Part shown: piece by piece, positions 1 to 64,000 of the stretch | Position numbering within the stretch: the first letter of the stretch is position 1 | Layout: the number at the start of each line of letters is the position of its first letter | DNA from: Eledone cirrhosa | Taxonomy: Eukaryota | Reading direction: 5' to 3' | Assembly: GCA_964016885.1 (NCBI GenBank) | Contig: OZ024749.1 | Span: 9,796,001-9,860,000 of the forward strand | DNA length: 64,000 nt | Position numbers and translations under genes: made by a program | The notes under the pieces: generated by a model | Database searches by the model: none | The model's input: the letters and a program-made list of their open reading frames with translations, nothing else | Told to the model about the DNA's origin: nothing

Positions 1-140
1 TGGTTAAGGAGTTCACTTCACAACCATGGCGTTCAGTCCCACTGCATGGCACCTTGGGCAAGTGTCTTCTACTACAGCCTCGGGTTGACCGATGCCTTGT
101 GAATGGAATTTGGATGACAGAAACTGCAGAAGCATGTCGT
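1..140 (+). mobile_element. tRNA-derived SINE, cut by the window edge
   Basis: A-box remnant TGGTTAAGG and B-box-like GTTCAGTCCC, then GGCACCTTGGGCAAGTGTCTTCTACT, ending in (TA)n. Resembles the abundant octopod SINE as I recall it. Confidence 0.65.
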
Positions 141-168
141 ATATATACATGCAGGTATACCTCGTGTG

Positions 169-199
<31 letters not shown>

Positions 200-205
200 A
201 TATAT

Positions 206-381
206 AGTTTTAATATTGATGAGATTCTACAGGACTAGAACTGTTTCATTATTTAGAAAGGTTTCTAAAGAATGAAACAGTTCTAGTCCTGTAGAATCTC
301 ATCTATATTAAAACTTTTATACTCTGCAATGTATTGAGTACCTTACTTACTGTGGTTACCTCCGATTCAACCCGGAATAAC
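206..381 (+). mobile_element. Asymmetric fold-back element A (54-bp arms plus unique tail), Penelope-like terminus
   Basis: 206-259 and 262-315 are reverse complements with 2 mismatches. The tail contains ATTGAGTAC. Flanked by (TA)n. Confidence 0.6.
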
Positions 382-431
<50 letters not shown>

Positions 432-435
<4 letters not shown>

Positions 436-624
436 CGAAGGAATTGTGGTAAGGAACCAGATGGACCATAACGCACCAGAGTACTCAATACTTTGGGTAG
501 TAGAGTGGGAAATAAGAAAAAGTCTGACCCCGACAGCAGAGCTCAAGCCGATTCGACGGCTATTTCTAGACTGTCTAGAAATAGCCATCGAGACGGCTTG
601 AGCTCTGCCGTCGGGGTCATACTT

Positions 625-630
<6 letters not shown>
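432..630 (-). mobile_element. Asymmetric fold-back element B (56-bp arms plus unique tail)
   Basis: Arms are 516-571 and 573-628. Homologous to 15283-15490. The tail carries GTACTCAATAC. Flanked by (TA)n. Confidence 0.65.
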
Positions 631-655
<25 letters not shown>

Positions 656-664
<9 letters not shown>

Positions 665-920
665 TGTAAGCTATCGCCGTTTTTGACTAAAGAAATTAAA
701 TAAATTATTTAGCCTGATAGAGGGGTTAAGAACCCTCGGAGAAATGGAAAAAGATGAGTATTGACGTACAATACTCATCTTTTTCCATTTCTCCGAGGGT
801 TCTTAACCCCTCTATCAGGCTAAATAATTTATTTAATTTCTTTAGTCAAAATACGGCGATAGCTTACATTTCTAATAATTTCAAACCCGCCCGCTGTTTC
901 GAAAATATTCTTACTTGAAT
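656..920 (+). repeat. Near-perfect palindrome (~108-bp arms, 5-nt loop) plus short tail
   Basis: 656-763 and 769-877 are reverse complements apart from one 1-nt indel. Loop is ACGTA. Confidence 0.85.
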
Positions 921-1148
921 ATATATATTTATATATGTATGTAAATCTGCTTCATAGAATCGAGATGTATCCGAGGACCGCGCGATTTCAGAGTCAGGTT
1001 CGATCATCACATCGATTGTGCCTCGAGCTGGTCGCCCGAGAAACAATTGTAATATGTCCAATTAATTCCTTTTGTCACAACACTGATTCTCTTTTTCTGT
1101 TATATTTATATATATATATTTATATATATGTATATATATATATAATGA

Positions 1149-1480
1149 GACACATGGCTTAGTGGTTAGAGCATTGGCCTTGCAATCGAAAGGTTGTGAG
1201 TTCAATTCTCAGACCGGGTGATGTGTTGTTTCCTTGAGCAAGACACTTTATTTCACATTGCTCCAGTTTACTCAGCTGTAGAAATGAGATGATAGGGACT
1301 GGGGTCCCTATCATTCCACTGTAAAGTGGACGTGTAGGCGCCATGGCAAAAAAGCACCCAGCACTCACTGTAAATGAGGTTGGTGTTAGGAAGGGCATCC
1401 AGCTGTAGAAATCAAGCCAAAATCAGTTCCCGTCCCACCCTTGCAAGCAGGGAAAAGTGGACGTAAAAATGAAATGATGA
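1149..1480 (+). mobile_element. tRNA-head SINE with RTE-derived 3' tail
   Basis: A box TGGCTTAGTGG and B box GAGTTCAATTC, CORE-like CCTTGAGCAAGACACTT. The tail CCCTTGCAAGCAGGGAAAAGTGGACGTAAAA-(TGA)n is shared with RTE 3' ends in this window. Confidence 0.8.
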
Positions 1481-1842
1481 TAATATTATAGAGTAAAATG
1501 ACTTCAACCTGTCCAGCCTCCTGTCATTTTACTCTATAATAATTAACTCCATTCCCGCACCAATAGGATTCAACATCAAAGATGGATGAGTTGAGTAACG
1601 TTGAGTGCTTTCCTATTACATCCTGTTACATAGCGGAATGACCAATTCTGCCCTGTGGTATATATTCCACGTTAGCATGGGTTAGACAGGAATTGTCCCA
1701 CTTGAGGCAAGATTGATCGGGTGACCGTGTCTCACTCGTATAGGACTATCTGGCAGGTATTCTATGGCTGGAAGCCCTTCCTAACACCAACCACATTTAC
1801 AGTGTGGACTGGGAACCTTTTTACCATGTTTCCTACACAACC

Positions 1843-1875
<33 letters not shown>

Positions 1876-1877
<2 letters not shown>

Positions 1878-2222
1878 TCATCATCATTTCATCATTTCAT
1901 TTTTACGTCCACTTTTCCCTGCTTGCAAGGGTGGGACGGGAACTGATTCTGGCTTGATTTCTACAGCTGGATGCCCTTCCTAACACCAACCTCATTTACA
2001 GTGAGTGCTGGGTGCTTTTTTTCCGTGGCACCTCCACGACCACTTTGCAGTGGAATGATAGGGACCCCAGTCCCTATCATCTCATTTCTACAGCTGAGTA
2101 AACTGGAGCAATGTGAAATAAAGTGCCTTGCTCAAGGAAACAACACATCACCCGGTCTGAGAATTGAACTCACAACCTTTCGATTGCAAGGCCAATGCTC
2201 TAACCACTAAGCCATGTGCCTC
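1876..2222 (-). mobile_element. Second copy of the same SINE, inverted relative to 1149-1480
   Basis: Near-identical reverse complement; the ORF-track peptides of both copies are almost the same. Confidence 0.8.
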
Positions 2223-2999
2223 CATATATATATCTATATACACAGGTACATCTCGTGTATATATACAGGTATACCTCAGCTTACGTTGTTTCGAGTTACG
2301 TCATTTTCAAAATTATGGTGATGTTTCATGTTATGTCTATTGATTCAACGTTACGTCATCTGCCAAAAATATTAAACCTTAAAAAACACTAAATACAACA
2401 ATAAAAACATAAACTAACTCACATTTAAATAAACCTTAAAATATACAGCATAAAGTAATGTTTATTATAATGTATAAAATCATGAGTTATAAGAGGGGAG
2501 GGGGTTAATTTGACATTTGTTGTTTTTCAACTTTAGTCTTATGAGGAAGAATCCATCACATACATGAGTGAGTGTCTAAAATATCTACACCTACGCCAGG
2601 TCTGAACACACAAGAACCAAACTCCCACTGCCTCCGTCTCTCCTGTAACTTCTGGATCTTATTAACAACGTAGAGTGAGGTGTGTTTAATTTTATAGAGT
2701 AGAAAAGTTAACTAATTATATTGAAAAATTAGTTGTCTTTAATTTAAAGGGCCAGCCTTGTCACACAGTGTCGCACTGAATTTCCCTGAGAACTATGCTA
2801 AAGGTACACGTGCTGTGGAATACTCAGCCACTTGCATGTTAATTTCACGATTGGAACAATCCTCAGAACCATCATACAACTACTATAACTACATGTTCAT
2901 ACCAGCACAACCTTCTCTCCTAATCCAGCTCAACATACAAACCTTTGATATTTTTTTTCTATTTTCTATCATCTCTGAATAAATAACCTATGATTTTAT

Positions 3000-3350
3000 C
3001 ATAATCATCAGTCCCTTGACCTCTGTAGTCGTTGGTGGGGTCCAAATACAGAAGCAGCCCACATTCAAAATAGTCTATCAACGGTGGCTGTCAACAAATC
3101 TGGTGTAGTTATTTGCGTCCATTCTTTGACATTGTCCAACCAGTTTTTGCATTGGCGTCCACCTTCAACAGTGCCTTGCATGATGGTCTCACACAGGCTG
3201 TCATGTTGTGTGACATGGCCAAATCATACCAGTTTCCTCCTTGACAAGGAGAGGTTCCAGGTGACCCACAAAACTTTCAACTTTTCTCCACACGTATTCA
3301 CTGGTTTTACATTCCCAATAGGAAATAGGAAGGAATTGTCTTATGCATTT
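3000..3350 (-). mobile_element. Degenerate RTE-clade LINE 3' fragment
   Basis: The minus strand reads RKLV(W)FGHVTQHDSLCETIMQGTVEGGR..RKNWLDNVKEWT, an RTE C-terminal signature. Confidence 0.6.
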
Positions 3351-3547
3351 GTCATGCATGATTTTGTACATGTGTAGAATATTGTATAATTACTTAGTGA
3401 TTCTCTCATCACTACAGCAAATACAGATGGAGTCTATACTTCATGTCCAGAGTTGCTGAAATTATTAAGATGATATTTGTCATTGATTTAATGTCTTTTT
3501 TCCCCACATAAATATTTCTAATTTGATACTAAATGCTCAGATTATTA

Positions 3548-3730
3548 GGCAGTATCGGTAGAAGGTCGGACGCCATTCTTTGCAGCATAGAGTTACGCCC
3601 CTTTATAGTCTGAGTTCAAATCCCGCCAAGGTTCACTTTGCCTTTCATCCTTACAGGTTCGATAAAATAAAGTACCAGTAATGTACTGGGATAATTGCTG
3701 GCCTTGTGCCAAAAGTAGAAACAATTATTA
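3548..3730 (+). mobile_element. Short tRNA-derived SINE (~190-bp family)
   Basis: B box GAGTTCAAATCC, central GCCTTTCATCCTT..GGTCGATAAAATAAAGTACCAG, (ATT)n tail. Many copies in the window. Confidence 0.75.
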
Positions 3731-3817
3731 AATATCTTAACAATATCTTAAGATTTATCCTTGCTTTGGTGTTCTTTTTTTTTTATTTATTTGTTCTATT
3801 TTACCAGCCATGCAGTG

Positions 3818-3884
3818 ATGCCAGCCTCTAAATCAACTGATCCTTGTAAGAAATTCGCTTGCCAAATCCAAACCTGTCTAAAAG
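3818..3884 (+). CDS. CMC4: Cx9C motif-containing protein 4 (p8 MTCP1-like), coding exon 1
   Basis: Acceptor ttaccag|3808; ATG at 3818; MPASKSTDPCKKFACQIQTCLK+G|gtaaaa. The DPC-x4-C-x4-C pattern matches CMC4. Confidence 0.9.
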
Positions 3885-4020
3885 GTAAAATAGTTTTCAT
3901 ATGAATGACTCAGTATATATATTCTGTTGCATAAATAAACTGAGTACCTTTTCTCCTGTTTCTATACCTGGGTACATATCATCATCATCATAATCATATC
4001 GTCGTCGTTGTTTCTATGGT

Positions 4021-4790
4021 GACTTCCCCTCTGGGTAATGGCCCTGCTCTGTATGCAGGGGAGGAGTAGGCAGAAACTCAATCCGGTGTCCCAAATGCAC
4101 ACTGGCTACACAAGAGATATAGTGGGAAAACAGACAAGCTTGCAAAAAACTGACTTCATATGTGGCCGCTTCATAATAGTAGTAAGCAAAGACTCTCAAA
4201 GAGCAAGCTCCTTTAATTGCACAGAGGACCCCATAAAAATAGTTGACAGCTTCTGCTACCTGAGTAACCAAATCAGCAGCGGAGGTGCATGCGCAGAAAG
4301 TACGGTTGCCAGAGTAAGAACAGGATGGGAAAAGTTCAGGGAGCTACTTCTGTTGCTTACTACAAAAGGTCTCTCACTCAAGATAAAAGACAAGCTGTAT
4401 GATGCCTGTGTGCAGCAATACTGCATGGAAGTGAAACATGGACACTGTGCACCGAGGATCTACAGAGATTGGAAATAAATGACACTTGCATGCTCCGATG
4501 GATGTGTAACAGTAGTGTGGAGGAATGGCAAAGTGTAAATGAATTAAGAGCGAAACTAGGCAGAAGAGGGATCAAATGCTGTGTGCAGTGGTATGGACAT
4601 GTGATGCACATGAAGGGTGACAGCTGTATAAAAAGGTGCATGGTTCTAAAGGTTGTAGAATGCCCCAAAAGAGGAAGACATGGGATGAAACAATAAAAGC
4701 TGACCTGGCACAGCTGAACCTCCCAACAGATGACACAAGACGAAGACATCTGGTTCTACAACGTATGACAAAAGGCCCGTGTCGACAACA
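4021..4790 (+). mobile_element. Degenerate RTE LINE 3' fragment (CMC4 intron)
   Basis: IVDSFCYL..ARVRTGWEKFREL..KLYDACV..MLRWMC..WYGHVM, with frameshifts. Confidence 0.8.
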
Positions 4791-5423
4791 CAGCTCCAGA
4801 CCCTGCCCATAACAGTGCCACCCAGCTCCACACTGTAAATGTGGTTGATGGTAAGACCACCCAGTAACATGGCTCCTTTATGAGTAAGGTTTGGCACAGT
4901 AACTGGCCAAACCTCCCTCATAGTCAGACCACTCAGATCCCAAATTATGGTTCTGATGTAAACAAGGTATGGTACGGCCATCTGGTCAGACTTTCCAGTA
5001 ACACAGCTCCACTAGGACTTGGCATGGCCAACTAGCCAGACCTCCTTCATAGTGGCACCACCCAGCCCTCAAACTATAGTTCTGCTGTGTGCTGGTTACA
5101 GTGCAGTCAACTGGCCTGCCATTCCTCATAACAGTGACATCCAGTGCCACACTGTAAATGTGATTGGTGTTAGGAAGGGCATCCAACTATAAAAATCCCG
5201 GCCAAATTTACAGTTCGGCGCAGCCAACTGGTCAGATTTGTCTCATGATGTGGATGACCCATCTAATCCATGCAAGAATGGAAAATGGACTTTAAACGGT
5301 GATGATGATATATATATATAACATATGTTTAGAAAACGACAAGCGGAATATGAAAATTGAATTAGATTTCACTGTAACTTTGCTGATGCCCATCTTTCTC
5401 TATTTAGAGGGTTTATATGTATA

Positions 5424-5477
<54 letters not shown>

Positions 5478-5542
5478 AAGTACCAGTAATGTACTGGGTA
5501 ATTGCTGGCCTTGTGTCAAAAGTAGAAACAATTATATATATA

Positions 5543-6860
5543 TCATCATCATTTTACGTCCACTTTTCCCTGCTTGCAAGGGTGGGACAAGTCCTCTTCA
5601 GCATTCAGCATCTCTCCATTCGTCTCAGTCCTTCTTCATCTCCTCTGTGAGCTTCAGTGATCTGAGGTTAGCTCACACCACCTCCACCCATGTTTTTTGT
5701 GCTCTTCCTCTACTGCGTCTTCCTTCCACCGGGATATCTTGGCACTTCTTTACCCAGCGGTCATCCTCCATGCGCATCACATGTCCACACCATCTCAGTT
5801 TTCTCTCACGCACACTACAACTTATCCCTCTTATACACAGTTTCTCTTACAACTCATCCAAGCTTGGTCATTCACGCACATTGACATTACACATCCATCA
5901 GAGCATGTTTGCTTCATTTCTCCCCACCCTTCACATATCCTCCGCAGTTGCTGCCCATGTCTCACTACCATGCAGCATCACACATTGGCATCATATAACC
6001 ATCCTTTCATTCGTAGGGAGAAACCCTTCATTGTCAACAGAGGAAGTAGCTCCTTAAACTTCTTCAATGCTGTTCTTATTCTAGATACTATGGCCTCAGA
6101 ACACTGCTAATCTGATCGCCTAGATATCGGAAGCTATCAACCACCTCTATAGATCCTACCTGCATTTGAAAAATGTGCCTATCACTGACACTTCTAATAT
6201 CAATTTTCTCTGAAAATCAACTGCATATAAAGTTTTCCATTCCTGTTAGTTTGCCTGCTATCCCACTATACCTCTTGTGGACTTAAGATCTGCATTGTGT
6301 ACATTCTATAGAGTTTATGCCAACTCCTTTTCTAAATATCGAGCATGGCCATTTCCATGATGGAATCAGAGTCTTGTTTTCTTTGCTAGGTCCATTCTCA
6401 GTCCTCTTGATTCCAACTGCTGTTTCCATAGCCAGAATTTATTCTCTAGCTCCTCTACTGATTCTGCTATAAGAACCAGATTGTCAGCATAGAGAAGTTC
6501 CCATGAGCAGCCAGTCTTAAACTCCTTTGTTATGGCTTGGAGAACTATAATGAACAAGAGCGGACTGAGGACTGAACCCTGATGTACTCCTACTTGTATC
6601 TGGAATTCCTCACTAAACTTCATTCCTACTCTTACTTTACTGACAGCACCTCTGTACATAGCTTGCACTGTCCTCACAAGCCATTTTTCTACACCTAGTT
6701 TCCTTAGGGACCACCAGATGACAGATCAGAGTACTCTATCAAAGGCCTTCTCTAGGTCAACAAAAGCTAAATATTCTTCTCTAAGAACCTCTCTTGTAGT
6801 TGTCTCACTAAGAAGAGGGCATCTGTTGTACTTTTCACAAAACCAAACTGCATCTCATCT
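5543..6860 (-). mobile_element. Degenerate RTE LINE (RT to 3' end)
   Basis: GVHQGSVLSPLLFIIVLQAIT..ELLYADNLVL; the 3' tail ends in (GAT)n. Confidence 0.85.
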
Positions 6861-6888
6861 ATATTTATTTGTTTATTTAATTATAAAT

Positions 6889-6937
<49 letters not shown>

Positions 6938-7139
6938 GTGTGTGTGAAAAGGGAAGTAAAGTTCTATACAAAACAAGGGTTATAATGAAATTGGAAATAG
7001 TACAGAAAATATATTTAAGGATCTGTTTTTCTTTTTCTCCTTTCTTTGATTGGTCAAAGTGACATTGAAAAAATGAGAGGGTTCCACAAACGAGTGCCTG
7101 GGGTTCTGTGAAAAAGGTTAGAGGAGTATATTTATATTA

Positions 7140-7515
7140 AGACCATATAATATGGATGATGACTACTGGGTGAAGAAGTGCCAGGTAATCCCAGTGGAAG
7201 GAAGACGACAGAAAACATGGGTGGAGGTGGTGAGAGCTGACTTCAGATTGCTTGAGATGGTGTGGACATGTGATGCTGATGGAGGATGACCGCTGGGTAA
7301 AGAAGTGCCAAGATATCCTGGTTGAAAGAAGACGCAGTAGAGGAAGAGCACAAAAAACATGGACGGAGGTGATGAGAGCTGACCTCAGATTGCTGAAGCT
7401 CACAGACGAGATGATGAAGATGACAAATGGAGAGATGCTGTGCTGAAGAGGACCCTCCTACCCTTGCAAGCAGGGAAAAGTGGACGTAAAATGATGTTGA
7501 TGATGATGATGATGA
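7140..7515 (+). mobile_element. RTE 3' end fragments with internal duplication
   Basis: RWCGHVMLMEDDRWVKKC..GRAQKTW; RTE tail and (GAT)n. Confidence 0.7.
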
Positions 7516-7624
7516 TAACAGTATTAGACTTTGAGGTTCCCCTAAAAGTTTCTGAACCAAAAAGGGTTCCACGTTTGAAAAAGTTTGGGAAACTCTGCCG
7601 TATATTATTAATTATACAATACGT

Positions 7625-8703
7625 ACATTTATATATGTTGTATGTATTTATTTATATTACATTTATATATGTTGTATGTATGTATATATATTATATTTAT
7701 ATATGTATGATGTATGTATATATATTATATTTATATATGTTGTATGTATTTATTTATATTACATTTATATATGTTGTATGTATGTATATATATTATATTT
7801 ATATGTGTTGTATGTATGTATATATATTATATTTATATATGTTGTATGTATGTATATATATTATATTTATATATGTTGTATGTATGTATTTATTTATATT
7901 TATATATGTTGTGTGTATGTATATATATTATATTTATATATGTTGTATGTATGTATATATATTATATTTATATATGTTGTATGTATGTATATATATTATA
8001 TTTATATGTGTTGTATGTATGTATATATATTATATTTATATATGTTGTATGTATGTATTTATTTATATTTATATATGTTGTGTGTATGTATATATATTAT
8101 ATTTATATATGTTGTATGTATGTATTTATTTATATATGTTGTGTGTATGTATATATATTATATTTATATATGTTGTATGTATGTATATATATTATATTTA
8201 TATATGTTGTATGTATGTATATATATTATATTTATATGTGTTGTATGTATGTATATATATTATATTTATATATGTTGTATGTATTTATATTATATTTATG
8301 TATGATGTATGTATGTATATATATTATATTTATATATGTTGTATGTATGTATATATATTATATTTATATATGTTGTATGTATGTATATATATTATATTTA
8401 TATATGTTGTATGTATTTATATTATATTTATGTATGTTGTATGTATGTATTTATATTACATTTATGTATGTTGTATGTATGTATTTATATTACATTTATG
8501 TATGTTGTATGTATGTATTTATTTATATTTATATATGTTGTGTGTATGTATATATATTACATTTATGTATGTTGTATGTATGTACTTATATTACATTTAT
8601 GTATGTTGTATGTATGTATTTATATTATATTTATATATGTTGTATGTATGTATATATATTACATTTATGTATGTTGTATGTATGTATTTATATTATATTT
8701 ATA
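7625..8703. repeat. AT-rich minisatellite, ~34-bp unit
   Basis: Unit ATATATGTTGTATGTATGTATATATATTATATTT, about 31 copies. Ends ~40 nt before the CMC4 exon 2 acceptor. Confidence 0.9.
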
Positions 8704-8740
8704 TTGATGTGTCTCTATATATTTTGTCTTCTAATTCTAG

Positions 8741-8877
8741 AAAATAAATACCAAGAATCCAAATGTAAAGAAGTTATTAATGAAATGTGGAAGTGTTGTG
8801 AAAAATATGGTCCTATATCTAAATGCTGTGATGGATTTAAAAGTAGCTGGAAAGAGGTTTTAACCAATAACCAATAA
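8741..8877 (+). CDS. CMC4: CMC4 coding exon 2
   Basis: Acceptor ttctag|8741; phase 1 joins to give (E)NKYQESKCKEVINEMWKCCEKYGPISKCCDGFKSSWKEVLTNNQ*. Contains the second Cx9C. Spliced protein is 67 aa. Confidence 0.9.
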
Positions 8878-9204
8878 ATATTGATCTGGCAACAGAGACC
8901 AGATGCCCACCACCACCTCACCTACATATCAATAATGTGAATTAAAAGTATTCCAGAAATGACCATCTTTTATTCAGACATTATTATCTACGGCTCTACT
9001 GTCCAATGTGGCCTTCCTATATTAAGGCAGTAAGGTGTAGTTTGAGGGAAATTTGACTGCATTTTCTAGCATGTCTAGCGACTATGTTGAGGCTCCCTCC
9101 GAGTCTGTTAGATACACATCCATATTTACTAGGTGGTTAATATATCTGTGGAGTTGTATTTTATAAGTTTATCAGAAAATCTGGCCAAACTATCTACACA
9201 ATTT

Positions 9205-10800
9205 CACCCTAGTCACATACACCCACATTTACCCAAGTTACATATACCCATATTTACCCAAGTCAGATATACCCATATTTACCCAAGTCACATCTACCCA
9301 TATTTACCCAAGTCACATATACCCACATTTACCCAAGTCACATACACCCACATTTACCCAAGTTACATATACCCATATTTACCCAAGTCACATCTACCCA
9401 TATTTACCCAAGTCACATATACCCACATTTACCCAAGTCACATACACCCACATTTACCCAAATTACATATACCCATATTTACCCAAGTCACATACACCCA
9501 TATTTACCCAAATCAGATATACCCATATTTACCCAAGTCACATCTACACAATTTCACCCTAGTCACATATACCATATTTACCCAAGTCACATACACCCAC
9601 ATTTACCCAAGTTACATATACCCATATTTACCCAAGTCACATACACCCACATTTACCCAAGTCACATCTACCCATATTTACCCAAGTCACATACACCCAC
9701 ATTTACCCAAGTTACATATACCCATATTTACCCAAGTCACATATACCCATATTTACCCAAGTCACATATACCCATATTTACCCAAGTCACATACACCCAC
9801 ATTTACCCAAGTTACATACACCCACATTTACCCAAGTTAAAGCTACCCACATTTACCCAAGTCACATCTACCCATATTTACCCAAATCACATCTACACAT
9901 ATTTACCCAAGTCACATCTACCCATATTTACCCAAGTCACATACACCCACATTTACCCAAGTTACATATACCCATATTTACCCAAGTTACATACACCCAC
10001 ATTTACCCAAGTCACATCTACCCATATTTACCCAAGTTACATACATCCACATTTACCCAAGTCACATCTACCCATATTTACCCAAGTCACATACACCCAC
10101 ATTTACCCAAGTTACATATACCCATATTTACCCAAGTCACATACGCCCACATTTACCCAAGTCACATCTACCCATATTTACCCAAGTCACATACAGCCAC
10201 ATTTACCCAAGTTACATATACCCATATTTACCCAAGTCACATACACTCACATTTACCCAAGTCACATCTACCCATATTTACCCAAGTCACATACACCCAC
10301 ATTTACCCAAGTCACATATACCCATATTTACCCAAGTCACATCTACCCATATTTACCCAAGTCACATATACCCATATTTACCCAAGTCACATATACCCAT
10401 ATTTACCCAAGTCACATCTACCCATATTTACCCAAGTCACATCTACCCATATTTACCCAAGTCACATCTACCCACATTTACCCAAGTCACATATACCCAT
10501 ATTTACCCAAGCTACAGATACCCACATTTATCCAAGCCACATATACCTACATCTACCCAAGCCACATATACCCACATCTACCCAAGCCACATATACCCAC
10601 ATATACCCAAGTTCACCCAAACCACATATACCCACATATACCCAGGCCACATATACCCACATCCACCCAAGCCCTATATACCCACATCTACCCAACCCCT
10701 ATATACCCACATCTACCCAACCCCTATATACCCACGTCTACCCAACCCCTATATACCAACATCTACCCAAACTACACATACCCACATCTACCCAAGGTAC
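9205..10800. repeat. Minisatellite, 25-bp unit
   Basis: ATTTACCCAAGTCACATAYACCCAY recurs at 9601, 9626 and 9651; about 64 copies. Confidence 0.95.
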
Positions 10801-11084
10801 ACACCTCACTAGTCTTATTTTGTGTCTCCTCTAAAGAACGGCCCAATCACTTATATTTATATTTGGTGGTGGTGGTGCTGCTGCTGCTGGCAATTACCCT
10901 AGTGTATTACTGGTACTTTATTTTATCGACCCCCGTAAGGGTGAAAGCGGGATTGATAATAATGAGGATGATGATGATGATAAAATAATTGAAATTTAAT
11001 AAATGGAATTATTATTATTGCTGGTGTAATCTCTGGGCCTGTACTAAAATTAGAAACATTATTATTATTATTTCCTATTTATTA

Positions 11085-11280
11085 GGGCGGTGGAGTGGCA
11101 GTATCGGTAGAGGGTCGGACACCATGCTTTGAAGCATAGAGTTACGTCCCTTTATGATCTGAGTTCAAATCCCGCCAAGGTTAACTTTGCCTTTCATCCT
11201 TACGGGTCGATAAAATAAAGTACCAGTAATGTACTGGGGTAATTGCTGGCCTTGTGCCTAAAGTAGAAACAATTATTATT
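11085..11280 (+). mobile_element. Full-length short tRNA-derived SINE (~190-bp family)
   Basis: GGCGGTGGAGTGGCAGTATCGGTAGA (A box) ... GAGTTCAAATCC (B box) ... (ATT)n. Confidence 0.8.
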
Positions 11281-11304
11281 TCCATTATTATTTTTATTGC
11301 ACAT

Positions 11305-12380
11305 CATTACTGTTTTACCAAGCACAGCTCTGTGCACCTTGGGTATTTGCAGTGTAGTTTTTACTGGTGTTGTCTCTATTGTATTGATAGGACTTTTCGT
11401 AATAAGTGTGCAGTGTCTAGTAGTGCTATCTTTTGTATGTTGTATATATTTTTAAGTCCTGTGGTACTCTATATAATATATATACAGTGCCTAGTAGTGC
11501 TATCTTTTGTATGCTGTATATATTTGTATGTCCTGTGGTACTCTATATAATATATATACAGTGCCTAGTAGTGCTATCTTCTGTATGTTGTATATATTTG
11601 TAAGTCCTGTGGTACTCTATATAATATATATACACTACCTAGTAGTGCTATCTTTTGTATGTTGTAAATATTTGTAAGTCCTGTGGTACTCTATATAATA
11701 TATATACACTACCTAGTAGTGCTATCTTTTGTATGTTGTATATATTTGTAAGTCCTGTGGTACTCTATATAATATATATACACTACCTAGTAGTGCTATC
11801 TTCTGTATGTTGTATATACTTGTAAGTCCTGTGGTACTCTATATAATATATATATACACTACCTAGTAGTGCTATCTTCTGTATGTTGTATATATTTGTA
11901 AGTCCTGTGGTACTCTATATAATATATATACAGTACCTAGTAGTGCTATCTTCTGTATGTTGTATATATTTGTAAGTCCTGTAGTACTCTATATAATATA
12001 TATACGGTACCTAGTATTGCTATCTTTTGTATGTTGTATATATTTGTAAGTCCTGTGGTACTCTATATAATATATATACGGTACCTAGTAGTGCTATCTT
12101 CTGTATGTTGTATATATTTGTAAGTTCTGGGGTACTCTATATAATATATATACACTACCTAATAGTGCTATCTTTTGTATGTTGTATATATTTGTAAGTC
12201 CTGGGGTTTTGGTTATGTATTTGTCTGTGTTTTTTTTATCATTCCCAGAGCTCCTATTATTATAGGGGTTTTTTCTGTTTTCATTTTCCACATTCAAGTT
12301 ATTTCTATCTCTAGATCTTTATATTTGGAGAGTTTTTGTATAATTGCTATTGTTTTAAGAAGTGACATATAATTTTCTGT
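11305..12380 (-). mobile_element. R4/Dong-like (RLE) LINE 3' end containing a 74-bp tandem amplification
   Basis: KYKDLEIEI..PIIIGALG..NIYNIQKIALLG, same family as 59320-59650. A 74-bp unit repeats about 11 times at 11415-12200. Confidence 0.75.
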
Positions 12381-12580
12381 GAAAGAGAACGGACCAATAC
12401 TCAATCCACAGATTTAGTTTGTAGCTCATTCTGACACACAGTTGTTTGTTGTGTCATAAGTTTGTGACTCAGGGGAACACACAGGTATTTGTTGTCATAA
12501 ATCCATGACTCACAAGAACACCCAGTACTTGTACCATAGTTTTTTACCTTTTTCTCCTTCTCACCATAAGCACCTTCGAG

Positions 12581-13046
12581 GTGAACCCCTCAATAAGCTA
12601 AGGTGTTCCTCTCAGAAGTGAACCCCTCAATAAGCTAAGGTGTTCCTCTCAGACGTGAACCCCTCAATAAGCTAAGGTGTTCCTCTCAGAAGTGAACCCC
12701 TCAATAAGCTAAGGTGTTCCTCTCAGAAGTGAACCCTTCAATAAGCTAAGGTGTTCCTCTCAGAAGTGAACCCTTCAATAAGCTAAGGTGTTCCTCTCAG
12801 AAGTGAACCCTTCAATAAGCTAAGGTGTTCTTCTCAGAAGTGAACCCCTCAATAAGCTAAGGTGTTCCTCTCAGAAGTGAACCCTTCAATAAGCTAAGGT
12901 GTTCTTCTCAGAAGTGAACCCCTCAATAAGCTAAGGTGTTCCTCTCAGACGTGAACCCCTCAATAAGCTAAGGTGTTCCTCTCAGAAGTGAACCCCTCAA
13001 TAAGCTAAGGTGTTCCTCTCAGACGTGAACCCCTCAATAAGCTAAG
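12581..13046. repeat. Minisatellite, 37-bp unit
   Basis: GTGAACCCCTCAATAAGCTAAGGTGTTCCTCTCAGAA, about 12.5 nearly identical copies. Confidence 0.95.
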
Positions 13047-13054
13047 CTATTTGT

Positions 13055-13399
13055 CTAACTTATAGATGAACTCTTCTAAGATGTAGGTTGTCCACCTCAC
13101 TGAGAGGTGAAGCTGGAGTGTCCCGGTGCAACTGCTACATGTAAATCCTACCTTCTTAGCTAAACTTCCTGAGATCCCACTACATCTCATGTGTACCCAT
13201 AGTTTGCATATGGGACAGAGGATGGAGTTCCTACCTACACCTTTCCTACATACTGAGCAAGGCCATTTTCCCGAGGGGATCTGGGTTGTTTTCTCTTCTA
13301 CTTACTAAGACCTTAGTCTTTGTCTGATTGACTTTAAGACCCCTTCTTTCTAGGCCCTGCTTCCATGTTTGGAATTTCTTCTCTAGTTCAGCCATTGAT
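13055..13399 (-). mobile_element. RTE RT fragment, inverted against the adjacent copy
   Basis: The minus strand reads MAELEKKFQTWKQGLERRGLKVNQTKTKVL. Confidence 0.75.
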
Positions 13400-14762
13400 G
13401 ATCTAACGCTCATAGCTGAATCAATGGCTGAACTAGAGAAGAAATTCCAAACATGGAAGCATGGCCTAGAGTCAAAAAGCCTTAAAGTTAACTTGTCTAA
13501 GACTAAAGTCCTAGTTTGTAGAAAGGAAAATAAGGCGCAGGTACCCTCAGGGAAATGGCCATGCTCAGTGTGTAGGAAAGGAGTAGGCAGAAATTCAATT
13601 TTATGTCCCAAATGCAAAGTATGGGTACATAAAAGATGTAGTGGGATCACAGGAAAACTATCTAAGAACGTAGACTTTATATGTGGCCGATGCTCAGGTG
13701 CAATAGGTAGCAGGTGTCCACAGGATACTAGGTCCTTCTATTGCCCAGATGGTTCTATAGAAATAGTAGACACTTTCCGTTACCTGGGTGACAAAATCAG
13801 CAGTGGTGGAGGGTATTCTAAAAGTACAGTAGCCAGAGTCAGAACGGGATGGAAAAAGTTCAGAGAGCTAATACCGCTGTTGGCAATAAAAGGTTTCTCT
13901 CTAAAAATGAAAGCAGATTGTATGATGCCTGTATATGAACAGCAATGCTACATGGCAGTGAGACATGGGCATTATGTGCAGAGGACCTGCGCAGACTGGA
14001 AAGGAACGAAGCATGCATGCTCCGTTGGATGTGTAATAGTAATATATGTGAACGGCAAAGCATAAATGAGCTAAGTGAGAAATTAGGAATAAGAGGGATC
14101 AGATGCTGTTTACTTGAGAGAAGACTACGTTGGTATGGCCACGTGATGCGCATGAAAGACGACAGCTGTATAAAAAAGTGCAGGGCGATCAAAATTGATG
14201 GAAGTTACAGAGTAGGTAGACTCAGAAAAATCTGGGATGATTTGATAAATTCCGACCTTACACACTTGCACCTCTCTAAGACAATGTCACTGGACCGAGA
14301 TCTTTGGCGCTATGCAGTAATACAGAAGACCCACCTTGCCTATGTACAAAGCGAAACCTACAGTCAGTAGGCACCTCTTAACCAAATATACACCCCAATC
14401 CACTACCCCTACCCTATCCTCCCACTCCCACCAACACCACCCACTCTCTGTAAAGTTGGTACCACAACATCCAATCCAAATAAATGAGATAATGAGATCA
14501 AGATCGTGTAGGTGTCACGAGAAAAAAAACACATAGTCCACGCTGTAATGTGGCCGTGTAGGTAACACGGTAAAAAGTTCCCAGTTCCACACTGTAAATG
14601 TGGTTGGTGTTAGGAAGGGCATCCAGCCATAGAAAACCTGCCAGATAGTCCTATATGAGCGAGACACGGTCACCCGACCAACCTTGCCTCAAGTGGGACA
14701 ACTCCCGTCTAACCCATGCTAGCGTGGAAAATGGACATTAAACGATGATGATGATGATGATG
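13397..14762 (+). mobile_element. 5'-truncated RTE LINE with 3' UTR and (GAT)n tail
   Basis: DDLTLIAES..PHD-like Cys cluster..FRYLG..MLHGSETW..RLRWYGHVMR, with one frameshift near 13915. Confidence 0.9.
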
Positions 14763-14764
14763 AT

Positions 14765-15265
14765 TCCACTATGAGTGTAAGATCATCCATGTACAGAAGT
14801 TCCCATGGGCAGCTGGTCTTAAACTCCCCTGTTAAAGCCTGTAATATGATAATAACTAAGAGAGGGCTAAGAACAAAGCCCTGATGGACGCCAACCTGTA
14901 CGCTAAATTCCTCGCTATAGTCATTGTTAATCCTGACTTCGCTGACTGCTCCCCTATACATGGCTTGTACAGCTTCCACAAGTGCTCATCTGCTCCTAGT
15001 TTTCTAAGAGCCCACCAGATTATGGCACAGGGCACACTGTCGAAGGCTTTCTCCAGTTCAACAAATGCCAAGTAGAGTGGCTTACTTTTAGCTAGGTACT
15101 TTTCCTGTAATTGCCTCACAAGGAAGAGGGCATCAGTGGTGATTTTTGCCTGGCACAAGTCTAAACTGCATCTCATCTAGATTTACCCTGTCCCTTATCA
15201 ATTGTGCTATGTCTCTTTCTGCTACTTTCATGACCTGGTCCATCAGCTTTATATCTCTATAGTTC
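14765..15265 (-). mobile_element. RTE RT fragment
   Basis: EMQF..TTDALFLVRQLQEKY..EKAFD..GVHQG..LLYMDD. Confidence 0.85.
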
Positions 15266-15282
15266 CATGTATATATATATAT

Positions 15283-15485
15283 AATGAAGGAAATGTGGTA
15301 AGGAACCAGATGGACCATAACGCACCAAAGTACTCAATACTTAGGGTAGTAGAGTGGGTAATAGGAACGAGTAGGACCCCGACGGCTGAGCTCAAGCCGT
15401 TTCGACGGCTAATTCTGGACTAAAATTTTAGTCCAGAATTAGCCGTCAAAACGGCTTGAGCTCAGCCGTCGGGGTCCTACTCGTT

Positions 15486-15490
<5 letters not shown>
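15283..15490 (-). mobile_element. Second copy of fold-back element B (65-bp arms, no loop)
   Basis: 15361-15425 and 15426-15490 are reverse complements with 1 mismatch. The tail is homologous to 432-515. Confidence 0.7.
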
Positions 15491-15519
<29 letters not shown>

Positions 15520-15616
15520 GTATGTATATTTATATGTATGTATATATTTGTATATTTATATGTATGTATATATTTGTATGTATAAATGTATATATATATA
15601 TGTGTAAATATATATA

Positions 15617-15980
15617 TCATCATCATCATCATCATCATCATTTTACGTCCGCTTTTCCCTGCTTGCAAGGGTGGGACGGGTCTTATTCAGCACAGCATCT
15701 CTCCACTCGTCACGGTCCCTCGTCATCTCCACCGTGAGCTTCAATGATCTGAGGTCTGTTCTCACCACCTCCGCCCATGTTTTTCGTGGTCTACCTCTAC
15801 CACGTCTTCCTTCAACTGGCATTTCCTGGCACTTCTTCACCCATCGGTCATCCTCCATGCGCATCACATGTCCATACCACCTCAGTCTCCTCTCCCGTAC
15901 ACTACATTCTATCCCTCTCAGACACAGTTTCTCTCTCAACACATTTATGCTGGGTCGTTCACGCACATTTACACTGCACA
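15617..15980 (-). mobile_element. RTE 3' end
   Basis: RERRLRWYGHVMRMEDDRWVKKC..GRPRKTW; (GAT)n tail. Confidence 0.85.
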
Positions 15981-16029
15981 TATATATATATATATATGTA
16001 AATATATATATATGTATGTATATTTATAT

Positions 16030-16640
16030 GTCAGGTCACCAGTTGGCGCTACTGGTAACATGTGTCCCAGTACAACCTGTCTCATGGTCGGGTCGTTGGT
16101 GACTAAACTGGCAACCCCACCAAGGTTTCTTGGTGAGGAGGGTGACTTTGGACATCCTGCAGGACTAAAAACAAAACCTGTCAAAGGGCAAAGGACCTCT
16201 TATGAGTCAATGGCCATCCAAAATCACCGGGAGAGATGACCCCTTAGCCTTTGTCAAGGCAGAATTCTAGGAGAAGGAAAACTCTGATATAACACCTGCA
16301 ACCCTGATGGTATCCAGTGATGTTGACTTGTTCTTCTTTTTGGTAAATATCATCTTGGTCAAGAGAGTGGGACTGGCTTTGTGCAGTGCCTTTGCTCACT
16401 ATAAAAGCTTCACGGCACAGGCATTGCTTTATATCTGGAGATCTCTCTGCACTTGTCATCACAGGGTACAATGGGCCCAACACTATGTGACAATAATTGT
16501 CACAAGTGTAGTGTTTGTACCAGAGTTTTCAAGTCGCTGGCTGGACTAAAAAGTCACACTCGTCCAGCGCATCGGTAGGGGTTCTCATACATGGATATAA
16601 AGTAGTGGCCGTACTCGAAATCGAGTTGGCAGCCACCATA
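16030..16640 (+). mobile_element. Non-autonomous bipartite RTE derivative (5' UTR joined to 3' end), copy 1
   Basis: 5' UTR-like AGGAGAAGGAAAACTCTGA. The 3' part encodes the C2H2 remnant HKCSVCTRVFKSLAGLKSHTRPAH* followed by the hairpin CTCGAAATCGAG. Inserted in (TA)n. Confidence 0.65.
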
Positions 16641-16641
16641 T

Positions 16642-16687
<46 letters not shown>

Positions 16688-17403
16688 GAAAATATATATG
16701 TATGTATATATATATATATGTATATATACAATGCTTACAGAGGTAGAACAATTAATTGAAGCTGGGTCTTCACCAGCATGACAAAGTTTATATATCTTCA
16801 ACACCATTTTACATCTGCTAGATTGGGCAGATTGTTAGAAAGTCAGAACTTCTGCCAAGTCAGGGTTTAACTTTTCAAGGGCACTACATCAGGCTTTGAA
16901 ATCATCATGGGAGAGTCCTCTCTGAGGCAATATTTTATTATCGGATGTCTTTTTGAGAGATTACAGCTCTGATATTATAAGCATGTGGTTAAAATGTATC
17001 AGGAAAGAATTACTGGACAAATTTTACAGTCAAAACCAACCAGTAGGAGACACAAGCTGTCCCTGAGCAAGATGGTTGGATAACATCGATTAGCTTGGCT
17101 GGTCTCGCTTGGGATCCAGTTGGAGACGACTGCTTCCGACAGGACCTGCTGGAAGGAGTATTTGAGGACTCTGTCCCAACAACCCTCTCAGGAATAAATG
17201 GGCGAAGAAGAAGAGAAGATGCCTCTATTGATACCAACCTTTTTTTGTACCCTCTTACGATATGCAGGGGCATGATGTCTCCTTAACTGGTACTTCACAG
17301 AGAATGAAAAGCACAACAAAGAAGGGAGAAAGTCATATCTAAAAGGAATTACTCAACCAACCCAAAAAATTATGAAAACATGTTTTAAGAAAGGAATTCC
17401 TCT

Positions 17404-17653
17404 TTAATACAATTCTGTGGTTTCCTGGGTTTTCTCATTACATTCCAAATCACCGTTGTCATGTTTTTGTGGGAACATGCTCTCCAGTAGTTCTCGATAG
17501 TTGATTTTTTCTATAAAGATTTTAGCAGAAGGGTCCTTCAACAAAGAAGGGTCAACCAGCTGAGAAACCTGGACACTTTGAGGACATTCTATCCAGTTAA
17601 TGCATCTGAGGAACTCTTCATAGAATATATTTCCTTCATCATCTTTGGGGTAT
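17404..17653 (-). CDS. EFHC2: EFHC2-like, exon 11 (last)
   Basis: accag|A TAC; YPKDDEGNIFYEEFLRCINWIECPQ..KINYRELLESMF..ELY*. Phase 2 in. Confidence 0.8.
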
Positions 17654-17774
17654 CTGGTAGTGAGAGAAAATAAGAATTATTCCAGATGTTGTTGTTCAGT
17701 CTTCCCCTCCAGTTTCACTTGAGTAGGTACATGGCAAGTTGATGAAAATACCTCCTAAAATGACCAAAGGAGCT

Positions 17775-19152
17775 TATAAGGGGCAGTCCTTAGCCCCAGT
17801 TACATAATAGGGAGTGGGTTAGGGATAAGGGGTCAGTCCTTAGTTCCAGTTTCATAATAGAGAGTGGGTTAGGGATAAGGGGTAGTATTTAGTCCCAGTT
17901 ACATAATAGGGAGTGGGTTAGGGATAAGGGGCGGTCCTTAGCCCCAGTTACACAATAGGGAGTGGGTTAGGGATAAGGGGCAGTCCTTAGTCCCAGTTAC
18001 ATAATAGGGAGTGGGTTAGGGATAAGGGGCAGTCCTTAGTCCCAGTTACATAATAGGGAGTGGGTTAGGTATGAGGGGCAGTCCTTAGTCCCAGTTTCAT
18101 AATAGGGAGTGGGTTAGGTATGAGGGGCAGTCCTTAGTCCCAGTTATATAATAGGGGGTGGGTTAGGGATAAGGAGCAGTCCTTAGTCCCAGTTTCATAA
18201 TAGGGAGTGGGTTAGGGATAAGGGGCAGTCCTTAGTCCCAGTTACATAATAGGGGGTGGGTTAGGGATAAGGGGCGGTCCTTAGTCCCAGTTACATAATA
18301 GGGAGTGGGTTAGGGATAAGGGGTCATTCCTTAGTCCCAGTTACATAATAGGGAGTGGGTTAGGTATGAGGGGCAGTCCTTAGTCCCAGTTACACAATAG
18401 GGGGTGGGTTAGGGATAAGGGGCAGTCCTTAGTTCCAGTTACATAATAGGGGGTGGGTTAGGTATGAGGGGCAGTCCTTAGTCCCAGTTATATAATAGGG
18501 GGTGGGTTAGGGATAAGGGGCAGTCCTTAGTCCCAGTTACATAATAGGGAGTGGGTTAGGTATGAGGGGCAGTCCTTAGTCCCAGTTACATAATAGGGGG
18601 TGGGTTAGGGATAAGGGGCAGTCCTTAGTCCCAGTTACATAATAGGGAGTGGGTTAGGGATAAGGGGCAGTCCTTAGTCCCAGTTACATAATAGGGAGTG
18701 GGTTAGGGATAAGGGGTCATTCCTTAGTCCCAGTTATATAATAGGGAGGGGGTGAGGGATAAGGGGCAGTCATTAGTCCCAGTTACATAATAGGGAGTGG
18801 GTTAGGGATGAGGGGTCATTCCTTAGTCCCAGTTATATAATAGGGGGTGGGTTAGGGATAAGGGGCAGTCCTTAGTCCCAGTTACACAATAGGGGGTGGG
18901 TTAGGTATGAGGGGCAGTCCTTAGTCCCAGTTACATAATGGGGGTGGGTTAGGGATAAGGGGCAGTCATTAGTCCCAGTTACATAATAGGGAGTGGGTTA
19001 GGTATGAGGGGCAGTCCTTAGTCCCAGTTACATAATAGGGGGTGGGTTAGGGATAAGGAGCAGTCCTTAGTCCCAGTTACATAATAGGGAGTGGGTTAGG
19101 GATAAGGAGCAGTCCTTAGTCCCAGTTACATAATAGGGAGTGGGTTAGGGAT
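17775..19152. repeat. G-rich minisatellite, 49-bp unit
   Basis: GGGATAAGGGGCAGTCCTTAGTCCCAGTTACATAATAGGGAGTGGGTTA, about 28 copies. Confidence 0.95.
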
Positions 19153-19234
19153 GAGAGAGTCTTGTGTCTGTTAGAAACCGTCTTTCTCTCTCTATTGGGA
19201 AACATTTGTGAAATATACACACACATACATACAT

Positions 19235-19836
19235 ATATGGTGGCTGCCAACTCGTTTTCAAGTACGGCCACTAGTTTATATCCATGTAGGAGAACCCCTA
19301 CCGATGCGCTGAATGAGTGTGACCCTTTAGTCCAGCCAGCGACTTGAAAACCCTGGTACAAACACTACACTTGTGACAATTATTGACACATAGTGCTGGG
19401 CCCATGGCACCATGTGACGACAAGCGCAGAGAGATCTCCAGATATAAAGCAATGCCTGTGCCGTGAAGCTTTTATAGTGAGCAAAGGCACTGCACAAAGC
19501 CAGTCCCACTCTCTTAACCAAGATATTTACCAAAAAGAAGAACAAGTCAACATCATTGGATACCATCAGGGTTGCAGGTGTTATATCAGAGTTTTCCTTC
19601 CCCTAGAATTCTGCCTTGACAAAGGCTAAGGGGTCATCTCTCCCAGTGATTTTGGATGGCCATTGACTCTTAAGAGCTCCTTTGCCCTTTGACAGGGTTT
19701 GTTTTTAGTCCTGCAGGATGTCCAAAGTCACCCTCCTCACCAAGAAACCTTGTCAGGTCACCAGTTGGTGCTACTGGTAACATGTATCCCAGTACAACCT
19801 GTCTCATGGTCGGGTCGTTGGCGACTAAACTGGCAA
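19235..19836 (-). mobile_element. Bipartite RTE derivative, copy 2, with inverted 5' segment
   Basis: 19235-19752 is the reverse complement of 16120-16640, whereas 19752-19836 matches 16030-16114 in direct orientation. Confidence 0.7.
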
Positions 19837-20004
19837 TATACATATATACATACATACATACATACAAGCATGCACGCACATACACACACACACACTTACA
19901 TACACACACATACATACATACACGCATGCACACATACATATACACACAAACATACACACACATGCACATACATATACATACACACACACATACATACATA
20001 CACG

Positions 20005-20036
<32 letters not shown>

Positions 20037-20074
20037 TATCAAAATGGGAAGAGAAGTGAAATGTAGAGACTGAC

Positions 20075-20167
20075 GCGTCAATAAGTTGCTGTAGTAAATG
20101 TTTCTTCAGTGGAATATTGTGAGAGAAGAGAACACGTCTTAGCGTGGCTGCTGTAATTCTACCAGTT
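20075..20167 (-). CDS. EFHC2: EFHC2-like, exon 10
   Basis: ttacag|A..GC|gtcagt; (K)TGRITAATLRRVLFSHNIPLKKHLLQQLID(A); 93 nt, phase 2/2. Confidence 0.75.
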
Positions 20168-20207
20168 CTGTAAGTAAACATAGGTTTCACATCAACAACT
20201 ACATTAA

Positions 20208-20640
20208 CCCTTTAGCATTTAAACTGGCCAGAATTCTCTCACCTCTTTCTTTTCAAACCGGCCATAACCGACCACTTATACTGATGTTAAAGTATTGTTC
20301 CCAAAATAGATATCAAAATCTCATAGATTCAATATTATGTGAGGTAAAGACTTTACCATGAAAACACAATAGTATATATAGAGTAATGTAAATGTTATGT
20401 GAGATAAAGCCTTTACCATGAAAATATAATAGTATATATAGAGTAATGTAAATGTTATGAGAGATATTATATGAGGTAAAGCCTTTACTGTGAAAATACA
20501 ATAGTATATATAGAGTAATGTAAATGTTATGCGAGATAGTATGTGAGGTAAAGCCTTTACTGTGAAAATACAATAGTATATATAGAGTAATGTAAATGTT
20601 ATGTGAGGTAAAGCCTTTACTGTGAAAATACAATAGTATA
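20208..20640. mobile_element. piggyBac-like MITE with internal tandem amplification, interrupted by the mariner
   Basis: TTAA|CCCTTTA left end, homologous to 40171-40378. A ~61-75-bp internal segment repeats about 5 times. The right end is missing. Confidence 0.65.
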
Positions 20641-21947
20641 CAGGGTGCGGACAATATTTGTTCGCAATTTTCAACTGCTAATTTTATGTAAATTTTTTTT
20701 AATTCCGTCATCACTCTTGTCTTCATAAAAACAGTGACTATAATTCTATTATTTATTTTCAGAATAATTGATTATGAATAATTTTGAACCTCCAAATTTA
20801 TGGAAGAGACACAGACTTCTTCTTGGAATCCGCGGCGGGAGGACAAATATGGAAATTTCAGACTTTCTCAGCATCAGCAGGAGAATGGTGGAAAAAGTCC
20901 GAAAGGAATTGGAAGATTCAGGATTCGACTACGAAGCAACATCAGAGGGGAAAACACATGACTGACGATCTGATGCCTTCAGAACGCCCGAGTTCGTCAC
21001 TGAAGTTCAGGATATCATCAACAATGAACCTAGCAAGTCGATGCATGCCATTCCAAGGGAGAAAGGCGTGGATGAAAAGCTCATTAGGCTGGTGGCACAT
21101 GAAGACATTCGCTACGTTTCATACAAGATGATGAAAGGACAATTTCTGTCAAAGGTGATGCAAGAAAAGTGACTGAAGCACGCAAAGAAGCTGATCAACA
21201 AGTTGAAACACCCACTGGGGCCAGACATGCTGTGGTTTTTCTCCGACGAGAAAAACTTCTGCCAAGACCAGATGATCAACTCCCAGAACAACAGGTGGCT
21301 CGCTGTCTCATCCAAAGATGTGCCCAGAGTCATGCAGACAAAGTTTCCAGCGACAACATTGGTCTTAGGTGTTGTCAGCAGTCAAGGTGATGTCATGCCA
21401 CCTCACTTCTTCCCTGAGGGCCTCAAGCTGAACACCGATGGCTACATCCGCATTCTGAGCGAGGTAGTAAAGCCCTGGATCGACCAGGTAGCTGCAGGTA
21501 GGCCGTACGTTTGGCAGCAAGACTCAGCGCCCTGCCATACCAGCCGAAAGACCCAAGCCTGGCTGTCAGAGAACTTCGTCGACCACACTTCACCTGACAT
21601 CTGGCCTCCCAGCTCGCCTGACTGCAACCCCCTTGACTTCTTTGTGTGGGGCACAGTGGAACGAGACACCAACAGATCTAGCTGCAATACGAAAGACGAT
21701 CTGAAGGCCAGGATCACAAGTGCCTTTAGAGGCCTAAGTCAGGGGACAGTGACGAAGGCCTGTAGCCGGTTCCAAAGCCGCCTTGAGGCCGTCATCAAAG
21801 CCAATGGCGGGTTTATCGAGTGAGATTGAAAGAACAAGTCATGAAGACAAACTGACCCAAGTTTGATAAATATATCTTAAAAAATAAAACTACTGTGTTA
21901 TTTTTTCCTAGACATTAATCTTGCGAACAAATATCGTCCGCACCCTG
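20641..21947 (+). mobile_element. Full-length Tc1/mariner element, DD37D (maT) family
   Basis: 27-bp TIRs CAGGGTGCGGAC(A/G)ATATTTGTTCGCAA, TA on both sides, 1307 bp. Confidence 0.95.
20774..21823 (+). pseudogene. DD37D transposase with two in-frame TGA stops
   Basis: One frame from ATG 20774, with stops at 20963 and 21169. FFSDEK..QQDSAPCH..SPDCNPLD; 37 residues between the 2nd and 3rd Asp. Confidence 0.9.
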
Positions 21948-21969
21948 TATATATATGTGTGTGTGACTG

Positions 21970-22003
<34 letters not shown>

Positions 22004-22273
22004 ACTATATATATATGTGTGTGTGACAATATATATGTGTGTGTGTGTGCGTGTGACTATATATATGTACGTGTGTGACTGTGTATATATAGTGTGTGTG
22101 TGACTGTGTATATATATATATATATATATATATGCATGTGTGACTGTGTTTACTACATCTTATAACTTAGCAGTCCAAAACAGAGATTGATAAATAAATA
22201 AATACCAAAATAAGTTCTGCGGAAAAAATTAGAAATAAAACAAGAAAACAATAAAAGAATAAAAGATGCTCAC

Positions 22274-22608
22274 TTCTCTCGGTCAACATTGAGACAGCCT
22301 CTCAGTAGGTCCTTCATGTCATCATATCCAGCCTTTCTCAACTGTTCTTGGGTCAATGTGATGACCTTCTTTAGATATACGTTCATTGAAGGTTTGTTGA
22401 TGCAGTTGAAGAATCGGCCGATTGTGATGAGCTCGTGTTCGTTGATGTCAAATTCAAACTCAGCAAAGATGGTGAGCATATCTTTGAATGTTACATAGTT
22501 TGAGCTGTCGGCATCTCGAAACATGAACGCCTTAGCTAGTGGTTCCTCGGTCACCTTCAGCGAGTTCTTCAGTTTTTGCAGAATTTTCATAATGTTTGCC
22601 TGGGGAAA
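22274..22608 (-). CDS. EFHC2: EFHC2-like, exon 9 (EF-hand-like region)
   Basis: ctccag|TTT..AA|gtgagc; FPQANIMKILQKLK..FRDADSSNYVTFKDM..EHELITIGRFF..VDRE; 335 nt. Confidence 0.85.
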
Positions 22609-22859
22609 CTGGAGAAGACAATGACAAGATGGAAGAGAAATTATTGAAAATCAAAACTGATGGAACTTTGCATATATATATATACGTATGTGTGTGGATG
22701 TATGTGAGTATATGTGTACATATATATTTATATATTGTCCAGTTATTAATATTGTTAATATTAATAATACTCCATAAGAAAAATCTGTAGAGTGCTTCAA
22801 ATCTGTTATAAAATGAACTCATATAACTCATTGTTTATATGTATATATATATATAATAA

Positions 22860-23660
22860 TAATAAAATGACAGGAGGCTGGACTTGTGTAAATCCTTGAA
22901 AGGTTTATTATACTATGATCATTTCAATGACTGGGTTCCATATGAATCCGGTGATATCATCAGGTATTCGAAATATAATAAATGAATGTAATAGATAAAA
23001 TCCATGGGGCTGAAAATCAAAGACCGGAGGGCGACCGACCATCTAGCGTCTTCCACTTTAGCCGGTCGCCCTCAAGTGCTGGCTATTCGGTCTGCTTGAG
23101 GCTATCTGGTGAGGGGGAGTAAAGCTTATAGTGTGCTACTACCCTCCCGGTCAAATAGAAGAAAAACAGAAAGGGAGAAGAAGATAAGTCAGCGTTAATA
23201 TCATGCTACACGAAAAAAGACAGAAAGAAGGGGAAGAAAAGTCAGCATTAATGTCGAGCTACAAGAAGAAAGACAGAAAGAGGAAGAAAAGTCCGTACTA
23301 ATGTCAAGCTAGTCAGGCCAGGAATGGCGCAATGGTCGGTCGCCCTCCGTTCTTTGATTTTCAGCCCCATGGATTTTATCTATTACATTCATTTATTATA
23401 TTTCGAATACCTGATGATATCACCAGATTCATATGGAACCTGGTCATTGAAATGATCATAGTATAATAAACCTTTCAAGGATTTACACAAGTCCAGCCTC
23501 CTGTCATTTTATTATAATATTTAACTCCGTACTCGCACCACCAACTACACAAACCAAGACGGTTGAACTGCTTTACGTTGAGTACTCTCCATATTATTAC
23601 ATCAAGATTGACCATACGAAATTGACCAGCTCTATCCAGTGGTGAACCTTCAAACCTAAA
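22860..23660 (+). mobile_element. Large asymmetric fold-back element (~180-bp arms, ~290-bp spacer, tail) with hammerhead-like motifs
   Basis: 22860-23042 and 23332-23514 are near-perfect reverse complements. CTGATGA..GGAAC..GTC occurs in each arm. The tail contains TTGAGTAC. A related remnant lies at 1485-1660. Confidence 0.7.
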
Positions 23661-23667
23661 TATATAT

Positions 23668-24200
23668 ATCATCATCATCATCATCGTTTAACGTCCATGT
23701 TCCACGCTTGCATGGGTTTGGACGGGAGTTTTCCCACTTGAGGCAAGAGTGGTTGTCATTGCTCGCATAGGACTGTCTGGCGGGTTTTCTACAGCTGGAT
23801 GCCCTTCCTAACACCAACCACATTTACAGTGTGGGGCTGGGAGGTTTTTACCGTGTTGCCTACACGGCCACATTACAGCGTGGACTATGTGTTTTTTGTC
23901 GTGACACCTACACGATCTCATTTGGATGTTGTGGCAGCAACATAACTTTACATTGAAAGGGGTGGTGTGGATGGAGTGGGGGGAGGTGGGATGGGGGTGT
24001 ATTTTGTTAGAGATGCCTACTGACTGTAGTAGGTTTTACTTTGTATTTAGGTAAGGCGGGTCTTCTCTATTACTGAGTACCGCCAAAGGTCTCAGTCCAG
24101 TGACATTGTCTTGGAGAGGTGTAAGTGTGTGAGGTCGGAATTTATCAGCTCGTCCCAGGTTTTTCTGGGTCTGCCTACTCCGTGGCTACAGTCTATCTTT
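23668..24200 (-). mobile_element. RTE 3' end with 3' UTR
   Basis: [29 protein letters not shown]; nearly identical to the 49070-49705 region. Confidence 0.85.
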
Positions 24201-24319
24201 ATTATATATATGTATATATATATACATACATATATATATATACATATATATATAGATATATATATGCATATATATATATATTCATATTTATACATATATA
24301 TATATATTCATATTTATAC

Positions 24320-24384
<65 letters not shown>

Positions 24385-24402
24385 TATATGCATATATATA
24401 TC

Positions 24403-24447
<45 letters not shown>

Positions 24448-25349
24448 GTATATATACACATATATATACGTATATATATATATATTAATAATAATAATAA
24501 TAATAAGACTAAAATCCAAAGAGGGCTCGATAAGGATAAATATATATCAAATATATAAGAACTATAGAGCAATTATTTATTAAAATAACAGATTAAAGTT
24601 TAAGCAAAGAATCGCTGCTTTTTACGGCAGGCAGAAGAGATGATGTAAATTAAATATCAAATGATACATATTATATATAAATATAGTAAAATATCTAATA
24701 TATAATATTTATTTATACATAGTATACGTCCCTTTATGGTCCAAGTTCAAATCCTGCCGAGGTTAACTTTGCCTTTCATCCTTACGGGGTCGATAAAATA
24801 TAGTACCAGTAATATACTGGGTAATTGCTGGCCTTGTGCCAAAAGTAGAAACAATTATATTATTTATTATACATTATTTACAATTTGTATGTAGGCAGGT
24901 CTCTCTGGAAATAGGGGTGGGGGCACTGAGGGTATCACGTGACCATGAGGGGGTGGGCCGTTGCCCTAAAAGTTTGAGAACCTCTGGTTTAGACCTTAGG
25001 ACCAAACCAGTATGTTTATATAAGACCATAACAATACTTTAATATAAGACGATAACAGTGCCATAATAGTATGAAAGAATTTCCTCAGTCCTATAGTAGG
25101 GGTTTATATATGATGATGATGATGATTTGACATAACTATATGTGATCAAGTGGTAAAGTTGTTAGACACACAATCATAACACCATAGGTTCAGTTCTTGG
25201 AAGAGGCAGTGTGTTGTGTCCTTGAGCAAAACCCTTAATTTCACATTGTGCCAGTCCACCCAGCAGAAATACATGAATAGCAGTTGTAGCAGCTGTGAGT
25301 TAGACCCTGAAATGGACTAATGTCTGGTCCCAGGGGGATGTTTCTTCCT

Positions 25350-26500
25350 GATAGGACTGGGGTTGTTTCTATCATTAAAACACGAGAAACTCCCTGTGAA
25401 ATTCGACATTGTAGGAGGCCAGCTAAACCTACATAGGTGTGAGCTGTGACAACATGGTAGGACTGGGGTTGTTTCTATCATTGAAACACCCAAGAAACCT
25501 TCTATGAGATGCAATCTCATAGGAGGCCAGCTAAACCTCCATAAGTGTGAGCTGTGACAACATGGTAGGACTGGGGTTGTTTCTATCATTGAAACACCCA
25601 AGAAACCTTCTATGAGATGCAATCTCATAGGAGGCCAGCTAAACCTCCATAAGTGTGAGCTGTGACAACATGGTAGGACTGGGGTTGTTTCTATCATTGA
25701 AACACCCAAGAAACCTATGAGATGCAATCTCATAGGAGGCCAGCTAAACCTCCATAAGTGTGAGCTGTGACAACATGGTAGGACTGGGGTTGTTTCTATC
25801 ATTGAAACACCCAAGAAACCTTCTATGAGATGCAATCTCATAGGAGGCCAGCTAAACCTCCATAAGTGTGAGCTGTGACAACATGGTAGGACTGGGGTTG
25901 TTTCTATCATTGAAACACCCAAGAAACCTTCTATGAGATGCAATCTCATAGGAGGCCAGCTAAACCTCCATAAGTGTGAACTGTGACAACATGGTAGGAC
26001 TGGGGTTGTTTCTATCATTGAAACACCCAAGAAACCTATGAGATGCAATCTCATAGGAGGCCAGCTAAACCTCCATAAGTGTGAGCTGTGACAACATGGT
26101 AGGACTGGGGTTGTTTCTATCATTGAAACACCCAAGAAACCTATGAGATGCAATCTCATAGGAGGCCAGCTAAACCTCCATAAGTGTGAGCTGTGACAAC
26201 ATGGTAGGACTGGGGTTGTTTCTATCATTGAAACACCCAAGAAACCTATGAGATGCAATCTCATAGGAGGCCAGCTAAACCTCCATAAGTGTGAGCTGTG
26301 ACAACATGGTAGGACTGGGGTTGTTTCTATCATTGAAACACCCAAGAAACCTTCTATGAGATGCAATCTCATAGGAGACCAGCTAAACCTACATAGGTGT
26401 GAGGTGAAATCTTTAACATAGGACTGGGGTTTCTATCATTAAAACACCTGAGAAACTCCTGTAAGATGCAACCATGAGGTAAACCTACATAGGTGGGAAG
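25350..26500. repeat. Tandem repeat, 105/108-bp unit
   Basis: AGGACTGGGG recurs at 25459, 25567, 25675 and 25780; about 11 copies. Internal hairpin CTATGAGAT-GCA-ATCTCATAG. Confidence 0.95.
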
Positions 26501-26541
26501 TGTAAGTTTGTAATAACAGTAAACCACAAAATCACACAAAC

Positions 26542-26738
26542 CTTATCCATATGAGACTCCATGTATCGGAATGTGTACTCATCAGCGTCAATGATTTGAA
26601 ACTCATACTCATTCAGCTCCACAATAGCTCCAATCCTAAAGTCACTGGCGCTGTAATATTTCATAGGTTCTATGTTGAATTTCTCCTGGCCAGGTAATTT
26701 AACATGAGTTCGGCTGAGAAATGTATTAATCTTCGTAT
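26542..26738 (-). CDS. EFHC2: EFHC2-like, exon 8 (end of third DM10 domain)
   Basis: ttctag|AT..AAG|gtttgt; (D)TKINTFLSRTHVKLPGQEKF..IIDADEYTFRYMESHMDK; 197 nt, phase 1/0. Confidence 0.9.
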
Positions 26739-27221
26739 CTAGAATCAATGCAAACAAAAAAAAAACACCAATGACTAAAGATCAAATAAAGACCACAATA
26801 CACACACATATATCATGCACACGCACATATACATATACATATATACATACACAATGGTCAGAATGCTGTGCTGAATAGGACCTGTCCCACCCTTGCAAGC
26901 AGGGAAAACTGGGCGTAAAATAATAATGATTTCTAGTATAAGCACAAGGCCAGTAATTTGAAGGCGAGGGGAAAGTCGATTAAATTGACCCCAGTGCATT
27001 ACTGGTGCTTTATTTTAGCGACCTGGTGAGGATGAAAGGCAAAGTTAACCTCGGCGGAAATTGAACTCAGGCCGTAAAGGGCCGTAACTCTATGCCGCAA
27101 AGCATGGTGTCCGACTCTCTACCGATACTGCCAATCCACCAGGCGTAAAATAATAATGATGATGATGATGATGATGATGAAATGTAGCAATTTATGAAAG
27201 GTCAAAACTACACCAGCTCAC

Positions 27222-27530
27222 CTGTATTTTCATGAGTGTGCATACTAATTTTAATTGTATCATCTGACAGGTAGAAACTGATGATGAATTCTTCGTTTGT
27301 TGTGGTGATGTTTTTCGTTACCATCTTACCAAGGAAACGCAGTACACGACTGTTAAAACCCTCTTTGTCGTATTTGAGGAACTGCAGAAAGTTTGATTGT
27401 TTCGCCTGTATAACAATTTTATAGCAGTTTTGCATGGAATCCTCTTCACTCCCAAAACCATTGTAAGGGGGGTAGGTTAGAGGTGTTGGTTCTTCAGGGA
27501 CTTCCTTTTCTTCAAGTGGTGTAAATTCAA
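27222..27530 (-). CDS. EFHC2: EFHC2-like, exon 7
   Basis: ctccag|TT..G|gtgagc; YPPYNGFGSEEDSMQNC..VLRFLGKM..FIISFYLSDDTI; 309 nt. Confidence 0.92.
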
Positions 27531-27849
27531 CTGGAGATAGAAACGTAAGAGATATATAGCATTACAAGAAAACATTGTTTACACACACACACACAAATAT
27601 ATATGTATATATATAAGTTATCCCTATCCAGGGATAACTTGAACCATTTAGGTATATTCTCCTTGGTTATGTCAAATATTTATAAAACACACTTCATATT
27701 TTATCTGATGATAGCGTACCAAAATGTTGGTACCCTTGAAATATATATAATAGAATAAATATGGTTTTATAAATATAGTTTCCATTTATCATTGTATATT
27801 ATACTCCAGAAAATCTGTTGAGTGCTCTGAATCAGTTATAAACATTTAT

Positions 27850-28140
27850 ATGACTTTCGGAAACATTTTTTCACGCTTAGAGTTGCTGAAGCATGGAACA
27901 AACTGCCTGCGTCAGTTGTTAGCTGCCGAGACATTGCATCCTTTAAAACCCTCATGCTTCCCGAAATTCGCCAAAACTACACCTGATGTCCCCCTTCCAT
28001 ACACATACACACATGTGTATATCATGACTCATGCACTGTTCATTTTCCTGACGTTTGTACATTACCCTATGTACTATACATACACTTTTGATGAGTTGTA
28101 GTGCACCTGAGCACTGTACACAATATTTCATTATTATTAT
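27850..28140 (+). mobile_element. CR1-clade LINE 3' end
   Basis: DFRKHFFTLRVAEAWNKLPASVVSC plus 3' UTR and (ATT)n; same family as 57928-59060. Confidence 0.8.
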
Positions 28141-28182
28141 TTTATATTTGTTGAATTACCAACAAATTGAATATCCCTTCTG

Positions 28183-28220
<38 letters not shown>

Positions 28221-28381
28221 CATATCATCATTTTACATCCGCTTTTCCCTGCTTGCAAGGGTGGGACGGGAACTGATTCTGGCTTGATTTCTACAACTGG
28301 ATGCCCTTCCTAACACCAACCTCATTTACAGTGAGTGCTGGGTGCTTTTTTCGATTGCAAGGCCAATGCTCTAACCACTAA

Positions 28382-28467
<86 letters not shown>

Positions 28468-28469
28468 TA

Positions 28470-29001
28470 ATTAAAAAAATGTTTTCGCTCTACATGGCTG
28501 AATACAATAAATGTAATCTGAGTTTTTCGAATATTAATAATAATATTCGATTCGTTTGCAATTATGCAAACAAGCCTCATTTTTAAAGCCATGTCAGTAG
28601 AATGAGCCCCTCATTCTTGCTCTTGTGATGGCATGTAAACAGAACTGCAGACACTAATGTTTCTTGGTATTACCCTTCATCAGTACTGTTCACTGTTCAC
28701 CTGCCAACTGTCAGAACTAGTGAAAATATATATTTTCTAAAATATACAGTGACTGACTGCATATTAGCAGATCCACTGATTAGTCAGATCTGCATATTAG
28801 CAGACTGGCTGATCAGTCAGATCTGCATATTAGCAGACTGGCTCATCAGTCAGATCTGCATATTAGCAGATCCATTGATCAGCCAGATTTGCATAGGGTA
28901 ATACCCAGAAACATTAGTGTCTGCAGTTCTGTTTACATGCCAACACAAGAGCAAGAATGTGGGGCTCATTCTACTGACATGGCTTTAAAAATGAGGCTTG
29001 T
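28470..29001 (-). mobile_element. Asymmetric fold-back element (~107-bp arms) carrying a hammerhead motif
   Basis: 28570-28676 and 28895-29001 are reverse complements; short tandem repeats lie in the spacer; (TA)n flanks. Confidence 0.7.
28642..28691 (-). ncRNA. Type I hammerhead ribozyme-like motif
   Basis: Minus strand: GAACAGTA-CTGATGA-A-GGGTAATACCAA-GAAAC-ATTAGT-GTC-TGCAGTTC. Stem I pairs at 7 of 8 positions; the base of stem II is imperfect. Confidence 0.6.
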
Positions 29002-29323
29002 AATTATATATATATATATATATATACTAGCAGTGGTACCCGGCGTTGCACGGGATAAGGTATTTTGGAATGCGCGCCAAATAAAATAAAATAAAGTACC
29101 AGTAATACACTGGGATAATTGCTGGCCTTGTGCCAAAAGTAGAAAGAATTATTATTATAATTGATGTTTTGTTTTGGCAAAATATTGATGACAGACAAGT
29201 AATTGTTTTATTCGAGGTTAACTTTGCCTTTCATCCTTCCGGGGTCGATAAAATAAAGTACCAGTAATGCACTGGGTTATTGCTGGCCTTGTGCCAAAAG
29301 TAGAAACAATTATTATTACATAC

Positions 29324-29462
29324 CAATTCCATATTTTGTTTTGTAGAAATTCTTAGTAAATTCGTCACAGTTACAGAGCTTGAGGGGTCGGCCATACACA
29401 CTGATGATGTCACCGAGTCGTAAATCTTCAGCAGAGTAATAGGGAATATTTACTTCACCTAT
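29324..29462 (-). CDS. EFHC2: EFHC2-like, exon 6
   Basis: ctaaaag|ATA..G|gtatgt; IGEVNIPYYSAEDLRLGDIISVYGRPLKLCNCDEFTKNFYKTKYGI; 139 nt. Confidence 0.88.
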
Positions 29463-29496
29463 CTTTTAGCAGAAAGAAAAAAATATATATATATTT

Positions 29497-32400
29497 TACT
29501 ACAGGTATTGAGTTGATGGTGAGTCCTGTACCACTGTGTGGATTAGGGGGCACTACAGGTAGTGTGTTGGTGGTGAGTCTTGTACCACTGTGTGGTGTAG
29601 GGGGCACTACAGGTGGTGTGTTGGTGGGGAGTCCTGTACAACTGTGAGGAGTAGGGGGCACTACAGGTATTGAGTTGATGGTGAGTCCTGTACCACTGTG
29701 TGGAGTAGGGGGCACTACAGGTATTGAGTTGATGGTGAGTCCTGTACCACTGTGTGGAGTAGGGGGCACTACAGGTAGTGTGTTGGTGGTGAGTCTTGTA
29801 CCACTGTGTGGTGTAGGGGGCACTACAGGTGGTGTGTTGGTGGTGAGTCCTGTACAACTGTGAGGAGTAGGGGGCACTACAGGTATTGAGTTGATGGTGA
29901 GTCCTGTACCACTGTGTGGAGTAGGGGGCACTACAGGTATTGAGTTGATGGTGAGTCCTGTACCACTGTGTGGAGTAGGGGGCACTACAGGTAGTGTGTT
30001 GGTGGTGAGTCTTGTACCACTGTGTGGAGTAGGGGGCACTACAGGTGGTGTGTTGGTGGGGAGTCCTGTACAACTGTGAGGAGTAGGGGGCACTACAGGT
30101 AGTGTGTTGGTGGTGAGTCCTGTACCACTGTGAGGAGTAGGGGGCACTACAGGTAGTGTGTTGATGGTGAGTCCTGTACCACTGTGTGGAGTAGGGGGCA
30201 CTACAGGTAGTGTGGTGATGGTGAGTCCTGTACCACTGTGAGGAGTAGGGGGCACTACAGGTAGTGTGTTGGTGGGGAGTCCTGTACCACTGTGAGGAGT
30301 AGGGGGCACTACAGGTAGTGTGGTGATGGTGAGTCCTGTACCACTGTGTGGAGTAGGGGGCACTACAGGTAGTGTGTTGGTGGGGAGTCCTGTACCACTG
30401 TGTGGAGTAGGGGGCACTACAGGTAGTATGTTGGTGGGGAGTCCTGTACCACTGTGAGGTGTAGGGGGCACTACAGGTAGTGTGGTGATGGTGAGTCCTG
30501 TACCACTGTGAGGAGTAGGGGGCACTACAGGTAGTGTGTTGGTGGGGAGTCCTGTACCACTGTGAGGAGTAGGGGGCACTACAGGTAGTGTGTTGATGGT
30601 GAGTCCTGTACCACTGTGAGGAGTAGGGGGCACTACAGGTAGTGTGGTGATGGTGAGTCCTGTACCACTGTGAGGAGTAGGGGGCACTACAGGTAGTGTG
30701 TTGGTGGGGAGTCCTGTACCACTGTGTGGAGTAGGGGGCACTACAGGTAGTGTGTTGGTGGTGAGTCCTGTACCACTGTGAGGAGTAGGGGGCACTACAG
30801 GTAGTGTGTTGGTGAGGAGTCTTGTACCACTGTGTGGAGTAGGGGGCACTACAGGTAGTGTGTTGATACCACTGTGTGGAGTAGGGGACACTACAGGTAG
30901 TGTGTTGGTGGTGAGTCTTGTACCACTGTGTGGTGTAGGGGGCACTACAGGTAGTGTGTTGGTGGTGAGTCCTGTACCACTGTGTGGAGTAGGGGGCACT
31001 ACAGGTAGTGTGTTGGTGGGGAGTCCTGTACCACTGTGTGGAGTAGGGGGCACTACAGGTAGTGTGGTGATGGTGAGTCCTGTACCACTGTGGAGTAGGG
31101 GGCACTACAGGTAGTGTGTTGGTGGTGAGTCCTGTACCACTGTGAGGAGTAGGGGGCACTACAGGTAGTGTGTTGGTGAGGAGTCTTGTACCACTGTGTG
31201 GAGTAGGGGGCACTACAGGTAGTGTGTTGGTGGGGAGTCCTGTACCACTGTGAGGAGTAGGGGGCACTACAGGTAGTGTGTTGGTGGGGAGTCTTGTACC
31301 ACTGTGTGGAGTAGGGGGCACTACAGGTAGTGTGTTGGTGGTGAGTCCTGTACCACTGTGTGGAGTAGGGGGCACTACAGGTAGTGTGTTGGTGGGGAGT
31401 CTTGTACCACTGTGTGGAGTAGGGGGCACTACAGGTAGTGTGTTGGTGGGGAGTCCTGTACAACTGTGAGGAGTAGGGGGTACTACAGGTAGTGTGTTGG
31501 TGGGGAGTCCTGTACCACTGTGTGGAGTAGGGGGCACTACAGGTGGTGTGTTGGTGGGGAGTCCTGTACCACTGTGTGGAGTAGGGGGCACTACAGGTGG
31601 TGTGTTGGTGGGGAGTCCTGTACAACTGTGAGGAGTAGGGGGCACTACAGGTGGTGTGTTGGTGGGGAGTCCTGTACAACTGTGTGGAGTAGGGGACACT
31701 ACAGGTAGTGTGTTGCTGGTGAGTCCTGTACCACTGTGTGGTGTAGGGGGCACTACAGGTAGTGTGTTGGTGGTGAGTCCTGTACCACTGTGAGGAGTAG
31801 GGGGCACTACAGGTAGTGTGTTGGTGGGGAGTCCTGTACCACTGTGTGGTGTAGGGGGCACTACAGGTAGTGTGTTGGTGGTGAGTCCTGTACCACTGTG
31901 AGGAGTAGGGGGCACTACAGGTAGTGTGTTGATGGTGAGTCCTGTACCACTGTGAGGAGTAGGGGGCACTACAGGTAGTGTGTTGATGGTGAGTCCTGTA
32001 CCACTGTGTGGAGTAGGGGGCACTACAGGTAGTGTGTTGGTTGGGAGTCCTGTACCACTGTGTGGAGTAGGGGACACTACAGGTAGTGTGTTGGTGGGGA
32101 GTCCTGTACCACTGTGTGGAGTAGGGGGTACTACAGGTGGTGTGTTGGTGGGGAGTCCTGTACAACTGTGTGGAGTAGGGGACACTACAGGTAGTGTGTT
32201 GCTGGTGAGTCCTGTACCACTGTGTGGAGTAGGGGGCACTACAGGTAGTGTGTTGGTGGTGAGTCCTGTACCACTGTGGGGAGTAGGGGGCACTACAGGT
32301 AGTGTGTTGATGGGGAGTCCTGTACCACTGTGAGGAGTAGGGGGCACTACAGGTAGTGTGTTGGTGGTGAGTCCTGTACCACTGTGTGGTGTAGGGGGCA

Positions 32401-32996
32401 CTACAGGTAGTGTGTTGGTGGTGAGTCCTGTACCACTGTGAGGAGTAGGGGGCACTACAGGTAGTGTGTTGGTGGGGAGTCCTGTACCGCTGTGAGGAGT
32501 AGGGGGCACTACAGGTAGTGTGTTGGTGGGGAGTCCTGTACCACTGTGAGGAGTAGGGGGCACTACAGGTAGTGTGGTGATGGTGAGTCCTGTACCACTG
32601 TGAGGAGTAGGGGGCACTACAGGTAGTGTGTTGATGGTGAGTCCTGTACCACTGTGTGGAGTAGGGGGCACTACAGGTAGTGTGTTGGTTGGGAGTCCTG
32701 TACCACTGTGTGGAGTAGGGGACACTACAGGTAGTGTGTTGGTGGGGAGTCCTGTACCACTGTGTGGAGTAGGGGGTACTACAGGTGGTGTGTTGGTGGG
32801 GAGTCCTGTACAACTGTGTGGAGTAGGGGACACTACAGGTAGTGTGTTGCTGGTGAGTCCTGTACCACTGTGTGGAGTAGGGGGCACTACAGGTAGTGTG
32901 TTGGTGGTGAGTCCTGTACCACTGTGGGGAGTAGGGGGCACTACAGGTAGTGTGTTGATGGGGAGTCCTGTACCACTGTGTGGAGTAGGGGGCACT
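29497..32996. repeat. Minisatellite, 54-bp unit, about 65 copies
   Basis: GGGGCACTACAGGTAGTGTGTTGGTGGTGAGTCCTGTACCACTGTGTGGAGTAG; intronic. Confidence 0.95.
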
Positions 32997-33261
32997 GAAG
33001 TCCCCTTGAAACTGCCCTTCATTCCATGATAGAAAACCTTCAGGTTCCAAACACCAGCTTCATAATGAGAAAGTAAAATATTTTACTAAATCCCTCCAAA
33101 TTTTTTATTATTTTTCAAAATGATTTGAAAATTTTAGGCAGTTTCTTTCATTAGAAATACACTAAATTTGTTGCTTATTTTAAAGTGTTTATATTTGTCT
33201 AAAATCTTTCATCATAACTTTATGTAAGCAGCTTTGTTAAGTTAAGCCCCAAACATCAGAT

Positions 33262-33457
33262 TGATAATTGTTTCTACTATTGGCACAAGGCCAGCAATTA
33301 TGTCAGTACATTACTGGTACTTTATTTTATCGACCCCGTAAGGATGAAAGGCAAAGTTAAGCTCGGCGGGATTTGAACTCAGAATGGCAAGGGCCGTAAC
33401 TCTATGCGTCAAAGAATTGCGTCCGACCCTCTACCGATACTGCCAATTCACCGCCCT
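33262..33457 (-). mobile_element. Short tRNA-derived SINE (~190-bp family)
   Basis: Reverse complement of 11085-11280. Further copies near 24720-24860, 26925-27142, 37017-37199, 56672-56780 and 63791-63985. Confidence 0.8.
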
Positions 33458-34192
33458 CAGATTGATAATGGTTTCTAATTTAGGTTGAAGGCCAACAATT
33501 TCGGGAGTGTTGTGGGGAGAGGAAAATCGATTTTGCCAACCCCACTATTTTGCTGGATGTTTGTGGCCTAGTGGTAAGGGTGTTGGACTTACAATCATAA
33601 TGTTGTGGGTTTGAATCCTGGGCCGTGTTGTGTTCTTGAGCAAAAAATACTTCATTTCACATTGCTCCCAAATACCTAGCTGAAAATGAGTACCAGCAAT
33701 AACTGGGGGTTAAACCCTGTGATGGACTGCAGTCCTGTCCAGAGGGGAAGTCTTGTACTCTCAGTCACTTTATGCCACAGAAACTCTGATAAACACTGGC
33801 ATAGTGAGCCTCCAAGCTTCAGACAGACTACTTTGCTGCTACTTTATTTTATCGACCCCGGAAAGATGGAGGGGGAAGTTTGACCTGAGCGGAATTTAAA
33901 ACCAGAATGTTGAGAGAGGGCCTTGGATAGCAACCGTGAGCTTGGCTGGTCTCACTTGGAGATCCAGCTGGATCAAATGGAAACAGTTGCTTCTGACAGG
34001 AGCTGTTAGGTATGCTTGAGGACTTTAACCCTCTGACCCTCTCAGGAATAAGTGGGTGACGGAGGAGGAGGGGGAGTGAGGAGGAGGAACAGGAGAAAGG
34101 GGAGGTGTGTTGAACAACTGACACACTGAACATCAAAACAGAAATCTATTCCATTCTATTTTCTACTACTTCTTTCCATCAATATTGTCCAG

Positions 34193-34389
34193 GTTTTATT
34201 GGTGGAAAGTTCTTGGAACGGAGTCGTGTGAAGAAACCTGATGAAGAGAAATTCACTGTTGAACCATCGAAATATTATTTAGCTGAAGACTTATATGTCG
34301 GTAATATTGTCCAGTTTGTAAAGCATCAGTTTATTATAACTGATATAGATGAATATGCTGTGAACTACATGGAAACAAGGCCAGAGCAG
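34193..34389 (+). CDS. Isolated intact exon of a second EFHC2 paralog, antisense within intron 5
   Basis: Pyrimidine tract and gtccag|GT..CAG|gtaagt; (G)FIGGKFLERSRVKKPDEEKF..ITDIDEYAVNYMETRPEQ; 197 nt, phase 1/0, same geometry as exon 8. Whether it is expressed is unknown. Confidence 0.7.
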
Positions 34390-35148
34390 GTAAGTTGCTG
34401 GCTTTTACTGACCTTAACATATTCTTCATCATATTTCTAATAACTTGGACTATTCTTATCAAATAATTCTGAAAATATTCAGCAATTTGGAAATATTTAG
34501 TAATATAACTAACTTTCTCATTATTAAACTAGTGTTTGGAACATAACTTAACAAAGGTTTCTACATAAGATTAAGAGATCACAGCGCTGATTCTATGGGC
34601 ATATGGTTAGAATGCCTCAGGAAAGAATCTCTGGACAGATTTTACAAGCAAAACCAACAGGTAGGAGACCCAGAGCAAGATGGTTGGATAACAGCCATGA
34701 GCTTGGCTGGTCACACTTGGAGAGAGTTGCTTCTGACAGGACCTGCTGGAAGAAGTGTTTGACGACACCATAAATATAAATACTTTAACCCTTTCATCAC
34801 CATATTTCTAATAACAAACTGTCTGTGATTTACAAATAATTTTGGAAATATTCAGTAATTTGGAGGAATTTTCGTAATGTAGCTAACTTTCTCATTATCG
34901 GACTGGAGATTGGAGAATAACTTAATAAAGGTTCTTGCATAAAATTATGATGGAAGATTTTTTGATACAGATAAATGATTTAAAACAAAGTTTTGTATCA
35001 TGGAAGTTTTGGTATAAATATGTTAAATAATGTCTGAAAAAAAAAAAGGTGTACAAGTTGGAATGTCTTTAACCCCAGATCTGCTGTAACAGAGCCCACC
35101 TGGAGTTAAACAACATAAAGTAGTGTGTATGTTTAAAAGAGTTGTTAC

Positions 35149-35253
35149 CTGTAACCCATCATAAATAAATCGGTTGTCTTTATGAACAGAACCAAATACA
35201 TTCAGCATAGTTCGGTCACATATCTTTCCTGGAAAGTTCACATAATGTTCTCC
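35149..35253 (-). CDS. EFHC2: EFHC2-like, exon 5
   Basis: ttacag|GGA..CAG|gtaaca; GEHYVNFPGKICDRTMLNVFGSVHKDNRFIYDGLQ; 105 nt. Confidence 0.85.
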
Positions 35254-35299
35254 CTGTAAAACATTTTAAAATCATTAATTAATAATTGTATCACTTACT

Positions 35300-35660
35300 C
35301 TAAGTCTCACCTCATCTAAACATTTCTCACCTACTAAGATTACCTACCCTTCCTACCCATCATCATTTCCTACCCAGTAAAGTTTGTATTTCTCTTGTTT
35401 CTATTGCCTGTCAGTAATCTTGCTAAGGCACCCCTCCATTTCACCTCATGTACACACTGTACACCTACTTCTCTTCTCTCTAACAGTTCCACAATTTCAC
35501 CTGATTTACCTTTCAGGTTACCAACTTTGAGGGTGGTAATTCTGAGATTTCTACCATGACAGTTTGTTGTTACTTTCTTGGGTAGAGGTTCTAAGTACCT
35601 GAAAGGGAAAGTGGTTGTTCGATTGCTTGATGACAGTTGAGGGCTTCTTGCACATCTAGC
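35300..35660 (-). mobile_element. RTE AP-endonuclease N-terminal fragment
   Basis: LRITTLKVGNLKGKSGEIVELLERREVGVQCVHEVKWRG. Confidence 0.65.
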
Positions 35661-36073
35661 CACCCCACTAATCTAGCCACCCCACCACTCTAGCCACCCC
35701 ACTAATCTAGCTACCCCCACTAACATGTGCAGCACTAACATGGCTAGTGTTAGCCCTATGTACACAATTAGTGAGAATCATATTGGTCGTGCTTTTCATA
35801 TCTTGGCTCAGTTTTTATGCCCTTCCTATCACCAACCACTTTACAGCGTGTACATATGTATGTGTGTGTATGTGTGTGTTTGCATATAAATGCATGTATA
35901 CACACACACACATATATACATATATCATCATCATCATCGTTTAACATCTATCTTCCACTCTAGCATGAGTTAGATGGGTTTGTCCCATTTAGAGGCAAGC
36001 TGTGTCGGTGACCCTGTCTCGTTCATATAGGACTGTTTCTTGCTGGTTTTCTATGGCTGGATGCCCTTCTTAG

Positions 36074-36252
36074 TGCGCAACGCAACGCAGCGCAACACAA
36101 CACAACACAAAACCACAAAACAAAACAACACAACACAAAACAACACAACAAAACAACACAACACAAAACAAAACAACACAACACAAAACAACAAAACAAC
36201 AAAACAAAACAACACAACAAAACGCAACGCAACGCAACGCAACAACAAAACA
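36074..36252. repeat. Degenerate pentanucleotide repeat (CAAAA/CAACA/CAACG)
   Basis: Directly visible; starts ~25 nt into intron 4. Confidence 0.9.
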
Positions 36253-36275
36253 ATCCAATCCAAGAATTTGGAGAC

Positions 36276-36527
36276 CTTTGGTATTTTTGATCTTCGTACC
36301 AAGACAGATCCCATTTCTTGGCCACAATTTGGAGGAAACACCTCCCGAACTTCCATTGTGTCGTCAGATAAGAAGTAGAAGAGGATACATTTATGGACAA
36401 TACCACTTTCACTTGGAGTGTCATCCCAGGTACAGTAGAAACGTAGGACGTGCATGTCGTGTTCCAGAAACTTCTTCAGGGTGTCGATCCTCTTGTAGGG
36501 TCTCAATGGCATTTGGGCCTCATCTAT
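36276..36527 (-). CDS. EFHC2: EFHC2-like, exon 4 (second DM10 domain)
   Basis: gtacag|ATA; IDEAQMPLRPYKRIDTLKKFLEHDMHVLRFYCTWDD..YFLSDDTMEVRE..RRSKIPK|gtctcc (weak donor); 252 nt. Confidence 0.88.
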
Positions 36528-37507
36528 CTGTACACAAAGAAATAAAGAAGACCACAGATTGAGGACGGTTTGGTAGGGGGAGGGGTTTTGTTGTTGTTGT
36601 TGGTGGTAGTGGTGGTGGTGTAGTGGCGGTGGTGGTGGTGTAGTGGCGGTGGTGGTGGTGTAGTGGTGGAGGAGGGGGATGGTGGGGTTGTAGTGGTGTA
36701 GTGGGGGGTAGTAGTCGTGGTGGTGGTGTAGTGGCAGTGGTCGTGGTGATGGTGTAGTGGGGGGGTAGTGGTCGTGGTGATGGGGGGGGGGGTAGTTATG
36801 TAGTAGTAGAGGTGGCGGTCCTCCTCCACCCCCACCCTCTACTCAGGCACTCCCAATTCCTTTGTCCCCCATCTTGTCATCACTTTTTCTGTGAAAGGCC
36901 CCACACCAACCACTACACCCAGTCCTTCCTACCCAGAATGTTGACCCACTGGAACTGACAGGGACCTCGTGAAGGCCGTGACCCCTTTCACTTCTTGCAG
37001 ACCTACAAAGTAAAAATAATAATTGTTTCTACTTTAGGCACAAGGCCAGCAATTACCCAGTGTATTACTGGTACTTTATTTTATCGACCACGTAAGGATG
37101 AAAGGCAAAGTTAACCTCGTCAAGATTTGAACTCAGAATGGCAAGGGCCGTAACTCTATGCGTCAAAGCATGGCGTCCGACCCTCTGCCAATTCACCGCA
37201 AAAATAATAATAATAATACACTCCCTCCCTTCCTTCTTGTGTCTTCAAGAGGAGTTGATTGGCAGCCATTTAATCATCATAATCATCTTCATAATCATCA
37301 ATGTTTTGGGTCTCAAAGGTACTGAGAAGGTTATGGACACTGCCCCTTCCCTTTCTAACTAAACACCATCATCATCATTCTATGCTGACATGAACTAGAC
37401 AGGTTGTCACAGTCCAAAATTAAATGTGTCACAGACACATCTCCTCCATACATTCCATCTTGGGGAAAGGTTTTTTTACAGCTTCATGTCCTTCCTAATG
37501 CCAAACA

Positions 37508-39590
37508 ATTTACAGAGTGTACTGGGTGTATTTTATCAAGACACCGGTGATTACTACTTTACAGAGTGTACTGGGTGTATTTTATCAAGACACCAGTGTT
37601 ACTACTTTACAGAATGTACTGGGTGTATTTTATCAATGCAGCAGTGTTACTACTTTACAGAGTGTACTGGGTGTATTTTATCAACGCAGCAGTGTTACTA
37701 CTTTACAGAGTGTACTGGGTGTATTTTATCAACGCAGCACTGTTACTACTTTACAGAGTGTACTGGGTGTATTTTATCAACGCAGCAGTGTTACTACTTT
37801 ACAGAGTGTACTGGGTGTATTTTATCAACGCAGCACTGTTACTACTTTACAGAATGTACTGGGTGTATTTTATCAAGACACCGGTGATTACTACTTTACA
37901 GAATGTACTGGGTGTATTTTATCAAGACACCGGTGATTACTACTTTACAGAATGTACTGGGTGTATTTTATCAATGCAGCAGTGTTACTACTTTACAGAG
38001 TGTACTGGGTGTATTTTATCAAGGCACCAGTAATTACTACTTTACAGAGTGTACTGGGTGTATTTTATCAAGACACCGGTGATTACTACTTTACAGAGTG
38101 CACTCGGTGTATTTTATCAAAACACCAGTGATTACTACTTTACAGAGTGTACTGGGTGTATTTTATCAAGACACCGGTGATTACTACTTTACAGAGTGTA
38201 CTGGGTGTATTTTATCAAGACACCGGTGATTACTACTTTACAGAGTGTACTGGGTGTATTTTATCAAGACACCGGTGATTACTACTTTACAGAGTGTACT
38301 GGGTGTATTTTATCAAGACACCAGTGTTACTACTTTACAGAATGTACTGGGTGTATTTTATCAATGCAGCAGTGTTACTACTTTACAGAGTGTACTGGGT
38401 GTATTTTATCAACGCAGCAGTGTTACTACTTTACAGAGTGTACTGGGTGTATTTTATCAACGCAGCAGTGTTACTACTTTACAGAGTGTACTGGGTGTAT
38501 TTTATCAACGCAGCACTGTTACTACTTTACAGAGTGTACTGGGTGTATTTTATCAATGCAGCACTGTTACTACTTTACAGAGTGTACTGGGTGTATTTTA
38601 TCAACGCAGCACTGTTACTACTTTACAGAGTGTACTGGGTGTATTTTATCAACGCAGCACTGTTACTACTTTACAGAGTGTACTGGGTGTATTTTATCAA
38701 GGCACCAGTGATTACTACTTTACAGAGTGTACTGGGTGCATTTTATCAAGGCACCAGTAATTACTACTTTACAGAGTGTACTGGGTGTATTTTATCAAGG
38801 CACCAGTAATTACTACTTTACAGAGTGTACTGGGTGTATTTTATCAAGGCACCAGTAATTACTACTTTACAGAGTGTACTGGGTGTATTTTATCAAGGCA
38901 CCAGTAATTACTACTTTACAGAGTGTACTGGGTGTATTTTATCAAGGCACCAGTAATTACTACTTTACAGAGTGTACTGGGTGTATTTTATCAAGGCACC
39001 AGTAATTACTACTTTACAGAGTGTACTGGGTGTATTTTATCAAGGCACCAGTAATTACTACTTTACAGAGTGTACTGGGTGTATTTTATCAAGGCACCAG
39101 TAATTACTACTTTACAGAGTGTACTGGGTGTATTTTATCAAGGCACCAGTAATTACTACTTTACAGAGTGTACTGGGTGTATTTTATCAAGGCACCAGTA
39201 ATTACTACTTTACAGAGTGTACTGGGTGTATTTTATCAAGGCACCAGTAATTACTACTTTACAGAGTGTACTGGGTGTATTTTATCAAGGCACCAGTAAT
39301 TACTACTTTACAGAGTGTACTGGGTGTATTTTATCAAGGCACCAGTAATTACTACTTTACAGAGTGTACTGGGTGTATTTTATCAAGGCACCAGTAATTA
39401 CTACTTTACAGAGTGTACTGGGTGTATTTTATCAAGGCACCAGTAATTACTACTTTACAGAGTGTACTGGGTGTATTTTATCAAGGCACCAGTAATTACT
39501 ACTTTACAGAGTGTACTGGGTGTATTTTATCAACGCAGCACTGTTACTACTTTACAGAGTGTACTGGGTGTATTTTATCAAGGCACCATG
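37508..39590. repeat. Minisatellite, 48/49-bp unit, about 43 copies
   Basis: TTTACAGAGTGTACTGGGTGTATTTTATCAAGGCACCAGTAATTACTAC. Confidence 0.95.
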
Positions 39591-39693
39591 GCTACAACTT
39601 TAACAAGTCAGTAACAACAAAACAACAATTAGTTATTAAACAAGCACAAGGGTTTTCTCCGGTTGGGAGCCAAAATACTAAACTTCAACTTAC

Positions 39694-39917
39694 AGCTTTG
39701 CGAAATTCTGTGTAAGGATCCATAGGTACTTGAGCAGGGTTTGGGATCTTCACCCCAGATTTGTACAGGAACTTGTAAGTGAAATGGTCACAGTTTACAA
39801 TCTTGAACACTTTACCATAGATGTTGATTTTCACACCAATGTTGAAGTCGTCAATGGTATAGAACTCCTTGTGGTGTGGGGCTGGCTTAGGAATGCGATG
39901 TCTATGCACAATGGTAC
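39694..39917 (-). CDS. EFHC2: EFHC2-like, exon 3
   Basis: ttgcag|GT..GCT|gtaagt; (G)TIVHRHRIPKPAP..FYTIDDFNIG..YGKVFKIVNCDHFT..DPYTEFRKA; 224 nt. Confidence 0.92.
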
Positions 39918-40170
39918 CTGCAAGTGGAAGCACAAAGAGACAAGGAGAGAGGTGCCAATGATGTTGAATTGTCATTGCCAGATCAGACCAAGGAAACTAT
40001 ATTTCTATTGGCCTTTTCATGGCTGATGCTATCTGCCTGTGGCAACTCCTGGGTTGGAGATGGGATTTCAATATAGAACATGTAGAGCTGGAACACATAC
40101 ATCAAAGCATCTTACCCAACATTTTAACACTTCCAATAATACATTGGCCATGGACTGGGACTTTATTTAA

Positions 40171-40378
40171 CCCTTTACCATTTAAGCTGGCTGTATCCAG
40201 CCAGAATTCTCTCACCTCTTTCTGTTCAAACCGGCCATAATTGGCCACTTATACCAATGTTAAGGTATTGTTCTCATAATAAATAATTTTAAAATCTCAT
40301 AGATTCAATATTATGTGAGGTAAAGCCTTTACCGTGAAAATACAATAGTATATATAGAGTAATGTAAATATTAAAGGG
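40171..40378. mobile_element. piggyBac-like MITE
   Basis: TTAA|CCCTTTA ... TAAAGGG|TTAA; 208 bp. Confidence 0.75.
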
Positions 40379-40667
40379 TTAACAACCTCAAAAGAATGAA
40401 AAGCAAAGTTGAGCTTGCTGGGATTTTAACCCAGAATACAGTGAGCCACGATAAATACAGTGGCATTTAACCCAATACTCTAACGACTAATTTGCCACTA
40501 ATCATCATCATCATCATTTATCGTTCATTTTCCACGCTAGCATGGGTAGGACAGGCAGTCCCTTAGTGAGAGATCAGGTGAAAGGACCTTGATATGCATA
40601 CATGGAACTGATTTTGGCTTGATTTCTACAGTTGGATGTGGGGAAATAAGTTATCAATGACACCTAC

Positions 40668-41007
40668 CTTGGTTGAGTCTACTGTTTCGCCTTTTAATGC
40701 TGATTATCTCAATGGTATCGTCTTCAAGATGAAAATAGATCATACATTCGTGAATTCGATAAGTCTCTTCTCTTTGTTCTTGAACTGACTCATGATAATA
40801 AGCACTGAAACTGAGCACTTGTCGATCAAAAGTAAGCCACGAAGGCAATGTTGAATCCCTGGCAAAAGCCATTTCTGGACGTATGGGAGGTAACTCCTGG
40901 TTAGGTCGAGGCTCACCTCCAATTCCTGGTTTACTTTCACCAGCATAAAACTGTTCATTTCCCACTAAGTAGAAATGATGGGACCTATGAAATTTTGTCT
41001 TCCCAAC
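40668..41007 (-). CDS. EFHC2: EFHC2-like, exon 2 (first DM10 domain)
   Basis: tttcag|GTT..G|gtaggt; VGKTKFHRSHH..KPGIGGEP..PSWLTFDRQVLSFSAY..IYFHLEDDTIEI; 340 nt. Confidence 0.93.
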
Positions 41008-41159
41008 CTGAAAATGAAGGTGATCAATTTATAAAGTAAAAACCTCCAAGACTGATTAAAGAGGTCAGGGAGATATCCCCAAACCAAAGAACTGGTTTAA
41101 ATTCTTACAGCAGAATAGATCCACCTGGAGTGACTCTCTGATCTCCGAGAGTCACTCCA

Positions 41160-41460
41160 GGTAGAGCCGCTACTTCTCCGAATTGAGAGACCACAGCTCT
41201 AATGTTATGGGGCATGTGGTTAGAATGTCTCAGGAAAGAATCACTGGACAGATTTTATGGGCAAAACCAGCCAGCAAGAGACCCTGGGGTAGACCCCGAA
41301 CAAGGTGGTTGGATAACATCCATGAGCTTGGATGGTCATGCTTGGGGGTCCAGCCAAATCAGTTGGAGATGATTGCTTCTGACAGGACCCACCCCACTGG
41401 AAAGAGTGTTTGAGGACTCCCCCACAACCTTTTCAGGAATAAGTGGATAAGGAAGAAGAA
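41160..41460 (+). mobile_element. Expander/Rex3-like RTE 3' end
   Basis: GHVVRMSQERITGQILWAKP..KRPWGRPRTRWLDNI. Related pieces at 17030-17215, 33920-34060, 34575-34760 and 46045-46250(-). Confidence 0.7.
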
Positions 41461-42342
41461 ATAGTTATACAAGGAGGGAGAAGCTGGGTTTAAGAGGAAT
41501 CCAAGGTTTTTGTACAGGAGAGAAGATTGCACTGGTATGGATATGTGATTTGCATGGATGATGATTGATGGGTGAAGTGCCAAGAAATCCGAGTGGAAGG
41601 AAACCACAGTAGAGGTAGACCAAGAAAGACCCGGGCAGAAGTAGTGAGAGCTGACTTTAAATTGCTGAAACTCACAGAGGAGATGACAAAGGAATGTGGC
41701 AAGTGGAGACGTGCTGTGCTGAGAAGGATCCGTCCAATCCATGCAAGGAAAAACGGACGTAAAAATGATAATGATGATGATGATAATGATGAAGGGAACT
41801 AGAAGATATTTTCTTTCTTTTTCTTATCAATTATTCAGGAGGAAAGGCAGTGTGTGTGTTACTTTTCAAGGGGTTTCCAAAACTGGTAGAATGGAGGAAG
41901 GATGAGGTCCTCAAACAAGACACCTGAGCTCACCTGGATGATTTTAACATCATCATCATCATCATCATCATTTAACGTCCATTTTCCATGCTAGCATGGG
42001 TTAGACAGGTTGTCCCATTCTAATGCCCTTCCTAATGCCAAAGTCCCTAAACTGGAGAACTGGTTCAAATGCTGGCAACAGAATAGAGTCTCCTCAAACT
42101 AGCCAAGGGCTATGTTGTGGTGTTAATCTCCATGACTGATTAAAGGAGACAAGGAGATATCCCTAAACCGGAGACCTCATTCAAATTCTTACAACAGAAT
42201 AGACTCTGTTAAATAATCCAAGGACTGTGGTGGCGTTAAACTGGGTAACATGTTAAGTATACAAACCAGGTATGCCATGATACTGTGCAATCCCTAGATA
42301 TTGTGTGATGTATGACTGAACAGGCCCACCCCCCTATACAAT

Positions 42343-42782
42343 CTATCTAATCTAATCTAATCTGGTCGAGTTTACACTCGCAAATAAGAAGAATCAGGGC
42401 CGACCCTAGGAGCATTGGATTTGGTGTACTTCATATTTGTTTCAGTTGCTGAATACAATCAGGGGTCGCTACTTCTCCTGAAGGTCAATAGTTCTCTTCT
42501 AACTCGAGCGGGAGTGCCTTTCCATTGTCAATTTGCATTGGTCATCTACAAAGCTGCATTGTTCTGAGAACCACTACACCAGTCTTACGATGCGTGCAGC
42601 TGGAACTACTGCCACCCATTGATTTGGCAGGATCGCAACTCATTTCTACAGCTGAGTAAACTGGAGCAACGTGAAATAAAGTGTCTTGCTCAAGGGCGCA
42701 ACACATCACCCGGTCTGAGAATCGAACTCACAACCTTTTGATTGCAAAGCCAATGCTCTAACCACTAAGTCAGGTGCCTTCA
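42343..42782 (-). mobile_element. tRNA-head SINE with alternative body and (TTAGA)n tail
   Basis: The head is nearly identical to 1149-1288. Flanked by the direct repeat CTATACAATC (TSD). Confidence 0.75.
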
Positions 42783-43012
42783 CTATACAATCCCTAGATA
42801 ATGTGTGATGTATGACTGAACAGAGTCCACCACCCCCACCCCCACCCCCATACACCAGGTTTCTAACCCTCGTCTGATGATGGAGGCAAGGAATGAAAGA
42901 CAAATGGAGGGGGGAGAAAGCAAAAGAAAATGAGGGGAGATAAAAAACATAATATTCGGGTGGACGGGCGGATGAGTGGGTATTTAGACAGACAGACAGA
43001 CAGATAGATAGA

Positions 43013-44238
43013 TATATTTCTTTATTAGCCCCAAGGGCGCACAAGAAAAGGGGACAAAACAAGGACACATGCCAGGGATTTTACATACAATCGTGTAAAA
43101 ATATTGAAACAAACAAATTTAACAATTGAAATCCCCAATAGGGGGGAGGTGCCACAAATGGGTTGTTTAATACCCCGTCGATAGAACAACCCTCAACTTC
43201 AGGAGCGGGTTATGCAAGTGCTCCTTTCTTCCTTTTGCTCTCTTCTTCAACCTACAGGTTTATATACAAAGAAGGCCCAATTACACGGGCCATTTTTGCC
43301 CCATTCACCCACCTTTCAGTAAATTTACTGGGGTGCAGTGCCTTTCTCTCCACTCTGATTCTCCTTCTAAAGTGGAATCTGAAGAAGGGAATGAGTTGTT
43401 GTCCGGAGAGAAAGGCATCTGTCCTCAGTCCTCTCAATCTCGTCCACCATATAACCTCTTTCACCATAGCCACTGTACAGAGGAAAACCACCTCTCTTTT
43501 GTTTTTGAAAGAAGTTGGCAGTTTGATCCTTACTATGGACTCAGCAGTCAACTGGATTTGTCCCATACACGACAGCAGTTGTTCTGCATAGTTCCACAGG
43601 TCGGTTACGCCCGGGCAGTGTACAATTGCGTGCAAGACGGTTTCAATGTCCTGCCCACATTTTGGACACGTCCTCTTGGAAGGATCCCTACCGGGGCATC
43701 CGTGCCTGTAGATCTTGTCACGAACTGGCATAGCTCCTCGGTAGCACTGCCAGGCCAGGGACCTCTGGAAGTTGTCCATAGGTCCCCGGCGGAAAGTCCT
43801 ACCAAACAGACTGGTGAGTTCGTTGTCTTCGACACCCAGAGTCTCTCCAAGCACCTCGTTGCCCTTGTGACGTACTAACCCTTTATAGAATGTCGAAGTG
43901 GAGTCTCCACTGATTGCTGTGCCCGCTTGACAGAGGCATGTGAGCGCCTGAGCGCATTCAATGTGCCAGGCGCCCATTTTTTTCGGTCTCCGCTTGACCC
44001 AGGACTGCAGCTCCGTCAGCAAGGCAAGTTGCTCGAAGGTCTGTCTCACAAACGGTGCCCACACCGGTTGTTCGGTGAGGAATACCTGTAGATGCCGTAG
44101 CCTCAGTGCATGTTTGCGCATCATCAGCCACGGCATTCCCAGCCCTCCGTTGGAAGGGTGCTGACAGCAGACAGATCTCCTCACCAGTGGAGCCTGCTTC
44201 TTCCAAAGGAACTGGAAGCGCATGCGTTCCATCTTGGT
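43013..44238 (-). mobile_element. 5'-truncated Tx1/L1-clade LINE, copy 1
   Basis: FQFLWKKQAPLVRRSVCCQHPSNGGLGMP..CPKCGQDIETVLHAIVHCP (zf-RVT); AATAAA at the 3' end; inserted in (GACA)/(GATA)n. Confidence 0.85.
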
Positions 44239-44273
44239 GACAGATAGATAGGCAGACAGACAGACAGACAGGC

Positions 44274-44364
<91 letters not shown>

Positions 44365-44380
44365 GAGACAGAGAGATAGA

Positions 44381-45203
44381 TATATTTCTTTATTTACCAT
44401 AAAGGCATAAAAAGAAGGGACAAATACAAAGGGGGAGTTTACATACAATCGAGTAAAAAGGGTATAAAATGAAAATAATCGAAAACAACCTCAAAAGGGA
44501 GGGGACGTGATGGGGGTTGCACACACCCCCGAAAAAGTGTGCAATCGTTTGCCCAGGGAGCACATGGAGAAGGTGCTCCCCTCTCCTTCACTTCTTTACC
44601 TACAGGATGGTATACAGAGAAGGCCCATTTACACGAGCCATTCTCGCCACTATCACCCACCTTTCATAAAACTGCATGTGGCCAAGCACCTCTCTCTCCA
44701 TTCTTATCCTTATTCCGAAGTGATATCGGAAGAAGTAGACCAGACTATGGCCAGAGAGGAAGTTGCCTGACCTCAGACCTTTCAATCGTGTCCACCAAAC
44801 AACCTCTTTCAACATGGCTATTACGCACAGAAAAACCGCCTTTGCTTCCTTTGTGAAGAGGGAGGCGGTTTGATTGTCATCACGGACTCGGCGGTCAATC
44901 GAATCGGCGCCACCCACGACAGCAGTCGTTCGGCGTAGCCCCACAGATCAGCCACGCCCGGACATTGCACCAATGCGTGCGCAACGGTTTCTTCGTGACG
45001 CACGCATCTAGGGCAAATCTTTTTCGAGGGATCCCTGCCCGGGCGCCCGTGTCTGTAGAGCCTCTCTCGAACGGGTAGAGCCCCCCGGTAGCACTGCCAG
45101 GCTAGTGACTTCTGGAAGTTGTCCATTGGTCCCGGGCCGAAAGTCCTACCGAACAGGTTGGCCAGTTCGTCCTCTTCCATGTCCAGCGACTCTCCAAGGG
45201 TTT
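44381..45203 (-). mobile_element. 5'-truncated Tx1/L1-clade LINE, diverged copy 2
   Basis: GPMDNFQKSLAWQCYRGALPVRERL..CPRC..ETVAHALVQCP; same 3' terminus AATAAAGAAATATATCTATC. Confidence 0.85.
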
Positions 45204-45265
45204 GGGAGACAGATAGATAGATAGACAGACAGACAGATATTTAGATAGAAAATAAGTTTTCTTAC

Positions 45266-45307
45266 ATTCTGAGAAAAATTATTGCCAGGTAGAAAAGGTA
45301 ACGCCAT
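45266..45307 (-). CDS. EFHC2: EFHC2-like, coding exon 1
   Basis: MALPFLPGNNFSQN|gtaag, matching the recalled EFHC2 N-terminus (MALPLLPGNSF). The 11 exons total 2286 nt = 761 aa plus stop. Confidence 0.9.
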
Positions 45308-45441
45308 TGTCAGTTAATTAGTTTTAAAAAAAGAGAAATTCGTAGAAAACCATAAAATAAACGAATAAAAATCGTTCGAGATTTCTATATATATGTGTGT
45401 ATATATCTATATATATGTGTGTATATATATGTGTATATATC

Positions 45442-45472
<31 letters not shown>

Positions 45473-46404
45473 ATATACTTCGTTTTTGAATTTGTTTTCC
45501 CAAAGTATAACAATATCGAAACGGCCTGAGCTCAGCCGTCGAGCTCCTGAGTCTTTTCCTATTTATATCTATATAGATATATGTCTAAGTTTGGAGAATG
45601 ATTAAGTTTTAGTTATAATATATAACCATGTTTGAGGCTGGAATTTAATTCAGAGATTTGAAGGGTATGTTTGTTTCGTTTTCTGATTGTTTCGTTTGTG
45701 TTTGTTTTTTTTGTAATATTTTTCGTTATTTGAATATAGATTTCTAAAAAGTGAATATGGTTTTAATAGCGTCTATAGAGAATATGAGGGAGTGGGAGGA
45801 AGGGGAGGAGATGTGAGAGATTGAAATATATGAGTGACAGAGTGAAAGTGATAGAATAAAAGATCAACGGGGGAGTATCAGAGAGAAAAGGAGAGAAATA
45901 AAAGACAGGCAGATAGTTAAGAGCAGCAGAGTATGTGAGAGGGAGAGGGGGGGGGAGAGAGAGAGAGAGAGAGAGATGTATACAAAAGAGATAGAAAGAA
46001 CAGAGAAGTTGATAGATACACATTAATCGTGATTTTAGTATTATTCTTCTCCCACTTATTCCTGAGAGGGTCGTGGGGACAGAGTCCTCAAACACTCTTT
46101 CCAGCAGCTCCTGTCAGAAGCAACTGTCTCCAACTGATCCGGCTGGACCCCCTAAGTGTGACCAGCTAAGCTCGTGAGTGTTATCCAATCATCTTGCTCG
46201 AGGTCCACCCCAGGGTCTCTTGTCGGTTGGTTTTACCCGTAAAATCTTTCCAGTGACGTAGCTAGGACGAGGCGAGTAAAAACCACCTCTAAATATGCCT
46301 CGTCTTCGCGGGTTTGACAAAGTACCAGATTGGTGGCTGGCGCCAATAAGACCATCGAAACTGAAACTATAATATGAGAAAAACAACAACAAAAAAAAAC
46401 ATAC

Positions 46405-46690
46405 TGCACTGTTCTTTGCGCGGGTTAATAAGGGACAGGTCCAGGCCTTAGGTAGAGGGGCCTGTTCGAAAAATATATTGCAGTCTCCATTTCATGCCGC
46501 AAAAACTGGCGATGAGCCTGCGACATGTCCTGGGAGGCATCGGATGGACGCACAAAGGTTGCGTATACCGAGGCCCCAAATAGCGTCCGGAAGGAAGTAA
46601 ACCTTGACAATTGGAACCTGGAACATCACAACCCTTAAAGGAGCAGTAACTAATGGGTGAGGCCAGATGCTACCGACTAGATATTTAGTG
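46405..46690 (+). mobile_element. RTE 5' UTR and start of AP endonuclease (fragment)
   Basis: LTIGTWNITTLKG...LMGEARCYRLDI. Confidence 0.6.
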
Positions 46691-46850
46691 TTAAAAAATA
46701 AAAAGTAATAGTGAAATAATATTTTTTTAAATGGTGCTGGAGGACATGTGACCCTAAGATAAAACTTATTTAGTTTATATGTAAGACCATCACTGCCCCT
46801 AATGCTTCACGGCTGCATTAAATCGGTCGAAACACGTGTGTAGCCGATTC

Positions 46851-46944
46851 AGGGTCACCTACTTCTGAGAGTGGTTAGTACCCAAGTTTGTCGACCTCAT
46901 CGTGGTGGACCCTAGAAATCGATCTCTGATCAGGCGAACGACTA
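46851..46944 (+). ncRNA. HDV-like self-cleaving ribozyme candidate
   Basis: P1 AGGGTCA/GGACCCT; P2 TTGTCG/CGACTA; P3 ACC/GGT; L3 TCATCGT; P4 GATC-TCT-GATC; J4/2 GGCGAA. All elements are in canonical order. Confidence 0.65.
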
Positions 46945-47305
46945 CAAAGTGAGACAGCAACGGCAAATCAACAAAATACTTATTGTGGTAGCTATAGCAT
47001 GTTGTTAGTCCCTATGAATAATATTTTTTTAAAAAACTTAATGTAAATAGGGGAGGGGAAAATGAGAGAAAGATAAATAAAAAACGCAAAACAGAAAAAA
47101 GGTGAATGTGAAAGGAGTGTTATGAGGGATTAACAGAAAGAAAATAGATATATTGATAGAGAGTGTTTGTGTGTGTATTATGTGTGATAAGAAATATGGG
47201 AGACGTCTCTCATATAAAATATATAATTTTAATGAATACAATTGACAAAACAAAGAAAGAAAAATGTAAAGTTTGAATGTTACTGTTACACGTATATATG
47301 CACGC

Positions 47306-47339
<34 letters not shown>

Positions 47340-48427
47340 CATGTACACATACACCACACACACACACACAAGCAATTGTCGTCTGTTGAGATCACGTTTC
47401 TACGAAGTTTACGTTTTCATTTTACTTTTTTCATTAGCAATGTTCTATAACAGAATTGTGAACATGATTCGATTAAATAAGTTATTATTTTTTTGTCTGG
47501 TTTTATTCAACAATTTATTTTGTTCAAAATGTTTTTCGCTGGTCGAGCGACCAAATAGAAACTTGGTCGTTGTAGTAAAACTTTTAAACCAATTCAAGTA
47601 ACAAAGGGAAAGTATTCGTGCAGACCTTGTTGTGTATGTACCAAGATTTACTTCCCTTTGACTATAAAATTGATCAGATTGCTGACATTGTTAAGGTGTT
47701 TCCCCTTCACTGTAGTAAATATTGCATCATTTCTGTACTTCCTTGGAGGAATTCACAGTACCACCTCTGTTTATAAACATATGATACACGCCGCTAATCT
47801 CTCCCGTTGCTCTACCGACTCAAATATTTCTGTAATGTTCTGAATATGGTTCAGGTATTTATTTATTATTTTCTTTTACTCATATCAGTTCTTAGACTGA
47901 GGCCATCCTCGGGCACTGCCGCCCTCCAGTATTTATATTTTTCAAGTTTGGTACATACTTTGTTGATTGTTTGCTTTTGTTATTGTTTTTTAACTGTTTT
48001 CTGTTCATGCCTGCCGCCGTCATCACCTCAGGTGTCCTCCGTCCCGTGACTGCTGTTTTCTTCGGCAGGCCGCCTGAGGAAGGAGCCCCGTGAAGTAGGG
48101 TGGTTGCTGTCCATTCTCCACACCAGTGCCTTCACCAGGGTGCAGCTAAGGCATGCCGCTGGGGTTGGGGAGTGAAGTATCTCACTTCGCCCCCACTCTT
48201 TCGTTGCTTATTTTCTATTTTGTTTTTGTTTTTTTTTGTTTTTCCTTTCGCTGGGGTTATTTACGGGATCGATAAAATAAAATACCAGTAACGGACTGGG
48301 TCGATTTAATCGACTTTTCCCTCCCCCAAAATTGTTGTCCTTGTGCCTAAATCATTATTATGCGTAATATTTATGTAAATAAAAATTAATCTTACGTTTT
48401 GCTGACACACACATCTATATATATGTG

Positions 48428-49040
48428 TCATCATCATCATCATCGTTTAACGTCCATTTTCCACGCTTGCATGGGTTAGACAGGTTGTCCTATTAGAGGC
48501 AAGTTGGATCAGGTGACCGTATCTTGCTCATATAGAACTGTTTCTGGCTAGGTTTCTACGGCTGGATGCCCTTCCTAACGTCAACCACATTTACAGTGTG
48601 TGCTGGGTGTTTTTTGTCGTGACACCTACATGACCACTTTACAAGGTGGACTGGATGCATTTTGTTTACAGTGTAAGAGTAGTGTGGACAGGACTGGATG
48701 GGTGGGGGTATAGTGGTGAAAAGGTACCTACTAGATGTATGTTTGAGTCTGTGTACATAGGAAGGCGTGTCTTCTGTATTACTGCATTACTCCAAAGATC
48801 TCGATCCTGTGTCATTGTCTTTGAGAGGTTCAAATGCCCAAGGTCAGCTTTTATTACCTTGTCTCAGGTCTTCCTGAGTTTTCCTACTCCATAGCTTCTA
48901 TCAATTTCAATTGCCCTGCACCTTTTTATACAGCTGTCGTCCTTCATATACATCACATGACCATACCAACGTATCTCTTCTCTTGCACACTGCATCTGAT
49001 CCCTCTTATACCTAATTTCTCTTTCAGATCATTTACACTT
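48428..49040 (-). mobile_element. Older RTE 3' end with 3' UTR
   Basis: Homologous to 49070-49830; (GAT)n tail. Confidence 0.75.
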
Positions 49041-49044
49041 TGTT

Positions 49045-51195
49045 CATCATCATCATCATCATCATCAGGTTTAGCGTCCGTGTTCCACGCTTGCATGGGT
49101 TTGGACGTGGGGTTTTCCCACTTGAGGCAAGAGTGGTTGTCTTGCTCGCATAGGACTGTCTGGCGGGTTTTCTACAGTTGGATGCCCTTCCTAACACCAA
49201 CCACATTTACAGTGTGGGGCTGGGAGGTTTTTACCGTGTTGCCTACACGGCCACATTACAGCGTGGACTGTCTGGCGGGTTTTCTACAGCTGGATGCCCT
49301 TCCTAACACCAACCACATTTACAGTGTGGGGCTGGGAGGTTTTTACCGTGTTGCCTACACGGCCACATTTACAGCGTGGACTGTGTGTTTTTTGTCGTGA
49401 CACCTACACGATCTCATTTGTTTCGGCCTGGATGTTGTGGGACCAACATAACTGTACATTGAAAGGGGCGGTGTGGATGGGGTGGAGGTGGTGGGACGGG
49501 GGGGTGTTTTGATAGAGATGCCTACTGACTGTAGTAGGTTTTTACTTTGTATTTAGGTAAGGCGGGTCTTCTCTATTACTGAGTACCGCCAAAGGTCTCG
49601 GTCCAGTGACATTGTCTTGGAGAGGTGTAAGCGTGTGAGGTCGGAATTTATCCGCTCGTCCCATGTTTTTCTGGGTCTGCCTACTCCGTGGCTACCGTCT
49701 ATCTTTATTGCCCTGCACTTTGTTATACAGCTGTCGTCTTTCATGCGCATCACGTGACCGTACCAACGTAGCCTTCTCTCGAGTAAACAACAACTGATCC
49801 CTCTTATTTCTAATTTTTTCCTTAGTTCGTTTATGCTTTGCCGTTCACGTATATTACTATTGCACATCCAGCGGAGCATGCAAGCTTCGTTCCTCTCTAG
49901 TCTGCGTATATCCTCTGCACACAATGCCCAGGTCTCACTGCCATGCAGCATTGCTGTTCGTATGCAGGCATCGTATAACCTGCCTTTCATTTTTAGGGAG
50001 AACCCTCTAGCGGCTAATAGTGGTATAAGCTCTCTGAACTTTTTCCATCCAGTTCTGACTCTAGCAACTGTACTTTCAGAGCACCCTCCCCCACTGCTGA
50101 TTTTGTCACCCAGGTAACGGAAGCTGTCCACTATTTCTATAGAACCCTCTGCGCAGTTGAAGGAGCTAGTATTTTGTGGGCACTTGCTGCTACTTATTGC
50201 ACCAGAGCACCGGCCACATGTAAAATCTATGTTCTTAGTTAGCTTACCTGTGATCCCACTACATCTTTTATGCACCCATACTTTGCATTTGGGACATAAA
50301 ATGGAGTTTCTACCTACGCCTTTCCTACACACTGAGCATGGCCATTTCCCAGATGGGACTGCCGCCTTATTTTCTTTCCTACAAACTAGAACTTTAGTCT
50401 TAGCCAGGTTAATTTTAAGGCCTTTTGATTCTAGGCCGTGCTTCCATGTTTGGAATTTCTTCTCTAGTTCGGTCATTGATTCAGCTATGAGCGTTAGATC
50501 ATCTGCGTATAGGAGTTCCCATGGGCAGCCGGTCTTGAACTCCTCTGTTATAGCCTGAAGGGCAATAATAAATAGTAGGGGGCTAAGAACAGAGCCCTGA
50601 TGGACACCAACTTTTACGCTAAACTCTTCACTATATTCGTTGTTAATTCTAACCTTACTGACTGTTTCTTTATACATGGCTTGTATAGCTCTCACAAGCC
50701 ATTCGTCAACACCTAGTTTTCTAAGAGACCACCAGATAATGGAACGGGGGACTCTGTCGAAGGCTTTCTCCAAGTCGACGAAAGCTAAGTATAGGGGTTT
50801 ACTTTTAGCTAGGTACTTCTCCTGTAGTTGTCGTACAATGAAAAGAACGTCTGTGGTACTTTTGCCTGACACAAATCCGAACTGCATTTCATCTAGATCA
50901 ATTCTCTCTCTGATTAGTTGCGCTATTACTTTTTCCGTGACCTTCATGACCTAGTCGATTAATTTAATGCCTCTATAGTTACTCCTATCTAGGGCATCTC
51001 CTTTTCCCTTAGAGCAGTTAACGATGATGCTGCTACGCCAGTCCTTCGGAACAACCCCATTCTGTACGACTTGGTTAACTATCCGGGTGACCATGGTGTG
51101 TCCCACCGAACCAGATGCCTTCAGCATCTCAGCAACTATTTCCGAAGGACCAGCCGCCTTACCCGTCTTCATATCTTTGATTGCCTTGCTTATTG
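49045..51195 (-). mobile_element. 5'-truncated RTE LINE, best-preserved copy (RT, PHD-like insert, 3' UTR)
   Basis: The 464-aa ORF 49553-50947 is in frame with 50951-51172 across one TAG. Motifs NYRGIKL, QFGF, DLEKAFD, GVHQGSVLSP, LLYADD, FRYLG. Confidence 0.95.
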
Positions 51196-51209
51196 TACTA
51201 CCCTGGACT

Positions 51210-52400
51210 AGTTGTACATATATATTACTATTACATATCCATCAGAGCATGCATGCTTCATTTCTTTCCAGTCTTCACAGGTCCTCTGCACAGTGCTCAG
51301 GTCTCACTACTATGTAACATTGCTGTTTATATACATGCATCATACAATCTGCCCTTCAATTTAAGGGGAAAACCTTTTGTAGCTAGTAACAGTAGTAGCT
51401 CTCTAAACTTTCTCCATCCCGTTCTTACTCTGGCTACTGTACTTCCAGAACACCCTCCTCCACTACTGATTTCATCACCCAGGTAACAGAAAGTGTCGAC
51501 TATTTCTATAGTACTGTTTTGACATTTAAAGGAGCTAGTGTCCAGTGGGCACTTGCTACTTACTGCACCTGAGCATTGGCCACATATAAAACCTACATTC
51601 TTTGATAGCCTGTCTGTGATCCCACTACATCTTTTATGAACCCATAGCTTGCATTTGGGACATAGAATTGAATTTCTACTAACTCCCTTCCTGCACACTA
51701 AGCAAGGCCATTTCCCAGAGGAGATCTGGACCCTGTTTTCCCTTCTAATTACTAGAACTTTAGTCTTTGACAAGTTAACTTTAAGACCTTTAGATTCTGG
51801 GCCATACTTCCATGTTTGGAATTTCTTCTCTAATTCTGTTATAGATTCAGTTATGAGAGTTAGAATGTCTGCATTCAGATGTTCCCATGGGCAGCACTTC
51901 TGTAATAGCCTGTAGGTCAATAATAAATGGAAGAGGGCTAAGGATGGAGCCCTGATAAAAACATACCTGTATGCTAAATTCTTCACTATAGTCATTGTTA
52001 ATTCTGACCTTCCTGACTGTTCCTCTATACATGGCTTGTATAGCTCTCACAAGCTACTCCTAGTTTACTATGAGCCCACCACATAATGGAATGGCGGACT
52101 CTGTCAAAGACTTTCTCCAAGTCAACAAAAGCTAAGTATAGGGGTTTACTGTTAGTTAGGTACTTCTGCTGCAGTTTCCCCACAAGGAAGAGGATACTTT
52201 TACCTGGTACAAATCAAGGTTAATTCAGTCCCTAATCAGCTGTGTGATAACTTTTTCTGTGACCTTAATGCCTCTATAGTTTTCTCTATCTAAAGCATCT
52301 CCTTTGCCCTTGTAGCTGTTAACGATGATGATGCTATGCTAGTCATTGGGTATGACCCCATTTTGTATTACTTGGTTTACTATACGTGTGACTATGGTGT
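51210..52400 (-). mobile_element. Degenerate RTE LINE fragment
   Basis: Same RT and PHD region with frameshifts. Confidence 0.85.
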
Positions 52401-53256
52401 GTGTGTATATATATATATTATCCACACACACATACTTATATATGAAATGTAGTTGCCCCAATGTAACAACTATAACAATAGTCGATCAGTTAATAGGAGT
52501 TACTGGCCACATCTTGTGTGCAGTAAATTGAACAAGATCAGAACAAACAGGAGACCCAGAGGAGCAAGACTAGTCATTGAGAAGGTCACAGTATGTGTGA
52601 TTAAAGAACTTTGATAATTATATATGACAACTAAACAACCGTCTGGTTACTAAATTAACTGATGTATAGATTAGTTAATTAATTAATAATGGTTTCTGAT
52701 TTAGATACAAGGCCAACAATTTGGGAGGAGGGGGAAAGTCGTTTAAATCGACCCCAGAGTGTTTAGATTGACTCAGTAGCAATAACAAGATGAAGACAGC
52801 ATTATAAGAATATTGAATATTTTGTTTTATTTGCACAAATATTGGCTTGTTTTTAACTAGACAAAAGGACTACATTTTAATATAGTGAGGGAACGGGATG
52901 TTGTGGCAAGCAGACCTTTCTCAAAGGCATTTACAAGTGAAATGAACTTATAGCCACTGAGACTGAAGATTTTCTTCGCAAAAATAATTTTTTTTTATAT
53001 TGACAAATCAATGGCTTGTCTGGGAGATCAGTAGCCCCACTTCAGTTCTGACTTAGTCTATGTAAACCTGTCCAACCCTAGCTAGCAGAGAACATAGGTG
53101 AGACAACAGCTCCCTGGCTTGTCTGGGAGATGAATAACCTCACTTCAGTTCTGACTTAGTCTATGTAGACCTATCCAACTCTTGCTAGCAGGAAAGCAGA
53201 TGTTAATACATAACGCCAAAAATGTGTACATACATACATATATATATATATACATA

Positions 53257-53307
<51 letters not shown>

Positions 53308-53518
53308 TGTGGTAGAGCACTGGAAAGTTATATCCGTAGTGAGTAAAGCAGTCAGTCCATAGGACGAGTTCAGTATAAAGTTAGTTCCACAACATATTAG
53401 TAAACCATACTAAAGGACAAGTGTTTCATCTAACGGATTGTTTTAGTTGAAAATCTGTTAGATGAAACACGTGTCCTTGAAGGTGGTTTGCTAATATATT
53501 GTGGAACTAACTTTATAT
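53308..53518 (-). mobile_element. Asymmetric fold-back element (~66-bp arms)
   Basis: 53374-53439 versus 53452-53517. One arm contains ATCT-GTT-AGAT-GAAAC-ACGT-GTC. (TA)n flanks. Confidence 0.6.
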
Positions 53519-53630
53519 ATATACATATTGCAAGGGATGTCAACATGAATGGACCTGTTATTTTTATCTAAAGACATTTTTTCCAATTCCATCCCGCCCG
53601 TCCCCTCAATCTATCTTTTTTCTCATTCTT

Positions 53631-53666
53631 TCTTCTGATGAAGGACTAGCGTCCGAAACGTTAAGA
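53631..53666 (+). ncRNA. Minimal (Penelope-type) hammerhead ribozyme motif
   Basis: TCTT-CTGATGA-A-GGAC-TAGC-GTCC-GAAAC-GTT-AAGA; palindromic AACGTT in place of stem III. Confidence 0.7.
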
Positions 53667-53814
53667 CCCTCTTCCTGCTATATCAAGCGTTAACCTAATA
53701 TATCCTTTCCATATACTGTACCGATTGTGTTGTTATTTCTGTTTAACTTTTACATACATATATATATATATATATACACCCAGACATATATATATATATA
53801 TGCACCCAAACATG

Positions 53815-53844
53815 TATATATATATATATATACACACACTCAGA

Positions 53845-53888
<44 letters not shown>

Positions 53889-53893
53889 TCAGA

Positions 53894-53935
<42 letters not shown>

Positions 53936-53940
53936 TCAGA

Positions 53941-53976
<36 letters not shown>

Positions 53977-53981
53977 TCAGA

Positions 53982-54021
<40 letters not shown>

Positions 54022-54026
54022 TCAGA

Positions 54027-54064
<38 letters not shown>

Positions 54065-54069
54065 TCAGA

Positions 54070-54109
<40 letters not shown>

Positions 54110-54178
54110 TCAGAAGATATATATATATATATATATATATATATCTTCTGAGTGTGTGTGTGTGTATATATATATATA

Positions 54179-54218
<40 letters not shown>

Positions 54219-54230
54219 TGTGTGTGTGTG
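53815..54230. repeat. Compound repeat (TA)n-CACACACTCAGAAGA, with final unit inverted
   Basis: Seven direct units, then TCTTCTGAGTGTGTG. Confidence 0.85.
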
Positions 54231-54457
54231 TTTATGTAAATTCAGGGTAAAAGCATAAATGGGCCAATATACAATGTTTATGTATAGTAAACATCCATAT
54301 ACTCTTGGTCTCAGTATTTTAAGGTGTGATATGATCATATGATGTTATATAGGCACAGCTTAAAATACAGCCAGAACAGAGAACCAAAACTAACCTAAAG
54401 TAGCTGTGGGTGAGTGAAATGTTTAAAACATCTCAAATCCTTTATTTTATGTCAATG

Positions 54458-54715
54458 TTATAATTCTTCTCTTATGTGTATCTCTTCTTTGTTGCTGTTG
54501 TCATCAATGCTGTCGTTAATACTATTGATCTCATCGGTGTTGTCTTTAGCAATTCGTATCATTATCTTGCCCATGTTTTTGTTGGCTTCCATTTTCTCAT
54601 GTGCTGCACCGATCTGGTCCAGAGGGAACACACTATCCACCACGGGCTTCAGATAGCCGCTCTCAAAGTGGGAAAGAACTTCCTGGGAGAAGGCTTCAAC
54701 AAGTTGTCCTTTATA
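54458..54715 (-). CDS. TP53I3: Quinone oxidoreductase PIG3-like, last exon
   Basis: tttcag|TAT; YKGQLVEAFSQEVLSHF..LKPVVDSVFPLDQIGAAHEKMEANKNMGKIMI..HIREEL*. Confidence 0.9.
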   Translation of the reverse strand, partial: YKGQLVEAFSQEVLSHFESGYLKPVVDSVFPLDQIGAAHEKMEANKNMGKIMIRIAKDNTDEINSINDSIDDNSNKEEIHIREEL

Positions 54716-54835
54716 CTGAAATTACAAAAAAATTACCAAGTGTTAGGATTAAGGTAGGGTTAAGAGTTTAAAATAAAAAGCAACCCCCTCCAGCAAGCAT
54801 GTCTTTTGGGGTGTTCTAAAAAAGGGTGTTGGGCT

Positions 54836-55135
54836 AATAATAATAATAATGAAATTATTGTGTACAGTGCTCAGGTGCACTACAACTCATCAAAAGTGCA
54901 TGTATAGTACATAGAATAATGTACAAATGTCAGGAAAATGAACAGTGTATGAGTCATGATATAATAACAATAACAATAATGAAATATTGTGCACAGTGCC
55001 CAGGTGCACCACAACTCATCAAAAAAGTGCATGTACAGTACATAGGGCAATGCACAAACATCAGCAAAATGAACAGTGCACGAGTCATGATACACACATG
55101 TGTGCATGTGCATGGAAGGGGTACATCAGGTGTAA
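54836..55135 (-). mobile_element. CR1 3' UTR fragment
   Basis: Nearly identical to 57928-58205. Confidence 0.8.
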
Positions 55136-55149
55136 TGTTCTTTAATCAG

Positions 55150-56670
55150 CCTTAGAAACTCTTTAAGATAGTACCTAGTCCTATGACGATGGACACAACT
55201 TTGATCTTGTGACAGTCCCAAATCCTTTTCAGTTCCCACTTTAGATCTGGTACTGGTTAATTTTCTCCTTTCTCCTTCTTTTCTTGCACTCTTGTGTCAA
55301 AGGGGCAAGCTACATCTATAATCAAGCAAGATATTTTTTCCTTGTCAAAAACCACCAGGTCAGGCCTATTGTGTTCTAATTTCTTGTCTGTCTGTATCCT
55401 AAAATCCCACAGTACCTTCCCCCAATTGTTTTCTATCACCGACACTGGCCACTTCTCATACCACTTCTCAGAATATGGTAAATTATTCAGTTTACATAAA
55501 TGCCAGTGTATCACTTTTTCTATTATATTGTGCCTCCAACCTTTGTAGTGAGTCTGGGCTAGGTGTTTCCACTCGGATACGATGTGAACCAGTTTCTTTT
55601 CTCTCGCCACAGATCCTATAGAGCGGGCTAGCTTACTCCTTGTCAATATGGTGTTTCAACCATTTTGTTCTGAGGTCTTGCTCCTGTGCAGCCAGTAACA
55701 TTCCCTATGTAGCTTTTTTAAGGTCTCCTCTTTTTAACCAGCTCCATGTCTGTGGATCTCTGAATTCTGTTTGAAGGGTTTTTTTTATGAAGGTTGCTCT
55801 TCCTCTTTGTTGTTATTTCCTTCTTGGATATCCCCTGGTCTATTATCTTCTCCTTCAGTACAACTTTGAACATCGGCTCCCTACTCACAGACATTTTTGC
55901 AGACTGCTCTTCTCCATCTAAACACAGTCTTCTATGCTGATAAGACCTCTTCCACCTTCAGATCTCTTTAAGTAAAGTCTATTAACATCACTCCTCTTGT
56001 GGAACATGCTGTAGGTAGTCATTAGCTTCCTAGTTTTTCTATCCCTTTCTTTTTGTTCAGTAACATTCCATTTGAGAATTCCCACACTGTACCTAATAAT
56101 AGACACACCTTGGGAATTTACTGCACTTTTGACATTCCTACTATTTGGATGTGATTTTAGTATGTTCCTTGCTCTCCTTATGTATTCAAATCTTATCAGT
56201 TCCTTCATTTTATTGTTCTTGATGTCATCTGCCTCCAGAACACCCAAATATTTGTATCCCTCTTTAGTTTCGATTTCCTTTATCATCTCACCCATTGGTA
56301 TCTGGATTCCATTGCTTCTGTTCAATTTACCCCCTCTTCATTACTAGGACTCCACACTTATTAACACCAAATTCCATATATATATCATTGCTGAAAATAC
56401 AGACAGTGTTAACAAGTACATTCAGCTCCTCGCTCTTCCCGAAAAGTTTTAGGTCATCCATGAAGAGGAGGTGGTTGATAGTAAGCTCTCCTCTTCCCAG
56501 TTCAAATCCCTCCTTCACTCTTTACAATACGTGGGACAAGGGTACGAGGGTTAGGATAAACAACAAAGGGAACAAACTATCTCCTTGGAAAATACTTCTC
56601 TTGATCTTCACTCCTCCCAAGGATTCTCCACCTGATGTTAGCTCTGTCTCCCAGGACTTCATACTATTAC
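55150..56670 (-). mobile_element. Degenerate R4/Dong-like LINE (RT, zinc knuckle, restriction-like endonuclease)
   Basis: HLLFMDDLKLFG, YKYLGVLE, RLYLKRSEGGRGL, RHN, WDFRIQTD..NRPDLVV..IIDVACP. Confidence 0.85.
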
Positions 56671-56786
56671 TTAATAGCAAAGTCAACCTCGGCGGGATTT
56701 GAACTCAGATCGTAAAGAGACGTAACTATGCTGGAAAGCATGGCGTTCGACCCTCCACCGATACTGCCAATCCACCGCCATATTGG

Positions 56787-57928
56787 GTTAGATGTTCACT
56801 ACCAGTGAACTGAGGAAACACCCCTTATCTCAGCTTCTAACACTGGAGATGTATTACAGTGTTAGATGTTTATTACCAGTGGACTGAGGTAACACCCCTT
56901 ATCTCAGCTTCTAACACTGGAGATGTATTACAGTGTTAGATGTTCACTACCAGTGAACTGAGGTAACACCCCTTATCTCAGCTTTTAACACTGGAGATGT
57001 ATTACAGTGTTAGCTGTTCACTACCAGTTAACTGAGGTAACACCCCTTATCTCAGCTTCTAACACTACAGATGTATTACAGTGTTAGATGTTCACTACCA
57101 GTGAACTGAGGTAACACCCCTTATCTCAGCTTCTAACACTGGAGATGTATTACAGTGTTAGATGTTCACTACCAGTTAACTGGGGTAAAACCCCTTATCT
57201 CAGCTTCTAACACTGGAGATGTATTACAGTGTTAGATGTTCACTACCAGTGAACTGGGGTAACACCCCTTATCTCAGCTTCTAACACTGGAGATGTATTA
57301 CAGTGTTAGATGTTCACTACCAGTGAACTGAGGTAACACCCCTTATCTCAGCTTCTAACACTGGAGATATATTACAGTGTCAGCTGTTCACTACCAGTGA
57401 ACTGGGGTAACACCCCTTATCTTAGCTTCTAACACTGGAGATGTATTACAGTGTTAGATGTTCACTACCAGTGAACTGAGGTAACACCCCTTATCTCAGC
57501 TTCTAACACTGGAGATGTATTACAGTGTCAGCTGTTCACTACCAGTGAACTGAGGTAACACCCCTTATCTCAGCTTCTAACACTGGAGATGTATTACAGT
57601 GTTAGATGTTCACTACCAGTAAACTGAGGTAACACCCCTTATATCAGCTTCTAACACTGGAGATGTATTACAGTGTTAGATGTTCACTACCAGTTAACTG
57701 GGGTAAAACCCCTTATCTCAGCTTCTAACACTGGAGATGTATTACAGTGTTAGATGTTCACTACCAGTTAACTGGGGTAAAACCCCTTATCTCAGCTTCT
57801 AACACTGGAGATGTATTACAGTGTTAGATGTTCACTACCAGTGAACTGGGGTAACACCCCTTATCTTAGCTTCTAACACTGAAGATGTATTACAGTGTTA
57901 GATGTTCACTACCAGTGAACTGAGGTAA
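56787..57928. repeat. Minisatellite, 74-bp unit (continues at 59079-59165)
   Basis: GTTAGATGTTCACTACCAGTGAACTGAGGTAACACCCCTTATCTCAGCTTCTAACACTGGAGATGTATTACAGT, about 15 copies. Confidence 0.95.
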
Positions 57929-59078
57929 ATAATAATGAAATTATTGTGTACAGTGCTCAGGTGCACTACAACTCATCAAAGGTGCATGTATAGTACATAG
58001 AATAATGTACAAATGTCAGGAAAATAAACAGTGTATGAGTCATGATATAATAACAATAACAATAATGAAATATTGTGCACAGTGCCCAGGTGCACCACAA
58101 CCCATCAAAAAAGTGCATGTACAGTACATAGGGCAATGCACAAACATCAGTAAAATGAACAGTGCACACATGTGTGCATGTGTATGGAAGGGGCACATCA
58201 GGTGTAGTTTTGGCGTATTTCGGGAAGCATGAGTGTCTTAAAGGATGCAGTGTCTCGGCAGCTAACAATTGACGCAGGCAGTTTGTTCCATGTTTCAGCA
58301 ACTCTGAGCGTGAAAAAATGTCTGCGAAAGTCATGGGAGCTGTGCTGTTTTCTTATCTTGTAGGCATGTCCACGTGTGTTAGATACATGGAGATCAAAGA
58401 GGCGCTCAGGGTTGCAGTTGGCGAGATGGTTAAAAACTTTGTGGGTATTCACCAAGTCCACTGCCAGACGTCGGAGCTTCAATGAATCCATGCCCAGGGA
58501 AGCAAGGCGTTCAGAGTATGGTAGGTGTCTGATGGAGGGTATGCGCTTGGTTGCACGTCTCTGAACAGTTTCCAGGAGGTCAATGTTCCGAGCAAGATAG
58601 GGGTTCCAGACTGATGATGCGAATTCCAAGTGTGGTCGCACCATAGCTGTATACAGTTTTAAATAGATGGCTGGAGAGCGGCTAACAAAGGTCTTGCTGA
58701 GTGATGCCAAGACACCCTCGGCCTTCTTGACAATCTTAGAGACATGCTTTGTCCAACGCAAATCGTTGCTGACAGTAATGCCCAGGTCACGTTCACAAGA
58801 GGACTTTTTGATGTCAGTGTTGTGGAGGGAGTATGTGGACGCTGGATTTTTCCTTCCAAAATGCATGGTGGTACACTTGTCCACAGCCAGCTTCAGTTGC
58901 CAGTCTGTGATCCATTGCTGCATTGTGTCCAGGTCTGATTGTAGAAAAGAGTTGTAAATTTCAGGATCAGTCCTTTTGATTTCAAGGTACAGCTTGATGT
59001 CATCTGCATATTTTAGTACCGTGGCATTCTGTAAGTTGGCATCTATGTCATTATGGCATTCTGTAAGTTGGCATCTAT
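57929..59078 (-). mobile_element. 5'-truncated CR1-clade LINE with open RT C-terminus
   Basis: KYADDIKLY..ERDLGI..RPHLEFASSVWNPY..VQRRATK..TRGH..FFTLRVAETWNKLP; (ATT)n tail. Confidence 0.92.
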
Positions 59079-59164
59079 GTAACACCCCTTATCTCAGTTT
59101 CTAACACTGGAGATGTATTACAGTGTTAGATGTTCACTTCCAGAGAACTGAGGTAACACCCCTT

Positions 59165-59650
59165 ATTTTTCGAGTATCGTCTGAGGTATTTGAACTGTTC
59201 CAAGCAATGCTGTTTTTTGTAAGTGTTCCATCCATATTGCAATCCCTATTTGTTTGATGTACTTCTCAAGATTTCTACTCACTGTTCCCAAAACTCCAAC
59301 TATTATTATTTTTTTTTTATTGTGATTCATTACTGTTTTACTGAGCACAGCTCTGTGCACCTTGTGTATGTGCAGTGTAGTTTTTGCTGATGTTGTTTCT
59401 ATTGTATTGATAGTACTTTTCATAATATTTGTGCAGTGCCTAGTAGTGCTATCTTTTGTATGTTGTATATATTTGTAAGTCCTGGGGTTTTGGTTATGTA
59501 TTTGTCTGTGTGTTTTTTTATCATTCCCAGAGCACCTATTATTATAGGGTTTTTTTCTGTTTTCATTTTCCACATTCGAAATATTTCTATCTCTAGATCT
59601 TTATATTTGGAGAGTTTCTCTATTTCCTTGGAAGATATATTATCGTCTGT
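59165..59650 (-). mobile_element. Two R4/Dong-like 3' end fragments
   Basis: IIVGVLGTV..HLQKTALLGT and EKLSKYKDLEIEI..IQKIALLGTA. Confidence 0.75.
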
Positions 59651-59788
59651 GAGTATGAGTATTATTATTATTATTATAAAATAAAGTACCAGTAATACAC
59701 TGGGGTAATTGCTGCCTTGTGCCAAAAGTAGAAACAATTATTATTATTATTATTATATTCTACTAATTAAAATCTAAGGGTTACTCAC

Positions 59789-59880
59789 CTCATCTGTACG
59801 TGTCCTTAAAGTTGTGGCCATCAAACTTATTCTTTTCTTCAACAACTCCAAGAATAGATTTCCATTCACTGACCGACCCC
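59789..59880 (-). CDS. TP53I3: PIG3-like internal exon
   Basis: tttcag|GG..GAG|gtgagt; (G)GRSVNGNLFLELLKKRISLMATTLRTRTDE; 92 nt. Confidence 0.88.
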
Positions 59881-59944
59881 CTGAAAAGGAAATTAAACAT
59901 GGCTACTGTACAAATATAACAAAAAATATTACTACTGATTTAAT

Positions 59945-60275
59945 ATAATATTAACTAAAGCTACTGACTTATTATAATCAATATTAACTAGAGCTACAGA
60001 CTTATTATAATCAATATTAACTAGATCTACTGACTTATTATAATCAATATTAACTAGAGCTACAGACTTATTATAATCAATATTAACTAGAGCTACAGAC
60101 TTATTATAATCAATATTAACTAGAGCTACAGACTTATTATAATCAATATTAACTAGAGCTACAGACTTATTATAATCAATATTAACTAGAGCTACAGACT
60201 TATTATAATCAATATTAACTAGAGCTACAGACTTATTATAATCAATATTAACTAGAGCTACTGACTTATTATAAC
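59945..60275. repeat. Minisatellite, 33-bp unit
   Basis: AGAGCTACAGACTTATTATAATCAATATTAACT, about 10 copies. Confidence 0.9.
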
Positions 60276-60282
60276 CAGCTAG

Positions 60283-60905
60283 AATAAGGATAGGATGGAA
60301 AGGTTTAGAGAGCTACTACCACAGTTGACAACAAAAGGTTTCTTCCTACATACAAAATGATGACTGTATCATGCCTGAGTGTGAAGTGTGATGCTGTCTG
60401 GTAGTGAAACATGGGCTGTGATTGCAGACGACATGTGGTGCTACATGGTAGTGAAGCATGGGCTGTGATTGCAGACGACATGTGGTGCTACATGGTAGTG
60501 AAACATGGACTGTGATTGCAGAGGACATGTGGTGCTAAATGGTAGTGAAATATGGGCTGTGATTTCAGAGGACATGTGATGCTAAATGGTAGTGAAACAT
60601 GGGCTGTGATTGCAGACGACATGATTAGACTGGAGAGAAAGTAAGCAACCATGCTTCATTGGATGTGCAATGTAAATGTTAGAGAAAAGCAGAGCTTGAA
60701 TAAGTTGAGGGAGAAGCTGAGTTTAAGATTTAATCCGAGGTGGTGTACAAGAGGGGAGACTGTTAGTACAGACATGTGATATGGATGGATGATGATCGAT
60801 GGGAGAAGAAGTGCCAGGAAATGCCCGTGGAAGGAAGCCACAGTAGAGTAGACCGAGAAAGACCTGGACACAGGTGGCAAGAGCTGACCTTAAATCGCTG
60901 ACCTT
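60283..60905 (+). mobile_element. Degenerate RTE fragment with a 47-bp internal tandem repeat
   Basis: A GSETWAVIADDM-encoding segment repeats 5 times at 60400-60625. Confidence 0.7.
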
Positions 60906-61764
60906 AATAGACGCACATACACTTATGTGAGAATGTATACGTTTACATACTATTACGTACAAGTGTGTGTTTGAGTGTGTCTATGTTTATGTTCTGGATA
61001 TTTATTTATATATTTTTTTCCCCTCAATTTTTTGCCTGTTATTTGATTTCAGCCTCACTTTCATATTTCCTAAATTTTGTTTTCAAATCCATATTTAATA
61101 AACATTCTATGTTATTCATTCTGACAACTGAAGACAGATATAAATATGTCTTCAAGAAACCACTGGTAAATGAAATAATCATCTTATGTTGTTTATCACA
61201 TAACTAATAAGCTCTGTAGCCTACATAGAACATAGAGCACTCTCTTTTCCTTTACCTTTCCTACGGAAATACTTCATTTATTTATATATATATATAAACA
61301 TATATGTAAACATATATATAGCGGACGTAAAATGATGATGATGATATATAAACATATATATATATATATATATATAAACACATATATGTGTGTGTGTGTG
61401 TGTGTAGAAATCAGTAGATGAAAGAAAGATCAAGGAATACAATGCTCAGTCTGTTGCAACTCTTTTAAACTGGACTCCAAAACCAATGGTCGCACATGCA
61501 TGTTAAGTGTATGAAACTTTTTTTATACTAAATATATATATATATATATTTACACACACTTAACTATTTATGTAGCTTAGGGGTGTTGTTGATCCCACAA
61601 CATTTGTTTCAAGATTGCAATGTCAAGGACCTGCTTGATATTTTACCCAGAAGTCCATAATCAAGTAAACTACAGCCCCTTCCTGTTTATGTATTTTAGG
61701 GAGCTTATTGATCCCAAAACATGTGTACCAACACTACAATGTGAAGGACCAGTTTGATATTTAC

Positions 61765-61869
61765 CCAGAAGTCCATATAAAACCCAACGACCATCCAAAG
61801 CAAGGCAGTTGACATTCATCTCCCAGTAGACTCCACCAACACAATCAAGGATTAAGTTGACACCTCGAC
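61765..61869 (-). CDS. TP53I3: PIG3-like internal exon
   Basis: ttccag|GT..G|gtaaat; (G)[34 protein letters not shown]; 105 nt. Confidence 0.92.
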
Positions 61870-61967
61870 CTGGAAAATATTACAAAACATGGTTTTATTT
61901 ACTGAGTTGGGGTTGGGGAGGAATACATTTAACTTGATAACTTGTCATGTTCTCTAACATTACATGG

Positions 61968-62645
61968 TGACTGGTGTCACACCTAGACTGGTGTCACATC
62001 TAGACTGGTGTCACACCTAGACTGGTGTCACACCTAGACTGGTGTCACACCTAGACTGGTGTCACATCTGTAATTTCATACCTAGACAGGTGTCACATCT
62101 AGACTGGTGTCACACCTAGACTGGTGTCACACCTTACTGGTGTCATACCTTACTGGTGTCACACTTAGACTGGTGTCACATCTCACTGGTGTCATGTCTA
62201 GACTAGTGTCACATCTCACTGGTGTCACATCTGTAGTGTCATACCTAGACTGGTGTCACACCTCCACTGGTGCCACACTTAGACTGGCGTCACACCTCAC
62301 TGGTGTCACATCTCACTGGTGTCACATCTGTAGTGTCACACCTTACTGGTGTCGCACCTCCAGTGGTGTCACACTTAGACTGGTGTCACACTTAGACTGG
62401 TGTCACACCTCCACTGGTGTCACACTTATACTGGTGTCACACTTATACTGGTGTTACACCTTACTGGTGTCGCACCTCCACTGGTGTCACATCTGTAGTG
62501 TCATGCCTAGACTGGTGTCATACCTCCACTGGTGTAACATCTACACTGGTGTCACACCTGTTGTGTCACATCTCCACTGGTGTCACACCTTCAATGGCGA
62601 CACATCTGCCATGTGGCACCTTCACTGGTAACACACCTGTAGTGT
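61968..62645. repeat. Degenerate minisatellite, ~17-bp unit
   Basis: CTAGACTGGTGTCACAC and variants. Confidence 0.9.
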
Positions 62646-62827
62646 GATAACTTGACTGCTAACACACCTGTAATATGACAACTTCACTGTAACTAGCAGG
62701 AAAATGGCCTTAAAATGCTAGTTGTTGTTGTTATTGTTGTTGTATCTCCTGAAGCATGAATTTAAAAGGCCGTGTTCAGAAAAAGCCTGACAATGAGAAA
62801 CGATATAGGAGGCAATGAAAGACTCAC

Positions 62828-63040
62828 CTTCTGTGAAGTTCATCACTTCCTCTGAGAAATCCTTTTCTTTGTAGTTAAAACCAGCTGAAGCTCCCAGTTC
62901 TAGGGCCAACTTAATCTTGTCTTCAGACCCAGCTGTCACAATTGCCTTGCCCTTAGCCAGTGTCACCAACTGGATGGCTGCTGTTCCAACACCACTTGCT
63001 CCAGCATGGATCAGGACAGTGTCTTCAGGCTGCAGTTTAC
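62828..63040 (-). CDS. TP53I3: PIG3-like internal exon (NADP-binding region); upstream exons lie beyond the window
   Basis: gtaag|GT..G|gtgagt; (G)KLQPEDTVLIHAGASGVGTAAIQLV..VTAGSEDK..AGFNYKEKDFSEEVMNFTE; 213 nt. Confidence 0.92.
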
Positions 63041-63099
63041 CTTACAATACATATAAATCAATACCAATCAATACCAATCAACACATATATACATACATA

Positions 63100-63480
63100 T
63101 CAGCATCATTTAGCATCCATTTTTCCATGCTTACATGGGTTAGACGGGTCATCCAGAGTGGGCCACACTGTACCTTGCTCTGATGAGGACTGTAAATGAG
63201 TCTGGGTATTTTACAGCTGGATACCCTTCCGAACACCAACCACATTCACGGGTCTTCTGTATTACTGCGTGACGCCAGAGGTCACAGTCCTGTGCTATCA
63301 CCTTTGAGAGGTGTAATTGGGTAAGGTCGGCTTTTATCACCTCATCCCAGGTCTTCTTGGGTCTCCCCACTCCGCGGTTTCCATCGACTTCTAGTGCTCT
63401 GCACCTTTTTATGCAGCTGTCATCCTTCATACACATCACATGTCCATACCAGCACAACCGCCTCTCCTGCACACAGCATT
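63100..63480 (-). mobile_element. RTE 3' end fragment
   Basis: QERRLCWYGHVMCMKDDSCIKRC..GRPKKTW. Confidence 0.8.
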
Positions 63481-64000
63481 ATATATATACTTAGTATATA
63501 TACTTAGTATGTTTTGTGTTAATTAATCACTGTAGACATAATAGAGTATTTGATGACGTACACAGGTACGTCAGTGAACCTCAAAGTATTGTTATAACAA
63601 TGAAGTTAAAATATATCTGTGACACAATGATAGTTATTGTTTAACAAATATATTAGGTGAATTCTGACCTAGTGATATCTACTTCATTGTTATACTGTAT
63701 ATATATATGTATGTATGTGTGTGTGTGTGAGAGACTTAGGCATGGAGAAGATTTGAAACTTGAAATGTGTGTGTCGCATTGCAAATGACCATAATAATTG
63801 TTTCTACTTTAGGCACAAGGCCAGCAATTATCCCAGTGTATTACTGGTACTTTATTTTATCGACCCCTGTAAGGATGAAAGGCAAAGTTAACCTCGGCGG
63901 GATTTGAACTCAGATCATAAAGGGCCGTAACTCTATGCTACAAAGCATGGTGTCCGACTCTCTACGAATACTGCCAATTCAGCCATAATAATAACTATGA

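Follow-up and report, generated by a model that had tools for sequence, protein, structure and literature searches.

The three palindromes at positions 206–920 of the window, the 64 000-nucleotide stretch of Eledone cirrhosa DNA analysed here, very probably originate from Penelope-like elements (PLEs). They are likely to represent the shortest insertion products of several PLE families, mostly likely of the Hydra clade or non-coding derivatives. An earlier note on this DNA had taken them for ultra-short PLE-type insertion products and their layout agrees with this reading: an inverted 5'-truncated copy, a tail on one side only and a (TA)n target match the PLE insertions described in the available text of two studies (PMC8557442, PMC3846280). 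PLE membership was assigned from non-coding anatomy, as no RT or GIY-YIG ORF is linked to these ends; the coding part of a PLE is not expected in inserts this short (170–800 nt).

Sequence searches and read alignment

A total of 298 ORFs of the window were searched against Pfam, comprising 296 stop-to-stop frames of at least 55 amino acids outside tandem repeats and elements together with two of the 81 shorter frames at the elements; GIY-YIG was not found among them. A scan of the window for Hydra motifs gave scattered chance matches and no motif cluster. Hammerheads were sought using a relaxed type I parser, which was run on the window and on 60 shuffles. The descriptor of the tail stem was built once most of its sites had already been seen, and one site (22769) was recovered by the descriptor only. 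Four public sequencing runs were aligned to positions 100–1110 of the window, runs containing only a small share of the sequence being set aside; no RNA run was among those listed. X1 may be the window's own source, and X21 consists of raw reads from another study with the same species label. Figures for joints and loose ends were taken from the alignments listed, beyond which there were another 57 joints and 892 loose ends; joints may include library chimeras and some may hold unaligned letters inside.

Anatomy of the palindromes

The earlier description of three near-perfect palindromes within (TA)n, each with a one-sided tail, was found to be real, with arms, tails and shuffle scores in agreement. 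The arms of element A (206–259/262–315) are 54 bp in length with two mismatches and those of B (516–571/573–628) are 56 bp in length with five. C has core arms of 83 bp with perfect complementarity (681–763/769–851) and its palindrome extends via one indel to 659/877, giving arms of about 108 bp. All three elements are bordered by (TA)n and carry a tail on a single side (66 nt in A, 77 nt in B and 41 nt in C). The short-loop fold-backs A, B, C and E (a further element described below) scored 36–83, compared with a best score of 13 and none of 30 or more in 30 local dinucleotide shuffles. The loops measure 0–2 nt in A, B and E, and E folds at a short AT palindrome. A target-site duplication is unreadable inside (TA)n. 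The parts of the three elements are as follows.

206–259, minus strand: inverted tail-less arm of A, with two mismatches to the direct arm over 54 bp; runs into (TA)n at 169–206
262–315, plus strand: direct arm of A, with stem II at 262–273, GAAA at 274–277, helix III, predicted cleavage after 293 and the 3' strand of helix I at 294–299
316–381, plus strand: one-sided tail of A, with a bulged stem at 321–339
435–511, minus strand: one-sided tail of B, with a bulged stem at 506–483
512–571, minus strand: direct arm of B, with a GAAA-like box at 554–551 that is damaged in this copy, a 6-bp helix III and a GUC ending at 532
573–628, plus strand: inverted tail-less arm of B, from the fold-back search
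659–768, minus strand: inverted tail-less arm of C, extending 5–6 nt beyond the direct arm in the 5' direction, as far as the tRNA-like T-arm of the family reads
769–877, plus strand: direct arm of C, lacking a hammerhead
878–918, plus strand: one-sided tail of C (41 nt), lacking the shared stem; arm and tail are joined in family contigs

A fourth multi-copy repeat lies in the same TA tract at 950–1100; it is covered by about 1,100 X21 reads and is not palindromic here.

Related elements in the window

The same layout was confirmed at five other sites (D–H), so that the window holds eight inserts in which an inverted copy stands head-to-head with a direct copy, all eight with one-sided tails (41–137 nt). 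D, F, G and H follow the plan of A–C and E but have longer or imperfect centres. The tail-less arm meets (TA)n in every insert except D, in which it runs into the ATG-repeat end of a SINE. The elements had been proposed to form one recurring family, a claim that was abandoned: B is related to E (85% over 196 nt) and D to F (74% over 116 nt), while A, C, G and H have no match among the other elements of the window. The shared architecture spans at least six families. Symmetric TIRs with constant ends were not seen; the tails are one-sided and the centres are variable. Upstream of F, G and three lone hammerheads (I, J and K) lie 90–370 nt of non-coding sequence. The further elements and fragments are listed below.

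1485–1659, plus strand: D, a short fold-back with a 118-nt tail, of the family of F; stem at 1546–1606
15284–15490, minus strand: E, the second family-B copy, which folds back at a different centre; stem from 15355, GAAA intact (15403)
22760–22838, plus strand: family-I copy that consists of a tail alone (78% over 49 nt with I), with the stem from 22769 that was found by the descriptor
22856–23655, plus strand: F, with 187-bp arms, a 289-nt spacer, a 137-nt tail and a stem at 23524–23583
23411–23460, plus strand, and 22963–22914, minus strand: hammerheads of F, one full type I hammerhead per arm
27614–27852, plus strand: I, a lone hammerhead (27705–27749) followed by a tail stem (27803–27823), with an 11-bp mini-inversion at the 5' end
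28470–29001, minus strand: G, with a full hammerhead (28683–28650) in the direct copy and a 100-nt tail that lacks the shared stem
45513–45562, plus strand: third fragment of family B, tail-less and sharing its end site with the inverted arms
53308–53517, minus strand: H, a fold-back with a hammerhead 3' half (GAAA at 53427, cleavage after 53416) and a tail with a relaxed stem from 53369
53635–53662, plus strand: K, a lone minimal type I hammerhead with no tail stem
61128–61238, plus strand: J, a lone hammerhead-like motif with a weak helix I, followed by a tail stem at 61211

The spacers of F (23157–23311) and G (28757–28895) contain internal tandem repeats (53 bp × 3 and 33 bp × 4, respectively) upstream of the hammerheads. 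D is flanked by facing 372-nt copies (94%) of a tRNA-like SINE composite at 1118–1489 and 1880–2251, within which Rfam tRNA scored 28.1 bits at 1155–1212 and 2157–2214.

Predicted hammerhead ribozymes

Six hammerhead cores were identified by the relaxed parser: one in each arm of F and those of G, I (27705), K (53635) and, weakly, J (61128). Five sites scored at least 7, compared with a mean of 0.73 and a maximum of 4 in the shuffles. A strict descriptor returned a single site (K) and, with one mismatch allowed, three sites where 1.5 were expected. No Rfam family reached its gathering score in the window, with Hammerhead_HH10 touching A (199–303) only at E = 5, and the Rfam miRNA matches were discarded as hairpin or TA noise. 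The predicted type I hammerhead is complete in F, G, I and K and in family-A reads; B/E and H hold the 3' half only, the core of H being degenerate, while J is weak and C has none. The window contains no tandem hammerhead array.

Element A had been likened to the 3' half of a hammerhead, and in position this was upheld by reads that add CUGAUGA at the palindrome centre. Other family-A copies carry CCTGATGA directly before 262 (1934 X21 raw reads, 137 X1 contigs and one X5 contig), and the six bases preceding their CUGAUGA core pair with window positions 294–299 as helix I. Since the reads place this core right before 262, the palindrome of A folds exactly after the hammerhead core. The original parse of helix III was dropped, because helix I pairs only if cleavage is at 293; helix III is now read as A-CAG...CTG-U, with predicted cleavage after GUA at 293 and helix I at 294–299.

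The inverted arm of G begins right after CUGAUGA and the arms of H probably do likewise. The proposed coincidence of palindrome centre and ribozyme core was thus retained for three of the seven families with an identifiable hammerhead (one of them doubtful). As F, I, J, K and many A copies extend past the core, a stop at this point is not obligatory. In B/E the GAAA, a 6-bp helix III and the GUC are present, and the family-majority letter at 551 restores the GAAA of B, which can alternatively close a local hairpin. No CUGANGA was found within 30 nt upstream of B in the loose ends of reads, the agreement of which was poor (0.45–0.52 in X1 and X21).

A predicted bulged stem in the tails

The predicted RNA stem consists of RCTC, a 4-bp inner stem with a variable loop, a 2-nt bulge, GAGY and then RCT. 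The motif TTGAGT(A/G)C, which the earlier note had seen in several tails, forms its 3' side. All six occurrences in the window lie in element tails or just after a lone hammerhead; an enrichment across the window was rejected (six seen, 4.2 expected). The 8-mer is common to three of six family tails, a level reached in 33 of 5000 shuffles. The strict stem descriptor found eight distinct sites in the window, compared with a mean of 0.57 and a maximum of three in 200 shuffles. The inner 4-bp stems differ in all six families that carry them (A, B/E, D/F, H, I and J), but 23 of the 24 cells are paired, a result that one in 720 permutations reaches. In A, B, E, D, F and H the stem starts 4–5 nt beyond the point at which the tail-less arm ends, a point that is uncertain by a few bases owing to TA microhomology. 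It lies 25–63 nt downstream of the predicted cleavage site and also follows the lone hammerheads I and J. It is absent from C, G and K. In minimum-energy folds it appeared in full or in part in A, F, I and J and was missing in B, E and D, as was the outer helix of H.

Six 10-mers were compared with the supplement of PMC8557442 and, in the part available, matched solely in two Hydra-clade consensi. The six novel Hydra consensi of the same source were inspected by eye: the stem was complete in three (at the 3' ends of Hydra-2_Amil and Hydra-2_Ajap and at the 5' start of Hydra-1_Ajap), partial in two (Hydra-1_Amil and Hydra-1_Crog) and absent from one (Hydra-1_Obim, a consensus that stops shortly after the hammerhead). 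Five TT-bulge 10-mers had no match in the available supplement. A seven-letter stem motif showed no clear stem by eye in the 30 listed of its 44 matches, all in Naiad or Chlamys parts, which makes a weak control. A viral scan with a hammerhead-plus-stem pattern returned 12 loci with two distinct sequences, neither of which had paired stems. From this comparison, which covers Hydra consensi, the bulged stem is a candidate marker of the Hydra clade; it is proposed here and is not a published criterion. The stem-bearing families are probably of Hydra type, their inserts probably being 5'-truncated 3' ends of such elements.

Copies in the public reads

The 3' ends of the families are fixed and the 5' junctions are variable: the centres of B and E differ and several more centres occur among the joints listed. 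Tail-less family-B arms end at 512, where 1033 X21 reads switch to (TA)n, and tail-less family-A arms end at 315 (one X5 contig), with a tandem joint at 318. This tandem joint (318→262, with 21 letters between) corresponds to head-to-tail 78-nt units and was present in 82 X21 reads (15 starts) and two X1 contigs. Joints 270→316, 270→321, 270→328 and 272→323 of family A were each represented by 26–28 X21 reads with three or four starts, and 270→328 was present also in X1 and X4 contigs. Sequence that the tailed copy lacks is present in the inverted arm also at the joints 770→843 and 768→845 in C and 471→593 in B. At 701/831, 721/811 and 728/804 the two arms of C depart from the family majority in the same, mirrored way, and those of B do so at 568/576. 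The arms were likely made at each insertion, as copy-specific variants are shared by both arms at mirrored positions.

Element C and its tRNA-like head

Behind position 770, 698 X21 reads lead on into a tRNA-like T-arm in reverse complement, which holds a motif similar to the B-box consensus. The head is visible for 30 nt only, too short a stretch to reach an A box, as a consensus of the 698 reads with an agreement of 0.76. Inverted arms of C reach 768–770, both in the window and in two of the joints listed, and the 5-nt loop of C belongs to the inverted arm. No copy of the tRNA-like head was found in the window (five matches compared with 3.0 expected; no ARAGORN hit), and a scan of metagenomes with a 22-nt C pattern gave three loci, all chance matches of at most 32 nt. 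C matched nothing else in the window, including the LINE remnants, and ends in a unique tail at (TA)n.

C may be a tRNA-headed passenger moved by PLE-type machinery; the rival reading is an ordinary SINE or a tRNA-gene trailer caught in a PLE-type event. On a tentative joint reading, which we regard as possible and no more, C would be a ribozyme-free PLE parasite with a tRNA head (a PLE-driven SINE), the tRNA module replacing the hammerhead, and the bulged stem of its neighbours would be an RT docking signal, kept from corals and sea cucumbers to octopus, that sets the two start sites of a twin-primed PLE insertion.

Formation of the palindromes

An inverted 5'-truncated copy often stands before PLE insertions, which have a one-sided tail (PMC8557442). 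An anole PLE cuts and extends both strands in vitro using uncleaved RNA, and its RT starts at two internal sites that bound the tail (PMC11167929). Two minimal hammerheads on opposite strands 100–700 bp apart, as in F, have been reported as probable truncated PLEs (PMC4209133). For the inserts described here, a GIY-YIG nuclease would nick both strands of (TA)n, and a first cDNA would be initiated at the distal end of the tail by the RT, whose position the bulged stem likely sets. A second cDNA would start on the other strand just before the stem, by short TA microhomology. Both would terminate prematurely, in some copies at the folded core of the hammerhead, and would be joined head-to-head at their 3' ends. 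The template was likely uncleaved RNA, since the predicted cleavage site lies within the arms of A, B/E, F, G and H. C would have been moved by the same kind of machinery from a tRNA-headed RNA.

The involvement of two separately primed cDNAs is favoured only slightly, because the joints may include chimeras or hold letters between their sides. A palindrome of the same PLE origin might also arise by snap-back, in which a single cDNA folds on itself or an antisense template primes itself and is copied back, with a nuclease resolving the product at the tail. Self-priming is how the inverted-junction palindromes of PLEs were read by Arkhipova et al. (2013) in the text available (PMC3846280); the mirrored shared variants fit it too, as do the minimal loops of A, B and E and the AT palindrome at which E folds. 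We hold this route to be the less probable one. Snap-back from the tailed cDNA would leave nothing in the inverted arm that is absent from the tailed copy, yet such extra sequence is found at the joints listed above, in some of which the tailed piece has no arm at all, and in the C loop; loops of 0–2 nt are also tight for self-priming. A separate question is whether the sources were the 3' ends of coding elements or non-autonomous retrozyme-like units (78 nt in A) borrowing PLE proteins. The latter is suggested by the head-to-tail hammerhead units in family-A reads, by the lack of coding sequence beside any window copy and by animal retrozyme consensi of 51–972 bp that are described as PLE derivatives in the available text of a preprint (bioRxiv 10.64898/2026.07.22.740005). 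It nevertheless appears rather unlikely: the tandem joint occurs in 82 reads, whereas 1934 run on upstream with a T-rich consensus resembling a 3' UTR, upstream non-coding sequence accompanies F, G, I, J and K, the window holds single copies and no array, and partial tandems are normal for coding PLEs (PMC8557442).

Explanations outside PLEs carry very little weight. Near-perfect inverted repeats with TA flanks would suit MITEs or fold-back DNA transposons that target TA, and the window holds a Tc1/mariner-type DDE remnant (21173–21820, plus strand; DDE_3, E = 2e-4), which is itself unrelated to the palindromes. Such an origin is highly improbable in view of the one-sided tails, the variable centres with fixed outer ends, the hammerheads, the tail-only (22769) and tail-less (45513) fragments and the mirrored copy-specific variants. 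Fold-back artefacts of assembly or library preparation were considered because the inner 83 bp of C are perfectly complementary and no read or contig among those listed spans the window's own palindromes. They are equally improbable: the arms differ at two, five, one and more positions, the same layout is present in the X21 raw reads of another study and each inverted arm stops against (TA)n at the boundary of the family tail, a limit that would mean nothing to an artefact.

Genomic setting and implications

The window is animal intron DNA with DM10-domain exons, LINE-type RT remnants, tRNA-like SINEs and many tandem repeats; the best match of one exon is Octopus vulgaris EFHC2-like (72% over 65 residues). 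The DM10 exon at 34114–34437 lies on the plus strand and the other four DM10 matches (26488–41028) on the minus strand, indicating a local inversion or a mis-oriented piece in an EFHC2-like gene. At 13123–13698 a LINE fragment carries an inverted 5' piece of its own, with a 20-nt centre and arms that are about 80% complementary; this is a LINE inversion of the ordinary kind and differs from the tailed palindromes. Three LINE ORFs (13328–14062, plus strand; 49556–50950 and 51330–52046, minus strand) have a PHD-finger-like insert directly after the RT domain. Two minus-strand frames (55260–55655 and 59166–59737), with no Pfam support, presumably resemble the restriction-like endonuclease end of R4/Dong-type LINEs.

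The formation of the inverted ends and tails of PLEs is open and was named as a next task by Craig et al. (2021; PMC8557442). The minimal inserts reduce the PLE reaction to its cis-elements, and the bulged stem is a candidate RT recognition signal across phyla. Overlapping and non-overlapping arms can be counted as a test of twin priming versus snap-back. Should C be confirmed, passengers with a small-RNA head would be known from PLEs as well as from LINEs and LTR elements. In octopod (TA)n, many short palindromes would be PLE scars, likely missed or annotated as MITEs or miRNA hairpins.

Comparison with known systems

The architecture, the hammerheads and TA targeting are already known. No report of a conserved Hydra tail stem, of twin priming by PLEs or of a tRNA-headed PLE passenger was found in the open literature searched; the families themselves may be annotated in Repbase or in subscription papers, and the supplementary stem-loop figures of PMC11167929 may be relevant to the stem. 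No text match was obtained in the Frangieh supplements.

Ohshima and Okada reportedly named three octopus tRNA-derived SINE families in 1994. C resembles tRNA-derived SINEs in that its family reads lead upstream into a tRNA-like T-arm, but it has a unique 41-nt tail and an inverted tail-less arm in place of a simple-repeat LINE tail.

Animal non-LTR retrozymes are likewise non-coding type I hammerhead units, which the tandem 78-nt units of family A recall (PMC7229834; bioRxiv 10.64898/2026.07.22.740005, in the text available), whereas the window copies are single, inverted, tailed inserts and not arrays. Naiad PLEs (Naiad_Obim and Naiad_Ovul; PMC8557442) share the (TA)n target and an inverted copy with a 30–40-nt tail, and their lack of a canonical hammerhead fits C and perhaps B. 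In contrast, A, F, G and I have canonical hammerheads, and the available text describes no tRNA head for Naiad; five short B and C motifs had no match in the part of the supplement with the Naiad consensi. By eye, GAAA precedes CUGAUGA at the 3' end of the Naiad_Obim consensus, which could be a permuted hammerhead.

Elements of the Penelope/Poseidon group (Penelope of D. virilis, Pen2a and Pen3a of Adineta and PAc of the anole) have an inverted pLTR with a junction palindrome and a one-sided tail (PMC3846280, PMC11167929). Two RT starts bounding the tail beside a stem-loop, AT-rich targets and an uncleaved template are further likenesses that we infer for the present inserts. According to the text available, their tails are 30–40 nt in length and lie at the ORF start, whereas those in the window measure 41–137 nt, C coming nearest to that range, and frames from the hammerhead AUG close within 20 codons (by eye in A, F, G and I).

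The closest known relatives are likely to be Hydra elements, C-terminal-EN PLEs with canonical hammerheads and (TA)n targets that include an Octopus bimaculoides member, Hydra-1_Obim (Craig et al., 2021; PMC8557442). The inserts described here differ in having no ORF, in their length of only 170–800 nt and in the long palindromic helix III of A and B, and the available text on the Hydra clade mentions no stem. Common to both are the (TA)n target and a type I hammerhead near the 3' end, traits that are not unique to the clade, and an inverted 5'-truncated copy is noted there for Penelope-13_HM. The bulged stem lies 38–47 nt past the cleavage site in three of the Hydra consensi, as counted by eye, and 25–63 nt past it in the window.

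Follow-up and report, generated by a model that had tools for sequence, protein, structure and literature searches.

An EFHC2 exon that lies intact and antisense inside an EFHC2-like gene is very probably an unused passenger of a young chimeric inverted duplication, which would have been produced by recent DNA-repair copying. The exon was located on the plus strand of the window, the 64-kb stretch of DNA that was analysed (G000:C9:9796001-9860000 in a 3.0-Gb assembly). The duplicate is reciprocal: two neighbouring EFHC2 paralogs, called A and B below, each hold in one intron a backward copy of an exon of the other. EFHC2 is a ciliary microtubule inner protein with three DM10 domains. The coordinates of the features are collected in Table 1.

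Table 1. Features of the two EFHC2 paralogs and of the duplicate; positions are those of the window unless they begin with C9.
Feature	Position	Strand	Description
Antisense exon	34193-34389	+	Copy of exon 8 of paralog A; encodes the latter half of DM10 domain 3
Host gene B exon 8	26542-26738	-	Old paralogous counterpart of the antisense exon (104/197 nt, 28/66 aa)
Host gene B, EFHC2-like	17404-45307	-	11 exons, 761 aa, 0 internal stops; hand-built model
B exons 1-6	45307-45266, 41007-40668, 39917-39694, 36527-36276, 35253-35149, 29462-29324	-	
B exons 7-11	27530-27222, 26738-26542, 22608-22274, 20167-20075, 17653-17404	-	
B exon 5, working copy	35149-35253	-	105 nt, phase 0/0
Paralog A, EFHC2	C9:9791198-9729448	-	11 exons, 739 aa; hand-built from splice sites
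Shared unit S	34065-36292		Inverted twin S' at C9:9765277-9767501, in paralog A introns 7-8
A-derived half of S	34065-34775	+	A exon 8 flanked by the end of intron 7 and the start of intron 8; right end is the candidate position
B-derived half of S	34776-36292	-	B intron 5 (part), exon 5, intron 4 and the final 16-17 nt of exon 4
Left junction	34030-34095	+	GAG-rich 3' tail of a repeat runs, over about 30 bases, into a GAG-rich stretch of A intron 7
CMC4 (PF08991)	~3818-3884, 8741-8877	+	Two exons, phase-1 intron

The antisense exon was 197 nt long and was flanked by a pyrimidine-rich acceptor closed by TCCAG and by a GTAAGT donor. Its reading frame (GFIGGKFLERSRVKKP...RPEQ) was open, with no stops, and its product matched the second half of the Pfam DM10 domain (PF06565) with an E value of 3.8e-12. 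The best named protein match over the exon was the EFHC2 of Octopus bimaculoides (71% identity), and the match to EFHC2 was far beyond chance. An earlier description of this locus (the sequence-only reading) had compared the exon with exon 8 of the host gene and had reported the same length, the same phases, 28 shared residues of 66 and neither a stop nor an indel. This comparison was reproduced in full: both exons had 197 nt and were entered in phase 1 and left in phase 0, the residue count was the same, 104 of the 197 nucleotides were shared, and the frame was open. The antisense exon had been said to keep GGxFLxRSRVKKP and to be closer to vertebrate EFHC2 than the host exon. The GGKFL motif was present in the gar and sea-anemone rows of the EFHC2 alignment and was absent (lost) from host gene B. 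Host intron 5 (29463-35148) was indeed of phase 0, and the antisense exon could therefore not join in frame even if it were re-inverted.

Both paralogs were on the minus strand in tandem; each had 11 exons and was free of internal stops, and their phases were identical. The start of paralog A was 4.8 kb to the left of the window, out of view of the sequence-only reading. A and B were 47% identical to each other; the identity to O. bimaculoides EFHC2 was 72% for A and 45% for B, and B was 54% identical to an EFHC2-like protein of Argonauta hians (GAB1605511.1). The closest named matches of both paralogs were EFHC2 or EFHC2-like. A quick tree of 33 rows picked by hand grouped A with the EFHC2 of O. 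bimaculoides, and B with the Argonauta hians protein GAB1605511.1 (SH-aLRT 100 each); the order of the A, B and cuttlefish-type branches was unresolved in this tree. According to these two pairings, the tandem pair is old. The protein sequences thus indicate that octopods carry an old tandem EFHC2 duplication, the B type of which also occurs in Argonauta. Among the best 120 of the 258 matches to B exon 7, no close ortholog of B was listed, and a search for longer proteins with B exon 9 yielded 62 candidates, all of which were rejected. Three DM10 domains were found in B, each spread over several exons. DM10 was detected in six of the eight pieces that were scanned singly, five of these six being B exons, and exons 9 and 11 of B, scanned singly against Pfam, gave no EF-hand matches.

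Several minor features were observed in and around the two genes. The donor of B exon 4 was weak (GTCTCC at 36270-36275), and the frame of this exon continued into the simple repeat of the intron as far as 36054; the joint of exons 4 and 5 agreed with the Argonauta protein (IPK/GEHY versus LPK/GEKY). Intron 9 of B contained a 1.3-kb element (20641-21947) that was 95% identical to C9:9703320-9704626, and within this element a DDE_3 transposase-like frame (21173-21820) was matched at E 2e-4, below the Pfam cut-off. Large minisatellite arrays were located at 29458-33059 in B intron 5, and at C9:9685995-9701962 and C9:9777952-9789240, in the region left of A and in A intron 1, respectively. CMC4 started about 8.6 kb from the start codon of paralog A, with which it was head to head, and was tail to tail with B. 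An exon of the zinc-binding dehydrogenase family (ADH_zinc_N, E 2.3e-11), which had earlier been labelled PIG3, was found at 62721-63041 on the minus strand.

The counterpart of the antisense exon was exon 8 of paralog A (C9:9767370-9767174), to which it was identical at 196 of 197 nucleotides; the sole difference, at 34299, was synonymous. The splice sites were also those of A exon 8, apart from a gap of 4 nt within the pyrimidine tract. A search of the same genome with the peptide gave four matches, namely the antisense exon itself, C9:9767171-9767371 on the minus strand (100%), host exon 8 and a locus on C7 (40%). The identity spanned exon and intron alike across 2.2 kb and then ended abruptly. 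The shared unit (S) and its twin (S') were inverted relative to each other, were 62.6 kb apart and were aligned by blastn over 2,231 columns with 98.4% identity. The core of the unit (34096-36071, 1,976 bp) contained 15 substitutions and 3 indels, with a divergence of 0.76%. In a genome-wide search with two parts of S, only S and S' were near-identical; the other 50-odd matches per part were repeats. As a local baseline, 10 non-tandem matches of at least 400 bp at 90% identity or more were found in the 264 kb around the locus, and S was the longest and most alike of them. The sequence-only reading had counted the recent copying of a fragment from a paralog locus, or a misassembly, among its explanations, and had taken a near-identical flanked copy inside a complete paralog as one sign of a dead duplicate. 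Such a copy was found in paralog A, which bears out the copying, and the roughly twofold contig depth described below speaks against the misassembly.

S also contained the working exon 5 of B, and intron 8 of A therefore carried B exon 5 in antisense, a reciprocity that the sequence-only reading had missed. This second copy (C9:9766311-9766415, plus strand) was identical at 105 of 105 positions and came with its splice sites. The chimeric unit was composed of intron 7, exon 8 and intron 8 of A, joined head-on to intron 5, exon 5 and intron 4 of B. Each gene contained one such unit, and the two were oppositely oriented. The working part of the unit was the exon 8 half in A and the exon 5 half in B; the B-derived half was native in the window and a passenger within A intron 8. 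The order along the chromosome was A11 A10 A9 [B5 copy +, A8] A7...A1, B11...B6 [A8 copy +, B5] B4...B1. All 22 exons of A and B (22/22) were colinear on the minus strand, and this order gave no sign of an inversion of the block between the duplicates.

The GAG-rich 3' tail at the left junction was supplied by a dispersed repeat (33923-34067). At the right junction, the identity ended at 36292, in the middle of B exon 4, and a SINE-like element began at this point at the A locus. Copies of a tRNA-like SINE, a label that reflects a reading of A/B-box-like motifs, adjoined both ends of S'. The inner junction between the A and B parts was bracketed to 34464-34937 by contigs of a related species (run X4), which tracked the A side as far as 34463 and resumed on the B side at 34938, with both ends inside repeats. 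A repeat copy at 34570-34775 was without its 3' end, which was kept in 9 of the 9 other copies that were aligned through 34765/34766. This truncated copy suggests a position near 34775 as the best candidate for the inner junction. The X4 letters were those of the A-locus copy at 34168, 35076 and 35089 and those of the window copy at 35072, and this split between the copies gave no clean polarity. At least 13 substitutions were listed for X4 in exon 8; among those listed, seven were synonymous and six were not, each scored singly. A repeat-mediated crossover was considered as the origin of the duplicate and was rejected: SINE copies are common here, and no matching split element was found.

A somewhat probable route to this arrangement is an exchange between the two neighbouring paralogs by template switching or by ectopic repair of a break. 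In the first step, one half of the unit would have been inserted in inverted orientation into the other gene. A second repair, at the same time or later, would have copied across the new junction back to the first gene, with rejoining at the GAG-rich microhomology of 34065-34095. In the minus-strand pre-mRNA, the backward half would be plain intron and would be spliced out, so that both proteins would be unaffected. Starting from a plain tandem pair, three new joins, one of them occurring twice, are needed to reach the present order, and template switching, whether stepwise or in a single pass, would give this order with both genes intact throughout.

Two successive inversions are a rather unlikely source of the same order, which they would nevertheless give exactly: the first would join A intron 8 to B intron 5, and a staggered second one would restore the middle and duplicate the junction. 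This route fits both the inner junction common to the two loci and the presence of inverted 2.2-kb copies on either end of the 62.6-kb block, and staggered-break inversions leave inverted duplications at breakpoints, according to Ranz et al. (PMC1885836). The two halves of S differed by 3/680 and 12/1,296 substitutions (p 0.29), and this difference was not significant, which is compatible with the inversions and does not separate the two routes. Against the inversions, the intermediate chromosome would have been without either full-length paralog, and a second break would have been required in the same two introns. Moreover, no remnant of the first left junction was recognised: the 600 bases beside the left copy did not contain the 3' end that the truncated repeat lacks.

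The layout of the locus was compared with two described patterns. At the breakpoints treated in PMC1885836, non-repetitive sequence including gene pieces is inverted and duplicated at both ends of the block, as at the EFHC2 locus. In those cases the own flank of each break is duplicated and the middle is inverted, whereas at the EFHC2 locus one chimeric junction occurs twice and the middle keeps its genes whole. Reciprocal duplications or templated insertions (rDup), which are attributed to template switching after fork restart in PMC10482687, are similar in that two loci come to share both short segments. In the cis form (ABEBC), the donor locus is untouched, whereas both loci are altered here. 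The trans form (ABEF + DEBC) has two different junctions and a large rearrangement, whereas the EFHC2 locus has the same inner junction twice and no net inversion. Furthermore, rDup is presented there as a tumour event, and the EFHC2 duplicate is part of an animal reference assembly. Neither exon 8 nor exon 5 had a tandem copy at the EFHC2 locus. The junction layout matches neither pattern exactly, but it works like them. The titles and abstract openings covered by the literature search held no description of the duplicate locus, and a search for EFHC2 with octopus in the full text of papers open without subscription was empty.

A 62.6-kb block between inverted repeats that are about 98.4-99% identical is a structural-variant risk. 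In human recurrent inversions between inverted repeats, repeats of 1.6-24 kb and inversions of 5.1-226 kb are given in PMC3961182, and the repeat (2.2 kb) and the block of the EFHC2 locus are within these ranges. It is improbable, although of some consequence if true, that S and S' act as a double-duty cassette and live hinge, in which each paralog depends on one copy and a crossover flips the block. After a flip, A would stand on the plus strand with exons 1-8, all three DM10 domains and no C-terminal part, and the antisense exon would serve as its working exon 8. B would be cut after exon 5, so both EFHC2 paralogs would be truncated. If flipped chromosomes segregate or arise somatically, the locus would be an inversion switch that alters two ciliary genes together. 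Unlike in the human cases, no flipped haplotype was seen at the EFHC2 locus, and a flip would cut two genes.

A divergence of about 1% is within the range of allelic difference. S and S' differ by about this much, as two alleles might, and none of the longest contigs listed bridged the left junction (34065-34095), so that the duplicate could be read as an assembly artefact, with either two alleles or a chimeric path through the reads entered twice. This was examined in runs X1 and X2, which came from one sample, maybe the source of the assembly. The contig depth, which is to be read with caution and not as copy number, was 13.4-20.7 in six X1 pieces within S versus 7 on one flank, and 11.9-13 in two X2 pieces within S versus 5.4 and 7.3 on the flanks. 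The X1 and X2 contigs mixed letters from both copies, and X1 contigs were broken at the copy-distinguishing sites 35362 and 35644. One X1 contig departed from the window sequence at 34078 and continued for 70 letters more, as a second locus would predict. Furthermore, the 264 kb around the locus contained no N, and A and B each need their own copy to be complete. The roughly twofold depth within S, together with the letters of both copies in one sample, argues against misassembly, and an artefact is very unlikely; a small residue of doubt is left because the left junction was unbridged and depth does not equal copy number. In a different sample, sequenced as RAD run X5, the depth over 34142-34459 was 0, which says nothing on the fixation of the duplicate.

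The intact look of the antisense exon was evaluated against simulated copies that evolved without selection at a divergence of 0.76%. The frame and the AG/GT sites were kept in 66% of these copies when all divergence was placed on the copy and in 81% when half of it was, and the exact peptide was kept in 21-46% of the neutral simulations. The number of substitutions was 1/302 in the two exons versus 14/1,674 in the introns (Fisher p 0.72, not significantly rarer in the exons, in a comparison of low power). Since neutral copies of this divergence mostly stay intact, the intactness of the exon needs no selection, and the copy likely looks intact from youth or gene conversion instead. That the exon is unused is likely from the anatomy of the locus, and the strong acceptor and donor that it has retained are a counterpoint.

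The intact frame and splice sites would also be expected if the exon were used, through trans-splicing or in a plus-strand transcript such as a read-through from CMC4, whose exon 1 donor near 3884 is of phase 1, a one-in-three coincidence. Such use is highly improbable on the present sequences: the youth of the copy alone predicts its intactness, no plus-strand EFHC2 exon was found downstream, the identical peptide is already encoded by paralog A in the normal place, and the end of CMC4 is about 25 kb upstream of the antisense exon. As an unused passenger, the exon would be of little importance for function, being part of a young duplication scar. It would cleanly illustrate how the repair of breaks between tandem paralogs can plant intact-looking antisense exons in introns and mislead gene finding.

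The search for partner exons gave the same picture on the plus strand. The window held no other plus-strand EFHC2 exon, as the sequence-only reading had maintained, and in the 264 kb around the locus the plus-strand matches to A or B were limited to the antisense exon and the copy of B exon 5, which lies outside the window. The genome-wide searches give lower bounds, and a near-identical partner exon would rank highest in them. Exons 7 and 9 of A, used as queries, returned two matches each, all of them minus-strand exons of A and B. The sequence-only reading had proposed two EFHC2 paralogs interleaved on opposite strands with giant introns. A third EFHC2 paralog arranged in this way on the plus strand, favoured only by the intact look of the antisense exon, has a practically negligible probability, since the exon 7 and exon 9 queries found A and B only and the whole-protein search, with at least 18 matches, offered no further plus-strand exon of it. 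These matches comprised 14 on the minus strand of C9, the antisense exon and three in a distant DM10 gene on C7. This third, more distant gene (C7:43038145-43056798, plus strand) was 36-41% identical to O. bimaculoides EFHC2 and is probably EFHC1.

Follow-up and report, generated by a model that had tools for sequence, protein, structure and literature searches.

The window, a stretch of 64,000 nucleotides from Eledone cirrhosa, carries on its plus strand a 94-base motif (46851..46944) with the nested double-pseudoknot layout of HDV-like ribozymes, in which P1, P2, P3, P1.1, and P4 are all present in order. The motif is far beyond chance. We infer, with a probability of roughly three in four, that a retroelement, probably of the non-LTR type, left this stretch behind as the decayed remnant of its self-cleaving 5′ end, and that the copy is likely weak or inactive now.

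Elements of the R2, RTE, Baggins, and L1Tc families carry HDV-like ribozymes at their 5′ ends (PMC6765202), and the candidate is likely a further, decayed case of what is already known from retroelement 5′ ends. If our reading is true, one more animal lineage and one more repeat family would be associated with HDV-like retroelement ribozymes, and the motif would be a handy tag for locating the 5′ end of its family. It would gain weight only if this copy proved to be active and its place next to the promoter of the neighboring EFHC2-like gene proved to be conserved. Active RTE, Dong-R4, Hero, and R2 families are described for Octopus vulgaris (PMC13282606). In the literature searched, which lies mostly outside subscription journals, no publication dealing with HDV-like ribozymes of octopus or cephalopods was found. 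The main text of two octopus repeat papers, one of them PMC13282606, does not contain the word ribozyme, and the motif was not found in those supplement files of PMC9115989 that were searched.

Anatomy of the motif

The elements of the motif are as follows.

46851..46944, plus strand: whole motif, decayed copy (found by descriptors and, at 32.1 bits with a rough E of about 2.5e-8, by a covariance model)
46851..46857, plus strand: 5′ strand of P1, 6 of 7 Watson–Crick pairs with 46907-13; predicted cut 5′ of A46851
within 46851..46857, plus strand: alternative cut register, 5′ of G46852
46859..46874, plus strand: P1.2 hairpin in J1/2, four Watson–Crick and two G·U pairs, loop CUGA
46888..46893, plus strand: 5′ strand of P2, four contiguous Watson–Crick pairs, U·U, and U-A
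46894..46906, plus strand: P3-L3-P3, with P3 at 46894-96/46904-06 (three Watson–Crick pairs) and L3 at 46897-903
46907..46918, plus strand: 3′ strand of P1 (46907-13), 3′ strand AG of P1.1 (46914-15), and J1.1/4 AAA
46919..46933, plus strand: P4, with U46919·G46933, the C46920·A46932 mismatch, four Watson–Crick pairs, and loop UCU
46934..46944, plus strand: J4/2 GCGAA with the candidate general acid C46935, then the 3′ strand of P2 (46939-44)

A preliminary description of this motif had been made from the sequence alone. Each of its element coordinates was checked against the sequence and is correct. The parts that it named were confirmed, but it skipped positions 46916-20 (AAATC), which, by comparison with natural motifs, fit J1.1/4 (AAA) and two more P4 positions. 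The deviations that it listed (A-U at +1, A·G at the top of P1, U·U in P2, a one-pair P1.1) are real.

P1 is formed by A-U, three G-C, U-A, and C-G pairs followed by A·G, which amounts to 6 of 7 pairs; alternatively, A46857 is bulged and C46858 pairs with G46907, which gives seven. P2 could alternatively be extended through a 3-nt bulge to 46946-48. P1.1 consists of the single Watson–Crick pair C46898-G46915 and the mismatch A46899·A46914, and the core of P4 is formed by GATC-TCT-GATC at 46921-31. One mismatch each is thus found in P1, P1.1, P2, and P4. The active-site set is present: L3 provides U46897 (U20) and G46902 (G25), while GGCGAA at 46933-38 provides C46935 (C75) and A46938, the A three bases past it. 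The folding energy does not stand out (z 0.15 to 0.70), which is what a nested model should give for a pseudoknot. As a possible source of P1, a longer inverted repeat (46845-74/46892-921) was considered; it is not significant (268-922 of 5,000 shuffles).

Rarity and resemblance to natural motifs

The fold was described by descriptors, the thresholds of which were chosen after the candidate was seen. With G·U pairs allowed, 5 of 150 and 48 of 2,697 order-2 Markov windows were matched, and the only match in the real window is the 46851..46944 site. The Watson–Crick-only descriptor matched none of 2,697 simulated windows. When P1 was removed from the descriptor, there were matches in 21 of 2,018 simulated windows, and in one of 2,018 when J4/2 was set to GCRNA. 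Since the descriptors were fixed post hoc, a second, model-based test was added.

Two patterns, which fixed L3 and J4/2 and were likewise chosen after the candidate was seen, retrieved at least 172 phage loci (L124-L295). Among the 172 phage loci listed, 45 carry a full HDV-like motif when at least 6 of 7 P1 pairs and a P2 run of at least 4 are demanded, with 47 distinct motifs. Thirty loci were picked by hand for a covariance model (R1); 31 sequences were aligned and 22 used, after removal of eight with a short or misaligned P4 and of one near-duplicate. R1 covers P2, P3, and P4 and omits the 5′ strand of P1. Its helices covary, with 94 cells changed on both sides (0 of 500 shuffles), and 22 of 23 held-out phage loci score between 26.7 and 46.1. 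R1 scores the candidate at 32.1 bits (E about 2.5e-8, a rough value), of which the share contributed by L3 and J4/2 is partly circular because the training patterns fixed both; the next best match in the window has 12.4 bits. Because R1 lacks the 5′ strand of P1, the candidate's P1 match (6 of 7 pairs) counts in addition. The AG-AAA junction and its spacing to J4/2, neither of which was built into the descriptors, are as in natural motifs, and U20, G25, and C75 agree with natural examples as well.

Among the phage loci listed, 2 of the 47 motifs have an A-U pair at +1 and 6 have GCGAA as J4/2. P1 is fully paired in 45 of these 47, and 44 have a P2 run of at least 5. A U-A/C-G P1.1 occurs in 11.

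The HDV-like fold proposed in the preliminary description is supported by the rarity of the descriptor matches and by the R1 score. An Infernal-type search for HDV-like ribozymes, which it had also called for, was positive with our own model R1 (32.1 bits) and negative with the Rfam models: HDV-F-prausnitzii (RF02682) scored 15 bits (E 1.3 on 221 nt), far short of its cut-off of 44, the CPEB3 model gave no match, and none of the HDV-like Rfam models, which are narrow, reached its gathering score anywhere in the window. Neither the descriptors nor the covariance model found another HDV-like match in the 64 kb. Exact core patterns matched 88 metagenome loci and 4 loci in viral contigs, and no relative was found among the matches listed; flank identity is at most 0.38 in the best 25 of these 92 loci, many of which are in bacterial coding sequence.

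Repeat family, genomic setting, and origin

Depth was analyzed over 46500-47250 at 80% likeness, using three contig sets from one sample and one RAD run from a second sample. In the three runs of the first sample, contig depth, which is not copy number, exceeds the unique level 19- to 29-fold between about 46885 and 46935; the second sample contributed one RAD read. Summed contig depth is 171-190 at 46907 versus 6-10 in the unique flank, with 158-182 at 46890-915 and 120-144 at 46916-41. It is 17-30 at 46866 (in J1/2), 31-47 both at 46812-63 and at 46942-67, and at the unique level at 46968-93. The mean edges of the pile are estimated at about 46884 and 46934, which corresponds to the region from the 5′ strand of P2 to J4/2.

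about 46885..46935, no strand assigned: stretch common to a multi-copy family in the same genome (contig depth)

This pile of contigs indicates that a related family exists in the same genome. The search for other copies revealed a multi-copy core, but no second copy of 46740-46970 was found within the window by blastn or nhmmer. Three insertions are listed in related contigs; two of them are in predicted loops (3 nt in the P1.2 loop at 46866, 1 nt in the P4 loop at 46926) and the third is inside the 3′ strand of P1 (46907). Most family contigs leave the P1 5′/J1/2 region and the 3′ flank uncovered, and such core-only coverage is unlike the uniform decay of one young family. Homology among the copies starts, for the main depth, near 46885, and lesser depth reaches upstream of 46851. 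The multi-copy depth of 33-47 just upstream of the predicted cut (46812-63) is unexpected for a strict 5′ end. A short multi-copy peak is seen further upstream at 46750-46795 (depth 334-469, about 15 contigs).

The motif is surrounded by transposon debris, and the repeats appear octopus-like.

46041..46260, minus strand: decayed RTE 3′ end (38.5 bits, 0 of 100 shuffles), with four more copies in the window
46484..46700, plus strand: likely RTE-type 5′ region and start of an APE endonuclease, decayed, in very high copy (depth hundreds to thousands)

The RTE 3′ end is presumably of the Expander/Rex3-like type. A TWN motif within 46484..46700 aligns to the endonuclease at locus L100 (3 of 500 shuffles). 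The HDV-like motif is located about 110-150 nt behind this same-strand RTE-type 5′ fragment and beside the opposite-strand RTE 3′ end, a setting that had been missed in the preliminary description. Reverse transcriptase (RT) fragments at 48708-52395 are on the minus strand only; one of 465 codons (49553-50950, minus strand) is RTE-type and has a PHD finger behind the RT domain.

Several further features of this region were recorded. Two adjacent plus-strand hairpins (46257-46380; 11-bp and about 9-bp stems, z −1.5) are situated between the minus-strand RTE 3′ end and a CAA-rich run and have no other copy in the window. After the A/CAA-rich run, 46395-46440 (plus strand) has what we take to be a resemblance to a P1-less twister, in the place where the RTE-type fragment likely has its 5′ end; the twister reading of 46401-46440 has no Rfam match. 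Truncated twister ribozymes have been reported from RTE 5′ ends (PMC7761336, PMC8501958). Just 5′ of the predicted cut, a 9-bp hairpin (46811-46846, plus strand, z −2.1) contains GGTCGAAAC and the palindromic CACGTG. It is, as we see it, loosely like a Penelope-type hammerhead, and the hammerhead reading of 46800-46846 has no Rfam match. At 29375-33080, about 65 copies of a 54-nt unit form a tandem array that is open in a 1,179-codon minus-strand frame without a Pfam match. Eukaryotic RTE/LINE sequence was encountered in bacterial records (L093-L103), namely in a plasmid record (L093) and in small contigs of genomes G001, G002, G004, and G005; this is likely contamination.

The preliminary description had considered the motif to be an orphan retroelement 5′ end. 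This is plausible in view of the multi-copy core and of the lack of a same-strand ORF in the 1.5 kb downstream, whereas no target-site duplication came to light. The three plus frames of 46945-48455 were searched, and neither an element ORF (endonuclease or RT) nor a Pfam match was found, as had been claimed for the region directly downstream; the rest of the element would have been lost at this site. A 36.8-bit endonuclease signal downstream vanished under local composition (21 of 500). For a target-site duplication at the 5′ end, the best flank match was equalled by 768 of 2,000 random pairs. A 17-nt direct repeat (46715-31/47017-33) was rejected as such a duplication; of 63 segments of the window, 24 contain exact 17-nt repeats at a spacing of 200-400 nt.

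In the source element, a plus-strand host read-through transcript would fold into P1, P1.1, P2, P3, and P4. With C46935 as the putative general acid and a Mg2+ ion near U46897 and G46902, the RNA would be cut 5′ of 46851, which would yield an element RNA with a defined 5′ end. By analogy with R2, RTE, Baggins, and L1Tc, the freed element RNA may then be reverse transcribed. The roles of G25 and C75 and the general-acid/Mg2+ mechanism are taken from PMC13635239.

It is conceivable, though unlikely, that the motif is a true HDV-like ribozyme which is internal to another kind of repeat or heads a very short non-coding retroposon, rather than a 5′ end broken off from a long LINE. Such a retroposon would have about 130 nt and a CAA-like tail at 46955-80. 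The extra depth extends upstream over 46812-63 and ends downstream at about 46967, no ORF follows the motif, and a CAA-rich run is seen by eye after P2, all of which would fit; the missing target-site duplication speaks against it, and the upstream depth may belong to a different repeat.

We consider it improbable that the motif is not a ribozyme at all but a fold that arose by chance from decaying RTE coding sequence (a C-terminal RPRGRP-type or an endonuclease motif), an origin that would also account for the core being multi-copy. Given the resemblance of plus-strand frames to RTE motifs, this origin was put to the test. One plus frame reads RPHRGGP across L3 and P1, the RTE 5′ fragment is just upstream on the same strand, and an Expander-type C-terminal profile gave 19.4 bits, a score reached by 17 of 300 shuffles. 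In simulations of decayed coding sequence, the P3 and L3 core arose in 5,335 of the 679,720 C-terminus copies and in 11,754 of the 220,106 endonuclease copies, but the full Watson–Crick-only motif arose in none of either set. Three coding readings (RTE C-terminus, endonuclease GDFN region, endonuclease end) failed the shuffle tests. A general C-terminal profile, built from 124 of 150 RTE proteins retrieved, scored at background (120 of 300 shuffles), whereas two known decayed copies, used as positive controls, gave 0 of 100. The endonuclease profile was equalled by 17, 29, and 14 of 200 and by 62 of 300 shuffles, BLOSUM alignments by 16-186 of 200, and the three frames have no Pfam match. As the coding references are few and distant (for the endonuclease only two, L100 and L102, both from contaminant contigs), the probability of a coding origin is low and not zero. 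Protein searches with the two decayed RTE fragments gave no match. Viral contigs searched with RTE queries contained no relative, nor did genome contigs searched with an Expander-type alignment. A PDB search of one frame returned only kinase matches at E 0.5, and distant blastn against plasmids only short chance matches.

Activity, the EFHC2-like neighbor, and known systems

Given the mismatches in P1, P1.1, P2, and P4, the copy at 46851..46944 is likely weak or dead, and in our judgment detectable cleavage by this copy is possible yet rather doubtful. A single P1 mismatch has been linked to lower or lost cleavage in other HDV-like ribozymes, while in R2 ribozymes the top of P1 is mismatched in a quarter of cases and P2 in a third (PMC3774820). 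By this analogy, the P1 and P2 mismatches alone need not mean that the candidate is inactive. J1/2 has 30 nt, including an unpaired linker of 11-13 nt, and P2 is short; drz-Agam-2 constructs with a long J1/2 linker and a short P2 were slow (PMC4908430). Positions 46846-50 in the 5′ flank are predicted to form pairs with 46915-20 and to extend P1 over the cut site, which would take G46915 from P1.1. With the 5′ flank present, P1 is the dominant predicted helix (probability 0.84-0.86). An exact 8-nt complement of 46851-58 is found at 46748-46755 (plus strand). According to prediction, the two pair if the RNA ends at 46860, and P1 wins in longer RNA.

45267..45307, minus strand: first coding exon of the EFHC2-like gene, ATG at 45307-45305

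The ATG of this gene is on the opposite strand at a measured distance of 1.54 kb, in agreement with the approximately 1.5 kb given before. A DM10 domain is encoded in ORF 36051-36842, further along the same strand; the name EFHC2 is tentative and rests on the N-terminus. Two tandem LINE C-terminus fragments (zf-RVT; 43252-45240, minus strand), joined by GACA/GATA microsatellites, are just within the first intron.

The earlier suggestion that the motif might cut divergent transcripts found no support, given the mismatches in four helices and the predicted pairing of the 5′ flank across the cut site. We regard it as very unlikely that an active, host-co-opted ribozyme cuts transcripts divergent from the EFHC2-like promoter: orientation and the 1.54 kb distance would permit this, U20, G25, C75, and P3 have stayed intact, and P1 dominates among the predicted helices, but four helices are mismatched, the predicted flank pairing hides the P1.1 G, the layout with long J1/2 linker and short P2 is of the slow type, and the surroundings are repeat debris. 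Still less credible is the combination that the motif heads a new family of very short non-coding ribozyme retroposons and that this copy still cuts EFHC2-divergent RNA as a co-opted antisense terminator.

Considered as a relic of a retroelement 5′ end, the candidate shares the order of the five helices, 7-nt P1 strands, and a 3-bp P3 with the ribozymes of non-LTR 5′ ends (R2, RTE/drz-Agam-2, Baggins, L1Tc), and it is multi-copy in a repeat-rich animal genome as they are. Over 46895-905, the candidate agrees at 10 of 11 bases with the sequence that is most conserved in R2 ribozymes (PMC5035012), and a P1.2 helix is present in J1/2 of both the candidate and drz-Agam-2 (PMC4908430). Unlike these ribozymes, the candidate has an A-U pair at +1 and four mismatched helices and was found without ORF, element body, or target-site duplication.

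HDV-F-prausnitzii (RF02682) and the phage HDV-like motifs have in common with the candidate P3 ACC/GGU, AG as the 3′ strand of P1.1, the AAA junction, and a GCKAA J4/2. The phage motifs are presumably those called "theta". The candidate differs from both in its A, where they have U, opposite the P1.1 A, and in its eukaryotic repeat setting; its J1/2 has 30 nt, compared to 2-6 nt in most phage motifs among the loci listed. This likeness does not imply common descent.

The J4/2 of the CPEB3 ribozyme is GCGAA. Like the candidate, the mammalian CPEB3 ribozyme has one Watson–Crick pair in P1.1 (PMC13635239). CPEB3 is a single conserved intronic copy, whereas the candidate belongs to a repeat family.
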